This document shows, one piece after another, positions 1 to 64,000 of a DNA stretch of 64,000 bases. Under the pieces are notes generated by a model, which had not been told where the DNA came from, did no database searches, and saw only the letters and a program-made list of their open reading frames with translations. This stretch comes from Lama guanicoe. Taxonomy: Eukaryota. The position numbers and the translations under genes were made by a program. Where the stretch lies: assembly GCA_013239625.1 (NCBI GenBank), contig MU055906.1:1-64000 (forward strand), in the 5' to 3' direction. Position 1 is the stretch's first letter; every line of letters begins with the position of its first letter.

Positions 1-35
1 ACAGCTGCTGTTGACTCAGCTGAGATGAGGTGTCT

Positions 36-2247
36 TAATGTCATTTTGCAAGATGTACATTCAAAAATGGAGGGATAGCTCAGGCCAAACATGAAAATCC
101 CAGCTTTTGTCATCAATACCCAAGAAGGGAGTATCCCACGGCCCTTCTATTCCCAAAATGAAACGTGGAGCACGAATTTGTTTGAAGTGGACCAAAATTG
201 GAAGAGGAATGCTAGCAGCATTCTTTGCTTTTCCCCATGGATGCCTTCTGTTGACATTGCAAAATCTGGAGAAGCAGGGATACTGAGGCCGAACTTGTGA
301 AAAGGCCTTTCAAAGTACACATGGACAGTTCTGGCCAGCATGCAGTGCTCTACTAAAATCTTGAATCATGACAATTGGCCCAACCAGAAATTGTTTCCCT
401 AGAGTGAAAGATTCTAAAACCTGTCAAACATATTGCTTCCTATCTAGGAGATAGTCTCACAAGAATCTTTGTTTGGCCATTACTTCATACCAGCTAGAAT
501 GCATTCCAAGATGGCTGAAGTTGAGGAAGGAAAGTCAGGATGCAGTGAAATCTTATGGAAGATGAAGACAGGCTAGTACTCCAGAGACAAAACCTCATGT
601 TTGAAAAACTGGCAGATGACCGAAAACTTCCACATGTGCTCAAATCCAAGATGGGAACAGGTTTCCAAGACTAGGTGCAGCTAACACATATTGCTACATT
701 CTGTCCAGGTAGTCCTTTCAGCATGCAGAAATTTGCTCGATTCATATGTTCAGAGGGGGAGCTTCGAGAATTCACAGGGGGTATTAATACATGTCCTCAC
801 TCACAAGCCAGAAGTAGGATGGTCCTCAATACCACCACTTACATGATCCCAAAAAGGTAGAAGGGGATTTCACACACACACTCTACCCTCTAATGACAAA
901 TACCTACAAGATACATTGCGCAGCCACTCATCTTCAAGAGCCATTCTTTTGGCAATGTTTCCAAATTCGCAGGTGACATTCCTAAAGAGACTAGAAGAGG
1001 AGATGAAAAGAGCAGACTCAATGTGAGTATGTGAGAAGGCCTACCAGAACTTGGATTTTGGGTTGCATCCCCAACACAAAAATTCTCATCCTGACAACAC
1101 AGATGAAGTAAATTTTTTCACACTGAGTCTATTCCCAAGATGCATCTTCTGTGAACATTATGGTTAATCTGCCGGAATTTAGAAGACCCATTCAAACAAT
1201 CCTCTTTCCACTTTGCTTTTTATGCTGCATAACAGCAGGGTCTGCTGAGGGGCTGTTTGTGTTTCTATGATGAGTTGAAGCCAAGGTTGTTCAGGACAGG
1301 AACACAGGCTACTTAAGGAATCCATGGAAACTCAGGTCTCCCTTGAGACCTGGAAAGTTGCTCCATCTTTTCCGTTTGGTTCCTGAGTGGAAAGATTGTC
1401 TAAGAATAGGCACGAGAATCTGGGTAGTGAGAGATATTCTCCCACTTCTAACACCTCTCTTGGCATTCTGTCCAGGAATGTTTTCAAGCTGTGTTCCATT
1501 TGACAACTCATGACAAATTTGAGAGTAATTGTTTCAGAATCAGGTTATATTTTTCTTTCCAAATCACTGAAAGTGCACTTCCCATTACTGCCCAAGTATG
1601 AAATCATCCTTACACATTTCATTTCCAAAATAGTAGATGTTGGAATATTCCAGGCATGTAGCTGAAGATCACAGAAACTTTCCTGCAGATGGCTTGAGAC
1701 AGATTTTATCACTTTTCTAAAGACAGTTCAACATCTGTGAAAACCGTGATTCCATGTGCTGGAGAGGGCAAGGTTTTGGGGATCACTGAAATAGACCCAT
1801 TTCCCAATTGCCTAAATACTCTGTCTTGTAATGAAGTAGATGTGGTGAATTTTCTTCAAACGTGCCTTCTCCAAAATTCAGAAAGGTGAAGAGTATATTG
1901 AACCAAAGCATGACATATTCAGGGGGGAGTACACTCAAATCTATCTTCTTTTGTGTTTTTCACCCTACAGAAAATTTCAAGACAGCTGAAGTAAATTATC
2001 TGATTTTGGTGAAGAACTGGGACCTATAAAAATATACAGATAGGCTCACTTCCGTCCCTGAAAATCAATGTGACCCCATTGAGACAGTGAAATGAAAATT
2101 GGCCCACAGCCTATTCCTCCAACTAGGGACATTTCTGAAGGTGTATTTCACCTAAGGTAACAGGGAAGAGGGTTTTTTGCACCAATAACTCATCATTCCT
2201 AGTAGCTATCCAAACAGCTGCTGTTGCCTGTGCTGAAATGCAGTCCT
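36..2247. repeat. Cryptic internal ~245-bp subunit periodicity, nine subunits per monomer (shown for A1; applies to all monomers)
   Basis: A degenerate TTCCCAAGAGTGG-like anchor recurs at about 148, 391, 640, 885, 1127, 1376, 1618, 1864, 2112 (spacings 242-249). A second anchor (TCAGAAC...ATAGGCT...CC...CACA.AAA) recurs with the same period. Confidence 0.8.
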
Positions 2248-4488
2248 TAATATCACCTTCCCAGATGTACCTTCATAACATGCAGGATCCTCATACCAAA
2301 CATGGAAATCCCTGCTTTTTTCTTCAATTCCCATGAAGGGAATTCCCAAGTCTCTTCTGTTCGCCAAAAGAACCATATGTGAAGCATTTGTGTGTAGCTG
2401 ATTTAAACAGAAAATGTATTTTTAAACACATTCTTTGCACCTTTCCTTGGATTCTCTCTGTTGATAGTGAAGTACAAGAAGAAGCTGATATCCTAAGGAT
2501 GAATTTGAACAGAAGCCCCTCACAGTACAGATGGACCAGTGTTCCCCTTAGGCGAAATTCTGTGCTTCCAAATTCTGGGATAAGTTGAACTTAACCTCTC
2601 CCTAAGTGTATTCCATATTTGTAAGATTTTAAAATCTGAGGTGCACAGAACCTCCTATCTAGGTGATATTTTCACTCGAGTTTTGATATCGCTGTAAACT
2701 GATGTGAATGAGAATGCATTCGAATATTGCTGAAGTTGAGGAATGAAAGGCAGGTTGCAGTGTAATCTTACAGAATATGGTGATGTACTCATGTGCCAAA
2801 GGGAGAAGCCATGTATTTGAAAAGTGGCAGAAGACCGAAAACATCCTCATGTTTGAGACAAATTTGGGAAAGGAAGGGGTGTGTGAAATTCCCTTCTTTT
2901 GAATTAGTGGCAAAAGTAAGACTGGGTTCATTTAACAAGAAGTGCTTTCTTCTGTCCAAGTAGTCCTTTCAGCAAGGGGAAGAATGCTTGATCAACATGT
3001 TCAGTGAGGTTAACATAGAGATTTCAGTGGGTGTTTGAATGCCTAGCCTGAATCACAAGTAAGACACGGGATTGTTTCTCAATCACTCAAAACTGGGGAT
3101 CCAAACAAGGCAGAAGGAAGTTTCCCACACACAATTTTTCCTCTAGTGACAAAAAGCAGCAAGATGCATTGCACAGCATCTCTTCCTCAAGAGATAACCC
3201 GCTGGCAATATTTACAACTTGGCTGGCAACTGCTGAAGGCATCAGAAGCAGAGATGAGGTGAGCTAACTTACTGCAAAAGTGTGAGAAGGCATATCAGAG
3301 ATCAAAGATATGCTTGCTTCCCAACAACACAAACACTCCATTATCATGACAGCACAGATGAGGGAAATTGTCTGAAATCATTGTATTCTCAGTATGAGTC
3401 AAGTGCCAAAGTTTGGGTGGATGTGAGTGAAAATACAAAAACCATTCAATCATCCTTTCATCTTCATTCGGATGCTTCCATTTAGCAGTGACAAGTGAGG
3501 GGCTGTGGTTTTTCCAAAGAGGAGCTCACGCCAAGGTCTTTGAGGGAAGGAACATAGATTAATTTGAGAAACCATGTAACTCAGTGATCACAATGAGGCC
3601 CGTGTATTTGGTGAATATTTTCCACTTGATTCCAGGGTGGGACAGTTGTCTATGATTCAGAACAATAAGCTGCATAGGAAGAGATATTGTTCCACTTCTG
3701 CCACCGTAGTTGCCATGCTGTCAAAGAACGGTTTCATGCTGGGTTCAATTAGACATCTCAAGATCATGTTGAGGGAAAATGTTTCAAAACCTAGACATAG
3801 GCTTCTTTCTCATTCATAGAAACCAATTTTTCCCAAAAAGCCACAAGGCAGAAATCATTCTTACTCGATTCATTTTGAGCAACAAACATTCTGGAAGGTC
3901 CCGGGCATGGAGAAGAATGTTGTTGACACTCTCCTACAAATTGCTTTCCACATTCTCTCTCTATTTCATAAAGTTAGTTTAACATAAGAGAAAACTGTGT
4001 TTCCATGTGAAATACAAGCCAAGACCAACTGAGAAACTGACACACAGCCTTTTCCAAACTGTCAGAAACTTCTGGCTTGCAAACAATGTGATGGAGAGAA
4101 TTTCCTTCAAAAAGGCCTTATCCAAGATTGAGAATTGTTATAGGATTTATTGAACCCAAGCAGTCATTTAGGAGAGATTACCTTCCAAGCTGTTTTCTTT
4201 CTTGCTATTTTTCCTACAGAAATCTTCATAATGGCTGAAGAGAAATATCTATGCACAGAAGCCTTTCCAAATTTAAAAATGGGCTCACATCCATCCTTGA
4301 AGATCAATGTGTCCCCAAAAAGGTGATGCAATGAAAACTGGCCCACATTGTATTCCTCAAAACAGGGAAGTTACTGAAGGTGAATTTCACCTGAACTAAT
4401 GCTGAAGAGGAGTTCTCTGCACCAAAAAGTCAGCATTCTTCATAGTTTTCAAAAGTGCTGCTGTTGACTCTGCTGAGATGAGGTGTCT
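36..4488. repeat. AB unit: A1 (36-2247) + B1 (2248-4488)
   Basis: A landmark at 36, B landmark at 2248, next A at 4489. Unit phase is set arbitrarily by the landmark. Confidence 0.93.
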
Positions 4489-7400
4489 TAGTGTCACTTT
4501 GCCAGGTGTACCTTCAAAACGAGGAGGGATAGCTCAGGCCAAACATGAAAATCTCTGCATTTGCCATCAATTCCCAAGAAGGGAGTATCCCATGGTCTTT
4601 CTGTTCCCAAAATGAAATGCAGGGCAAGCATTCTTTTGAAGGGTACCTAAATTTCAAGAGAATTCTTAGCAGCATTCTCTGCTTATTCCATTGAATTCTG
4701 TGGGCATTGCAATATCTGGAGAAGCTGGAGTTCTGAGGCCGAAGTTATGAAGAGGCCTTTCCAAATACACATGGAGAATACCGGCCAGCATGCTGTGCTC
4801 TACCAAAATCTTAGATCATGTCAACTCGTATGACCCCGAATTGTTTCCCAAGAGTGAAAGATTCAAAAACATGTGGAATACAGGGCATCCTATCTAGGTG
4901 ATACTCTCACAAGTATCTTTATCTTGCAATAACTTCATGCCAGCTAGAATGCATTTCAAGATGGCTGAAGTTAAGGAAGGAAAGTCAAGTCGCAGTATAA
5001 TCTTACAGAACATGAAGACAGGCTCATACTCCAAAGACAAATTCCTCACATTTGAAAACTGACAGAATTCTGACAACTTCCACGTGTGCTGAATTCCAAG
5101 TTGGGAACGGTTTCCAAGACTTGGTGCAGCTAACAAAATATACTTCATTCTGTCCAAGTAGTCCTTTCAACATGTGGAAATTAGCACGATGAAGACGTTC
5201 ACTGGGGGAAATTTGAGAATTCACAGGGGGTTTTAATGTATGGCCTCACTCAAAATTTAGATGTAGAACAGCCCTCAATCCCACCACTTACATGATCCCA
5301 ACAAGGCAGGGAGGTTTCCCACACACACTCTTTCCTCTAGTGGCAAATACCTACAAGATGCATTGCACAGACCCTCATTTTCAAGCAACATTCTGTCGAC
5401 AAACTTTCCAACATCGCAGGTGACACACCTAAAGACACTACAAGAGGAGATGAAGGAACATGACTCAACGTAACTGTGTGAGAAGGCCCATCAGAACTTG
5501 TATTTTGGCTCAATATCCCAACACAAAAATTCTCTTATCCTGACAATGAAGATGAAGGAAATGTTTTTGCACTCATTGTATTCTCAAGGTGCATCATCTG
5601 TGAACGTTAGGTTTGACCTGAAGGATATTAGAAGACCATTCCAACAATCCCCTTTCTAAGTTGCTTTGAATGCTTCATAACAGCTGGGTCACCTGAGGGG
5701 CTGTCTGTGTTTAACATCCTTTTCACCTTGCTTAGAATGCTTTGTAACAGCTGGGACTGCTGAGGGGCTGTTTGTGTTTCTATTATGAGTTGGAGACATG
5801 GCCATTCAGGACAGGAACAAAGGATATGAAGAGAAATGGTGGAAACTCATGGTACCCCTGAGGCCTGTGAATGTTGCTCCACATTTTCCATTGGGTTCCT
5901 AGATTGGGATGATTGTCTAATATTCGGCACAAGAGGCTGGGTAAGGAGAAATTATCCCCACTTCTATCATCTCTCTTGGCATGCTGTCCAGGAACATTTT
6001 CAAGCTGGGTTCCATTTGATATCTCGAGACAATGTTGAAAGACATTATTTCAGAACAAAGATATAGGTTTCTTTCCATTCACAGAAATTGTTTTTCCCAT
6101 GATGGCACAAGGAAGAAATCATCCTTACCCGCTACATTTCCATAAGGAATCATGATGGAAAATTACTTGCATGTAGCAAAAGGTCACAGAGACTTTCCTG
6201 CAAAAGTTTGACACACATTTTCTCACTTTGTAAAGACTGTCCAACATCTGAGGAAACCGTGATTCCATGTGCAATAGAGGCCAAAATTTTGTGGACCACT
6301 GAAATAGACCCATTTCACAAATGGCTAATCACTCTGTCTTGCATTGAAGGAGAGGGAGCAAATTTTCTTCAAATGTGCCTTCCCCAAATTGAGAATTGTT
6401 ACAGGATATATTGAACCTAAGCAACACTCGTTCATGATGGAGTACACTCAGAGCTGTCTCCTTTTGTGCTACTCTTCCAACAGGAATTTCATGAGCTGAT
6501 GTAAATTACCAGTGTTTGTTGAAGAAAAGAGGCCTATGAGAAGGTACAGATGAGCTCACTTCCATCCCTGAAAATCAATGTGTCCCTGAAAAGGCAGTGA
6601 ATTAAAAATTGTCCCAAACTGTATTCCTCCAAGTAGTGACTTTTCTGAAGGTGAATTTCACCTAAATTAACACTGAAGAGGATTCCTTTGCACCAATAAC
6701 TCATCATTCCTAATAGCTTTCCAAACAGCTGCTGTTGGCTTAGCTGAAATATAATCCTTAATGTCACCTTCCCAGATTTACCTTCATTACATGCAGGGAA
6801 CCACAGGCCAAACATGGATATCCTTGCTTTTATCATGAATTCCCAAGAAAGGAATTTCACAAGTCCCTTCTTTTCCCCAAAATAACCAAATGGGAAGCAT
6901 TTGTGCGCAGCTGATATGAACTGAAGGTGACAATCTAAAGAGCATTCTTTGCACCTTTCCTTGGATTATCACTGTGGACTTTGAAGATCAAAGAAAAGCT
7001 GATGTACTAAGGATGAACTTGAGCAGAAGCCTCCTAGAGTACATACGGACCATTCTCCCCCTAAGGTATAACTCTGCATGTCAAAGTCTGGGATAAAGTC
7101 AACTTAACCTCTCCCCAAGTGTATTACATATTTGCAAGATTTTAAAATCTGAGGCACACAAAGCGTCCTAACTATGAGACGTTTTCACAAGATTTTTGGT
7201 CTCAATATCAACTGATGCTAACCAGAATGCAATTGAAGTTGGCTGAAGTTGAGGATTGAAATGCAGGTTGAATGAAATCTTATACAACATGGTGATAGGC
7301 TCATGTGCCAAAGAGAGGAGCCAAATATTCAAAAAATGGCAGAAGGCTGAAAACTACCTCATGTGTTTGTGCCTAAAGTGAGAGAAGAAGGGCTGTGGGA

Positions 7401-9016
7401 GATTCCCTTCTTGTGAATTAGTGGCAAAAGTAAGACTGGATGCATCTAACATGAACTTCTTTCTCCTGTCCATGTAGTCCTTTCAGCAAGTGGAAGTTTG
7501 CTCGATTGACACGTTCAGTGAGGTGAACATGGTGATTTTACTGGCAGTTTCCATGCACGGCCTCAATCACTAGTAAGACAAAGGATAGCATCTCAATCCC
7601 CCAAACTTGGTGATCCCTACAGGGCAGAAGGAAGTTACCCACACACAATATTTCCTCTAGAGACAAAAACCAACAAAATGTATTGCAAAGCACTTTTTCC
7701 TCAAGAGACAATCTGTTGGCAATGTTTCCAACATCACAGAAAATTGCCTAAAGACAACCAAGGCAGAGATGAAGTGACCTACCTCACTGTGAGAGTGTGA
7801 GAAATACTATCAGAGCTCTTAGTTATGCTTGCTTCCCAACAACACAAACACTCCATTATCACAACAATACAAATGAGGGATATTGATCGCATTCATTGTA
7901 TTCCCAGTATGAATCAAGTGCCAAAGTTTAGGTTGATGTGAGTCAAATTACAAGACCATTCAAACAATCTTCTTGGCACCTTCATTTGGGTGATTCCAGT
8001 AAGCAGTTTCAAGTGGGGGCTGTGTCTGTTGCAAAGAGGAGCTTTGGCCCTGTTCGGTCAGTGAAGGAACGTAGATTACTTTGGGAAACCGTGGAACTCA
8101 GAGTCACGACGCGGCCCGTGAAACTGTTGCTTATTTTCCACTTGACTCCCAGGGTGGGATGATTGTCTTATATTCGAACCAATAAGCTGCTTAGGAAGAG
8201 ATCTTCTCCCACTTCTGCCACTGTTGTTGGCATGCTTTCAAGGAATGGTTTCAAGCTGGGTTCAATTTGTCAACTCAAGATCATGTTTAGAGAAACTTCT
8301 TCAGAACTGACACATGAGCTTCTTTCCCATTCAAAGAAACTGATTTTTCCCAAAAATGCACAAGACAGAAGTCATCCTTACATGTTTCATTTTGAGTGGC
8401 TAACATGTTGGGAGATCCCATGCATGAAGCCGAAATTTGTAGAGACTGTCCTGCAAATGGCTTTCCACATTCCCTCTCTCTTTCATAAAGCTAGTTCAAA
8501 ATAAGGAAAAAACTGTGATTCCATGTGAAATAGGAGCCAAGACCTTGTGGTACACTGTTACACAGCCATTTCCCAACTGCCAGAATTCTCTGAATTGCAA
8601 CCAAGTTGATGGAGTGAATTCCTTTCAAGCATGCCTTATCCCAAGGTTAGAATGGTTATAGGGTATATTGAACCCAAGCAGTCATTTAGAAGAGGTTACC
8701 TTCCAAGATGTCTTCTTTTCTGCTATTCTTCCTACAGAAATCTTCATAATGGCAGAAGTGAAATATCTATGTAGGATGATGAAAAGAGGTGTTTCTGAAT
8801 ATGCAAATAGGTTCACTTGCGTCCCTGAAGATCAATGTGTCCCCAACAAGGCAGTGCAATGAAAACTGGCCCACATCATATTCCTCCAAATAGAGAAGTA
8901 ACAGAAGATGAAATTCACCTGAACTAATGCTAAGGAGGGGTTCTCTGCACCAAAAATCCAGCATTCCTCATAGATTTCATAAGAGCTGCTGTTGACTCAG
9001 CTGAGATAAGGTGACA
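4489..9016. repeat. AB unit: A2 (4489-6758, carries the 67-bp duplication) + B2 (6759-9016)
   Basis: Landmarks at 4489, 6759, 9017. Confidence 0.93.
5643..5779. repeat. 67-bp tandem duplication in A2
   Basis: TGCTTCATAACAGCTGGG at 5671 and TGCTTTGTAACAGCTGGG at 5738. Confidence 0.92.
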
Positions 9017-12000
9017 TAATGTGACATTGCCAGATGTACCTTCACAACATGGAGGGATAACTCAGGCTAAACATGAAAATCCTTGCTTTTGCCATCAGTT
9101 TCCAAGAAGGGAGTATCCCACGGCCCTTCTGTTCCCGAAATGAAATGCAGGGCAAGCATTCTTTTGAAGTGTACCCAAATTGCATGATGGTTGCTAGCAG
9201 CATCCTCTGCTTCTTCCATTGGATGCATTCTGTGGAGATTGCAAAATCGGGAGAAGCTGAGGTACTGAGGACATCTTCTGAAAAGGCCTTTCCAAGCTCA
9301 CATGGACAGAGCTTTCCAGCGTTCTGTGCTCTACCAAAATCTTGGATCACATCAACTCGCCTGACCACAAGTTATTTTCCTAGAGTGAAAGATTCTAAAA
9401 ACTGTGGAACACATTGCATCCTATCTAGGAGATAGTCTCATAAGAATCTTTGTCTCATCATAACTTCATGCCAGCTAGAATGCATTTCAAGATGGCTGAA
9501 GCTGAGGAGGGAAAATCAACTTGCAGTATAATCTAATGGAACACAAAGACAGGCTCATATGCCAAAGAAAAATTTCTCACGTTTGAAAGCTGGCAGGATA
9601 CTGAAAATTTCCAGATGCTCAAATCCAAGTTGGGAACAGGTTTCCAAGACTGGGTGCAGCTAATACTAAAAGCTTCATTCTGTCCAAGTAGTCCTTTCAG
9701 CATGCGGAAATTTGCTCAATGGAGATGTTCAGTGAGGGAGTTTTAAGAAATCACAGGCCGTTTTAATGCATGGCCTCAGTTACAAGTTAGACGTAGGATG
9801 GGTCCTAAATCCCACCACTTATGTGATTCCAACAAGGCAGAAGGAGGTTTCCCACACAAACTCATTCCTGTAGTGGCATATACGTACAAGATGCATTGCA
9901 CAGCCCCTCATTTTCAAGACACATTCTGTTGGCAAAGTTTCCAACTATGCAGGTGTCTTTCCTAAAGAAAGTATCATAGGAGATGAATGGAGCAGACTCA
10001 TTGCAAGTGAGTGAAAGGCCTATCAGAACTTGGATTTTGGATTGCTTCCCCAACACAAAAATTCTCTTAACCCGACAATGCAGGTGAAGGAAATTATTTC
10101 ACACTTATTGTATTTCAAAAATGAGTCATCTGTGAATGTTAGGGTTGATCTGTCGGAAATTAGAAGGACCGTTTCAACAATCCTCTTTCCACCTTGCTTA
10201 GAATGCTTCATAACAGCTGGGTCTGCTGGGGGGCTCTTTGTGTTTCAACTTCTTTCCACCTTGTTTAGAATGCTTTGTAACAGCTGGGACTGCTGAGGGG
10301 CTGTTTGTGTTTCTATGATGAGTTGGAGCCAAGGCTTTTCAGGAAAAGAACACAGGCTACAAAGGAAACTCAAGGCTTCCCTGAGGCCTTAGAAATTGTT
10401 CCTAGTTTTTTGTTTGGTTCCCAGATTGGAATGATTTTCTAAGATTCAGCACAAGTAGCTGGGTCAGGAGAAATCTCCTACCTCTAACACCTCTCTTGGC
10501 ATGCTATCCTGGAACATTTTGGGTTCCATTTGACATCTTGAGACAAAGTTGAAAGAAATTGTTTCAGAACTAGAATATAGGCTAATTTCCAAGCTATCAA
10601 ATGTGTCTGTCCCATGATGGCACAATGGAGAAATCATTCAAACCTTTCCATTTCCATAATGGAGTATGTTGGAAGGTTCTGTGCATGTAGCCGTAGGTCA
10701 CAGAGGCTTTCTGCAAATGAGTTGCCACAGATTTTCTCACTTTTGTAATGACAGTTCAACATCTGAGAAGACCATGATTCATTGTCCAGTAGAGGCCAAT
10801 ATTTTGTGGACCACTGAAATAGATACATTTTCCAAATACCTAACTAATCTGTCTTGCAACAAAGTTTATGGGGTGTATTTTCTTCAATCATGCTTTCTCC
10901 AAATTTGAGAATTGCTACAGGATATATTAAACCAATGCACGACTCATTCAAGATTGAGTATAAACAAAGCTGTCTTCTTTTGTTCTATTCTTCCTACTGA
11001 CGAGTTCATGAGAGCTGAAGTAAATTTTCTGAGTTCAATGAAAAACAGAGTCCTATGAGAATGTGTAGATGGGCTCCATTTCATCCCTGAAAATTAATGT
11101 GTCCCTAATGAGGCAGTGCAGTGAAAACTGGCCCACATCCTATTCCTCCAAATAGGGAAGTTTCTGAAAGTGAATTTTCCCTAAAGTAACACTACAGATG
11201 ATATCTTTGCACAAATAACTCAGTATTCCAAATAGCTTTCCATAGTGGCTGAGCTGAATTATGGTCCCTAATGTCTCCTTCCCAGAGGTACCTTCAGAAC
11301 ATTTAGGGAACCTCAGGCCAAACATGGAAATCCCTACTTTTATCATGAAGTCAAAGAAGGGAAATTCCCAAGTCTCTTCTGTTCCCCAAAATAACCATAT
11401 GTAAAAGATCTGTGTGTAGCTGATATGAACTGAAGATGACTTTCTAAAGAGCATTCTTTGTGCCTTTCCTTGGATTGTCTCTGAACAGAGAAGATCAAGG
11501 AGAAGCTGATGTACTAAGGACGAACTTGAGCAGAAGCCTCTCAGAGTACGGACGGACCATTCTTCCCCTTAGGCAAAATTCTAGCTTCAAAAGCCTGGGT
11601 TAAAGTCAACTTAACCTGTCTCAAAGTGCATTCCATATATGCAGGATTTTAAACACTGACAGGCACAGAGGATCCTATCTAGTAGATATTTTACATGATT
11701 CTTGATCTCACCATCAACTGATGCTAACCAGAATGCATTCAAATTTGTATGAATTGAGGAATGAAAGGCAGGTTGCAGTGAAATCTTACAGAACATGGTA
11801 ATAGACTCGAGTGCCAAAAAGAGAAGCCACATATTTAGAAAATGGCAGAAAACTGAAAAATTCCTTATGTGTTTGAGCCTTAAGTGCAAAAAGTAGGGCT
11901 GTGGGAGATTCCCTTGTTGTGAATTAGTGGCAAAAGTAAGACTGGGTGCATCTAATATGAAGTGCTTTCTCCTGTCCATGTAGTCCTTTCAGCAAGTGGA

Positions 12001-13523
12001 AATTTGCTCGATCAACCCTTTCAGTGAGTTGAACATGGAGGTTTTCCTGGGTGTTTGAATGCACAGCTCAATCATTAGTAAGACATAGGATCACTTCTCA
12101 ATCCCTCAAACTTGGTGATACCCACAGAGCAGAAGGAAGTTTCCCACACACAGTCTTTCCTTTAGTGACAAAAAGCAACAAGATGCATTGCACAGCACAT
12201 ATTCCCTAAGAGACAACCTGAAAGCAGTGTTTCTAACTTCACGAGCAATTGCCTAAATACAACCGAGGCAGAGATGGAGTGACCTACCTCACTGCGAGAG
12301 TGTGAGAAAGCATATCAGAGCTCGTAGTTATGCTTGAATCCCAAGCTCACAAGCAATCCATGATCAAGACAGCGCGGATGAGGGCCATTGGCCACACTCA
12401 TTGTATTCCCACTATGAGTCAAGTGCCAAAGTTTGGGTTGATGTGAGCGAAATTACAAGACCCATTCAAAGATTCTTCTTTGCACCTTCATTCAGATGCT
12501 TACAGTAAGCAGTGTCACGTGTGGGTTTGTGGCTCTTCCAAAGAGAACCTGGTGCCCAGATCCTTCATGGCAGGAACATATATTTATTTGGGAAAATATG
12601 GAAATCAGTGCTCATGATGAGGCCCGAGAGATTGTTGTATATTTTCCACTTGATTCCCAGCGTGGGATGATTGTCTGAGATTTGGATTAATAAGCTTGAT
12701 AGGAAGAGATTTTCTCCCAATTCAGCCACCATTGTTGGCATGTTCTCAAAAAACATTTTTAAGCTGGGTTCAATTTGACAAATCAAGATCATGTTTAAAG
12801 AAACTGCTTCAGAACTGAGACATAGACTTCTTTCCCATTCACAGAAAACCATTTTTCCAAAAAAGGCACTACACAGAAATTATCCTTACCCATTCCATTT
12901 TGAGCAGTGAACATGTTGGTTTGTCCCATGCATGTAGATGAAGGATGTAGAGACTCTCCTACAAATGGCTTTCCACATTTCCTCTTTATTTCATAAAGCT
13001 AGTTCAACATAAGAGAAAAACTGTTATTCCATGTGGAACAGGAGCCAAGACATTGTGGAACACTGACACACAGCTGTTTCCCAACTGCCAGAAAACTCTG
13101 ACTTGCAAAAAACGTGATGGAATGAATTTCCTTCAAACATGCGTTATCCAAAAATGAGAATTGTTATAGGATATATTGAACCCAAGCACTCATTTAGGAG
13201 AGATTACAATTCAAGTTGTCTTCTCTCTTGTTATTCTTCCTACAGAAGTCTCCTTAACACCTGAAGAGAAATATCTACACTTGATAATGAAGAGAGAGTT
13301 TTCTGAATCTAAAAATTGGCTCACTCCTGTCCTTGAAGTTCAATGTGTCCCCAAGAAGGTAGTGCAATGAAAAGAGGCCCACATCATATGCCTCCAAATT
13401 TTGTAGTTACAGAAGGTGAATTTCACCTGATAAATGCTGAAGAAGGATTATGTGCACCAAACATTCAGCATTCCTCACAGATTTTGAAAGAGTTGCTGTT
13501 GACTGAGCTGAGATGAGGTATTT
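9017..13523. repeat. AB unit: A3 (9017-11268, carries the 67-bp duplication) + B3 (11269-13523)
   Basis: Landmarks at 9017, 11269, 13524. Confidence 0.93.
10177..10313. repeat. 67-bp tandem duplication in A3
   Basis: GAATGCTT..TAACAGCTGGG at 10201 and 10268. Confidence 0.92.
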
Positions 13524-16500
13524 TAATGTCACTGTGCCAGAGAAACCTTCACAACATGGAGTGGTAGCTCAGGCCAAACATGAAAATCCCTGCTTTTGCC
13601 ATCAATTCCCAAGATGGGAATATCCCATGGTCATTCATTTCCTGAAGTGATACAGCAAGCATTCAACTGAAGTGGACCCAAATTGCAAGAGGATTGCTAG
13701 CAGCATTCCTTAGTTCTCCCATTGAATGCCTTCTGTGGACATTGCAAAATCTGGAGAAGCTGGGGTTCTGAGGCCAAACTACTGAAAAGGACTTTCCAAG
13801 TACAGATGGACAGTTCTTGCCAGTGTGCTGTGCTCTATCAAAACCTTGGAGCATGTCTACTTGCCCAACCCCAAATTGTTTCCCAAGAGTGAAAGATTCT
13901 AAAACATATGGAACAGAAGACGTCCTATCTAGGAGATTTTCTCACAGAATCTTTGTCTCGCCATAATTTCATGCTACCTAGAATGTGATTCATGATGGCT
14001 GAAGTTGAGGAAGGAAAGTCAGACTGCAGTGAAATCTTATGGAATGAGAAGACAGGCTCATAGGCCGAAGACAAATATCTCACTTTTGAAAAATAGCAGA
14101 AGACTGGAAACTTCGACATATGCTCAATTCTAAGATGGCAACAGGTTTCCAAGTCAGGATGCAGCTAACAAAAAGTGCTTCATTCTGTCCAAGTAGCCCT
14201 TTCAGCATGTGGAAATCTGCTCAATTGACACGTTCACTGGAGAGAACTTTGGGAATTCACCGGGGTATTTGATTCATGGCCTCACTCAGAAGTTAGAAAT
14301 AGGATGGGTTCTCAATCCCACCACTTACATGATCCCAACAAGGAAGAAGCAGGTTTTCCACACACACTCTTTCCTCTAGTGAAAACCACAAGATGCATTG
14401 CCCAGCCCCACATGTTCAAGAGACTTTGTGTTGACAATGTTTCAGCCATCACAGGTGACATTCCTAAAGAATTTAAAAGAGGAGATGAAGGGAACGGACT
14501 TAATGTGATTGTGTGAGAAGGCTTATCAGAACTTGGATTTTGGTTTATTTCCCCAAACACGAAAATTCTCCTAAGACAGCAATGCAGATGAAGTTAATTT
14601 TTTCAAACTCATTGCATTCCCAAGATGCGTCACCATGAACGTTAGGGCTGATCTGATGGAAATTAGAAGACCCGTTCAAACAATCCTCTTTCAATTTTGC
14701 TTAGAATGCTTCATAATAGCTGGGTCTGCTGAGGGGCTATTTGTGTTTCTCAGATTGGTTGGAGCCAAGGCCATTCAGGACAGGAATAGAGGACACATAA
14801 GGAATCTGCGGAAACTCAGGGCTCCCCTATGTCCTGCAAAGTTGATCCATTTTTTTCCATTTGGTCCCAAGAGTGCAATGATTGTCTAAGATTTGGCACA
14901 AGAAGCTTAGTAGGGAGAGATACTCTCCCACTTCTTTCACCTCTCAGGGCGTGCTGTCTCGGAACATTTTCAAGTTGGGATCAATTTGATGTCTAGAGAC
15001 AAAGTTGAGAGAAATTGTTTCAGAACCAGGATATAGGCTTCTTTCCAAGTCACAGAAACCATTTCCCCCATGACAGCACAATGCAGAAATCATCCTTACC
15101 CATTTCATTTCCATAAGGGAACATGTTGGAAGATTCCATGCATGTAGCCAAGGGTCACAGTGAATATCCAGCAAATGGCTTGCCACAGTTTTCCTCAATT
15201 TTGAAAAGACAGTTCAAAATCTGAGAAAACCATGATTCCATGTGCAGTAAGGGCCAATGTTCTGTGGAACAATGAAATAGACACGGTTCACAAATGCCTA
15301 AATAATCTGTCTTGCAACAAATTAGATGGGGCAGATTTTCTTCAAACATACCTTCTACAAAATTGAGAATTGTTACAGGGTATATTGAAATGAAGCACTA
15401 CTCATTTAGGAGAGAATACACTCTAAGCTGTCTTCTTTTCTGCTATTCTTCCTACAGAAAAGTTCATGAGAGCTGAAGCAAATTATCTGAGCTCAATGAA
15501 GAACAGAGACCTATGAGAATGTGCAGAAGTGTCACTTCTGTCGCTGAAAATTACTGTGTTCCTGAAGAGCCAGTGTAGTGAAAATTGGGCAACATTGTGT
15601 TCCTGCAAACAGAGACAGTTTTGAAAGTGAATTTCACCTAAAGTAATGCTGAATAGGGTTTCTTGGCACCAATAACTCAGCATTCCTAATAGCTAACCAA
15701 AGAGCTGCTGTTGACTGAGCTGAAATGTGGTCATTAATGTCACCTTCCTAAATGTACCTTCATAACATGCAGGGAACCTCAGGCCAAACATGGGAATCCC
15801 TGATTTTATCATCAATTCCCAAGAAGGGAATTCCCCAATTCCCTCCTTTTCCCCCAAAAAACCATATATGCAGCATTTGTGTGCAGCTGATATGAACTGA
15901 AGATTACTTTCTAAAGAGCATTCTTTGCAAAATTCCATGGACTCTCTCTGTAGATAGTGAAGATCATGGAAAAGCTGTTGTACTAAGGGAGATCTTGAGC
16001 AGAAGCCCCTCAGAGTACCAATGGAGGGTTCTTCCCCTTAGACAAAATTCTGCATTTCCAAAGTCTGGGATAAAGTCAACTTAACCTCTCCCCAAGTTTA
16101 TCCCAGATTTGCAAGTTTTTAAAATCTGAGGCACACAGAGCATCCTATCTAGGAGATATTTTCACACAATTCTTGATCTCACTGACAGCTGATGTTAATC
16201 AGAATGCATTCAAAGATGGCTAAAGTTGAGGGAAGAAAGGCAGGTTGCAGTGAAATCTTACAGAACATGGTGATAGGCTCATGTGCCAAAGAGAGAAGCC
16301 ACATATTCGAAAAATGGAAAAAAAGACTGAAAACATATTCATGTGTTTGAGCCTAATTTGGGAAAGGAAGGACTGTGGGAGATTCCCTTCTTGTGAATTA
16401 GTGGCAAAAGTAAGACTGGGTGCATCTAGCATGAAGTGCTTTCTCCTGTACAAGTAGTCCTTTCGGCAAGGGGAAGATTGCTCAATTGACACATTCAGTG

Positions 16501-17965
16501 AGGTGAACACTAAGACTACACTGGGTGTTTGAATGCCCAGCTCCAATCACAGGTAAGACATTGGTTAGTTTCTCAACCACTCAAAACTGGAGATCCCAAC
16601 AAAGTAGAAGGAAATCTCCCACACAAACTTTCATCTAGTGACAAAAACCAGGAAGATCCATTGCACAGCATCTTTTCCTCAAGAGACACCCTGCCAGCAA
16701 TGTTTCCAACTTGCCAGGATATTGCCTAAAGACACCCAAATCGGAGGTGAAATGAGCTAACTGACTGTGAGAGTGTGAGAAGGACTATCAGAGTTTGAAT
16801 TTACACATGATTCCCAACAACACAAACACTTCATTATCACGACAGCACAGATGAAGGATAATTTCTGCACTCATTGTATTCCCAGTATGAGTCAAGTGCC
16901 AAAGTTTGGGTTGACATGAGCAAAAACTCAAGACCCATTCAAAGAATCTTCCTTGCAACTTCATTTGGATGCTTCCAGTAAGCAGTGTCAAGTGCTTGCC
17001 TGTTGTTCCAAAGAGAGGCTTGCGCCAAGGTTGCTTGTGGCAGGAACATAGATAAAATTGGGAAAGTGTGGAACTCAGTGCTCACGATTATGCTTGTGCA
17101 GTTGGTTCCCAGGGTTGGACTGTTGTCTAAGATTCGGAACTATAAGCTGGGTAGGAAGAGATATTCTCCCACTTCTACCACCGTTTTTAATGCTCTCAAG
17201 GAAATGTGTCAGGCTGGTTCAATTTGACATCTCAAGATCATGTTCAGAGAGACTGTTTTAGAATCGAGACAAAGGCTTGTTTCCCATTCACAGAAACCCA
17301 TTTTTCCAAAAAAACCACAAGACAGAAGTCATACTTATCCATTACATTTCAAGCAACTAACATGCTGGAAGGTCCCATGCATGTAGGGGAACATCGTAGA
17401 GCCTCTCCTACAAATGGCTTTCTGCATTCTCTCTATCTTTCATAAAGTTAGTTCAACATAAGAGAAAACTGTGATTCCATGTGGAATACAAGCCAAGACC
17501 AAGTGGTACACTGACATACAGCCTTTGCCCTGTTGCCAGAATTCTCTGATTTCCATTCAAGCTGATGCAATTTCCTTCAAAAATGCTTTATCCAAAATTA
17601 AGAAGTATTATAAGATGTATTGGTCCCAAGCAATCATTTAGGAGAGTTTACCTTCCAAGTGTTTTATTTCCTGCTATTCTTCCTACAGAAATGTTCATGA
17701 GACCTGAAGTAAATTATCTGAGTTTGATGAAGAACAGAGGCCTATGTGAATGTGCAGATGGGCTCACATCTGTCCCAGAAAATCAATGTGTCCTCAAAGC
17801 AGCAGTGCAATGAAAGTTGGCCCAAATCATATTCCTCCATATAAGGATGTTTTTGAAGGTGAATTTCACCTAAAGTAATGCTGAATAGGGTTTCTTTGCA
17901 TCAATTATTGGCGTTCCTTCTAGCTTTCCTAAGAGCTGCTTTCGGCTGACCTGAAATGTTGTTCT
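13524..17965. repeat. A4 (13524-15734) + hybrid B4 (15735-17965; B-type to ~17690, then the tail of an A monomer)
   Basis: Landmarks at 13524, 15735, 17966. Diagnostic bases switch type across TGCTATTCTTCCTACAGAA at ~17672-17690. Confidence 0.88.
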
Positions 17966-20217
17966 TAATGTCACTTTCCCATATGTACCTTCATAACATG
18001 CAGGAAACTTCAGGCCAAACATGGAAATCTCTGCTTTTATCATTAATTCCCAACAAGGGAATTTCCCAAGTCCCTTCTGTTCCTGAAAAGGGCCATATGT
18101 GAAGCATTTGTGTGCAGCTGATAAGAACTGAAGATGACATTTTTAGAGCATACTTTGCACCTTACCTTGTATACTCTCTGTGGACATTGAAGACTAAAGA
18201 GAAGTGAGATACTTGGGATGAATTTGAGCAGAAACCTCTCAGAGAATGGACACACCATTCTTCCCATTAGGCAAAACACTGAGCTTCCAAAGTATGGGAT
18301 CAATTCAACTTAACCACTTCCCAAGTGTATCCCAGATTTGCAAGATTTTAACATCTTAGTGCACACAGCATCCTATCTAGGGGACAATTTCACAAGATTA
18401 TTGATCTCACCATCAACTGATGCTAAAGAGAATACAAGCAACCATGGCTGAAATTGAGGAAGAAAAGGCAGGTAGCAATGATATCTTATAGAATATGGTG
18501 ATATGTTCGTGTGCCAAATGGAGTAGCCACATATTCAAAAAGTGGCAGAAGACTCATATCTTCCTCATGTGTTTGAGCCGAATTTGGGAATAAGGGCTGT
18601 GGGAGATTCCCTACTTTTGATTTAGTGGCAAAAGTAAGACTGGGTGCATCTAACACGAAGTGCTTTCTCCTGTGCAAATAGTCCTTTCAGTAAGTGGAAG
18701 ATTGCTCGGTCAAACATTCAGTGAGGTGAACATTGAGATTTCACTGGGGGTTTGAATGCATGGCCTCAATCACAAGTAAGCCATAGGATTGTTTCTCAAT
18801 CCCTCAAATTTGGTAATCACAACAAAGCAGAAGGAAGTTTCCCATGCGCAATCTTTCCTCTAGTGACAAAAACCAACAAGATGCATTGCACAACACCACT
18901 TCCTCAAGAGACAATCTGTCGGCATTCTTTCCAAAGACATGGGCATTTGCCTAAAGGCAACTGAAGTAGAGATGAAGTGAGCTACCTCACTGCAAGAGTG
19001 TGAGAAGGCCTATCAGAGCTCATAGTTATGCTTGCTTCTCAACAACACAAACACTCCATTATCACAACAGCGCTGATGAGGGACATTGTACACACTCATT
19101 GTAATCCCAGTGTAAGTCAAGTGATACATTTTTGGTTAATGTGAACGAAATTATAAGAGCCATTTAAACAATCATCCTTGCACCTTCATTCAGATGCTTC
19201 CAGTAAGCAGTGCCAAGTGAGGAGCTGTGGCTGTTCCAAAGAGAGGCAGTGCCCACATCATTCAGAGCAGGAACATAGAATAATTTTGGAATTCGTGGAA
19301 CTCAGTGCTCATGATGAGGCCTGTGAATTTGCTGCACATTTTCCCCTTGATTCAAAGGGTGGGATGGTTGTCTAAGATCCAGAACAATAAGCTGGGTAGG
19401 AAGAGATCTTCTCCCACTTCTGCCACTCTAGCTGCCATGCTCTCAAGGAACGGTGTCAAGCTGGGTTCAATTTGACATCTCAAAATCATGTTGAGAGAAA
19501 CTTTCAGAACTGAGACAAAGGCTTCTTTCCCATTCACAGAAACCCACATTTCCCAAAAAGGCCCAAGAAAGAAATCATCCTTACCCATTTCATTTCGAGC
19601 ATCTAACCTGCTGGAAGTTCACATGCATGCAGATGAAGGCCTTAGAGACTGTCTTACAAATGGCATTCTGCATTCTCTCTCTCTTTAATAAAGTTAGTTC
19701 AATATAAGAGAAAACTTTGATTCCATGTGGAATACAAGCTAAGACCAAGTGGGACACTGACACACAGCCTTTTCATAACTGCCAGAATTCTCTGACTTGC
19801 AAACTAGGTGATGGAGAGAATTTCCTTCAAGAAAGCTTATCCAAATTTGAGAAGTGCTATAGGACATATTGAAACTAAGCACTCATATAGAAGAGATTAC
19901 CTTCCAAGCTGTTTTCTTTCTTGCTATTCTTCCTACAGGAATCTTCACAACAACTCAAGGAAAATTTCTACTTTGGATGATGAACAGAGGCCTTTCCAAA
20001 TGTGTAAATGGGCTCACTTCCATCCTTGAAAATCAATGTGTCACCATCAAGGCAGTGCAATGAAAACTGGCCCACGTCTTACTCCTCCAAAGAGGAAAGT
20101 TACAGAAGGTGAATATCACATGAACTAATGCTGAAGAGACTTTCTCTGCACATAATATTCAGAATTCCTCAAAGATTTCAAAAGAGCTGCTGTTGACTCA
20201 GCTGAGATGAGGTATTT
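17966..20217. repeat. Supernumerary B monomer (B5), breaking the A/B alternation
   Basis: The landmark at 17966 has B-diagnostic context (CTGAAATG..., TCATAACATGCAGGAAACTTCAGGCCAAACATGGAAAT) directly after another B monomer. Confidence 0.9.
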
Positions 20218-23200
20218 TAATGTCACTTTGCCAGATGAACTTTCACAACATGGAGGGATAGCTCTGGCCAAACATGAGAAACCCTGCTTTTGCCATGAAT
20301 TCCCTAGAAGGGAGTATCCCATGACCCTTCTCTTCCTGAACTGCAAAACAGGGCAAGCATTTATTTGAAGAGGACATGAATTGCAAGAGGATTGCTAGCA
20401 GCATTCTTTGCTTCTTCCCTTGGATGCCCTATGTGGACATGGCAAGATCTGAAGAAGCTGGGGTACTAACATCAAACTTGTGAAAAGGCCTTTCCAAGTA
20501 CTCATGGACAGTCCTTGCCAGAGTGCTGTGCTCTACTGAAATCTTGGATCATGTCAATTTGCCCAACCTCATATTGTTTCCCAAGAGTGAAAGATCCTAA
20601 AAACTATGGAACATGGGTCGTCCTGCCTAGGAGACAGTCTCACAAAATTCTCTCACCATAACTTCATGCCAGCTAGAATGCATTTCAAGATGGCTGAAGT
20701 TGAGGAAAGAAAGTCAGGATACAGTGAAATCTTAGGGAACATGAAGACAGGCTTGTACACCAAAGACAAAAGCATTACATTTTAAAATGCCAGAAGAACG
20801 AAAAATTCCAAATATGCTCATTTCAAAGATGGGAACAGTTTTCCAAGACTGGGTGAAGCTAACACAAAATGCTTCATTTTGTCCAATAAGTACTTCCACC
20901 GTGTGAAAATATGCTCGGTAGAGACATTCAGTGAGGGGAACTTGGAGAATTCACAGTAGATTTTAATGCAAGACCTCACTCAGAAGTTAGCTATAGGATG
21001 GGACCTCAATCCCACCACTTACATGATCCCAACAAGGCAGAAGGAGATTTAACACACAATTTCATTTAGTGACAATTACCTAAAAGACTCATTTCACAGC
21101 CCCTCATTTTTAAGAGACACTCTGTTGACAAATTTTCTACCTTCACAGGTGACTTTCCTAATGGCAGTACAATAGGAGATAAAGGGAGTGGACTTTATGT
21201 TAGTGTGTGAGAAGGCCTATAAGAACGTGGATATTGGATGGCTATCCCCCCCAAAATTCTCTTATCCTGATAAAGCAGAAGAAGTAAATTTTTTCACTTT
21301 CATTGTACTCCCAAGATGCGTCACCATCAGGGTTGATAAGATGGAAATTAGAAGACCCATTCAAACAAATCCTCTTTCCAACTTGCTTACAGTGCTTTGT
21401 AACATCTAGGTCTGCTGAGGGGCTGTTTGTGTTTCTATGATGAGTTTGGGCCAAGGCCATTTAGGACAGGAACACAGGCTACTTAGGGAAACTGTGGAAA
21501 CTCAGGGCTCTCTTGAGCCTGTGATGTTGCTCCACCTATTCCATTTAATTACTAGAGTGGAATGATTGTCTAAGATTCAGAAGAAGAAGATGGGTAGGGA
21601 GAGATCTTCTACCAATTCTATCACTTCTCTCAGCATGCTGTTCAGGAACATTTTCAAGCTGGGATAAATTTGACATCTTGAGGAAAAGTTGAGAGAAATT
21701 AATTCAGATCCTGGATATAGGCTTCTATCCAAGTCACAGAAACTGTTTTTCCCCATGACAGCACAAGGCACAAATCATCCTTACAAGTTTCATTTCCATA
21801 AGGGAACATGTTGCAAGATTCCATGCATGTAGACCAAGGTCACAGACACATTCCTGAAAATGGCTTACCACAGTATATCTCACTTTTGTAAAGACAGTTC
21901 AACATCTGAGAGAACCATGATTCCTTGTGCATTAGGGGCCAAGCATTTGTGGAACACCAAAATAGATCCGTTTCACAAATGCCTAAATATTCTGTCTTGC
22001 TAGGCAGAGATTGGGCAAATTATCTTCTAACATGCCTTCTCCAAATTTGAGAACTGCTACAGGACATATTGAACTGAAGTACGACTCATTCAGGAGAGTA
22101 CACTCAAAGGTGTCTTTTTCTGTGCTATTCTTCCTACAGAAAATTTCATGAGAGCTGAAGTAAATTATCTGAGTTTGAAGAAGAACAGAGACCTATGAGA
22201 ATGTACAGATGGGCTGGCTTCCAACCCAGAAAATCAATGTGTCCCCAAAAATGCAGTGCAGTGAAAATTGGCCCATGTCATATTCCTCCAAATAGGGACT
22301 TTCTGAAGGAGAATTTTATTTAATGTATAGTACAGCTGAAGAGGGTTTATTGCAGCAAAAATACAGCATTCATAATAGCTTTCCAAAGAGCTGCTTTTGG
22401 CTGAGCTGAAATGTGGTCCTCAATATCACCTTCCCTGGTGTACCTTCATAAAATTCAGGGAATGTCATGTCAAACATGAAAAATCCCTGCTTTGTTCATC
22501 CATTCCCAAGAAGGGAATTTCCCATGTCCCTTCTGTCCCCCAAAAGAACCATATGAGTAGCATTTTTCTGCATCTGATATGAACTGAAGATTACTTTCTA
22601 AAGAGCATCCCTTTCACCTTTTCTTGGATTCAATCTGAGGACAGTGAAGATCAAGGAGAAGCTGATGCACTGATGATGAACTTTAGCAGAAGCTTCAGAG
22701 AGTACGGACAGACCATTCTTCCCCTTAGGCAAAATTCTGCACTTCCAAAGTCTGGGATAATTCAACATAACCTCTCCCCAAGTGTATCCCAGATTTCCAA
22801 GATTTTAAAATTTGAGGTGTACAGAACTTCCTATCTAGGAGATGTTTTCACATGATTCTTGATCTTGCCATCAACTGATGCTAATGAGAATGCATTCAAA
22901 GATGGCTGAAGTTGAGGGAGGAAAGGTAGGTTGCAGTGAAATCTTACTGAACATGGTGATAGGCTCATATGCCAAAGAGAGAAGCCACATATTCAAAAAG
23001 TGGCAAAAGACTGAAAACTTCCTCATGTTTTTGTGCCTAATGTGGGAAAATAAGGGTTGTGGGAAATTCCCTTCTTGTGAATTAGGGGCAAAAGTAAGAC
23101 AGGGTGCATCTAATATGAACTGCTTTCTCCTGTGCATGTAGTCCTTTCAGCAAGTGGACATTTGCTTGATCGACCCATTCAGTGAGGTGAACATGGAGAT

Positions 23201-23927
23201 TTCCTTGGAGGTTTGAATTCATGGACTGAATCACAAGTAACACAAAGGATTGTTTCTCTATCCCTCAAACTTGGTGATCCCAACAAGGCAGAAGGTGGTT
23301 TCCCATGCACAATCTTTCCTCTAGTGACAAAACCAACAAGATGCATTGCACATCACCTCTTCCTGAAGAGACAATCTGTTGGCAATATTTCCAACTTCAT
23401 GGGCAAATGCCTAAAGAAAACCGAGTCAGAGGTGAAGTTACCTACCTCACTGCAGGAGTGTGAGGAAGCCTATCAGAGCTCATAGTTACATTTGCTTCCC
23501 AGCAACAGAAACACTCCATTATCACGACAGTGTGAATTTCTTCCAACATGCCTTATCCAAATTTGAGAAGTGTTATAGCATATATGGGACAAAAGCACTC
23601 AATTAGGAGAGATAAAACTCCAAGCTGTCTTTCTTGGTATTCTTCCTAGAGAAATCTTCATAACAGCTGAAGTAAAATATCTACTTTGGATGATGAACGT
23701 ATGCTTCTGAATGTGCAAGTTGACTCACTTCCATCAATGGAAATCAACGTGTCCCCAAAAATGCAGTGCAAAGAAAACAGGCCCATGTTGTATTCCTCCA
23801 AATAGGGAAGTTACAGAAGGCGAATTTCACCTGAATAATGCTGAAGAGTGTTTCTCTGAACAAAACATTCAGCATTTCTCTTAGACTTTGGAAGAGCTGG
23901 TGTTGACTCATCTGAGTTGAGGTGCCT
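20218..23927. repeat. AB unit: A5 (20218-22420) + internally deleted B6 (22421-23927, ~742 bp missing)
   Basis: B6 spans 1507 bp versus ~2250 for intact B; junction at 23526-23530. Confidence 0.92.
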
Positions 23928-26900
23928 TAATGTCACTTTGCCTGATGTACCTTCATAACATGCAATGGTAGCTCAGGCCAAACATGAAAAACCCTGCTTT
24001 GACCTCAATTTCTAAGAATAGATTATCCCACGTCCCTTCTTTTCCTGAAATGAAATTCAGCACAAGAATTCATTTGAAGCAGACCTGAATTGCAAGAGGA
24101 TTGCCAGCAGCATTCTTTGCTTCTTCCCTTGGATTCATTCTGTGGACATTGCAAAATCAGGAGAAGCTGGGATACTGAGGCTGAACTTGTAAAAAAGCCT
24201 TTCCAAGAATGCCCAGACAGTTCTGGCAAGCTTGCTGTGCTCTACCAAAATCTTGGATCATGTCAATTTGCCCGACCAGAAAATTTTCCCCAAGACTGAA
24301 AGATTCTAAAAGCTTTGGAACACAGGGTGTCCTATCTAGGATATACTCTCACAAAAATCTGTGTCTTGCCATAACTTCATGCCAGCTAGAATGCATTTCA
24401 AGATGGCTGAAGTTGAGGAAGGAAAATCAGGTTGCTGTGAAACCTTATGAAGACAGGCTCATAAACCAAAGACAAATGTCTTACATTTGAAAACTTGCAG
24501 AAGAATGAAAACTTCCAATTGTGCTCAATTCCAAGATAGGAACAGTTTTCTATAATTGGGTGCATTTAATAAAATGTGTTTCATTCTGTCCAAGTAGTCC
24601 TTTCAGCATGCGGAAGTTTGCTTGATTAAGAAGTTCAGTGAGAGAGATTCAAGAATTCACAGGGGGTTTTAATTCATGGCCTCAGTTACAAGTTAGAAGT
24701 AGGATGAGTCCTCAATATGACAAGTTATGTGACCCCAAGAAGGCAAAAGGAGGTATCCCACACACACTCTTTCCTCTAGTGGCAAATACATACAAATGCA
24801 TTGTACAGCCCCTCATTTTCAAGAGACATCATGTCGACAAACTTTCCAGCTTTGCAGATGACTTTACTAAAGACAGTATAAGAGGAGATGAAAGGAGCAG
24901 AGTCAATGAGAGTGTGTGAAAGGCCTTTCAGAAATTGGATTTTGGATTGCTTCCCCAACACAAAAATTCTCTTAACCCGACAACGCAGGTGAAAGAAATT
25001 TTTTCACAATTATTGCATTCCAAAAATGCATCATCTGTGAGCGTTAAGGTTGATATGTCTGAAATTAGAAGAACCGCTCCAAAAATCCTCTTTCCACCTT
25101 TCTTAGGATGATTTGTAACAGCTGGGTCTGCTGGGGGGCTGTTTGTGTTTCTATGATGAGTTGGAGCCAAGGCCATTCAGGACAGGAACACAGGCTACTT
25201 ATGGAAACCGTGGAAATTAAGGGCTTCCCTGAGGCCTGAGAATTTGTTCCAAGTTTTTCGTTTGGTTCCCAGAGTGGAACAATTTTCTAAGATTCAGCAC
25301 AAGTAGCTGGGTCAGGAGAAATCTCCTACCTCTAACACCTCTCTTGGCATGCTATCCTGGAACATTTTAAAGCTGGGTTCCATTTGACATCTTGAGACAA
25401 AGTTGAAAGAAATTGTTTCAGAACTAGAATATAGGCTAATTTCCAAGCTATCAAATGTGTCTGTCCCATGATGGCACAATGGAGAAATCATTCAAACCTT
25501 TCCATTTCCATAATGGAGTATGTTGGAAGGTACTGTGCATGTAGCCGAAGGTCACAGAGGCCTTCCTGCAAACAGGTTGCCACAGATTTTCTCACTTTTG
25601 TAAAAACTGTTTAACATCTGAGAAGACCATGATTCTTTGTGCAGTAGAGGCCAATGTGTTGTGGAAGGCTGAAATAGACCCGTTTCCCAAATACCTGAAT
25701 AATCTGTCTTTCAACAAATTATTTGGAGTGAATTTTCTTCAATCGTGCTTTCTCCAAATTTGAGAATTGCTACAGGATATATTCAGGAGTATATACACAC
25801 AAAACTGTCTTCTTTTGTGCTATTCTTCCTACTGAAGAGATCATGAGAGCTGAAGTAAATTTTCTGAGTTCAATGAAAAACAGAGTCCTATGAGAATGTG
25901 TAGATGGGCTCACTTCCATCCCTGAAAATCACTGTGTTCCTGATCAGGCAGTGCAGGGAAAACTGGCCCACATCATATTCCTCCAAGTAGGGATGTTTCT
26001 CAAGGTGAATTTTCCCGAAAATAACACTGAAAAGGGTTTCTTTGCAGCAATACCTCAACCTTCCCAATAGCTTACCAAAGCTGGCTGAGCTGAAATATGA
26101 TCCCTATTGTCACCTTCCCAGAGTTACCTTCAGAACATTTAGGGAAACTCAGGACAAACATGGAAATCCCTGCTTTTATCATCAAGTCCTAGAAGAGAAT
26201 TTCCTAAGTCCCTTATGTTCTGCAATTTAACCATATGTGAAGCATCTGTGTGCAGCTGATATGAATTGAAGAAGGCTTTCTAAAGAGCATTCTTTCACCT
26301 TTCCTTGGATTCTGTGGACAGTGAAGTTCAAAGGGAAGTTTATGTACTAAGGATGAATTTGAACAGAAGACTCTCAGAGTATGGATGGACAGTTCTTCCC
26401 CTTAGGCAAAACTCTGCACTTCCAATGACTGGGATATAGTCAATTTAACCTCTCCCTTATTGTATTGCAGATTTGAAAGATTATAAAATCTGAGGAGCAC
26501 AGAGCACCCTAAATACGTGAAATTTTCACACGATTGTTGATCTCACAGGCAACTGATGCTTATGAGAATGCATTTGAAAATGGCTGAAATTGAGGAACAG
26601 AAGGCAGGTTGGATGAAATCTTACAGAACATGGTGACAGGCTCGTGTGCCAAAGAGAGCAGCCACATTATGAAAAAATTGTAGAAGTCTGAAAACTTCCT
26701 TATGTGTTTGTGCCTAAAGTTGGAAAAGAAGGGCTGTGGGAGATTCACTTCTTGTGAATTAGTGGCAAAACTAAGACTGGTTGTATCTAAGATGAAATGC
26801 TTTCTCCTGTCCAAGTAGTCCTTTCAGCAAGTGGAAATTTGCTCGATCAACACATTCAGTGAGATGAACATGGAGATTTCACTGGGGGTTTGATTGACAT

Positions 26901-28391
26901 TATTTTTTCTCAATCCCTTAAACTTGGTGGTCTCCACAGGGCAGAAGGAAGTTTCTCCACACACAATCTTTCCTCTAGTGATAAAAACCAACAAGATGTA
27001 TTGCAAATCACCTCTTCCACAGGAGACAATCTGTCAGCAATATTTACAACTTTGCAGGCAATCACCTAAAGAAAACCGAGGCAGACATAAAGTGAGCTAC
27101 CTCACTGCAAGAGTGTGAGAAGGCCTATCAGAGCTCATAGTTCCACTTGCTTCCCCAAAACACAAACACTCCATTATCATGACTGTGTAAATCAGGGTCA
27201 TTTTCTGCACACATTGTGTTACCAGTATGAATCTATTGCCAAGGTTTTTGTTGATATCAGTGAAATTACAAAACTCATTCACACAATCTTATTTGCACCT
27301 TCATTCAGATGCTTCCATTAAGCAGTGTCAAGTGAGGGGCTGTGGCTTTTCCAAAGTGGAGATTTCACCCAGGTCTTTAAAGGCAGTAACATAGATTAAT
27401 TTGGGAAACTGTGAAATCAGTGATCTTGATGAGGCCTTGGAAGTTGTTGTATATTATCCACTTGATTCTCAGGGTGGGATAATTGTCCTAGATTCAAATC
27501 AATAAGCTGGGTAGGAAGAGATCTTCTCTCACTTCTGCCACCATTGTTGGCAATCTCTAAAGGAACTGTTTCAAGGTGGGTTCAATTTGACAACTCAAGG
27601 TCAAGTTTAGAGAACCTGCTTCAGAACTGAGATTTAGGTTTCTTTCCCATTCACAGAAACCGATTTTTCCCAAAAATGCACAAGACAAAAATCATCCTTA
27701 CATGTTCCATTTCAAGCAGCAAACATGTAGGAAGTTCCCGTGCATGAAGGTAAAGGTCATAGGGACTTTGCTACAAATGGCTTTCAGCATTACCTCTCTC
27801 TTTCATAAAGTTAGTTCAACATAAGGGAAAAACTGAGTCCATGTTAAATAGGAGCAAGACCTTGTGGAACACTGTTACACAGCCGTTTACCAACTGCCAG
27901 AATTCTCTGAATTGCAACCAACTTGATGGAGTGAATTTCTTTCAAGAATGCCTTAGGAAAAATTTAGAATTGTTATAGGATATATTGAACCCAAGCACTC
28001 ATGTAGGAGAGGGTGCCCTCCACGCTGTCTTCTTTCCTTGTATTCTTCCTACAGAAATCTTCATAATGGCTGAAGAGTTATATCTACGTAGATGATGAAC
28101 AGATTCGTTTCTGAATATACAAATGGGCTCACTTATTTCCTAGAAGATCAGTGTGTCCCTAAAAATGCAGTGCAATGAAAACTGTGTTCTTCCAAATAGG
28201 AAAGTTACGGAAGGTGAATTTTAACTTCTGTAAAGGTAAAATTCTTCCAAATCGTGTTCTTCCAAATAGGAAAGTTACAGAAGGTGAATTTTACCTGATG
28301 TAACGCTGAAGAATTGTCTCTGCACCAAACATTCAGCATTCTTCATAGAATTCAAAAGAGCTGCTGCTGACTCACCTGAGATGAAGTGTCT
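23928..28391. repeat. AB unit: A6 (23928-26104) + B7 (26105-28391, with complex insertion at ~28184-28296)
   Basis: Landmarks at 23928, 26105, 28392. Confidence 0.92.
28184..28296. other. Local 40-bp direct duplication separated by short templated inverted and direct snippets
   Basis: GTGTTCTTCCAAATAGGAAAGTTAC(G/A)GAAGGTGAATTTTA at 28184-28223 and 28254-28293. Intervening CTTCTGTAA (28225-28233) and AGGTAAAATTC (28234-28244) are exact reverse complements of 28275-28283 and 28286-28296. Confidence 0.9.
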
Positions 28392-31300
28392 TAATGTCAC
28401 ATTGCCAGATGTACCTTCACAACATGGATGGATAACTCAGGCCAAACATGAAAATCCCTACTTTGCCATCAATTCCTAAGAAGGGAGTATCCCATGCCCC
28501 TTCTGATCATGAAATGAAGTGCAGGGCAAGCATTTTTTGAAGCAGACCTGAATTGCAAGAGGATTGCTAGCTTCATTCTCTGATTTTCCCTTGGATGCTT
28601 TCTGTGGACATTGCAAAATCTGGAGAAGCTGGGGTACTGAGGCCAAAGTTATGAAAAAGCCTTTCCAAATACACATGGAGAGTATTTGCCAGCATGCTCT
28701 GCTCTACCAAAGTCTTGGATTATGTCAACCCACCTGACCCCAAATTGTTTCCCAACTGTGAAATATACTAAAGCTGAGGAACACAGGGTGTCCTGTGTCG
28801 GAGATAGTCTCACAGATATCTTTGTCTCACTGTAAATTCATGCCAGCTAGAATGCATTTCAAGATGGCTGAAGTTGACGCCGGAAAGTCAGGTTGCAGTG
28901 AAATCTTACAGAACATGAAGACAGGCTCGTACACCATGGACAAAAGCCTAACGTTTGAAAACTGGCAGAAGACTGAAAACTTCCATATGTGCTCAATTCC
29001 AAGATGGGAACAGGTTTCCAAGACTAGTTTCATGTAACACAAAATGCTTCATTCTGTCAAAGTAGTCCTTTCAGCATTTAGAAATTTGCTTAATTGAGAT
29101 GTTTAGTGGGGGTGCATCGAGAATTCGAAGGAGGATTTAATGGATGGCCTCACTCACTAATTAGATGAAGGATGGGTCCTCATTCCCACAGTTTATGTGA
29201 TTCCAACAAGGCAGAAGTAGGTCTTTCCTCTAGTGACAAGTATCTACAAGATGCTTTGCACAGCCCCCCATTTTCAACAGACATCTTGTCGACAATGTTT
29301 ACAAATTTGCAGGTGACTTTGCTAAATACACTGCAAGAGGAGATGAAGGGAGAAGACTCAATGCGAATGTGTGAGAAAGTCTATCAGAATGTTGATTTTG
29401 GCTTGCCTCCCCAACACAAATATTCTCTATTCCCGACATCACTGATGAAGGAAATTTTTTTGCACTCATTTTATTCCCAAGATGTGATACCTCTGAACAT
29501 ACGGGTTGATCTGACAGAAAATAGAAGACCCGCACAAACAATACTCTTTCCACTCTGCTTAGAATGTTTTGTACCAGCTGGGCCTGCTGAGGGCCTGTTT
29601 GTGTTTCTATGATTAGTTGGAGCCAAGGCCATTCAGAAAAGGAACACAGGCTACTTAGGGAAAACATGGAAACTCAGGGCTCCCCTGAGGCCTGCGAAGT
29701 TGCTCCACCTTTTCTGTTTGGTTCCCAGAGTTGAGTGATTGTCTAAGATTCAGCACAAGATGTTGGGTAGGGAGAGATCTTCTCCCACTTCTATCATCTC
29801 TCTTGGCATGCCATCCAGGTGTATTTTCAAGGTGGGTTCCATTTGATATCTCAAGACAAATTTGAGAGAAATTGTTTCACACATGGGATATAGGATTCTT
29901 TCCAAGTCATAGAATGTGTTTTTCCCATGATGGCACAAGACAGAAATCATCCTTACATGTTCCATTTACATAAGGGAAAATGTTGGAAGATTCTGTGCAT
30001 GTAGGTTTAGGCCACAGAGAATATCCTGGAAATGGCTGCCACAGGTTTATTCAATTTTGTAAAGGCAGTTCAACATCTGAGAAAACCGTGATTCTATGTG
30101 CAGTAGAGACTAAGTTATTGTGGACCACTTGTATAGACCCATTTCCCAAATGCGTAAATACTCTGTCTTGCTAGGAATAGATGGGGCGAATTTTCTTCAA
30201 ACGTGCCTTCTCCAAAATTGAGAATTCTTACAGGATATATTGAAGCAAAGCATGACTCATTCAGGAGAGAGTACACTCAAAGCTGTCTTCTGTTGTGCTA
30301 TTCTTCCAACAGAAAATTTCATGAAAGCTGAAGAAAATTGTCTGAGTTAGAGGAAACAGAGGCCTATGAGAATGTGCAGATGGGCTGACTTCCATCCCTG
30401 AAAATCAATGTGTCCCCAAAAATGCAGTGCAGTGAAAATTGGCACACATTGTATTCCTTCAAATTGAGACATTTCTGAAGTAGAAGTTTTCCTAAAGTAC
30501 CACTGAAGAGGGTTTATTTCACCAATTACTCAGCTTTTCTAATAGTTTCCCTAAGAGCTGCTTTTTGCTGAGCTAAAATGCACTCCTTAATGGCACCTTC
30601 CAAGATTTACCTTCATAACATGTAGGGTACCTCATGCTAAACAAGGAAATCCCATCTTTTATCATCAATTCCCAAGAAGGGATTTTACCAATTCCATTGT
30701 GTTTCCCTAAAGAACCATATGAGATGCATTTGTGTGTAGCTGATATGACTAAAGATAACTTTCTAAAGAGCATGCTTCACACATTTCCTTAGATTCACTC
30801 TGTGGAAAGTGAAGATCAAGGAGAAGCTGATGTAATAAGGACAAACTTGAGCAGAAGCCTCTCAGATTATGGACGGATGGCTCTTTCCCTTTGGCAAAAC
30901 TCTGCACTTCCAAATTCTGGAAAAATGTCAACTTAACCTCTCCACAAGTGTATCCCAGATATGCAAGATTTTAAAATCAGGGGCCACAGTGCCTCCTAAC
31001 TGAAGACTTTTTCACACAAATGTTGATCACACCATCAACTGATGCTAATGAGAATGCATTTGAAAAATGCTGTTATTGAGGAAGGATAGGCAGGTTGCAT
31101 GAAAATCTTACAGAACATGGTGATAGGATCGTGTGCCAAAGAGAGAAGCCACATGTTTGAAAAGTGGCAGAAGACTGAAAACTTCCTCATGTGTTTGATC
31201 CTAAGGTGGGAAAATAAGTGCTGTGGGAAATACCCTTCTTTTGAATTAGTGACAAAAATAAGACTGGGTGCATCTAACATGAAGTGCTTTCTGCTGTCCA

Positions 31301-32837
31301 TGTAGTCTTTTCAGCATGTGGGAGTTTGCTCAATCACATGTTCAGTGAGGTGAACATTGAGATTACAGTAAGGGTTTCAGTGCACAGCCTCAATCACAAG
31401 TAAGACATAAGATTGTTTCTCATTCCCTCAAAATTGGTGATCCCAACAAGGCAGAAGGAAGTTTCCCACACAACCTTTCTTCTAGTGACTAAAACCAGCA
31501 AGATGCATTGCACAGCACCTCTTCCTCAAGAGACACTCTGTGGGCAATGTTTCCAACTCCACAGCCATTTGCCTAAAGACAACCAAAGCAGAGATGGACT
31601 GTGCTACCTCTCTGCGAGAGTGTGAGAAGGCTGATCAGAGCTTCTAATTATGCTTGCATTCCATCAACACAAACACTCCTTTATCATGACAGCACAGGTG
31701 AGTGACATTGCCTGCAGTCATTCTATTCCCTCTATGAGTCAAGTGTCAATGATTGGGCTGATCTGAGCAAAATTATAAGACACATTCAAACAACTTTCTT
31801 TGCACATTCATTTGAACACTTCCAGTAAACAGTGTCAAGTGAGGGGCTGTGTCTGTTCCAAAGAAGAGCTGGAGCCCAGGTCATTCAGGGCAGGAACATA
31901 GATTAATTTGGGGTACCTTAGAACTCAGTGCTCATGATGAGGCAGGAAAAGTGGTTGCACATTTTCCAGTTGATTCCCAGGATGGGACTAATTATAAGAT
32001 TTGGAACAATAAGCTGGGTAGGAAGAGATCTTCTCCAACTTCTGCCACCATTGTTGTCATGCTCTCCAGGAATGGTTTCAAACTGGGTTCGATTTGCCAT
32101 CTCAAGTTCAGGTTGAGGGAAACTCTTTCAGTACCGAGACATATGATTCTTTCCCACTCACAGTAACCCATTTTTCCCAAAAAGCACAACACAGAAATCA
32201 TCATTTCCCATTTCATTTCATGCAGTGAACAAGTTGGAAGGTCCCGTGCATGTAGCCAAATGTGGTAGAGACACTCCTACAAATGACTGCATTCACACTC
32301 TCTTTCATAAAATTTGTTCAACATAAGAGGAAAACTGTGATTCCATGTGGAATAGGAGCCAAGAACTTGTGGAACACTGACACACAGCCATTTCCCAACT
32401 GTCAGTATTATCTGACTTGCAAACAAGATGACAGTGTGAATTTCCTTCAAACATGCCTTATCCAAATTTGAGAAGTGTTATAGAACATATTGAACAAAAG
32501 CACTCATTTAGGAAAGATTACTTTCCAACCTGTCTTCTTTCTTGGTTTTCTTCCTACAGAAATCTTCTTAATGGCTGAGTTAAATTATCTACATTGGATG
32601 ATGAATGTATGCCTCCGAATGTGCAAATGGGTTCACTTCCGCCCTTGAAGTTCAATGTGTCCCCAGCAAGGCAGTGCAATGTATACTGGGCCATGTCATA
32701 TTCCTCCAAATAGGGAAGTTACAGAAGGTGAATTTCACATGAACTAATGCTGAATAATGTTTTTCTGCACAAAACATTAAGCATTCACTCATAGATTTCA
32801 AATAAGCTTCTGTTGACTTAGATTAGATGAGGTGTCT
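28392..32837. repeat. AB unit: A7 (28392-30587) + B8 (30588-32837)
   Basis: Landmarks at 28392, 30588, 32838. Confidence 0.93.
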
Positions 32838-35800
32838 TAATGTCACTTTGCCAGATGTACCTTCAAAACATGGAGGGATAGCTCAGGCCAAACATGAAAA
32901 TCCCAGATTTTGCATCAATTCCCAAGAAGGGAGTATCCCATGGCCCTTCTGTTCCTGAAATGAAACCCAGGGCAAGCATTTGTTTCAAGCAGACACGAAT
33001 TACAAGAGGATTGCTAGCAGCATTCTTTGATTCTACCATTGGATGCCTTCTGTGGACATTGCAAGATATGAAGAAGCTGGGGTACTGAGGCCAAACTTGT
33101 GAAAAGGCCTTTCCAAGTACGCATGGACAGTAATTGCCAGTGTGATCTGCTCTACCAAAATCTTGGATCACATCAGCTGAAGTGACCGCAAATTGTTTCC
33201 AAGGATTGATAGGTTCTAAAACCTTTGGAAGACAGGGCACCCTATCTAGGAGATAGTCACAAGAATGTTTGTCTCACCATAACATCATGCCAGATAGAAT
33301 GCATTTCAAGATGGCTGAAGTTGAGGAAGAAAAGTCAGGATGCAGTGAAATCTTACAGAACATGAAGACAGACTCGTATACTAAACGCAAAAGCCTCACA
33401 TTTAAAAATTGCCAGAAAACCAAAAAATTCCACATGTGCTCAGTCCCAAGATTGGAACAGTTTTCCAAGACTGGGTGAAACTAACACAAATTGCTTCATT
33501 CTGTCCAAGTAGTCCTTCCAGATTGTGAAATTATGCTCTATCAAGACATTCAGTGGGGGGAACTTAGAGAATTCACAGTGGGTTTTAATGCATAGCCTCA
33601 CTCACAAGCTAGACATAGGATGGGTCCTCAATCCCACCACTTACATGATCCCACAAGGCAGAAAGAAGTTTCACACACACACTTTTTTGTGTAGTGACAA
33701 GTACCTACAAGTTTCATTGCACAGCCCCACCTTTTCAAGAGACATTCTGTTGACAAACTTTCCAACTTCTCAGGAAACATTCTTAAAGACAGTACAAGAA
33801 ATGATGGGAGCAGAGTCAATGTGAGTGTGTGAGAAAGCCTAAAAACTTGGATTTTGACTTTCTTCCCAAACACAAAATTTCTCTTATCCTGACAACACAG
33901 GTGAAGGAAATTTTTCCACACTCATTTTATTCCCAAGTTGCTTCATCTGTGAACGTTAGGGTTGATCTGAAAGAAATTAGAAGACCCATTCCAACAATCC
34001 TCTTTCCACTTTGTTTTGAATTCTTCATAACAGCAGTGTTTGCTGAGCGGCTGTTTGTGTTTAAACTTCTTTTCACATTGCTTAAGATGCTTCATAACAT
34101 TTGGATCTGCTGAGGGGCTGTTTGTGTTTCTATGATGAGTTGAAGTCAAGGTCATTCAGGATAGGAATGCAGGCTACTTAGGGAAACCGTGCAAACTCAT
34201 TTGGTTTGTAATGATTGTGTAAAAAGCAGCACAAGTACCTGGGTAGGGAGAGATCTTCTCCCAATTCTAACACCTCTCTTGGCATGCTGTCCATGAACAT
34301 TTTAAAGCTGGCTTCTATTTGACATCTTGAGACAAAGTTGAGAGAAATTGTTTCAGAACCTGGATATAGGCTTCTTTCCAAGTCATGGAAAGTGTTTTTC
34401 CTTTAATGGCACAATGCAGAATTTATTCAACCCTTTCCATTTCCATAAAGGAACATGTTGGAACATTCCATGCATGTAGCCATAAGTCACAGAGACATTC
34501 CTGCAAACATGTTGCCACAGATATTCTCACTTATGAAAAGACAGTTCAACATCTCAGAAAACTGTGATCTTTGTGAATCAGAGGTCAAGATTTTGTTGAC
34601 CACTGAAATAGACCCATTTCCCAAATACATTAAATTCGTCTTGCAAAGTAGTATATGGGGGAATTTTCTTCAACATGCCTTCTCCAAAATTGAGAACTGT
34701 TAAAGGATATATTGAACAAAACAATGACTTGTTCAGGACAGAATACACTCAAAGCTGTCTTCTTTTGTGCTATTCTTCCCACAGAAAAGTTCAAGAGAGC
34801 TGAAGTAAATTATCTGAGTTCAATGAAGAAGAGAGACCTATAAGAATGTGCAGATGGGCTCACGTCCAACCCTGAAAATCAAAGTACCCCAGATGAGGAA
34901 GTGCAGTGAACATTGCCCCACATCATACTCCTCTAAGTAGGTAATTTACTGAAGGTGAACTTCACCTAACGTAACACTGAAGAGGGTTTCTTTGCACCAA
35001 TAATGCATTACTCCTAATAGCTTTCCAAAGAGCTGATATTTGCTGAGATGTAATGCAGTCATTAATGTTACCTTCTCTGATGTGCCTTCATAATCTTAAG
35101 GGGACCTTAGGCTAAACATGGAAATCCCTGCTTTTCTCATCAATTCCCAAGAAGGAAATTTCCCAAATCCCTTATGTTCCCCAAAAGAACCATATGAGAA
35201 TTATTTGTGTGCAGCTGATATGAACTGAAGTTGGCTTTCTAAAGAGAATTGTTTGCATCTTTCCTTGGATTCTCTCTATGGACAGTGAGGATCAAAGAGA
35301 AGCTGATGTACTAAGGATGAACTTGAGCAGAAGACTCTCAGAGTACAGATGGACCATTCCCCTTAGACAAAATTCTGTGCTTCCAAATTCTGGGATAAAG
35401 TCAACTTAACCTCTCACCAAGTGTATCCCAGATTTGCATGATATTAAATCTGAGGTGCACAGAACACCCTTCTAGGAGTCATTTTCACACGATTCTTGAT
35501 CTCACCATCATCCTATGCTAACGAGAATGAATTTGAAGATGGCTGAATTTGAGGAACGATAGGCAGGTTTCAGTGAAATCTTACAGAACTTGGTGATAGG
35601 CATGTATGCCAAAAAGAGAAGCCACATATTCCAAAAATGGCCGTAGACTTAAAACTTCCTAATTTGTTTAAGCCTAAAGTGGGAAAAGAAGTGCTGTGGG
35701 AGTTTCCCTCCTGAATTAGTGTCAAAAGTAAGACTAGGTGCATCTAACATGAAGTGCTTTCTCCTGTCCAAGTAGTCCTTTCAGCAAGTGGAAGTTTGCT

Positions 35801-37309
35801 CGATCAACATGTTCAGTGAGGTGAATATGGGGATTTCAGTGGGGGTTTGAATGCATGGCCTCAATCACTAGTTAGACATAGGATTGTTTCTCAATCCCTC
35901 AAACTTCGTGATCCCAACTAGGCAGAAGGAAGTTTCCCACACATAATCTTTCTTCTAGTGACAATAGCCAACATGATGCATTGCACAGCAATCTTTTCTC
36001 AAGAGACACTCTGTCAGCAATGTTTCCAACTTCATGGCCAATTGCCTAAAGACAACTGATGCAGAGATGAAGTGACCTACCTCACTGTGAGAGTGTAAGA
36101 AAACCTATGAGAAATCTTAGTTGTGCTTGCTTCCCAACAACACAAACACTCAATTATCAAGACAGCACTGATTAGGGACATTACCTGCACTCATTGTATT
36201 CCCAGTATGAGTCAAGTGCCAACATTTCAGTTGATGTGAGCGAATTTACAAGACCCAGTCTTCTTTGCACCTTCATTTGGATGCTTCCAATAAGCAGTGT
36301 CATGTGAAGGGCTGTGGCTCTTCCAAAGAGGAGCTAGTGCTCAGGTTGTTCAAGGCAGGAACATAGATTTATTTGGGACACCGTGGAAAGCAGTGCTCAT
36401 GATGAAGCCTGTGAGGATTTACATATTTTCCACTTGATTCCCAGAGTGGGGACAATTGTCTGAGATTCAGAACAACAACAGGGTAGGAAGAGAACTTCTC
36501 ACACTTCTTTCACTGTTGTTGGCATGTTCTCCAAAAATGGTTTCAAGCTGGGTTCAATTCGACATCTCAAGATCATGTTTAGAGAAGCTGCTTCAGAACC
36601 AAGACTTAGGCCTCTTTCCCATTCACAGAAACCCATTTTTCCCAAAAAGTCACAAGAGAGAAATCTTCCTTACCCATTCCATTTCGAGCAGCAAACATGT
36701 TTAAATGTCCCATGCTTGTAGCAGCAGGTTGTAGAGACTATCCTTCAAATGGCTTCCCAAATTCCCCTCTCTCTTCCATAAAGTTAGTTCGACATAAGAA
36801 TAAAACTGTGATTCCATGTGGACTAGGAGCCAAGACCTTGGGGACACTGACACACAGCCATTTCCCAACTGCCAGAATTCTCTGACTTGCAACCAAGGTG
36901 ATGGAATGAATTTCCTTCAAATATATGCCTAATCCAAAATTGAGAATTGTTACAGGATATATTGAATCCAAGAAATCATTTAGGAGAGATTACCTTCCAA
37001 GCTATCTACTTTCTTGATATTCTTCCTAAAGAAATCTTCATAACAGCTGAAGGGAAATATCTATGTTGGATGATGGACAGAGGCCTTTCCAAATGTGTAA
37101 ATGGGACCACTTCCATCCTTGAAAATCAATATGTCCCCAACAAGAGAGTGCAATGAAAACTGGCCAACGTCATAGGTCTCCAAATAGGGAAGTTACAGAA
37201 AGTGAATTTAACCTGAATTAATGCTGATGAGGGTTCTCTGCACCAATCATTCAGTATATCTCATAGATTTTGAAATAGCTGCTTTTGACTCAGCTGAGAT
37301 GAATTGTTT
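32838..37309. repeat. AB unit: A8 (32838-35062, 67-bp duplication plus a downstream deletion near 34198) + B9 (35063-37309)
   Basis: Landmarks at 32838, 35063, 37310. Confidence 0.93.
33993..34129. repeat. 67-bp tandem duplication in A8
   Basis: CTTCATAACA at 34023 and 34090. Confidence 0.9.
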
Positions 37310-40300
37310 TAATGTCACTTTGCCAGATGTCCCTTCACAACATTGAGGGGTAACCCATGCCAAATATGAAAATCCCTGCTTTTGCCATCAATTCCCAAGA
37401 AGGGATTATCACATGGCCAATCTTTTCCTAAAATAAAACTCAGGGCAAGAATTCATTTGAAGCAGACCTGAATTGCAAGAAGATTGCAAGCAGCATTCTT
37501 TGCTTCTTCCCTTGGATGCATTCTGTGGACATTGATAAAATTGAGGAGCTGGGATACTGAGGCCAAATTTCTGAAAAGGACTTACCAAGTAGGCATGGAT
37601 AGTTCTTGCCAGCTTATTGTGCTCTGCCAAAATCTTGGATCATGTCAACTCTCCCGACCCCAAATTTTTTCCCAAGAGTGAAAGATACTAAAACATGTTG
37701 AACACAGGGCTTCCTATCTAGGAGAGAGTCTTACAAGAATTTTTGTCTCACCATAACTTCATGCCAGCTAGAATGCATTTCTAGATGGCTGAAGTTGAGG
37801 AAGAAAAGTCAGGTTGCAGTTAAATATTACAGAACATGAAAACAGGCTCATACACCAAAGACAAAAGCCTTATGTTTGAAAAGTGGCAGAGGATCGAAAA
37901 CTTCCACATGTGCTTAATTCCAAGATGGGAACAGGTTTCCAAGACTGGGTGCAGCTTACACAAATTTCTTTATCCTGTCCAAGTTGTCCTTTCATCATAT
38001 GGAATATTGCTCGAATGAGACGTTCCATTAGGTGAGGTTCAAGAATTCACAATGGGTTTTAATGCATGGCCTCACTCAGAAGTTAGATACAGAATCGGTC
38101 CTCAATCCAACAACTAAAGTGATCCCAAGAAGGCAAAAGTAGTTTTCCCACACACATTTTTTCCTCTAGTGAAAAATACCTAACTGATGCATTGCCCAGC
38201 CCCTCATTTTCAAGAGACATTCTGTCGAAAAGATTCCAACTTTGCAGGTAACTTTCCTAAAGACACTTCAAGAGGAGATTAAGGGAGGAGAATCAATGCA
38301 AGTTTGTGAGAAGGCTTATCAGAACTTTCATTTTGGCTTGCTTTCCCAACACAAAAATTCTCTTATCACCACAATGCAGGTGAAGTAAATTTTTTAGCAC
38401 AGATTGTATTCCTAAATTGTGTCATCTGTGAACATTAGGGTTGATCTGCTGGAAATTAGAAGACCCTTTCAAACAAGCCACTTTCCACCTTGCTTTGAAT
38501 GCTTTGCAACAGCTGGGTCTGCTGAAGGGATGTTTGTGTTTGATGATGAATTGGAGCCAAGGTTGTTCAGGAAAGGAACAAGGCTACTTAGGGAAACCAT
38601 GGAAAATCAGGCTCCCATGAGGCCTGCAAATTTCTCCACCTTTTCCTTTTGGTTCACAGAGTGGAATGATTGCCTAAAATGGCACAAAAATCTGGGTAGG
38701 GAGAGATGTTTTTCCACTTCTATCAGCTCTCTTGATATTCTGTCCATTTACAAGCTGGGTTGCATTTGACAACTCAAGACAAAGTTGATAGAAATTGATT
38801 CAGAACTGGGATATAGGCTTCCTTCAAAGTCACTGAAAGTGTTTTTCCCCATGATGGCACAAGGCAGAAATCATCCTTATCCGTTTAATTTTCATAAGGG
38901 AACATGTTGGAAGATTCCATGCATGTAGCCAAAGGTCTCAGAGACTTTCCTGCAATTGGCTTGCCACAGATTTTCTCACTTTTGTAAAGACAGTTCAACA
39001 TCTGTGAAAAGCATGACTGCATGTGCAATAGAGGCCAAGGTTTTGTGGCACACTGAAATAGACCCATTTACCAAATGTTGAAATACTCTTCCTTGCAATG
39101 AATGAGATGGGGTGAATTTTCTTCAAACATGTCTTGTTACAGAATATATGAGCCAAAGCATGACACATTCAGGATAGTGTACACACAATGCTGCATTCTT
39201 TTGTTCTATTCATTCTACAGAACAGTTCATGAGAGCTGAAATAAATTATCTGAATTTGAAGAAGAACAGAGACCTATGAGAATGTGCAGATGGGCTCACT
39301 TCCATTCCTGAAAATCAACGTGTCCCCAAAGAGGCAGTGCAGTGAAAATTGGCCCACATCATATTCCTCCAAGTAGGGATGCTTCTGAAGGTGAATTTCG
39401 CCTAAAGTAACAGTGAAGAAGGTTTCTTTGCATCAACAACTTAGCATTCATAATAGCTTTCCAAAGAGCTGCTGTTGGCTGAGCTGAAACACAGTCCTTA
39501 ACATCACCTTCACAGATGTATCTTCATTACATTCAGGGAAACTCAGGCCAAACTTTGAAACACCTGCTTTTATCATCATATCCCAAGAAGGGAATTTCTA
39601 AGTCCCTTCTCTTCCACAAAAGAACCAAATGTGAAACATTTGTGTGCAGCTGATATGAACTGAAGTTGACTTTCTAAAGAGCATACTTTGCACCTTTCCT
39701 TGGATTACCTCTGTGGACAGTGAAGATCAAAGAGAAGCTGATGTACAAAGGATGAATTTGAGAAAAAGCCTTTCAAAGTTTGAACGGTTAAGTGAATGTC
39801 TATGGCTGTTCCAAAGAGGAACTGGCTCCCAGGTCACTCATGACAGGAACATAGATTAATTTGGGAAACTGTGGAACTCAGTGCTCATGACATGGCCCGA
39901 GAGTTTGTTGCATATTTTTCACTTGATTCCCAGGGTGGGACAACTGACTGAGAGTTGCAAAAATAAGCTGAGTAAGAAGATATCTTCTCCCACTTCTGCC
40001 ACAATTGTCAGCATGCTCTCCAGGAATGTTTTCAAGCTTGGTCCAATTTGACATCTCATGATCATGTTTACAGAAACTGCTTCAGAATCGAGACACAGGC
40101 TTCTTTCCCATTCACAGAAACCCATTTTTCCCAAAAAGGAACAAGACAGAAATCAACATTTCCCATTCTATTTCGAGCAGGGAACATGTTGGAAAGTCCC
40201 ATGGATGTAACAGAAAGTCGTGCAGACTCTCCTACAAATGGCTTTCTGCATTCCCAGTCTCTTTCATAAAGTTATTCCAACATAAGGGAAAACTGGGATT

Positions 40301-40794
40301 CCATGTGAATAGGAGACAAGACCTTGTGGAACACTGACACTCAGCCATTTCCCAACTGCCAGAATACTCTGACTGGCAATGAATTTGATGGATTGAATTT
40401 CCTTCAAACATGCCTTATCCAAATTGGAGAATTGTTATAGGATATATTGAACCCAAGCTCTCATTTGGATAGGTTATCCTCCAAGCTGTCTTCTTTCTTA
40501 CTATTCTTCCAAGAGAAATCTTCCTAATGGCTGAAGAAAATTTTCCATGTTGGGTAATGAAAAGAGGATTTTCCGAATGTGCAAATGGGCTCAATTCTGT
40601 CCTTGAAGATCAATGTGTCCACAACAAGGCAGTGGAATTAAAACTGGCCCACGTCATATTCCTACAAATAGGGAAGTTTCAGAAGGTGAATTTCACCTGA
40701 ACTAATGCTGAAGAGGGGTTCTCTGCACCAAATATTGAGCATTCCTCATAGATTTTGAAAGAGCTTCTGTTGACTCAGCTGACATGAGTTGTCT
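37310..40794. repeat. AB unit: A9 (37310-39498) + internally deleted B10 (39499-40794, ~950 bp missing)
   Basis: B10 spans only 1296 bp; junction near 39787. Confidence 0.92.
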
Positions 40795-43700
40795 TAATGT
40801 CACTTTGCCAGATGTACCTTCACAACATGGAGGGATAGCTCAGGACAAATATGAAAAATGAAATGCAGGGCAATCAGTTGTTTGAAGCAGACCCCAAATT
40901 CCAAGAGGATTTCTAGCAGCATTCTTTGCTTCTTCCCTTGGATGTCTTCTGTGTACATGGCAAAATCTGCAGAAGCTGGGGTACTGAGGCTGAACATGTG
41001 GAAAAGCCTTTCCATGTATGCACGGACAATTCTTGCCAGCATGCTGTGCTCTACCAAAATGTTGGATCAATTCAACTCGCCTGAACCCAAGTTGTTTCCC
41101 AAGAGTGAAAGATTATAAAACCTGTGGAACACAGGGTATCCTTTCTAGGAGAGAGACTGAAAATTATTTTTCTCAGCATAACTTAATGCCAGCTAGAATA
41201 AATTTCAAGATGGCTGAATTTGAGGAAGAACGTCAGGTTGCAGTGAAATCTTATGGAGGGCGAAGACAGGCTCACACACCAAAGACAAAAGGCTCACATT
41301 TGAAAACTTGCAGAATACTGAAAACTCCCATTTGCTCAGTTTCAAGATGGGAACAGGTTTCCATGGCTGGGTGCAGGTAACACAAAATGCTTCATTCTGT
41401 CAAATAGTCCTTTCAGCAAGTGGAAATTTGCTCATTTGAGACTTTCAGTGCGGGGAGCTTCGAGAATTCACAGGGGGATTTAATGCATGGCCTCATTCAC
41501 AAGTTAGACATAGGAAGTGTACTCAATCCCAGCACTTATGTGATCTCATGAAAGCAGAAGGAGTTTTCAACATACACTCTTTTCTCTCATGACAAATACG
41601 TACAAGATGCATTGCACAGTCCCTTATTTTCAAGAGAAATACTGTCGACATAGATTCTGACTTCACATGTGACTTTCCTAAAGACAATATAAGAGAATTT
41701 AAGTGAGCAGACTCAAAGTGAGTGTGTGAGAAGGCCTATCAGAACTTGGATTTTGGCTTGCTTCCCCAACACAAAAATTCTCTTATCCCTACAACGCAGG
41801 TGAAGGAAATTTTTTTTGCACTTATTGCATTCCGAAGATGTGTCACCAGTGAACATCAGGGTTGATCAGCCAGAAATTAGAAAACCCGTTCCAACAATCC
41901 TCTTTCCACCTTACTTAGAATGCTTCATAACAGCTGGGTCTGCTGAGGGGCTGTTTGTGTTTCTATGATGAGTTGGAGCCAAGGCCATTCAGGACAGGAA
42001 CACAGGCTACTTACGGAAACCATGGAAACTCTAGGTTCCCCTGAGGCCTGCGAATTTGCTCCACATTATCCATTTTGTTCCTAGAGTGCAATGATTTTCT
42101 ATGGTTCGGCAGAAGAAGCTGAGTAAGGAGAGATTTTCCCCACGTCTTTCACCTCTCTTAGCATGCTGTTCAGGAACATTTACAAGCTCGGTTCCATTTG
42201 ACATCTCTAGACAATGTTGAGAAAAATTGTTTCAGAACAGGAATATAGGCTTCATTCCAAGTCACAGAAAGTGTTTTTCCCATGATGGCACAAGGAAGAA
42301 ATCACCCTTACCCACTACATTTCCACAAGGGAAAATGTTAGAAGATTCCTTGCATGTAGCCAAAGGTCACAGAGACTTTCCTGCAAATGACTTGACCCAG
42401 ATTTTCTCACTTTTGTAAAGACATTTCAATATCTGAGGAAACCCTGATTCCATGTGCAATAGAGGCCAAGATTTTTTGGACCACTGAAATAGACCTGCTT
42501 CCCAAATGCCTAATACTCAGTCTTGCAATGAAGGAGATGGGGTAAATTTTCTTCAAACTTGCCTTCCCCAAAATTGAGAATTGTTACAGGATACATGAAA
42601 TCTAAGCAGCACTTGTTCATGACAGAGTACACTCAGAGCTGTCTTATTTTGTGCTATTCAAACTACAGAGAACTCATGAGAGCTGAAGTAAATTATCTGA
42701 GTTTGATGAAGAACAGAGGCCTAAAAGAATGTGTAGATGGGCTCACTTTTTCATCCCTGAAAATCAATATGTTCCCAAAGAGGCAGTGCCGTGAAAATTG
42801 TGCAAATCTAATTCCTCCAAGTAGGGATTTTCTGAAGGTGAATTTTGCCTAAATTAACACTGAAGAGTGTTCCTTTGCACCAATAACTCAACATTCCTAA
42901 TAGCTTTCCAAAGAGCTGGTATTGGCTGAGCTGAAATGCAATCCTTAATGTCACCTTCCCAGATGTACTTTCATTAAATGCAGGGACCCTCTGGTGAAAC
43001 ATGGAAATCCCTGCTTTTATCATCAATTCCCAAGAAGAGAATTTTTCAGTTCCCTGCTGTTCTCCAAAATAACCATATGTGAAGAATCTGTGTAAAGCTT
43101 ATATGAACTGAACATGACTTTCTAAAGAGCATACCTTGCAGGAATCCTTGGGTACCCATTGTGAACAGTGAAGATCAAAGGAAAGCTGATGTACTTAGGA
43201 CAAAATTGAGCAGAAACCTCTCAGAGTATGGACGGACCATTCTTCCCCTTAGGCAAAACTCTGCACTTACAAAGTCTGGGGCAAATCCGCTAAAACTCTC
43301 CCCAAGTGTATCCCAGATTTGCAAGATTTTAACAACTGAGATGCACCGAACATCCTAAGTATGAGGAATTTTAACACAATTCTTGATCTCACTGTCAACT
43401 GATGCTAAAGAGAATGCATTTGAAGATGGCTGAAGTTGAGGAACAAAAGGCAGGTTGCATGAAATCTTACAGAACATGGTGATAGGCTCATGTGCCAAAG
43501 AAAGAAGATGCATTTTAAAAAATGGCAGAAGGCAGAAAGTTTCTTCATGTGATTGTGCCTAAAGTGGGAAAAGAATGGCTGTGGGAGATTCCCTTCTTGT
43601 GAAATATTGGCAAAAGTAAGACTGGGTATATCTAACATGAAGTGCTTCCTCCTGTCCAAGTAGCCTTTCAGCAAGTGGAAGTTTGCTTGATCAACATGTT

Positions 43701-45197
43701 CAGTGAGGTGAACATAGAGATTTCACTGGGGGTTTGAATGCACGGCCTCAATCACTAGTAAGACATAGGATAGTGGTTCTCAGTCCCTCCAGAGTGGTTC
43801 TCCCAACAAGGCAGAAGAAATTTTCCCACACAGAATCTTTCTTCTAGTGAGAAAAACCAAAAGCTGCATTGCACAGCAGTTTTTTCCTCAAGAGACAATC
43901 TATTGGCAATGTTTCCAACTTCCCGGACAATTGCCTAAAAACAACTGAGGCAGAGATGAAGAGACCTACCTCACTGAAAATGTGAGAAGGCCTATCAGAG
44001 CTCTTAGTTACACTTGCTTCTGAAGAAAACAAATACTCCATTATCATGACAGAACCAGTGAGAGACATTGTCTGCATTCATTGTATTCCCAGTGTGAGTA
44101 AAGTACCAAAGTTTGGGTAGATGTGAGTGAAATTACAAGACCCACTAAAACAATCTTCTTTGCACCTTCATTCAGATGATATCAGTAAGCAGTGTGAAGT
44201 GAGGGGCTGTGGCTGTTTCAAAGAGGAACTTGTGCCCAGGTCGTTCAGTGCAAGAACATAAATTAATTTGGGAAAACTTGGAATTCAGTGCCCATGACGA
44301 GGACCTTGAAGTTGTTGCCTATTTTCCACTTGATTCCCAGGGTGGGGATAATTGTCTTAGATTCAAATCATTAACCTGGGTAGGAAGAGATCTTCTCCCA
44401 CTTCTGCCACCATTGTTGGCATGCTCTCAAGGAATGGTTTCAAGCTGGGTTCCATTGGACATCTCAAGATCATGTTTAGAGAAACTGCTTCATAACCGAG
44501 ATATAGGCTTCTTTCCCATTCACAGAAAAGGATTTTTCCCCAAAATGCACAAGACATAAATCATCCTTACACTTACCATTTCAAACAGAGAACATATTGG
44601 AAGGTCCCGTGCATAGCTGAATTTCATAGAGACACTCCTTCAAATGGCATTCTGCATTCAGTCTCTCTCATAAAGTTAGTTCAACATAAGGGAAAAAATG
44701 ATTCCATGTGAAATAGAAGCCAAGACCTTGAGGAGCAATGACACACAGCCATTTCCTAACTGCCAGAAATTTCTGACTTGCAACCAAGTTGATGGAGTGA
44801 ACTTCCTTCCAACATGCCTTATCCAAATTGGAGAATTGTTATAGGATATATTGAACCCAAGCACTCATTTAGTAGAGATTACCCTCCAAGCTGTCTACTT
44901 TCTTGCTAGTCTTCCTACAGAAATCTTCATAATGGCTGAAGTAAAATATCTATGTTGGATGATGGACAGAGGCCTTTCTGAATGTGCAAATGGGCTCACT
45001 TTCATCCTTGAAGATCAATGTGTCCCCAAGGCAGTGAAATGAAAACTGGTCCACGTCATATTCCTTCAAATATGGGAAGTTACAGAATGTGAATTTCCCC
45101 TGAACTAACCCTGAAGATGGATTCTCTGCACCAAACATTCAGCATTCCTCATAGATTCCAAAACAGCTGCTATTGACTCAGCTGAGCTGATGTGTCT
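40795..45197. repeat. AB unit: A10 (40795-42945, ~60-bp deletion at ~40855) + B11 (42946-45197)
   Basis: Landmarks at 40795, 42946, 45198. Confidence 0.93.
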
Positions 45198-48100
45198 TAA
45201 TGTCACTTTGCCAGATGTACCTTCACAACATGGAGGGATAGCTCAGCCCAAACATAAAATCCCTGTTTTTGCCATAAATTCCCAATAAGGGACTATCCTG
45301 CTCTCTTTCTGTTCCCAAAGTGAAATGCAGGGCAAGCATTCTTTTGAAGTGAATCCAAATTGCAAGAGGATTGCAAGAAGCATTCTCTGCTTCTTCCCTC
45401 AGATGCCTTCTGTGGACATTGCAAAATCTGGAGTAACTGGGGTACTGAGGACGAACTTGTTAAAAGGCCTTTCCAAATAAACTCAGATAGTACTTCCCAG
45501 TGTCCTGTGCTCTACCAAAATCTTCGATGACATCAACTCGCCTGACCCAAAATTTCTTCCCAAAACTGAAAGATTCTAAAACCTGTGGAATACATGGTGT
45601 TCTATCTAGGAGATAGTCCCACAAGAATCTTTGTCTCACCATAACTTCATGCCACCTATAAGGCATTTCAAGATTGAAGAAGTTGAGGAAGGAAAGTCAG
45701 ATAGCAGTGAAATCTTTCCTAAGATGGAGACAGACTTGTATGCCAAAGAAAAAACCTTACATTTGAAAACTGGCAAAAGATCAAAAACTTCCACATGTGC
45801 TCAAACCCAAGATGGGAACAGGTTTCCAAGACTGGGTGCGGCTAATACAAAACGCTTCATTCTGTCTAAGTAGCCCTTTCAGAATGTTGAAATTTGCTCA
45901 ATATGGACGTTCAGTGGGAAGAGATTTGAGAAATCACAGGGGTTTTTAATACATGGCTTCATTCACAATTTAGATGCAGGATGGGCCCCCAATCCCACTA
46001 CTTACCTGATCCAAACAGGCATAAGTAGGTTTCCCACACACACTGTTTCCTCTAGTGGCAAATACCTACAAGATGCATTGCAGAGCCCCTCATTTTCAAG
46101 AGACATTCTGTCAACAAACATTCCAACATCACAAGTGACTTTCCTAAGACACTACAAGAGGAGATGAAAGGAGCAAACACAATCCAACTGTGTGAGGAGG
46201 CCTATCAGAACCTGGATTTTGGCTTGCTTCACCAACACAAAAGTTCTCTTATCCCATCAATGCAGGTGGAGGAAATTTTTTTGCACTCACTGTATTCACA
46301 AGATGTGTCATCTGTGAACGTTAGGGTTGATCTGAAGGAAATTAGAAGACCCATTCCAACAATCCTCTTTCACCTTGCTTAGAATGCTCCATAACAGCTG
46401 GGTCTGCTGAGGGGCTGTTTGTGTTTAACATCCTTTCCACCTGGCTTAGAATGCTCTGTAACAACTCGGTCTACTGAGGGGCTGTGTTTCTATGATGAGT
46501 TGGAGCCAAGGCTTTTCAAGACAGAAACACAGGATACTTATGTAAGCCGCGGAAACAGGACTACCCTGAGGCATGCGAAGTTTCTCTATCTTTTCCATTT
46601 GGTTCCCAGAGTGGAATGATTGTCTAATATTTGGCACAAGTAGCTAGGTAGGAAGAGACCTTCCCCCACTTCTATCACCTCTTGGCATGCTGTCCAGGAA
46701 CATTTTCAAACTGGGTCCCATTTGACATCCCATGACAAATTTGAGAGAAATCATTTCAGAACTGGTATATAGGCTTCTTTCCAAGTCACAGAAAGTGTTT
46801 TTCCCATGACAGCACAAGGCACAAATCATCATTACCTGTTCCATTTCTATAAGTGAACTTGTTGAAAGATTTCTTGCATGTAGCCGAAGGTCACAGAGAT
46901 TTTCCTGGAAATGTCTGCCACAGATTTTCTCACTTTTTTTAATGCAGTTCAACATCTGAGGAAACCGTGATTCCATGTAGAGTAGAGGCCAAGATTTTGT
47001 GGACCTGGGGAATAGACCTGTTCACTAAATTTCTTAATACTGTGTTTTGCAGTGAAGCAGATTTTTTAAATTTCCTTCAAATGTGCCTTCTCCAAAATTG
47101 AGAATTGTTTCAGGATATATTGAACTGAAGCATGACACATTCAAGAGAGAGTACACTCAAATGTATCTTCTTTGTGCTATTCTTCCTACAGAAAATTTCA
47201 TCAGAGCTGAAGTAAATTATCTGAGTTAAATGAAGAACAGAGGCTTATGAGAATGTGCAGATGGTTTCACTTCCGTCCCTGAAAATCAATGTGTCCCTGA
47301 AGAGGCAGTGCAGTGAAAATTGGCCCACATAGTATTCCTCTGAGTAGGGACATTTCTGAAAGTGAATTTCGCCTAAAGTAACACTGAAGAGGGTTCCTTT
47401 TCACAAATAATGCATCATTCCTAATAGCTTTCCACAGAACTGCTGTTTGCTGAGCTGAAATGCGGTATTTATTTTCACCTTTCCAGATGTACCTTCATTA
47501 CATGAAGGGAACCTCAGGCCAAAAATGGAAGTCCCCATTTTATAATTAATTCCCAAAAGAACCATATGTGAAGCATTTGTGTGCAGCTGATATGAACTGA
47601 TGTTGACTTTCTAAAGAGCATTCTTTGCAACTTTCCTTGGATTCTCACTGTGGACAGTGAAGATCAAGGAGAAGCTGATGTACTAAGGATGAGCTTGAAC
47701 AGAAGCCTCTCAGAATATGGACGGACTGTTCTTACCTTTAGGCAAAACTCTTCACTTCCAAAGTCTGAGATTAAGTCAACTAAACCTCTCCCCAAGTGCA
47801 TTGCAGATTTGCACTATTTTAAATCCTGAGGTGCACAGAGCATCCTATCTAGGAGATGTTTTCACATGATTCTTGATCTCACCATCACCTGATGCTAACA
47901 AGAATGCATTCAAAGATGGCTGAAGTTGAGGAATGAAGGCAGGTTAGAGTGAAATTTTACAGAAAATGATGATAGGCTCATGTCTGAAAGCCAGAATCCT
48001 CATATTCAGAAAATGACAGAAGACTGAAAAATCACTCATTTGTTTGAGCCTAAAGTGGGAAAAGAAGGGATGTGGCATATACCCTTCTTGTGAATTAGTG

Positions 48101-49688
48101 GCAAATGTAAGACTGGGTGCATCTAACACAAAATGCTTTCTCCTGTACAAGTAGTCCTTTCAGCAAGTGGAAATTTGCTTGATCAGCATGTTCAGTGAGG
48201 TGAGCATGGAGATTTCACTGGGGGATTGAATGCATGGCATCAATCACTAGTCAGACATAGGATTGTTTCTCAATTCCTCCAACTTGGTGAACCCAACAAG
48301 GCAGAAGGAAGTTTCCCACACATAATTTTTCCTCTAGTGACAAAAACCAACTAGATGCAGTTCACAGCACTTCTTCCTCAAAAGACAATCTGAGTGCAAT
48401 GTTTCCAACTTCATGGGCAATTGCCTAAAGACTACCGAGCCAGAGATGAAGTGACCTAAATCACTGCGATAGTGTGAGAAAGCATATCAGAGCTTGTAGT
48501 TATGCTTACTTCCTAACAATACAAACACTCCATTATCACTAAAGTGCAGAAGACAGACATTGCCCACACTGATTATATTCCCATTACAAGACAAGTGCCA
48601 ATGTTTGGGTTGATGTGAGTGAAATTACAAGAACCATTCAAACAATCTTTGCACCATCATTCTGATGCTTCCAGTTAGCAGTGTTAAGTGAGGGGCTGTG
48701 GTTGTTCCAAAGAAGAGCTGGTGCCCATCTCATTAATGGCAGGAACATATATTTATTTGGGAAATCATGGAACTCAATGCTTACGATGAAGCCCATGAGG
48801 TTGTTACATATTTTCCTCTTGAATCGCAGGTGGGATGATTGTCTGAGATTCAGAACAATAAGCTGGGTAGGAAGAGATCTTCTCCCACTTCCGCTACTGT
48901 TGTGGGCATGCCCTCCAAAAACGTTTTCAAGCTGGGATCATTTGACAAATCAAGATCATGTTTAGAGAAACTGCTTTATATGAGACACAGGCTTCTTTCC
49001 CATTAACAGAAACCAATTTTTCCCAAGAAGGCACAAGACTGAAATCATCCATATCAATTCCATTTTGATCAGCAAACATGTTGGAAGGTCCTGTACATGT
49101 AGCCAAAGGTCGTAGACACTCTAATAAATAACTTTCTGCATTCCCTCTCTCTTTCATAAAGTTAGTTCAACATACCAGAAAAACAGTAATTCCTTGTGGA
49201 ATAGGAGCCAAGACCTTGTAAACCACTGACACACAGCTGTTTCCCAACTGCCCGTATTCTCTGACTTGCAACCAAGGTGATGAAGTGAATTACCTTCAAA
49301 ATATGCCTTATCCAAATTGGTGAATTGTTATGGGGTGTTTTGAACCCAAGTACTCATTTGGGAGAGTTTACCTTCAATGCTGTGTTGTTTCTTGCTATTC
49401 TTTCTACAGAAATCTTCATAACAGCTGAAGTAAAATATCTACATTGGATGATGGAGAGAGGCCTTTCTGAATTTGCAAATGGGCTCATTTCTGTCCTTAA
49501 AGATCAATGTGTCCCCAACAAGGCAGTGCAATGAAAACTGGCGCATGTCGTATTCCTACAAATAGGGGAGTTACAGAAGGTTAATTTCACCTGAACTAAC
49601 CCTGAAGAGTGGTTCTCTATACCAAATATTTAGCATTCCTCAAAGATTTCAAAAGAGCTGCTGTTGACTCTACTGAGATGAGGTGTTT
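45198..49688. repeat. AB unit: A11 (45198-47469, carries the 67-bp duplication) + B12 (47470-49688, ~34-bp deletion at ~47553)
   Basis: Landmarks at 45198, 47470, 49689. Confidence 0.93.
46357..46489. repeat. 67-bp tandem duplication in A11
   Basis: GAATGCTC at 46382 and 46449. Confidence 0.9.
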
Positions 49689-52600
49689 TACTGTCACTTT
49701 GTCAGATGTACCTACACAACATGGAGGATTAGCTCAATCCAAATATGAAAATCCCTGCTTTTGTCATCAATTCCCAAGAAGGGAGAATCCCACGGCCTTT
49801 CAATTCCCAAAATGAAATGCAGTGTAAGCATTCGCTGAAGTGGACCTGAATTGCTAGATGTTTGCTAGCAGCATTCTTTGCTACTTCACTTGGATGCCTT
49901 CTGTGGACATTGCAAAATCTGGACAAGCTGGGTTACTGAGGACGAACTTGTGAAAAGGCCTTTCCAAGTACACACAGACAGTTCTTGCCAGCATGCTGCA
50001 TGCACTGAAATCTTCTATCACATCAACTCACACTACCAAAAATTGTTTACCAAGAGTGAAAAATTCTAAAACCTGTGGCACACAGGGAGTCCTATACAGG
50101 AGACCATCTCACAAGAATATTTTTCTAGCTATAACTTCAAGCCAGCTAGAATGCTTTCAATGATGGCTGAAGTCAAGGAAAAATTCAACTTGCAGTGAAA
50201 TCTTATGGAACATGAAGTCAGGCTCATATTCCAAAGACAAATTCCTCACATTTGAAAACTGGCAGAAAACCGAAAACTTCCCATGTGCTCAATACCAATT
50301 TGGGAACAGGTTTCAAAAACTGGGTGAAGCTAACCCAATATCCTTCATTCTGCCCTATTAGTCCTTTAAACATGTGGAAATTTGCTCAATTGAGACATTC
50401 AGTGGGGGTTATTTTGAGAATTCACAGGGGATTTTAATGCATGGCCTCACTCAAAAGTTTCACATACGATGGGTCCTCAATCCCACCACTTACATGATCC
50501 CAACAAAGCAGAAGGAGGTTTCCTTCACACACTATTTCCTCTAGTGACAAATACCTGAAACATGGATTGCACAGCTCCTCATTTTCAAGAGACATTCTGT
50601 AGACAAATTTTCCAAATTCACAGGTGATGTTCCTAAAGACATTAAAAGAGGAGATGAAGGGAGCAGACTTAATGTGACTGTGTGAGAAGGCTGATCAGGA
50701 CTTGGATTTTGGCTTTCTTCCCCAACACAAAAATTCTCTTATCCTGACAATGCAGGTGAATGCAACATTTTTGCACTCACTGTATTCCCAAGATGCATCA
50801 TCTGTGAATGTTAGTGTTGATCTTATTGAACTTAGAAGACCAGTTCAAACAATCCTATTTCCTCCTTGCTCAGAATGCTTCATAACAGCTCAGTCTTCTG
50901 AGGGGCTGTTTGAATTTCTATGATGAGTTGAAGTGAAGGACTTTCAGGACAGGAACACAGGCCACATAGGGAAACCATGGAAACCTTACCTTAGGCTTGT
51001 GAATTTGCTCCAATTTTTCCATTTGGATCCCAGAGTGGAATAATTGTCTAAGATTCAGCACAAGAAGCTGAGTAGGGAGAGATCTTCTCACACTTCTATC
51101 ACCTCAATTGACATGCTGTTTGAGAACATTTTCAAAGAGTGTTCAATTTGTCATCTCAAGAGAAAGTTGACAAAAATTGTTTCAGAACCGGGATAAAGTC
51201 TTCTTTCCATGTCAGAGAGAAAGTCTTTCCCCATAATAGCATAAGGGAGAATTCCTTACCCATTTCATTTCCATAAGAGAATATGTTGGAAGATTCCATG
51301 CTCATAGCCAAAGGTCACAGAGGCTTTCCTACAAAAGGCTTGCCACAGTATTTCTCACCTTTTTAAACACAGTTGAATATCTGTGAAAACAGTGATTCCA
51401 TGTGCAGTAGGGGCCAACGTTTTGTGGTACACTGAAATAGACCCTTTTCCCAAATGCCTAAATACTCTGTCTTGCAATGAAGGAGATGGGTCAAACTTTC
51501 CTCAAATGTGCCTTTTCCAGAATTGAGAATTTTTACAGGATATATTGTAGTGAAGCACGATTCATTCAGGAGAGAGTACTCTCAAGCTGTCTTCTTTTGT
51601 GCCATTCTTCCTACAGAAAATTCATGAGAGCTGAAGTAAATTATCTGAGTTCTATGAAGAACAGAAGCCTAGGAGAATGTGCAGATGGGCTGACTTCCAT
51701 CCCTGAAAATCAACGTGTCCCCCAAAAGGCAGTGCACTGAAAATTGGCCCACATCACATTCTTCAAAATAGAGACGTTTATGAAGGTGAATTTCGCCAAA
51801 GTAACGCTGAAGTGGGTTTCTTTGCAACAATAATTCAACATTCCTAATAGCTATCCAAAGAGCTGATTTTGGCTGAGCTGAAATGCGACCCTTAATGTCA
51901 CCTTCCTAGATGTACCTTCATAACATGAAGGGAACTTTAGGACAAACATAGAAAACCCTGCTTTTATCATCAATTCCCAGGAAGGGAATTTCCCAAGTAC
52001 CTTCTGTTCCCTCAAAATCCATATGTGATGCATTTGTGTGCATCTATAATGAACTGAAGATGAATTTCTGAAGAACATTCTTTGCACCTTTCTTTGGATT
52101 CTCTATGTTGACAGTGAAGATCAAGGGGAAGCTGAGGTACTAAGGATGAAATTGAGCAGAATCCTGTCAGAATATGAATGTACCTTTCTTAACCTTAGGT
52201 AAAGCTCTGCATTTCCAAAGTCTGGGATAAATCAAATTAACCTGTCTCCAAGTGTATCCCAGACTTGCAAGATTTTAAAATCTGAAGTGCACAGAACATC
52301 CTAACTAGGAGCCATTTTCACATGATTCTTGAAATTGCCATCAACTAATGCCTACAAGAATGCATTTGAAGACGGTTGAATTTGAGGAAGGAAAGGCAGG
52401 TTGTAGGGAAATCTTACAGAACATGGTGATACTCTCATGTGCCAAAGATAGAAGCCACATATTTTAAAAGTGACAGAGTGTGAAAACTTCCTCATCTGTT
52501 TGAGCCTAAGATGGGAAAATAAAGGTTGTGGAAAATTCCATTGTTGTGATTTAGTGGCAAAAGTAACACTGGGTGCATCTAAAGTGAAGTGCTTTCTCCT

Positions 52601-54150
52601 GTACAAGTAGTCCTTCCAGCAAGTGGAAGTTTGCTCGATTGACACGTTCAGTAAGGTGAACATTGAGATTTCCCTGGGGGTTTGAATGCACAACTTCAAT
52701 CACAATTAAGACTTAGGATTCTTTCCCAATCCCTCAAACATGGTGATCTGAACAAGGCATAAGGAAGTTTCCCAACACACAGTCTTTACTCCAGTGACAA
52801 ACAACAACAAGATGCATTGCACAACACCTTTTTCTCATGAGTCACTCTGTCAGCAATGTATCCAACTTTGCGGGCATTTTCATAAATACAACCAAAGCGA
52901 GATGAAGTGACCTACCTCACTGCAAGAGTGTGAGAAGGCCTATCAGAGCTAGTAGTTATGCTTGCTTCCCAACAACACAAACAGTTCATTATCACGACAA
53001 CGCAGATTAGGGGCATTTTCTGCACTCATTGTATTCCCAGTGTGAGTCAAGTGTCAAAGTTTGGGTTGATCTGAGTGAAAATACAAGACCCATTCAAACA
53101 ATCTTCCTTGCACCTTCATTCAGATGCTTCCAGTAAGCAGTGACAACTGACGGGCTGTGGCTGTTCCAAAGAGTATCTGGCACCCTGGTCATTCAGTTGA
53201 GGAACATTCGTTAATCTCAGAAACTGTAGAACTCAGTGCTCACGATGAGGCCCGTGGGATTGCTGTGCATTTTCCACTTGATTCCCAAGGTGGGACAATT
53301 GTTTAAGATTCAGAACAATAAGCTGGGTAGAAAGAGATCTTCTCCCACTTCTGCCACTGTGGTTGGCATGCTCTTCAGTAATGCTTTCAAGCTGGGTTCA
53401 ATTTGATATCTCAAGATCATGTTGAGAGAAAATGATTCTGAACAGAGAGATAGTCTGCTTTCCAAATGACAGAATCCCATTTTTCCCAAAATGGCACAAG
53501 ACTGAAATCATCCTTACCCATTTCATTTTGAGCAGTGAACATGTTGGAAGGTCCCCTGCATATAGCCAAAGCTCATAGGGACACCATACAAATGGCTTTC
53601 CACATTCCCTCACTCTTTTATAAATTTAGTTCAACATAAGAGAAAAACTGTGATTCCATGTGGGAATAGGACTGAAGATCTTGTTGAATACTGACACACA
53701 GCCGTTTCCCAACTGCCTAAATTCTCTGACTTGCAACAAAGGTGAAGGTGTGAAATTCCTTCAGAAATGCCTTATTCAAAATTGAGAAGTGTTATAGGAT
53801 ATATAGAACCCAAGCACTGATTTAGGAGAGATTACATTCCAAGCTGTCTTCTTTCTTGCTATTCTTCCTAAAGAAATCTCCGTAACAGCTGAAGTGATAT
53901 ATCTACTTTGTATGATAAAATTATACCCCCGAATGTGAAAAAGGGGCTCACTTCCATCTTTGAAATTCAATGTGTCCCAAAGAAGTCAGTGCAGTGAAAA
54001 CTGTCCCTCATCTTATTCCTCCAACTAGGGAAGTTAGAGAAGGTGAAGTTCACCTGAAGTAACGCTGAAGAATGTTTCTCTGCATGAAACACTCAGCATT
54101 CCTCACAGATTCCAAATGAGCTGCTGTTGAATCAGGTAGATGAGATGTCT
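49689..54150. repeat. AB unit: A12 (49689-51892) + B13 (51893-54150)
   Basis: Landmarks at 49689, 51893, 54151. Confidence 0.93.
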
Positions 54151-57100
54151 TAATGTCACTTTGCTAGATGTACTTTCACAACATGGGGGGATAACTCACG
54201 CCAAATATGAAAATCCCAGCTTCTGCCATCCCTTCCCAAGAGGGAGTATCCCACGTCCCTTCTGTTCTCAAAGTGAAAAGCAGGGCAAGCATTTGTATGA
54301 AGTGGACCTGAATTGCAAGAGGATTGTTAGCAGCATTCTGTGCTTCTTCCTTTGGATGCCTTCTGTGGACATTGCAAAATCTGTAGAAGCTGGGGTACTG
54401 AGGATGAACTTGTGAAAAGGCCTTTCCAAGTACACAGAGTCAGTTCTTGCCAGTGTGCTGACCTCTACCAAAACCATGGATCATATAAACTTGCCCAACC
54501 CAAATTGTTTCTCAAGAGTGAAAGATTCTAAGACATGTGGAACACAGGGCATTTTATCTAGGAGATATTTTCACAAGAATCTTCATCTAGCCATAACTTC
54601 CTGCCAGCTAGAATGCTTTCAATGATGGCTGAAGTTGAGGAAGGAAAGTCAGGCTGCAGTGAAATCTTATGGAAAATGAAGACAGGCTCATACACCATAG
54701 ACAAAAGCCTCACTTTTTAAAACTGGCAGAAGACTAAAAACTTCTACATGTGCTCAATTCCAAGAAGGGAACAGATTTCCAAGACTGGGTGCAACTGACA
54801 CAAAGTGCTTCATTCTGTCCAAGTAGTCCTTCCAGCATGTGGAAATTTATGCTATTAAGAAGTGCAGTTGGAGGAACTTTGAGAATTCACAGGGGGTTTT
54901 AATGCATGGCCTCACTCACACATTAGACATATAGTGGGTCCTCAATCCCACCACTTACATGATCCCAGCAAGACAGAATGTGGTTTCACACACACTCTAT
55001 TTCCTCTAGTGACAAATGCCTACAAGATGCATTGCACAGCCCCTCATTTTCAAGAGATATTCTGTAGATAAGTTTACCAACTTCACAGATGACTTTCCTA
55101 AAGGCAATAAAAGAGGAGATAAAGGGAATGGACTTAATGCTACTGTGTTAGAATGCCTATCAGAACTTGGATTTTGGCTTGCTTCCACAACACAAAAATT
55201 CTCTTAACCTGACAACGCAGATGAAGGAAAATTTTTTGCACTCATTCTATTCCAAAAATGCGTCATCTGTGAACATTAAGGATGATCTATTGGAAATTAG
55301 AAGACCCATTCAAACAATCATCTTTCCACCTTGCTTAGAATGCTCCGTATCAGCTGGGTCTGCTGAGGGCCTGTTTGTGTTTCAATGATGAGGTGGAGCT
55401 AAGGTCGTTCAAGACAGGAACACAGGTTACATAGTGAAACAGTGGAAACTCAAGGCTCCCCTGAGTCCTGTGAAGTTGCTCCAACTTCTCCTTCTCATTC
55501 TCACAGTGGAATTATTGTCTTAGATTCAGCACAGGAAGCTGGGTAGGGAGAGATCTTCTCACACTTCTTTCACCTTTCTTGGATTGCTCTCCAGGAACAT
55601 TTTGAAGCTGTGTTCATTTTGACAGCTTGAGACAAATCTGAGAGAAATTTTTTTCAGAACCGGGATATAAGCTTCTTTCCAAGTCACAGTAGCTTTTATT
55701 CCCCATGATGGCACAAGGCAGAAATCTTCCTTAATGGTTTCATTTCCATAAGGGTACATGTTGGAAAATTCCGTGCATGTAGCCGAAGGTCACAGAGACT
55801 TTCCTGCAAATGGCTTGATGCAGTATTTTTCACTTTTGTAAAGAAAGTTCAATATCTGAGAAAACCATGATTCCATGTGCAGTAGGGGGCAATGTTTTGT
55901 GGAACTCTGAAATAGACCCATTTCCCCAATGCCTAAATACTCTATCTTGCAACAAAGGCAATGGGGTAAATTTTTATCAAATATGCCTTCTCCAAAATGC
56001 AGAATTGTTACAGGATATGTTGAACCAAACATGAATCATTCAGGAGAGTGTGCACCCAAAGCTATCTATTTTGTACTATTCTTCATACAGATATGTTCAT
56101 GAGAGCTAAAGTAATTTATCTCACTTCCATGAAGAACAAAGGCCTGTGAGAATGTGCAATGGGCTGACTTCCATCCCTGAAAATCAATGTGTCCCCAAAA
56201 AGGCAATGCAGTTAAAATTGGCCCAAATCATATTCTTCCAAAAAGGAAAGATTCTGAAGGTGAGTTTATCCTAAAGTAATGCTGAGGAGGGTTTCTTTCA
56301 CCAATAATTCAGCACTCCATAAAACTTTCCAAAGAGTTGCTGTAGGCTGAGATGAAATGAGGTCCTTAATGTCACCTTCCCAGATGTACTTTCCATAACA
56401 TGCAGGGATCCTCAGGCCAAACATGGAAATCCCTGATTTTATCATCATTTCCCAAGAAGGGATTATCCCAAGTCCCTTCATTTCACCAAAATAACCATAA
56501 GTGAAGAATTTGTCTGCAGCTGATATTAATTGAAGATGATTTTCTAAAGAGCATTCTTTGCACATTTCCTTGGATTCTCTCTCTCAACAGTGAAGATCAA
56601 GGAGAAGCTGAGGTACTAAACACAAACATGAGCAGAAGCCTCTGAGAGTACCGACAGACTGTTCTTAACCTTAGGCGAAACTCTGCATTTCAAAAATCCA
56701 GGATAAAGTCAAATTAACCTCTATCAAGTGTATCCCAGATTTGCAAGATTTCAAAATCTGAGGCGGACAGAATGTCCTAACTAGGAGAAGTTTTCTCACG
56801 ATTCTTTATCTCACCATCAACTGATGCAAATGAGAATGCATTCAAAGATGGCTGAAATAAAGGAACAAAAGGCAGGTTGCAGGGAAATATCATGGAACAT
56901 GGTTATAGGCTCATGTGCCAAAGAGAGAAGCAACATATTTGGAAAGTGACAGATGTCTGTAAAGTTTCTAATTTGTTTGAGTCTAAGGTGGGAAATGAAT
57001 TTCTGTGGTAAATTCCCTTCTTGTGAATTCTTGGCAAAAGTTAGTCTGGGTGCATTTAACACAAAGTGCTTTCTCCTGTCCAAGTAGTCCTTTCAGCAAG

Positions 57101-58611
57101 TGGAAGTTTGCTCAATCAACACATTCAGTGAGTTGATCTTTGAGATATCACTGGGGGTTTGAATGCACGTCCTCAATCACAAGTAAAACATAAGATTGTT
57201 TCTCAATCCCTCAAATTTGGTGACCCCAACAAGGTAGAAGGAAGTTTCTCATGCATACTCTTTCCTCTAGTGACAAAAACCAACAAGATGCATTGCACAG
57301 CACCTCTTCCTCAAGAGACACTCTGCCAACAATATATCCTTCTTAGCGGGCAATTGGCTAAAGACAACCAAAGCAGAGATGAATTGAGCTATCTTGTTGC
57401 GAGAGTGTGAGAAGACCTATCAGAGCTCCTAGATATGCTTGCTTCCCAACAACACAAATACTCCATTATCACAACAGCACTAATGAGTGACATTTTCCAC
57501 ACTCATTTTATTCCCAGTATGACCCAAGTGTCAACGTTTGCTTTGATCTGAGCGAAATTACAAGACCCATTCAAACAATCTTCTTTGTACCTTATTCGAT
57601 TGCTTCCACTAAGCAGTATCAAGTGAGGGTCTTTGGCATTCCAAAGAGGAGCTGCCACCGAGGTCATTCATTGCAGGAACATAGATTAATTTGTGGAAAC
57701 ATGGAACTAATTGATCATGATGAGGCCCGTGAGGTTGCTGCACATTTTCCACTTGATTTCCAGGGTGGGACGATTGTCATAAGTTTTGGAACCATAAGCT
57801 GCATAGGAAGTGATCTTCTCCCACTTCTGCCACCATTGTTGACATGTTCTTCAAAGCGGTTTTAAGCTGGATTTAATTTGGCATCTCAAGATCATGGTGA
57901 GAGATACAGCTTCAGATCCAAGACATAGGTTTCTTACCCATTCAAAGTAACCCATTTTTCCCAAAAAACCACAAGACAGTAATGATCCTTAGTCATTTCA
58001 TTTTGAGTATTGAACATGTTGGAAGGACCCGTTCATGTAGCCATAAGTTGTAGAGACTCTCCTACAAATGGCTTTCCACATTCTCGCTCTCTTTCATAAA
58101 GTTAGTTCAACATATTTGAAAAACAGATTCCATGTGGAATATGAACAAAAGTCCTTGTGGTACACTGACACACAGCTGTTTCCCAACTGCCCATATTGTC
58201 AGAATTGCAACCAAGGTGATATTGTGAATTTCCTTCAAACATGCCTTATCCAAAATTGAGAAATATTATAGGATATATTGAACCCAAGCAGTCATTAAGG
58301 AGAGATTACCCTCCAAGCTATCTTCTTTCTTGCTATTCTTCCTACAGAAATCTTCATAAAAGTTTAAGTAAAATATCTATGTTTGGTGATGTAAATATGC
58401 CTCAGAATGCACAAGTGGGCTCACAACTGACCTTGATAATCAATGTGTCCCCAACAAGGCAGTGCAATAAAAACTGGGCCATGTCATAGTCCATCAAATA
58501 GGGAAGTTACAGAATGTGAATTTCACCTGAACTAACACTGAAGAATGTTTCTCTACACAAAACTTCCATCCTTGAGTTAGCTGCTGTTGACTCAGCTGAG
58601 ATGAGGTGTCT
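54151..58611. repeat. AB unit: A13 (54151-56366) + B14 (56367-58611)
   Basis: Landmarks at 54151, 56367, 58612. Confidence 0.93.
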
Positions 58612-61600
58612 TAATGTCACTTTGACAGTTGTACCTTCACAACATGGAGGGATAGCTCCTGAAAAACATGAAAATCCCAGGTTATGCCATCAATTCCAAT
58701 GAAGGAGTATCCCACAGCTTCTATTCATGAAATGTTATGCAGAGCAAGATTTGTTTGAAGTGGACAAAAATTACAAAAGGATTGCTAGTGGCATACTTTG
58801 CTTCATCCCTTGGATGCCTTCTGTTGACATTGCAAAATCTGAAGAAGCTGGAGTACTTAGGGCAAACTTGTGAAAAGGCCTTTCCAAGTAGGAACAGACA
58901 GTTCTTGCCAGCATGCTGTGCTCTAGCAGAATTTTGTATCACGTCAAATCGCCTGACCTCAAATTGTTTCCAAAGAGTGAAAAATTCTAAAACCTGTTGA
59001 AAACAGGGCATCGTACCTCGGAGATAGTCTCACAAGAATCTTTGGCTCACCATAAATTCATGCCAGCTAGAATGCATTTAAAGATGGCTGAAGTTGTGGA
59101 AGTAAAGTCAGGTTGCAGTGAAATTTTATGGAACTCATGAAGACAGACTCGTACACCAAACACGAAAGTCTCGTTTTTGAAAACTGACAGAAAACTAAAA
59201 ACTTCCACATGTGCTCAATTCCAGGATTGAAACAGGTTTCCAAGGCAGGGTGCAACTAAAACAAAGTGCTTCTTTCTGTCCAAGTAATCCTTCCAACATG
59301 TGGAAATTTGCTCAAGCGAGATGTTCATTGGGGGATCTTTGGGAATTTACAGGGGGTGTTATTCTGTGGCCTCACCCATAAGTTACACATAGGATGGGTC
59401 CTCAATCCCAGCACTTACATGATTCCAACAAGACAGAAGGAGGTATCCCACACACTCTGTCCTCTAGTGAAAAATTCCTACAAGATGCATTGCACAGTCC
59501 CTCATTTTCAAGACACATTCTGTCAAAAATTTTTCCAACTTTGCAGGTGGCTTTCCTAAAGACACTAAAAGAGGAGATGAAGGGAGTGGACTTAATGTGC
59601 GTGTGTGAGAAGTCCTATCAGAACTTGGATTTTGGCTTGCTTCCCCAACACAAAAATTCTCTTAACCCAACAATGCAGAAGAAGAAAATTTTTTCACACT
59701 CATTGTATTCCCAAGATGCATTATCTGTGAATGTTAGGGTTGATCTGATAGAAATTACAAGACCCGGTCAAACAATCCTCTTTCCACCTTTCTTTAAATG
59801 CTTTGTAACACCTGGCTCTGCTGAGGGATTGTTTGTGTTTCTATAATGAGTTTTATACAAGGCTGTTTAGGGCAGGAGCACTGGATATTTAGGGAAACTG
59901 TGGAATCTCAGGGCCCCCCTGAGGCTTGAGAAGTTGCTCCACCTATTTTGTTTGGTTCCCAGAGTTGAATGATACTGTAAGATTTGGCAGAAGAAGCTGG
60001 GTAGAGAGAGATCTTCTCCCACTTCTATAAACTCTCTTGGCATGCTGTCCAGGAAAATTTTCAAGCTGTGTCCAATTTGACATCTTGAAACAAATTTGAG
60101 AGAAAATCTTTCAGAACTGGTGTACAGGATTCTTTCCAAGACAAAGAAGCTATTTTTCCCCATGACAGCACAAGATAGAAATCAATCTTATGCATTTCAT
60201 TTCCATAAGGGAACATGTTGGAAGATTCCATGCATGTAGCTGAAGGTCACAGAGACTTTCCAGCAAACAGCATGCCACAGTATTTCTCACGTTTGTAAAG
60301 ACAGTTCAACATCTGAAAAAACCGTGGTTCCATGCGAAGTAGGGGTCAAGTTTCTGTGGAACACTGAAATAGACACTTTTTCCAAATGCCTAAATACCCT
60401 GTCTTGCAATAAAAGAGATGGGACAAATTTTCTTCAAACGTGCCTTCTCCAAAATTTAGAAATGCTGCAGGTTATATTGAACCAAGGCACAATGCATTCA
60501 GGAGAGAGTACACTCAAAGCTATCTTCTTTTGTGCTATTCTTCCTGCAGAAAGTAAATTTTCTGATTTTGATGAAGAAGAGAGTCCTGAGAATTTGCAGA
60601 TGGGCTCACTTCCATCCCTGAAAATCAATGAGGCCCTGAAGATACAGTGCTGTGAAAATTGGCCCACATCACATTCCTCCAAGTAGGGATATTTCTGAAG
60701 TTGAATTTCACCTACAGTAATGCTGAAGAGAGTTTCTTTGCACCAATAATTCAGCATACCTACTAGCTTTCCAAAGAGCTGCTGTTGGGTGAGCTTAAAT
60801 GTTGTCCTTAATGTCACCTTCCCAGATGTACCTTCATTACATGCAGGAAACCTCAGGCCAAACATGGACATCACTGCTTTTATCATCAATTCCCAAGTAG
60901 GGAATTTCCCAAGTCCCTTCTGTTCCTCAAAAAAAACCATATGAGAATCATATTTGTGCAGCTGATATGAACTGAAGAGTACTTTCTAAAGACCATCCTC
61001 TGCACCTCTACTTGGATTCTCTCTGTGCACACTGAAGATCAAGAAGAAGCTGATGTACTAAGTACAGGCTTGAGTAGAAACATCTGAGTACGGATGGACC
61101 GTTTTTCACCTAAGGCAAAGTTCTACACTTCCAAAGTCTGGGATAAAGTCAACTAAAACTCTCACCAAGTGTATCCCAGATTTGCATGATTTTAAAATTT
61201 GAGGCTCTTAGAACCTCCTAAATAGGAGATGATTTCACACGATTCTTGTTCTCGCCATCAACTGATGCTAACATGAATGCATTTGAAGATGGCTGAAGTT
61301 GAGCAACAAAAGGCAGGTTGCAGTGAAGTCTTACAGAACATGCTTATAAGCTCATGTGCCAAAGAGAGAAGGCACATATTTGAAAAATGGCAGAAGACAG
61401 AAAACTTCCTCATGTGTTTGAGCCTAATGTGGGAAAAGGAGTGCTGTGGGAGAGTCCCTTCTTGTAAATCAGTGGCAAAAGGAAGACTGAGTGTATCTAA
61501 CATGAAGTGATTTCTCCTGCCCATGTAGTCCTTTCAGCAAGTGGAAGTTTGCTCGATTGACACGCTCAGTGAGTTGAAATTTGAGATTTCACCCTGGGTT

Positions 61601-63064
61601 TGAATGCATGGCCTCAATCACAAGACATTGGATTGTTTCAAAATCCCTCAAACTTGGTGATCCCAAGGCAGAAGGAAGTTTCCCACACACAATCTTTCCT
61701 CTAGTGACAAAAGCTTAAAAGATGCATTGCACAGCACCTCTTCCTCAAGAGACACTCAGTCAGCAATACTTCCAACTTCATGGGCAATTGCCTAAGGACA
61801 ACTGAAGCAGTGATGAATTGACCTACCTCACTGTGAGACTCTGAGAAGGCCTATCAGATCTCCTAGTTATGTTTTTTGCTTCCAAAAAACAGAAAGACTC
61901 CATTATCATGAAAGCACACATGAGGGTCATTGTCCGCACAAATTGTATTCCCATTATGAGTCAACTGTCAATGTTTCGGTTGATCAGAGAGAAATTACAA
62001 AACCCATTCAAACAATCATCTTGCACCTTCATTCTGATGCTTCCAGTGAGCAGTGTCAAGTGAGGGGCTGTTGCTGTTCCAAAGAGGAGCTGGTGCCCAG
62101 GTTGTTCAGGGCAGGAACATGGATTATTTTGTGATATCATGGAACTCACTGCTCATGACAAGGTCTGTGTGGTTTCTGAAAATTTTCCACTTGATTCCCA
62201 GGGTGGGACAATTGTCTAAGATTCAGTTCAATAAGCTGTTTAGAAAGAGAACTTCTCCAACTTCTGCCACTGCTGTTGGCATGCTCTCCAGAAACGTATT
62301 CAAGCTGGATTCAATTTGACTTCTCAAGATCACCTTGAGAGTAACTGTTTCAGAACCGAGATATATGCTTCTTGCCAATTCACAGAAACCCATTTTTCCC
62401 CAAAACACACAAAACAGAAACCATCCTTACCTGTTTCATTTTGAGCTGCGAACATGTTGGAAGGTCCCGTGTATGTAGCAGAAAGTCTTAGAGACTCTCC
62501 TACAAATGGCTTTTTGAATTCTCTCTCTCTTTCATAAAGTTAATTCAACATAAGGAAAAAACTGTGATTCCGTGTGGAATAGGAGGCAAGACCTTGTGGA
62601 ACACTGACACACAGCCATTTCTCAACTGTCAAAATTCTCTGACTTGCAACCAATGTGATTGTGTGAATTTCCTTCAAACACAACTTATCCAAAGTTAAGA
62701 ATTGTTATAGTATATATGGAACCCCAACACTCATTTAGGAGAGGTTACCCTCCAAACTGTCTTCTTTCTTGCCATTCATCCTACAGAAGTCTTCATAACA
62801 GCCTAAGTAAAATATGTAGATTGGATGATGGAGAATGGCCTTTCTGAATGCACAAATGGGCTGAAATCCGTTCTTGAAAATCAATGTGTTCAGAAAATGC
62901 TGTGTGATGAAAACTGGCCCACGTCCTATTCCTCCAAATATGGTAGTTACAGAAGGGGAATTTTACCTGAACTAATGCTGAAGAGAATTTATCTGCACTA
63001 AATATTCAGCATTACTCATAGACTTAGAAATAGCTACTGTTGACTTAGCTGAGATGAGGTGTCT
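58612..63064. repeat. AB unit: A14 (58612-60808) + B15 (60809-63064)
   Basis: Landmarks at 58612, 60809, 63065. Confidence 0.93.
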
Positions 63065-64000
63065 TAATGTCACTTTCCCAGATGCACCTTCAGAAAATGG
63101 AGGGATAGCTCAGGAAAAACATGAAAATCCCTGATTTTGACATCAATTCCCAAGATGGGATTATCCCATGGCCTTTCTGTTCCTGTAATTAAATGCAGGC
63201 CAAGCATTTGTTTGAAGTGGAACCAAATTGCAAGAGGATTGCTAGCAGCATTCTTTGCTTCTTCCCTTGGATGCCTTCTATGCACATTGCAAAATCTGGA
63301 GAAGCTTGGGTACTGAGGTCAAATTTTTGAAATGATCTTGCCAAGTACGCATGGACAGTCCCTGCCAGTGTGCTGTGCTCTACCAAAATCTTGGACCATG
63401 TCAAGTCGCCTGACCCAAAATTGTTTCCCAAGAGTGAAAGATACTAAAACCTGTGGAACACAGGTCTACCTATCTAGGAGATACTCAAAAGAATCTTTGT
63501 CTCGCCATAAACTCATGCCAGCTAGAATGCATTTAAAAATGGCTGAAGTTGAGAAGTAAACTCAGGTTGCAGTGAAATCTTCCAGATCATGATGACAGGC
63601 TTGTATGCCGAAGACAAATTCCTCACATTTGAAAACTGGCAGAAGTCGGGAAACTTCCACATGTGCTCAATCCCAAGTTGGGAATAGGTTTCCAAGACTG
63701 GGTGCAACTAACAGAAAGGACTTCATTCTTTCCAAATAGTCATTTCAGCATGTGGAAATTTGCTCAATTGACATGTTCAGTGGGGGAAAATTTGAGAATT
63801 CACAGGGGGTTTTTAAGTATGGCTTCACTCACAAGTTAGATGTAGGTTTGTTTCTCAATCCCACCACTTACATGATCCCAACAAGGCAGAAGGTGGTTTC
63901 CCACACACTTTTTCTTCTAGTAACCAATACCTACAAGATGCATTGCACAGCCCCTCATTTTCAAGAGATATTCTGTTGACAAGATTTCCAAATTTGCAGG
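63065..64000. repeat. Partial A monomer (A15), cut by the window end
   Basis: A-type landmark at 63065 followed by ~935 bp colinear with other A monomers. Confidence 0.92.

What the first reader, a model, noticed from the sequence alone, without database searches (positions are those of the whole stretch)
36..4488. Hidden nested hierarchy: ~245-bp subunit x9 = ~2.2-kb monomer, x2 = ~4.47-kb higher-order repeat
Seen: each monomer looks unique at first but resolves into nine degenerate subunits. Consensus anchors by eye, positions in A1: TGTTCCCAAAATGAA (~148), TGTTTCCCAAGAGTGAA (~391), CAATTCCAAGATGGGAA (~640), CTTTCCTCTAGTGACAA (~885), TATTCCCAAGATGCA (~1127), GGTTCCCAGAGTGGAA (~1376), CATTTCCATAAGGGAA (~1618), TTCTCCAAAATTGAGAA (~1864), ATTCCTCCAAGTAGGGA (~2112); spacings are 242-249 bp and 2212/9 is about 246. 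A second motif keeps the same period: CTTACAGAACATG..GA(C/T)AGGCTC, TCACAAGTTAGACATAGGAT, TATCAGAACTTGGATTTTGGCTT, TTCAGGACAGGAACACAGGCTA, TTCAGAACCAGGATATAGGCTT, TATGAGAATGTGCAGATGGGCTC. Inference: an old ~245-bp satellite was rebuilt into an 18-subunit higher-order repeat, analogous in organisation (not sequence) to primate alpha-satellite HORs. It may be a relic centromeric or pericentromeric layer that annotation would report only as a 2.2/4.5-kb repeat.
Basis: partly seen in the sequence, partly recalled or inferred. Interest (0 to 1): 0.75.

Follow-up and report, generated by a model that had tools for sequence, protein, structure and literature searches.

The report
Fossil three-level satellite array in a camelid
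The window is an old, decayed tandem repeat of a camelid genome in which a 246-base unit was built into a 2.2-kb nine-unit block and then into a 4.5-kb pair of blocks; the nesting is real but it is a known kind of satellite architecture with no sign of present function.

Summary
The 64-kb window is one non-coding tandem array. Base autocorrelation peaks at 246, 492 and 738 bp (z about 9). All 13 units tested peak at 243-248 bp. A leave-one-position-out profile test recovers 15 of 18 held-out subunits above all 200 shuffles, in phase and on one strand. The hierarchy is 246 bp x9 = 2.2 kb (A, B) x2 = 4.47 kb. I found no 3x246 level.

The genome is a camelid (RAG1 100% identical to the protein named for Vicugna pacos). 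The array is a fossil:
- 4.47-kb units are only 72-87% alike (27 units, star-like).
- Decay is uniform along the unit and CpG-driven.
- One unit is kept at 98.6% in a related organism, so homogenisation has stopped.
- One edge holds older 2.2-kb monomers that are equidistant from A and B.

About 208 kb lie on six contigs, flanked by AT-rich L1/ERV DNA. There is no CENP-B box. A centromeric origin could not be tested.

Two features are unexplained: only two insertions in 208 kb, and a transversion-rich substitution spectrum (ts/tv 0.67).

This is a new member of a known kind. Interest is moderate.

The parts
1..64000 (+). Tandem array filling the whole window: about 14 units of about 4.46 kb, all head to tail on the + strand. 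It runs on to about 65.2 kb of contig C6432, then continues inverted.
   Evidence: blastn of unit 1 and of the consensus against the window. 259 subunit hits on the + strand.
36..4488 (+). First complete 4.45-kb unit (A+B dimer), the stretch named in the finding.
   Evidence: 87.6% identical to the consensus of 12 units.
36..2249 (+). Monomer A of unit 1 (nine subunits).
   Evidence: A and B are 70% alike in copies and 74-85% per subunit in the consensus.
2250..4488 (+). Monomer B of unit 1 (nine subunits; B3 carries about 40 extra bases).
40..286 (+). subunit A1
   Evidence: nhmmer hit; held-out score 30.7, 0 of 200 shuffles reach it
291..534 (+). subunit A2
   Evidence: held-out score 3.2, 2 of 200 shuffles reach it, the weakest that still hits
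534..743 (+). subunit A3 (internal gap relative to the profile)
   Evidence: held-out 13.9, 0 of 200
780..1024 (+). subunit A4
   Evidence: held-out 12.2, 0 of 200
1024..1269 (+). subunit A5
   Evidence: held-out 23.0, 0 of 200
1271..1511 (+). subunit A6
   Evidence: no hit when position 6 was held out, but its partner B6 scores 14.8
1514..1758 (+). subunit A7
   Evidence: held-out 16.4, 0 of 200
1765..2005 (+). subunit A8
   Evidence: held-out 5.3, 0 of 200
2013..2250 (+). subunit A9
   Evidence: held-out 29.3, 0 of 200
2263..2500 (+). subunit B1
   Evidence: held-out 8.0, 0 of 200
2499..2751 (+). subunit B2
   Evidence: held-out 13.9, 0 of 200
2750..2999 (+). subunit B3
   Evidence: held-out 5.1, 1 of 200
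3049..3272 (+). subunit B4
   Evidence: held-out 26.7, 0 of 200
3280..3518 (+). subunit B5
   Evidence: held-out 18.5, 0 of 200
3520..3762 (+). subunit B6
   Evidence: held-out 14.8, 0 of 200
3762..4006 (+). subunit B7
   Evidence: held-out 33.9, 0 of 200
4009..4250 (+). subunit B8
   Evidence: held-out 26.9, 0 of 200
4250..4493 (+). subunit B9
   Evidence: held-out 19.4, 0 of 200
17941..20213 (+). Extra single 2.27-kb monomer (B-type register) after the unit at 13524-17940, an irregularity at the monomer scale.
10184..10313 (+). 67-bp tandem duplication inside subunit A5. The same break (consensus 1233 back to 1164-1173) is seen in the units starting at 4489, 9017, 32838 and 45198.

Best explanation
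This is a fossil satellite with three nested levels, and it now decays neutrally.

Inferred history:
1. A tandem satellite of about 246 bp existed.
2. Nine diverged neighbouring copies were amplified together as a 2.2-kb monomer, giving a monomeric 2.2-kb array.
3. Two adjacent monomers, by then about 20% apart (A and B), were amplified together as a 4.47-kb dimer in one burst. That burst makes the core of the present array.
4. Homogenisation then stopped. Each unit has since drifted about 13% from the common ancestor by point substitution. The array also suffered at least two orientation switches, unit-scale deletions and duplications, and one retrovirus insertion.

The amplification steps would have gone by unequal exchange or replication-based expansion, as for other satellites. 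That mechanism is inferred, not shown.

The substitution pattern is CpG decay plus many A>T and C>A changes, and the flanks are AT-rich and L1/ERV-rich. This fits methylated, late-replicating heterochromatin. No part of the unit shows constraint, so I read it as non-functional DNA today.
For: Shown: the three periods and the in-phase, same-strand homology of all 18 subunits.

Shown: star-like divergence of units. 12 window units are 79-83% alike. 27 units from three contigs are 72-87% alike, mean 78%, over 351 pairs.

Shown: A (27 copies) and B (27 copies) are each monophyletic, with stems of 0.107 and 0.090.
- Four monomers at C6432 70.1-78.8 kb are equally far from A and B (76-79%) and branch at the base.
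- Three monomers at 88.06-95.2 kb are 70-72% from both and form their own clade.

Shown: no homogenisation since a species split. Single-copy-depth contigs of coded runs tile unit 1.
- Run X3: 0 differences in 4116 letters.
- Run X1: 5 in 4467.
- Run X7: 7 in 3978.
- Run X10: 59 in 4275 (1.4%).
- Paralogous units differ by about 20%.

Shown: neutral decay.
- Identity to the consensus in 50-column windows ranges 0.808-0.925. Permuted columns give a mean minimum of 0.809 and a 95th-percentile maximum of 0.926.
- Transitions affect 32% of cells at consensus CpG sites, against 5.3% elsewhere.
- CpG observed/expected is 0.146 in the window and 0.30 in the consensus.

Shown: no ORF above 168 aa and no Rfam family.

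Shown: the spectrum is rich in A>T/T>A (3.5%) and C>A/G>T (4.5%). These are the two classes reported as enriched in late-replicating DNA of great apes (PMC8743035, passages read).

Flanks: GC 0.34-0.36 and CpG o/e 0.06-0.09, with an L1-type endonuclease and retroviral env and gag matches.
Against: - The apparent age sits badly with the near absence of insertions. Only two interruptions above 300 bp (9,232 bp and 719 bp) occur in 207.6 kb of array span, although the flanks are full of L1/ERV remains.
- Distances calibrated on the local orthologue put the dimer burst about 21 times, the A/B split about 40 times, and the subunit coalescence about 120 times as far back as the split from organism D. 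The last figure is implausibly deep for any reasonable split date. So the clock is not linear, or the nine subunits came from already diverged variants.
- Root-to-tip lengths differ between core and edge monomers.
- The assembly ends inside the array on three contigs. Copy number and total structure are therefore lower bounds.
- Replication timing and methylation were not measured.
Confidence: 0.75

Rival explanations
1. It is specifically the relic of an ancient centromere or pericentromere. A once centromeric 246-bp satellite with higher-order units was left behind after centromere repositioning or inactivation.
For: - Nested higher-order organisation.
- An age gradient, with older undifferentiated monomers at one edge.
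- A heterochromatin-like setting and substitution spectrum.
- Most long-unit alpaca satellites in PMC13751797 lie next to centromeres (Results read).
Against: - No CENP-B core box with one mismatch or fewer. The 75 two-mismatch hits (44.5 expected) are repeats of about five sites per unit, against about three expected, which is not significant once copies are counted once.
- Only about 208 kb on six contigs.
- No other satellite in the 29-40 kb of flank read.
- The other edge (C8179, about 152.9 kb) abuts unique DNA without older layers.
- The chromosomal position is unknown.
Confidence: 0.22
2. The array is much younger than its divergence suggests. A locally very high, transversion-prone mutation rate (late replication or error-prone repair in the repeat) produced 20% divergence quickly, which would also explain why so few mobile elements have landed in it.
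For: - Non-CpG ts/tv is 0.67 (1377:2058), and 0.58 for singletons. Among the orthologous differences listed for run X10 it is 13:14.
- Two copies of a dispersed repeat inside the locus are 81.1% and 83.5% identical to 20 dispersed copies. Those 20 are 89.4% identical to one another. This suggests about twofold more change locally if the ages are equal.
- Only two insertions in 207.6 kb.
Against: - The relative dating already uses the local orthologous divergence (1.4%), so a uniformly high local rate does not shorten the ratio of about 21.
- The control repeat itself has a low ts/tv of 1.28, so part of the spectrum may be general to such DNA in this genome.
- The ages of the local repeat copies are unknown.
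Confidence: 0.2
3. It is a functional macrosatellite kept by selection at one locus, a chromatin-organising array in the manner of DXZ4 or FIRRE.
For: - It is kept at the same place, unit by unit, in five coded organism labels from eight studies.
- It is nearly free of insertions.
- It has a kb-scale unit and lies at few loci.
Against: - Decay is uniform, with no block more conserved than permuted columns allow.
- There is no ORF and no Rfam family.
- CpG is depleted.
- Units are 72-87% alike.
- None of the 20 holder runs is on record as RNA.
Confidence: 0.06
4. The 246-bp signal is not ancestral tandem repetition. It would be chance, base composition, or the internal structure of a mobile element that was amplified.
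For: - Subunits are only 41.8% alike.
- One held-out subunit (A6) was not found.
- Short internal motif recurrences exist at lags 32, 59, 91 and 108.
Against: - Shuffled, phase-shifted and reverse-complement controls all score about half the real in-phase pairs.
- 15 of 18 held-out subunits beat all 200 shuffles.
- All 13 units tested peak at 243-248 bp.
- The period covers the unit end to end, with 18 contiguous subunits.
- No long ORF or Pfam-type remnant was seen in the unit. The unit was not compared with a library of mobile elements, because none was available.
Confidence: 0.03

Closest known systems
Primate alpha-satellite higher-order repeats (features recalled, not taken from any call)
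   Same: A short basic unit is repeated head to tail on one strand. Diverged neighbours are amplified together as a larger unit. Older, less ordered layers lie at the array edge.
   Different: - The basic unit is 246 bp, not 171 bp.
- Copies of the large unit are 72-87% alike, not near-identical.
- There is no CENP-B box.
- There is no evidence of centromere function.
- There is no sequence relation (not tested).
Ruminant satellite I (0.8-1.4 kb monomers built from a 31-bp subrepeat) and cervid satellite III (2.2-kb unit); PMC7288315, passages read
   Same: Long satellite units in artiodactyls resolve into shorter ancestral subrepeats. Cervid satIII has the same unit length of about 2.2 kb.
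   Different: - Those are abundant and sit on many centromeres.
- SatIII has GC 52% and holds L1/RTE pieces.
- The array here has GC 41%, no mobile-element piece seen in the unit, a 246-bp subunit and few loci.
- Homology was not tested, because no sequences of those families were at hand.
Alpaca long-unit satellites VpaSat01-13 (PMC13751797; Results, Discussion and in-silico Methods read)
   Same: Same animal family. Units are kb-scale (1.8-8.5 kb). Several are shared by all camelids. Some lie at one or two loci (VpaSat13-2326 on chromosomes 27 and 36).
   Different: - None of the 11 sized families of Table 2 has a 4.47-kb or 2.2-kb unit at 59% AT.
- The paper has no occurrence of 'higher-order' or 'subrepeat'.
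- It finds arrays by dot plots of high self-identity, which an array of 78% identity may escape. The tool's threshold is recalled, not checked.
- Its Table S3 (14 consensus sequences, one of about 1.8 kb) and the GenBank records could not be seen.
Macrosatellites such as DXZ4 and D4Z4 (features recalled)
   Same: kb-scale unit, tens of copies, one or a few loci.
   Different: Those have near-identical, GC/CpG-rich units with a gene or factor-binding site. Here units are 72-87% alike, CpG-poor and without ORF.

Membership tests
Higher-order-repeat satellite of the alpha-satellite type | Basic units arranged head to tail on one strand, mutually homologous over their whole length | tested here: met
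   18 contiguous subunits of 243-285 bp. In-phase pairs score 91.4, against 47.6 for shuffled partners, 51.8 for shifted partners and 51.0 for reverse complements.
Higher-order-repeat satellite of the alpha-satellite type | A multi-unit block repeated as a whole, with position i matching position i of the next block better than any other position | tested here: met
   A_i against B_i is 74-85% in all 9 of 9 positions. Non-homologous pairs in the same matrix are 47-65%. In profile columns the figures are 77.5% for A_i/B_i and 41.8% for non-homologous pairs.
Higher-order-repeat satellite of the alpha-satellite type | Copies of the higher-order unit near-identical (ongoing homogenisation) | tested here: not met
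   351 pairs of 27 units: mean 78%, range 72-87%. One unit is kept as an orthologue at 98.6% in organism D.
Higher-order-repeat satellite of the alpha-satellite type | Centromeric location and CENP-A binding | not testable with these tools
   Contigs could not be placed on chromosomes, and no chromatin data were at hand.
Higher-order-repeat satellite of the alpha-satellite type | CENP-B box (NTTCGNNNNANNCGGGN), frequent but not obligatory | tested here: not met
   No hit with one mismatch or fewer in 64 kb. The 75 hits at two mismatches (44.5 expected) amount to about five sites per unit against about three expected.
Long-unit satellite built from subrepeats (ruminant satI type) | kb-scale tandem unit resolvable into a shorter ancestral repeat | tested here: met
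Long-unit satellite built from subrepeats (ruminant satI type) | High copy number on many chromosomes | tested here: inconclusive
   58 and 90 first-look candidates lie on only six contigs, and the array span is 207.6 kb. Three contigs end inside the array, so these are lower bounds.
Long-unit satellite built from subrepeats (ruminant satI type) | Sequence homology to a described family | not tested
Alpaca VpaSat families (PMC13751797) | Unit length and base composition equal to a listed family | tested here: not met
   Table 2 lists units of 3503, 5021, 3224, 5242, 8550, 5290, 5280, 3126, 5308, 5280 and 2326 bp. The nearest in length (2326 bp) has AT 36.6%, against 59% here.
Alpaca VpaSat families (PMC13751797) | Sequence identity to a deposited consensus | not testable with these tools
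Macrosatellite (DXZ4/D4Z4 type) | kb-scale unit at one or a few loci | tested here: met
Macrosatellite (DXZ4/D4Z4 type) | Near-identical units carrying a gene, CpG island or binding site | tested here: not met
   No ORF above 168 aa. CpG o/e is 0.146, and no window is more conserved than permuted columns allow. Units are 72-87% alike.

The most novel reading that the evidence does not exclude
The array is the preserved shell of an ancient camelid (or pre-camelid) centromere. It would have a core of dimeric higher-order units flanked by older monomeric layers, left at a now non-centromeric site and kept almost free of mobile elements in a late-replicating domain. That domain would have an extreme A>T and C>A mutational regime. 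If so, it would give a dated, unit-by-unit traceable example of centromere death or repositioning in a family known for a frozen karyotype. It would also be a natural experiment on how satellite DNA mutates once homogenisation stops.
Probability: 0.15. Interest if true: 0.6.

Novelty: new member of a known kind. Interest (0 to 1): 0.38.

Why it matters
Camelid satellites have only just been catalogued. That catalogue (PMC13751797) lists kb-scale units without internal analysis, and it rests on self-identity plots that may miss an array this diverged.

This locus shows that at least one camelid long-unit repeat descends from a short satellite of about 246 bp, through two successive rounds of block amplification. 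One edge still holds the intermediate stage.

The units are no longer homogenised and are individually orthologous between related organisms. The array is therefore a set of about 47 parallel neutral lineages in one chromatin setting. That makes it useful for measuring a regional mutation spectrum, which here is unusually rich in transversions, and for dating satellite turnover.

It does not by itself reveal a new kind of element.

Tried and rejected
- The 738 peak is a harmonic.
- In the consensus, subunit pairs at lag 3 (score 89.8) and lag 6 (93.7) are no closer than pairs at lag 2 (92.5), lag 4 (105.4) or lag 5 (94.1).
- The peak near 737 exceeded the peak near 246 in 4 of 13 single units. 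I read this as noise.

Link to canid satellites (same note). The genome is a camelid. No sequence comparison was possible.

Coding or RNA reading. There is no ORF above 168 aa, and none of the 4227 Rfam families reaches its gathering score.

Regular sub-period inside the 246-bp unit. Lags 32, 59, 91 and 108 are raised but are not multiples of one length. I did not pursue this.

Genome-wide search for other arrays of the 246-bp family with the sequence-only model R1. The tool failed three times. BLAST-type searches list only the best 40 candidates, all from this array. Relatives elsewhere are therefore neither found nor excluded.

Placing the locus by flanking genes.

Dating the retrovirus insertion by its terminal repeats. 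The two end repeats are 77% alike. Dispersed copies elsewhere are closer to one of them (up to 84%), so I do not treat them as a secure LTR pair.

Earlier scan notes.

Full report
WHAT IS THERE

The window (contig C6432, bases 1-64000 of 899,110) holds no N, has GC 0.41 throughout, and is one tandem array. It also finds weaker matches of about 70% at a half-unit offset. Tandem Repeats Finder, limited to periods of 500 or less, reports only a 67-bp duplication. No ORF exceeds 168 aa and no Rfam family is matched.

THE 246-BP LEVEL IS REAL

Match autocorrelation over the window is 0.2827 at lag 246, against a mean of 0.2588 (sd 0.0026). Further peaks lie at 492 and 738. With a cleaned background the z is 11.2. 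Because the units are copies of one another, I also tested each unit alone. All 13 of 13 have their 200-300 bp maximum at 243-248 bp (z 3.0-4.5).

A profile built from the 18 pieces of unit 1 tiles the window with 259 hits on the + strand. Their spacings are mostly 240-250 bp.

A profile recognises its own training set, so I repeated the test leaving out one position at a time. Training used 16 subunits. The test used the held-out A_i and B_i, each with 200 dinucleotide shuffles.
- 15 of 18 beat all 200 shuffles.
- One had 1 of 200 shuffles reaching it, and one had 2 of 200.
- One (A6) gave no hit.
- The hits lie in phase.

On a majority consensus of 12 window units the autocorrelation peaks recur at about 249, 494, 739, 985, 1233 and so on, up to 2263. 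The 18 subunits measure 250, 245, 246, 244, 249, 244, 244, 250 and 247 bp in A, and 250, 250, 285, 243, 250, 244, 246, 247 and 248 bp in B.

Global alignment scores of the 144 in-phase, non-homologous subunit pairs average 91.4 (sd 17.8). The controls are 47.6 (sd 9.1) for 918 shuffled partners, 51.8 for partners cut 123 bp out of phase, and 51.0 for reverse complements. 89% of real pairs exceed the 99th percentile of the shuffles. In profile columns the subunits are 41.8% identical (sd 4.3), against 24.6% for shifted columns.

I found no support for a further 3x246 level. Subunit pairs three or six apart are no more alike than other pairs.

WHOSE GENOME

The RAG1 reading frame of this genome is 100% identical over 99% of its length to the protein that nr names for Vicugna pacos. 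The next best, from pig and ruminants, is 94%. The genome is therefore a camelid, probably a South American one. I did not go further.

EXTENT AND SETTING

Searches of the genome with 300 and 1227 bases of the unit find 58 and 90 first-look candidates, of which 40 were scored each time. All lie on contigs C6432, C8179, C2109, C55114, C55041 and C54350.

Profile hits span 207.6 kb on five of these contigs.
- C6432: + orientation up to about 65.2 kb, then inverted to 78.8 kb. A 9,232-bp insertion follows, then inverted array again from 88.06 to 95.2 kb, then non-array DNA.
- C8179: array from about 152.9 kb to the contig end.
- C2109: array throughout its 67.9 kb, with a switch of orientation at 17.4 kb.

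Three contigs end inside the array, so all figures are lower bounds. Only two interruptions above 300 bp exist. The large one carries a retroviral Gag_p10 match, and I left it there.

The flanks read (29 kb and 40 kb) have GC 0.34-0.36 and CpG observed/expected 0.06-0.09. They carry an L1-type endonuclease and a retroviral envelope remnant, and they hold no other satellite.

THE ARRAY IS A FOSSIL

The 12 window units are 79-83% alike with almost no structure. The 27 complete units from three contigs are 72-87% alike (mean 78%, 351 pairs). There is one mildly distinct subgroup on C2109.

Identity to the consensus is 86.7%. In 50-column windows it varies no more than permuted columns do (0.808-0.925 observed; permuted mean minimum 0.809, 95th-percentile maximum 0.926). 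No part looks constrained.

Consensus CpG sites show 32% transitions, against 5.3% at other sites. This is the mark of germline methylation.

Contigs of four coded public runs, at single-copy depth, tile unit 1. The differences are 0 in 4116 letters (X3), 5 in 4467 (X1), 7 in 3978 (X7) and 59 in 4275, or 1.4% (X10, a different organism label). An individual unit is thus preserved as an orthologue at 98.6% while its neighbours differ from it by 20%. There has been no concerted evolution since that split.

None of the 20 holder runs is on record as RNA. That does not show silence.

LAYERS

At the distal edge on C6432 the dimer gives way to single 2.2-kb monomers. Four monomers at 70.1-78.8 kb are equally similar to A and to B (76-79%). 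Three monomers at 88.06-95.2 kb are 70-72% similar to both.

In a FastTree phylogeny of 61 monomers, A (27) and B (27) are each monophyletic on stems of 0.107 and 0.090. The four intermediate monomers branch at the base. The three outer ones form their own clade.

This is the intermediate stage of the history: a monomeric 2.2-kb array from which one A-B pair was later amplified. The other edge, on C8179, lacks such layers.

RELATIVE DATES

Jukes-Cantor distances are 0.0139 between the window and organism D, 0.146 from a unit to the consensus, 0.268 between consensus A and B, and about 1.12 between subunits.

Per lineage this places the dimer burst about 21 times as far back as the split from organism D. 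The A/B split comes out at about 40 times, and the coalescence of the subunits at about 120 times.

The first two figures mean tens of millions of years for any split of a million years or more. The third is too deep to be taken literally. These steps are inference.

TWO THINGS I CANNOT EXPLAIN

First, an array this old has almost no mobile-element insertions, although it sits in L1/ERV-rich DNA.

Second, the substitution spectrum is transversion-rich.
- At non-CpG sites with four clean flanking matches on each side, ts/tv is 0.67 (1377:2058). It is 0.58 for changes private to one unit.
- A>T/T>A runs at 3.5% and C>A/G>T at 4.5%, rivalling C>T/G>A at 5.4%.
- The orthologous differences listed for X10 split 13:14 by my count. 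A further 71 rows were not shown.
- Two repeat pairs inside the retrovirus insertion split 39:39 and 12:16.
- As a control, 190 pairs among 20 dispersed copies of one of those repeats give 1.28. Part of the effect may therefore be general to such DNA in this genome.

A>T and C>A are the classes reported as enriched in late-replicating DNA of great apes, where the overall rate is also higher (PMC8743035, passages). The rates imply an equilibrium GC near 25% (my arithmetic). This fits the AT-rich flanks.

COMPARISON WITH WHAT IS KNOWN

Nested satellites are familiar. Alpha-satellite higher-order repeats are one example (recalled). Ruminant satellite I, built from a 31-bp subrepeat, is another, and cervids have a 2.2-kb satellite III (PMC7288315, passages).

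The one systematic study of camelid satellites (PMC13751797; Results, Discussion and in-silico Methods read) lists units of 1.8-8.5 kb. None matches this one in length and composition. The text has no occurrence of 'higher-order' or 'subrepeat'. Its supplementary Table S3 and the deposited sequences could not be seen, so identity with one of its families is not excluded.

My paper searches for camelid satellites returned no other study of them.

No CENP-B core box occurs with one mismatch or fewer.

VERDICT

The hidden hierarchy is real and well supported. It is a new member of a known kind of architecture and is preserved as a fossil. A centromeric origin remains possible but untested.

Noticed in passing
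window 1-64000 and loci L001-L026 (all array copies): The substitution spectrum is transversion-rich. Non-CpG ts/tv is 0.67 (1377:2058), and 0.58 for singletons, with A>T/T>A and C>A/G>T nearly as common as C>T/G>A. The orthologous differences listed for run X10 split 13 ts to 14 tv. A control of 190 pairs of a dispersed repeat gives 1.28.
   Followed up: partly
array span on C6432, C2109, C8179, C55114, C55041: Only two interruptions above 300 bp occur in 207.6 kb of an array whose units are about 20% diverged. They are 9,232 bp at C6432 78826-88057 and 719 bp at C2109 59090-59808. The flanks, by contrast, are full of L1/ERV remains.
   Followed up: partly
C6432 about 65,102-65,171 (L001) and C2109 about 17,421-17,425 (L010): There are two orientation switches. 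One joins + consensus position 2047 to - position 501. The other joins - position 2026 to + position 3761. One breakpoint of each lies within about 20 bp of the same unit position, so they may be the two ends of one inversion. That would order the contigs C8179, C2109, C6432. The other pair of positions does not match.
   Followed up: no
window 5644-5780, 10184-10313, and the same place in the units starting at 32838 and 45198: A tandem duplication of about 67 bp inside subunit A5 is shared by four non-adjacent units of the window. These units are also slightly closer to one another (81-82%) than the 79-80% typical of the other pairs. This points to a unit subfamily.
   Followed up: no
window 23530/23532; C8179 about 160,244-160,247 (L009): Two of the four larger internal deletions seen against the consensus begin and end at nearly the same offset of subunits. 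These are 749 bp (consensus 3331-4079, three subunits apart) and 259 bp (consensus 2232-2490, one subunit apart), each within about 10 bp, as if exchange in the 246-bp register still happened. The other two (970 bp and 355 bp) do not. This is my reading.
   Followed up: no
subunit profile columns 45-52, 68-75 and 111-118; window lags 32, 44, 59, 91, 108: The 246-bp subunit holds three spaced copies of one short T/C-rich 8-mer, and it shows raised autocorrelation at several irregular short lags. This may be a trace of a still shorter ancestral repeat.
   Followed up: no
C6432 78,826-88,057 (L006 4826-10000, L002 1-4057): A degenerate retrovirus-like insertion of 9.2 kb sits between the intermediate and the outer monomer layers. 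It has a Gag_p10 match (E 5.8e-12), no ORF above about 200 aa, and end repeats 77% alike. It was described only.
   Followed up: partly
L011 (G000:C12519:14446141-14449644), L012, L013: Nuclear copies of mitochondrial cytochrome b: 14 matches in the genome, the best with nine in-frame TGA and no other stops. They were seen while looking for a taxon marker.
   Followed up: no
C8179 117,808-119,679 (L030): A 936-bp unit repeated 2.0 times at 98% in the flank, next to an L1-type endonuclease ORF.
   Followed up: no
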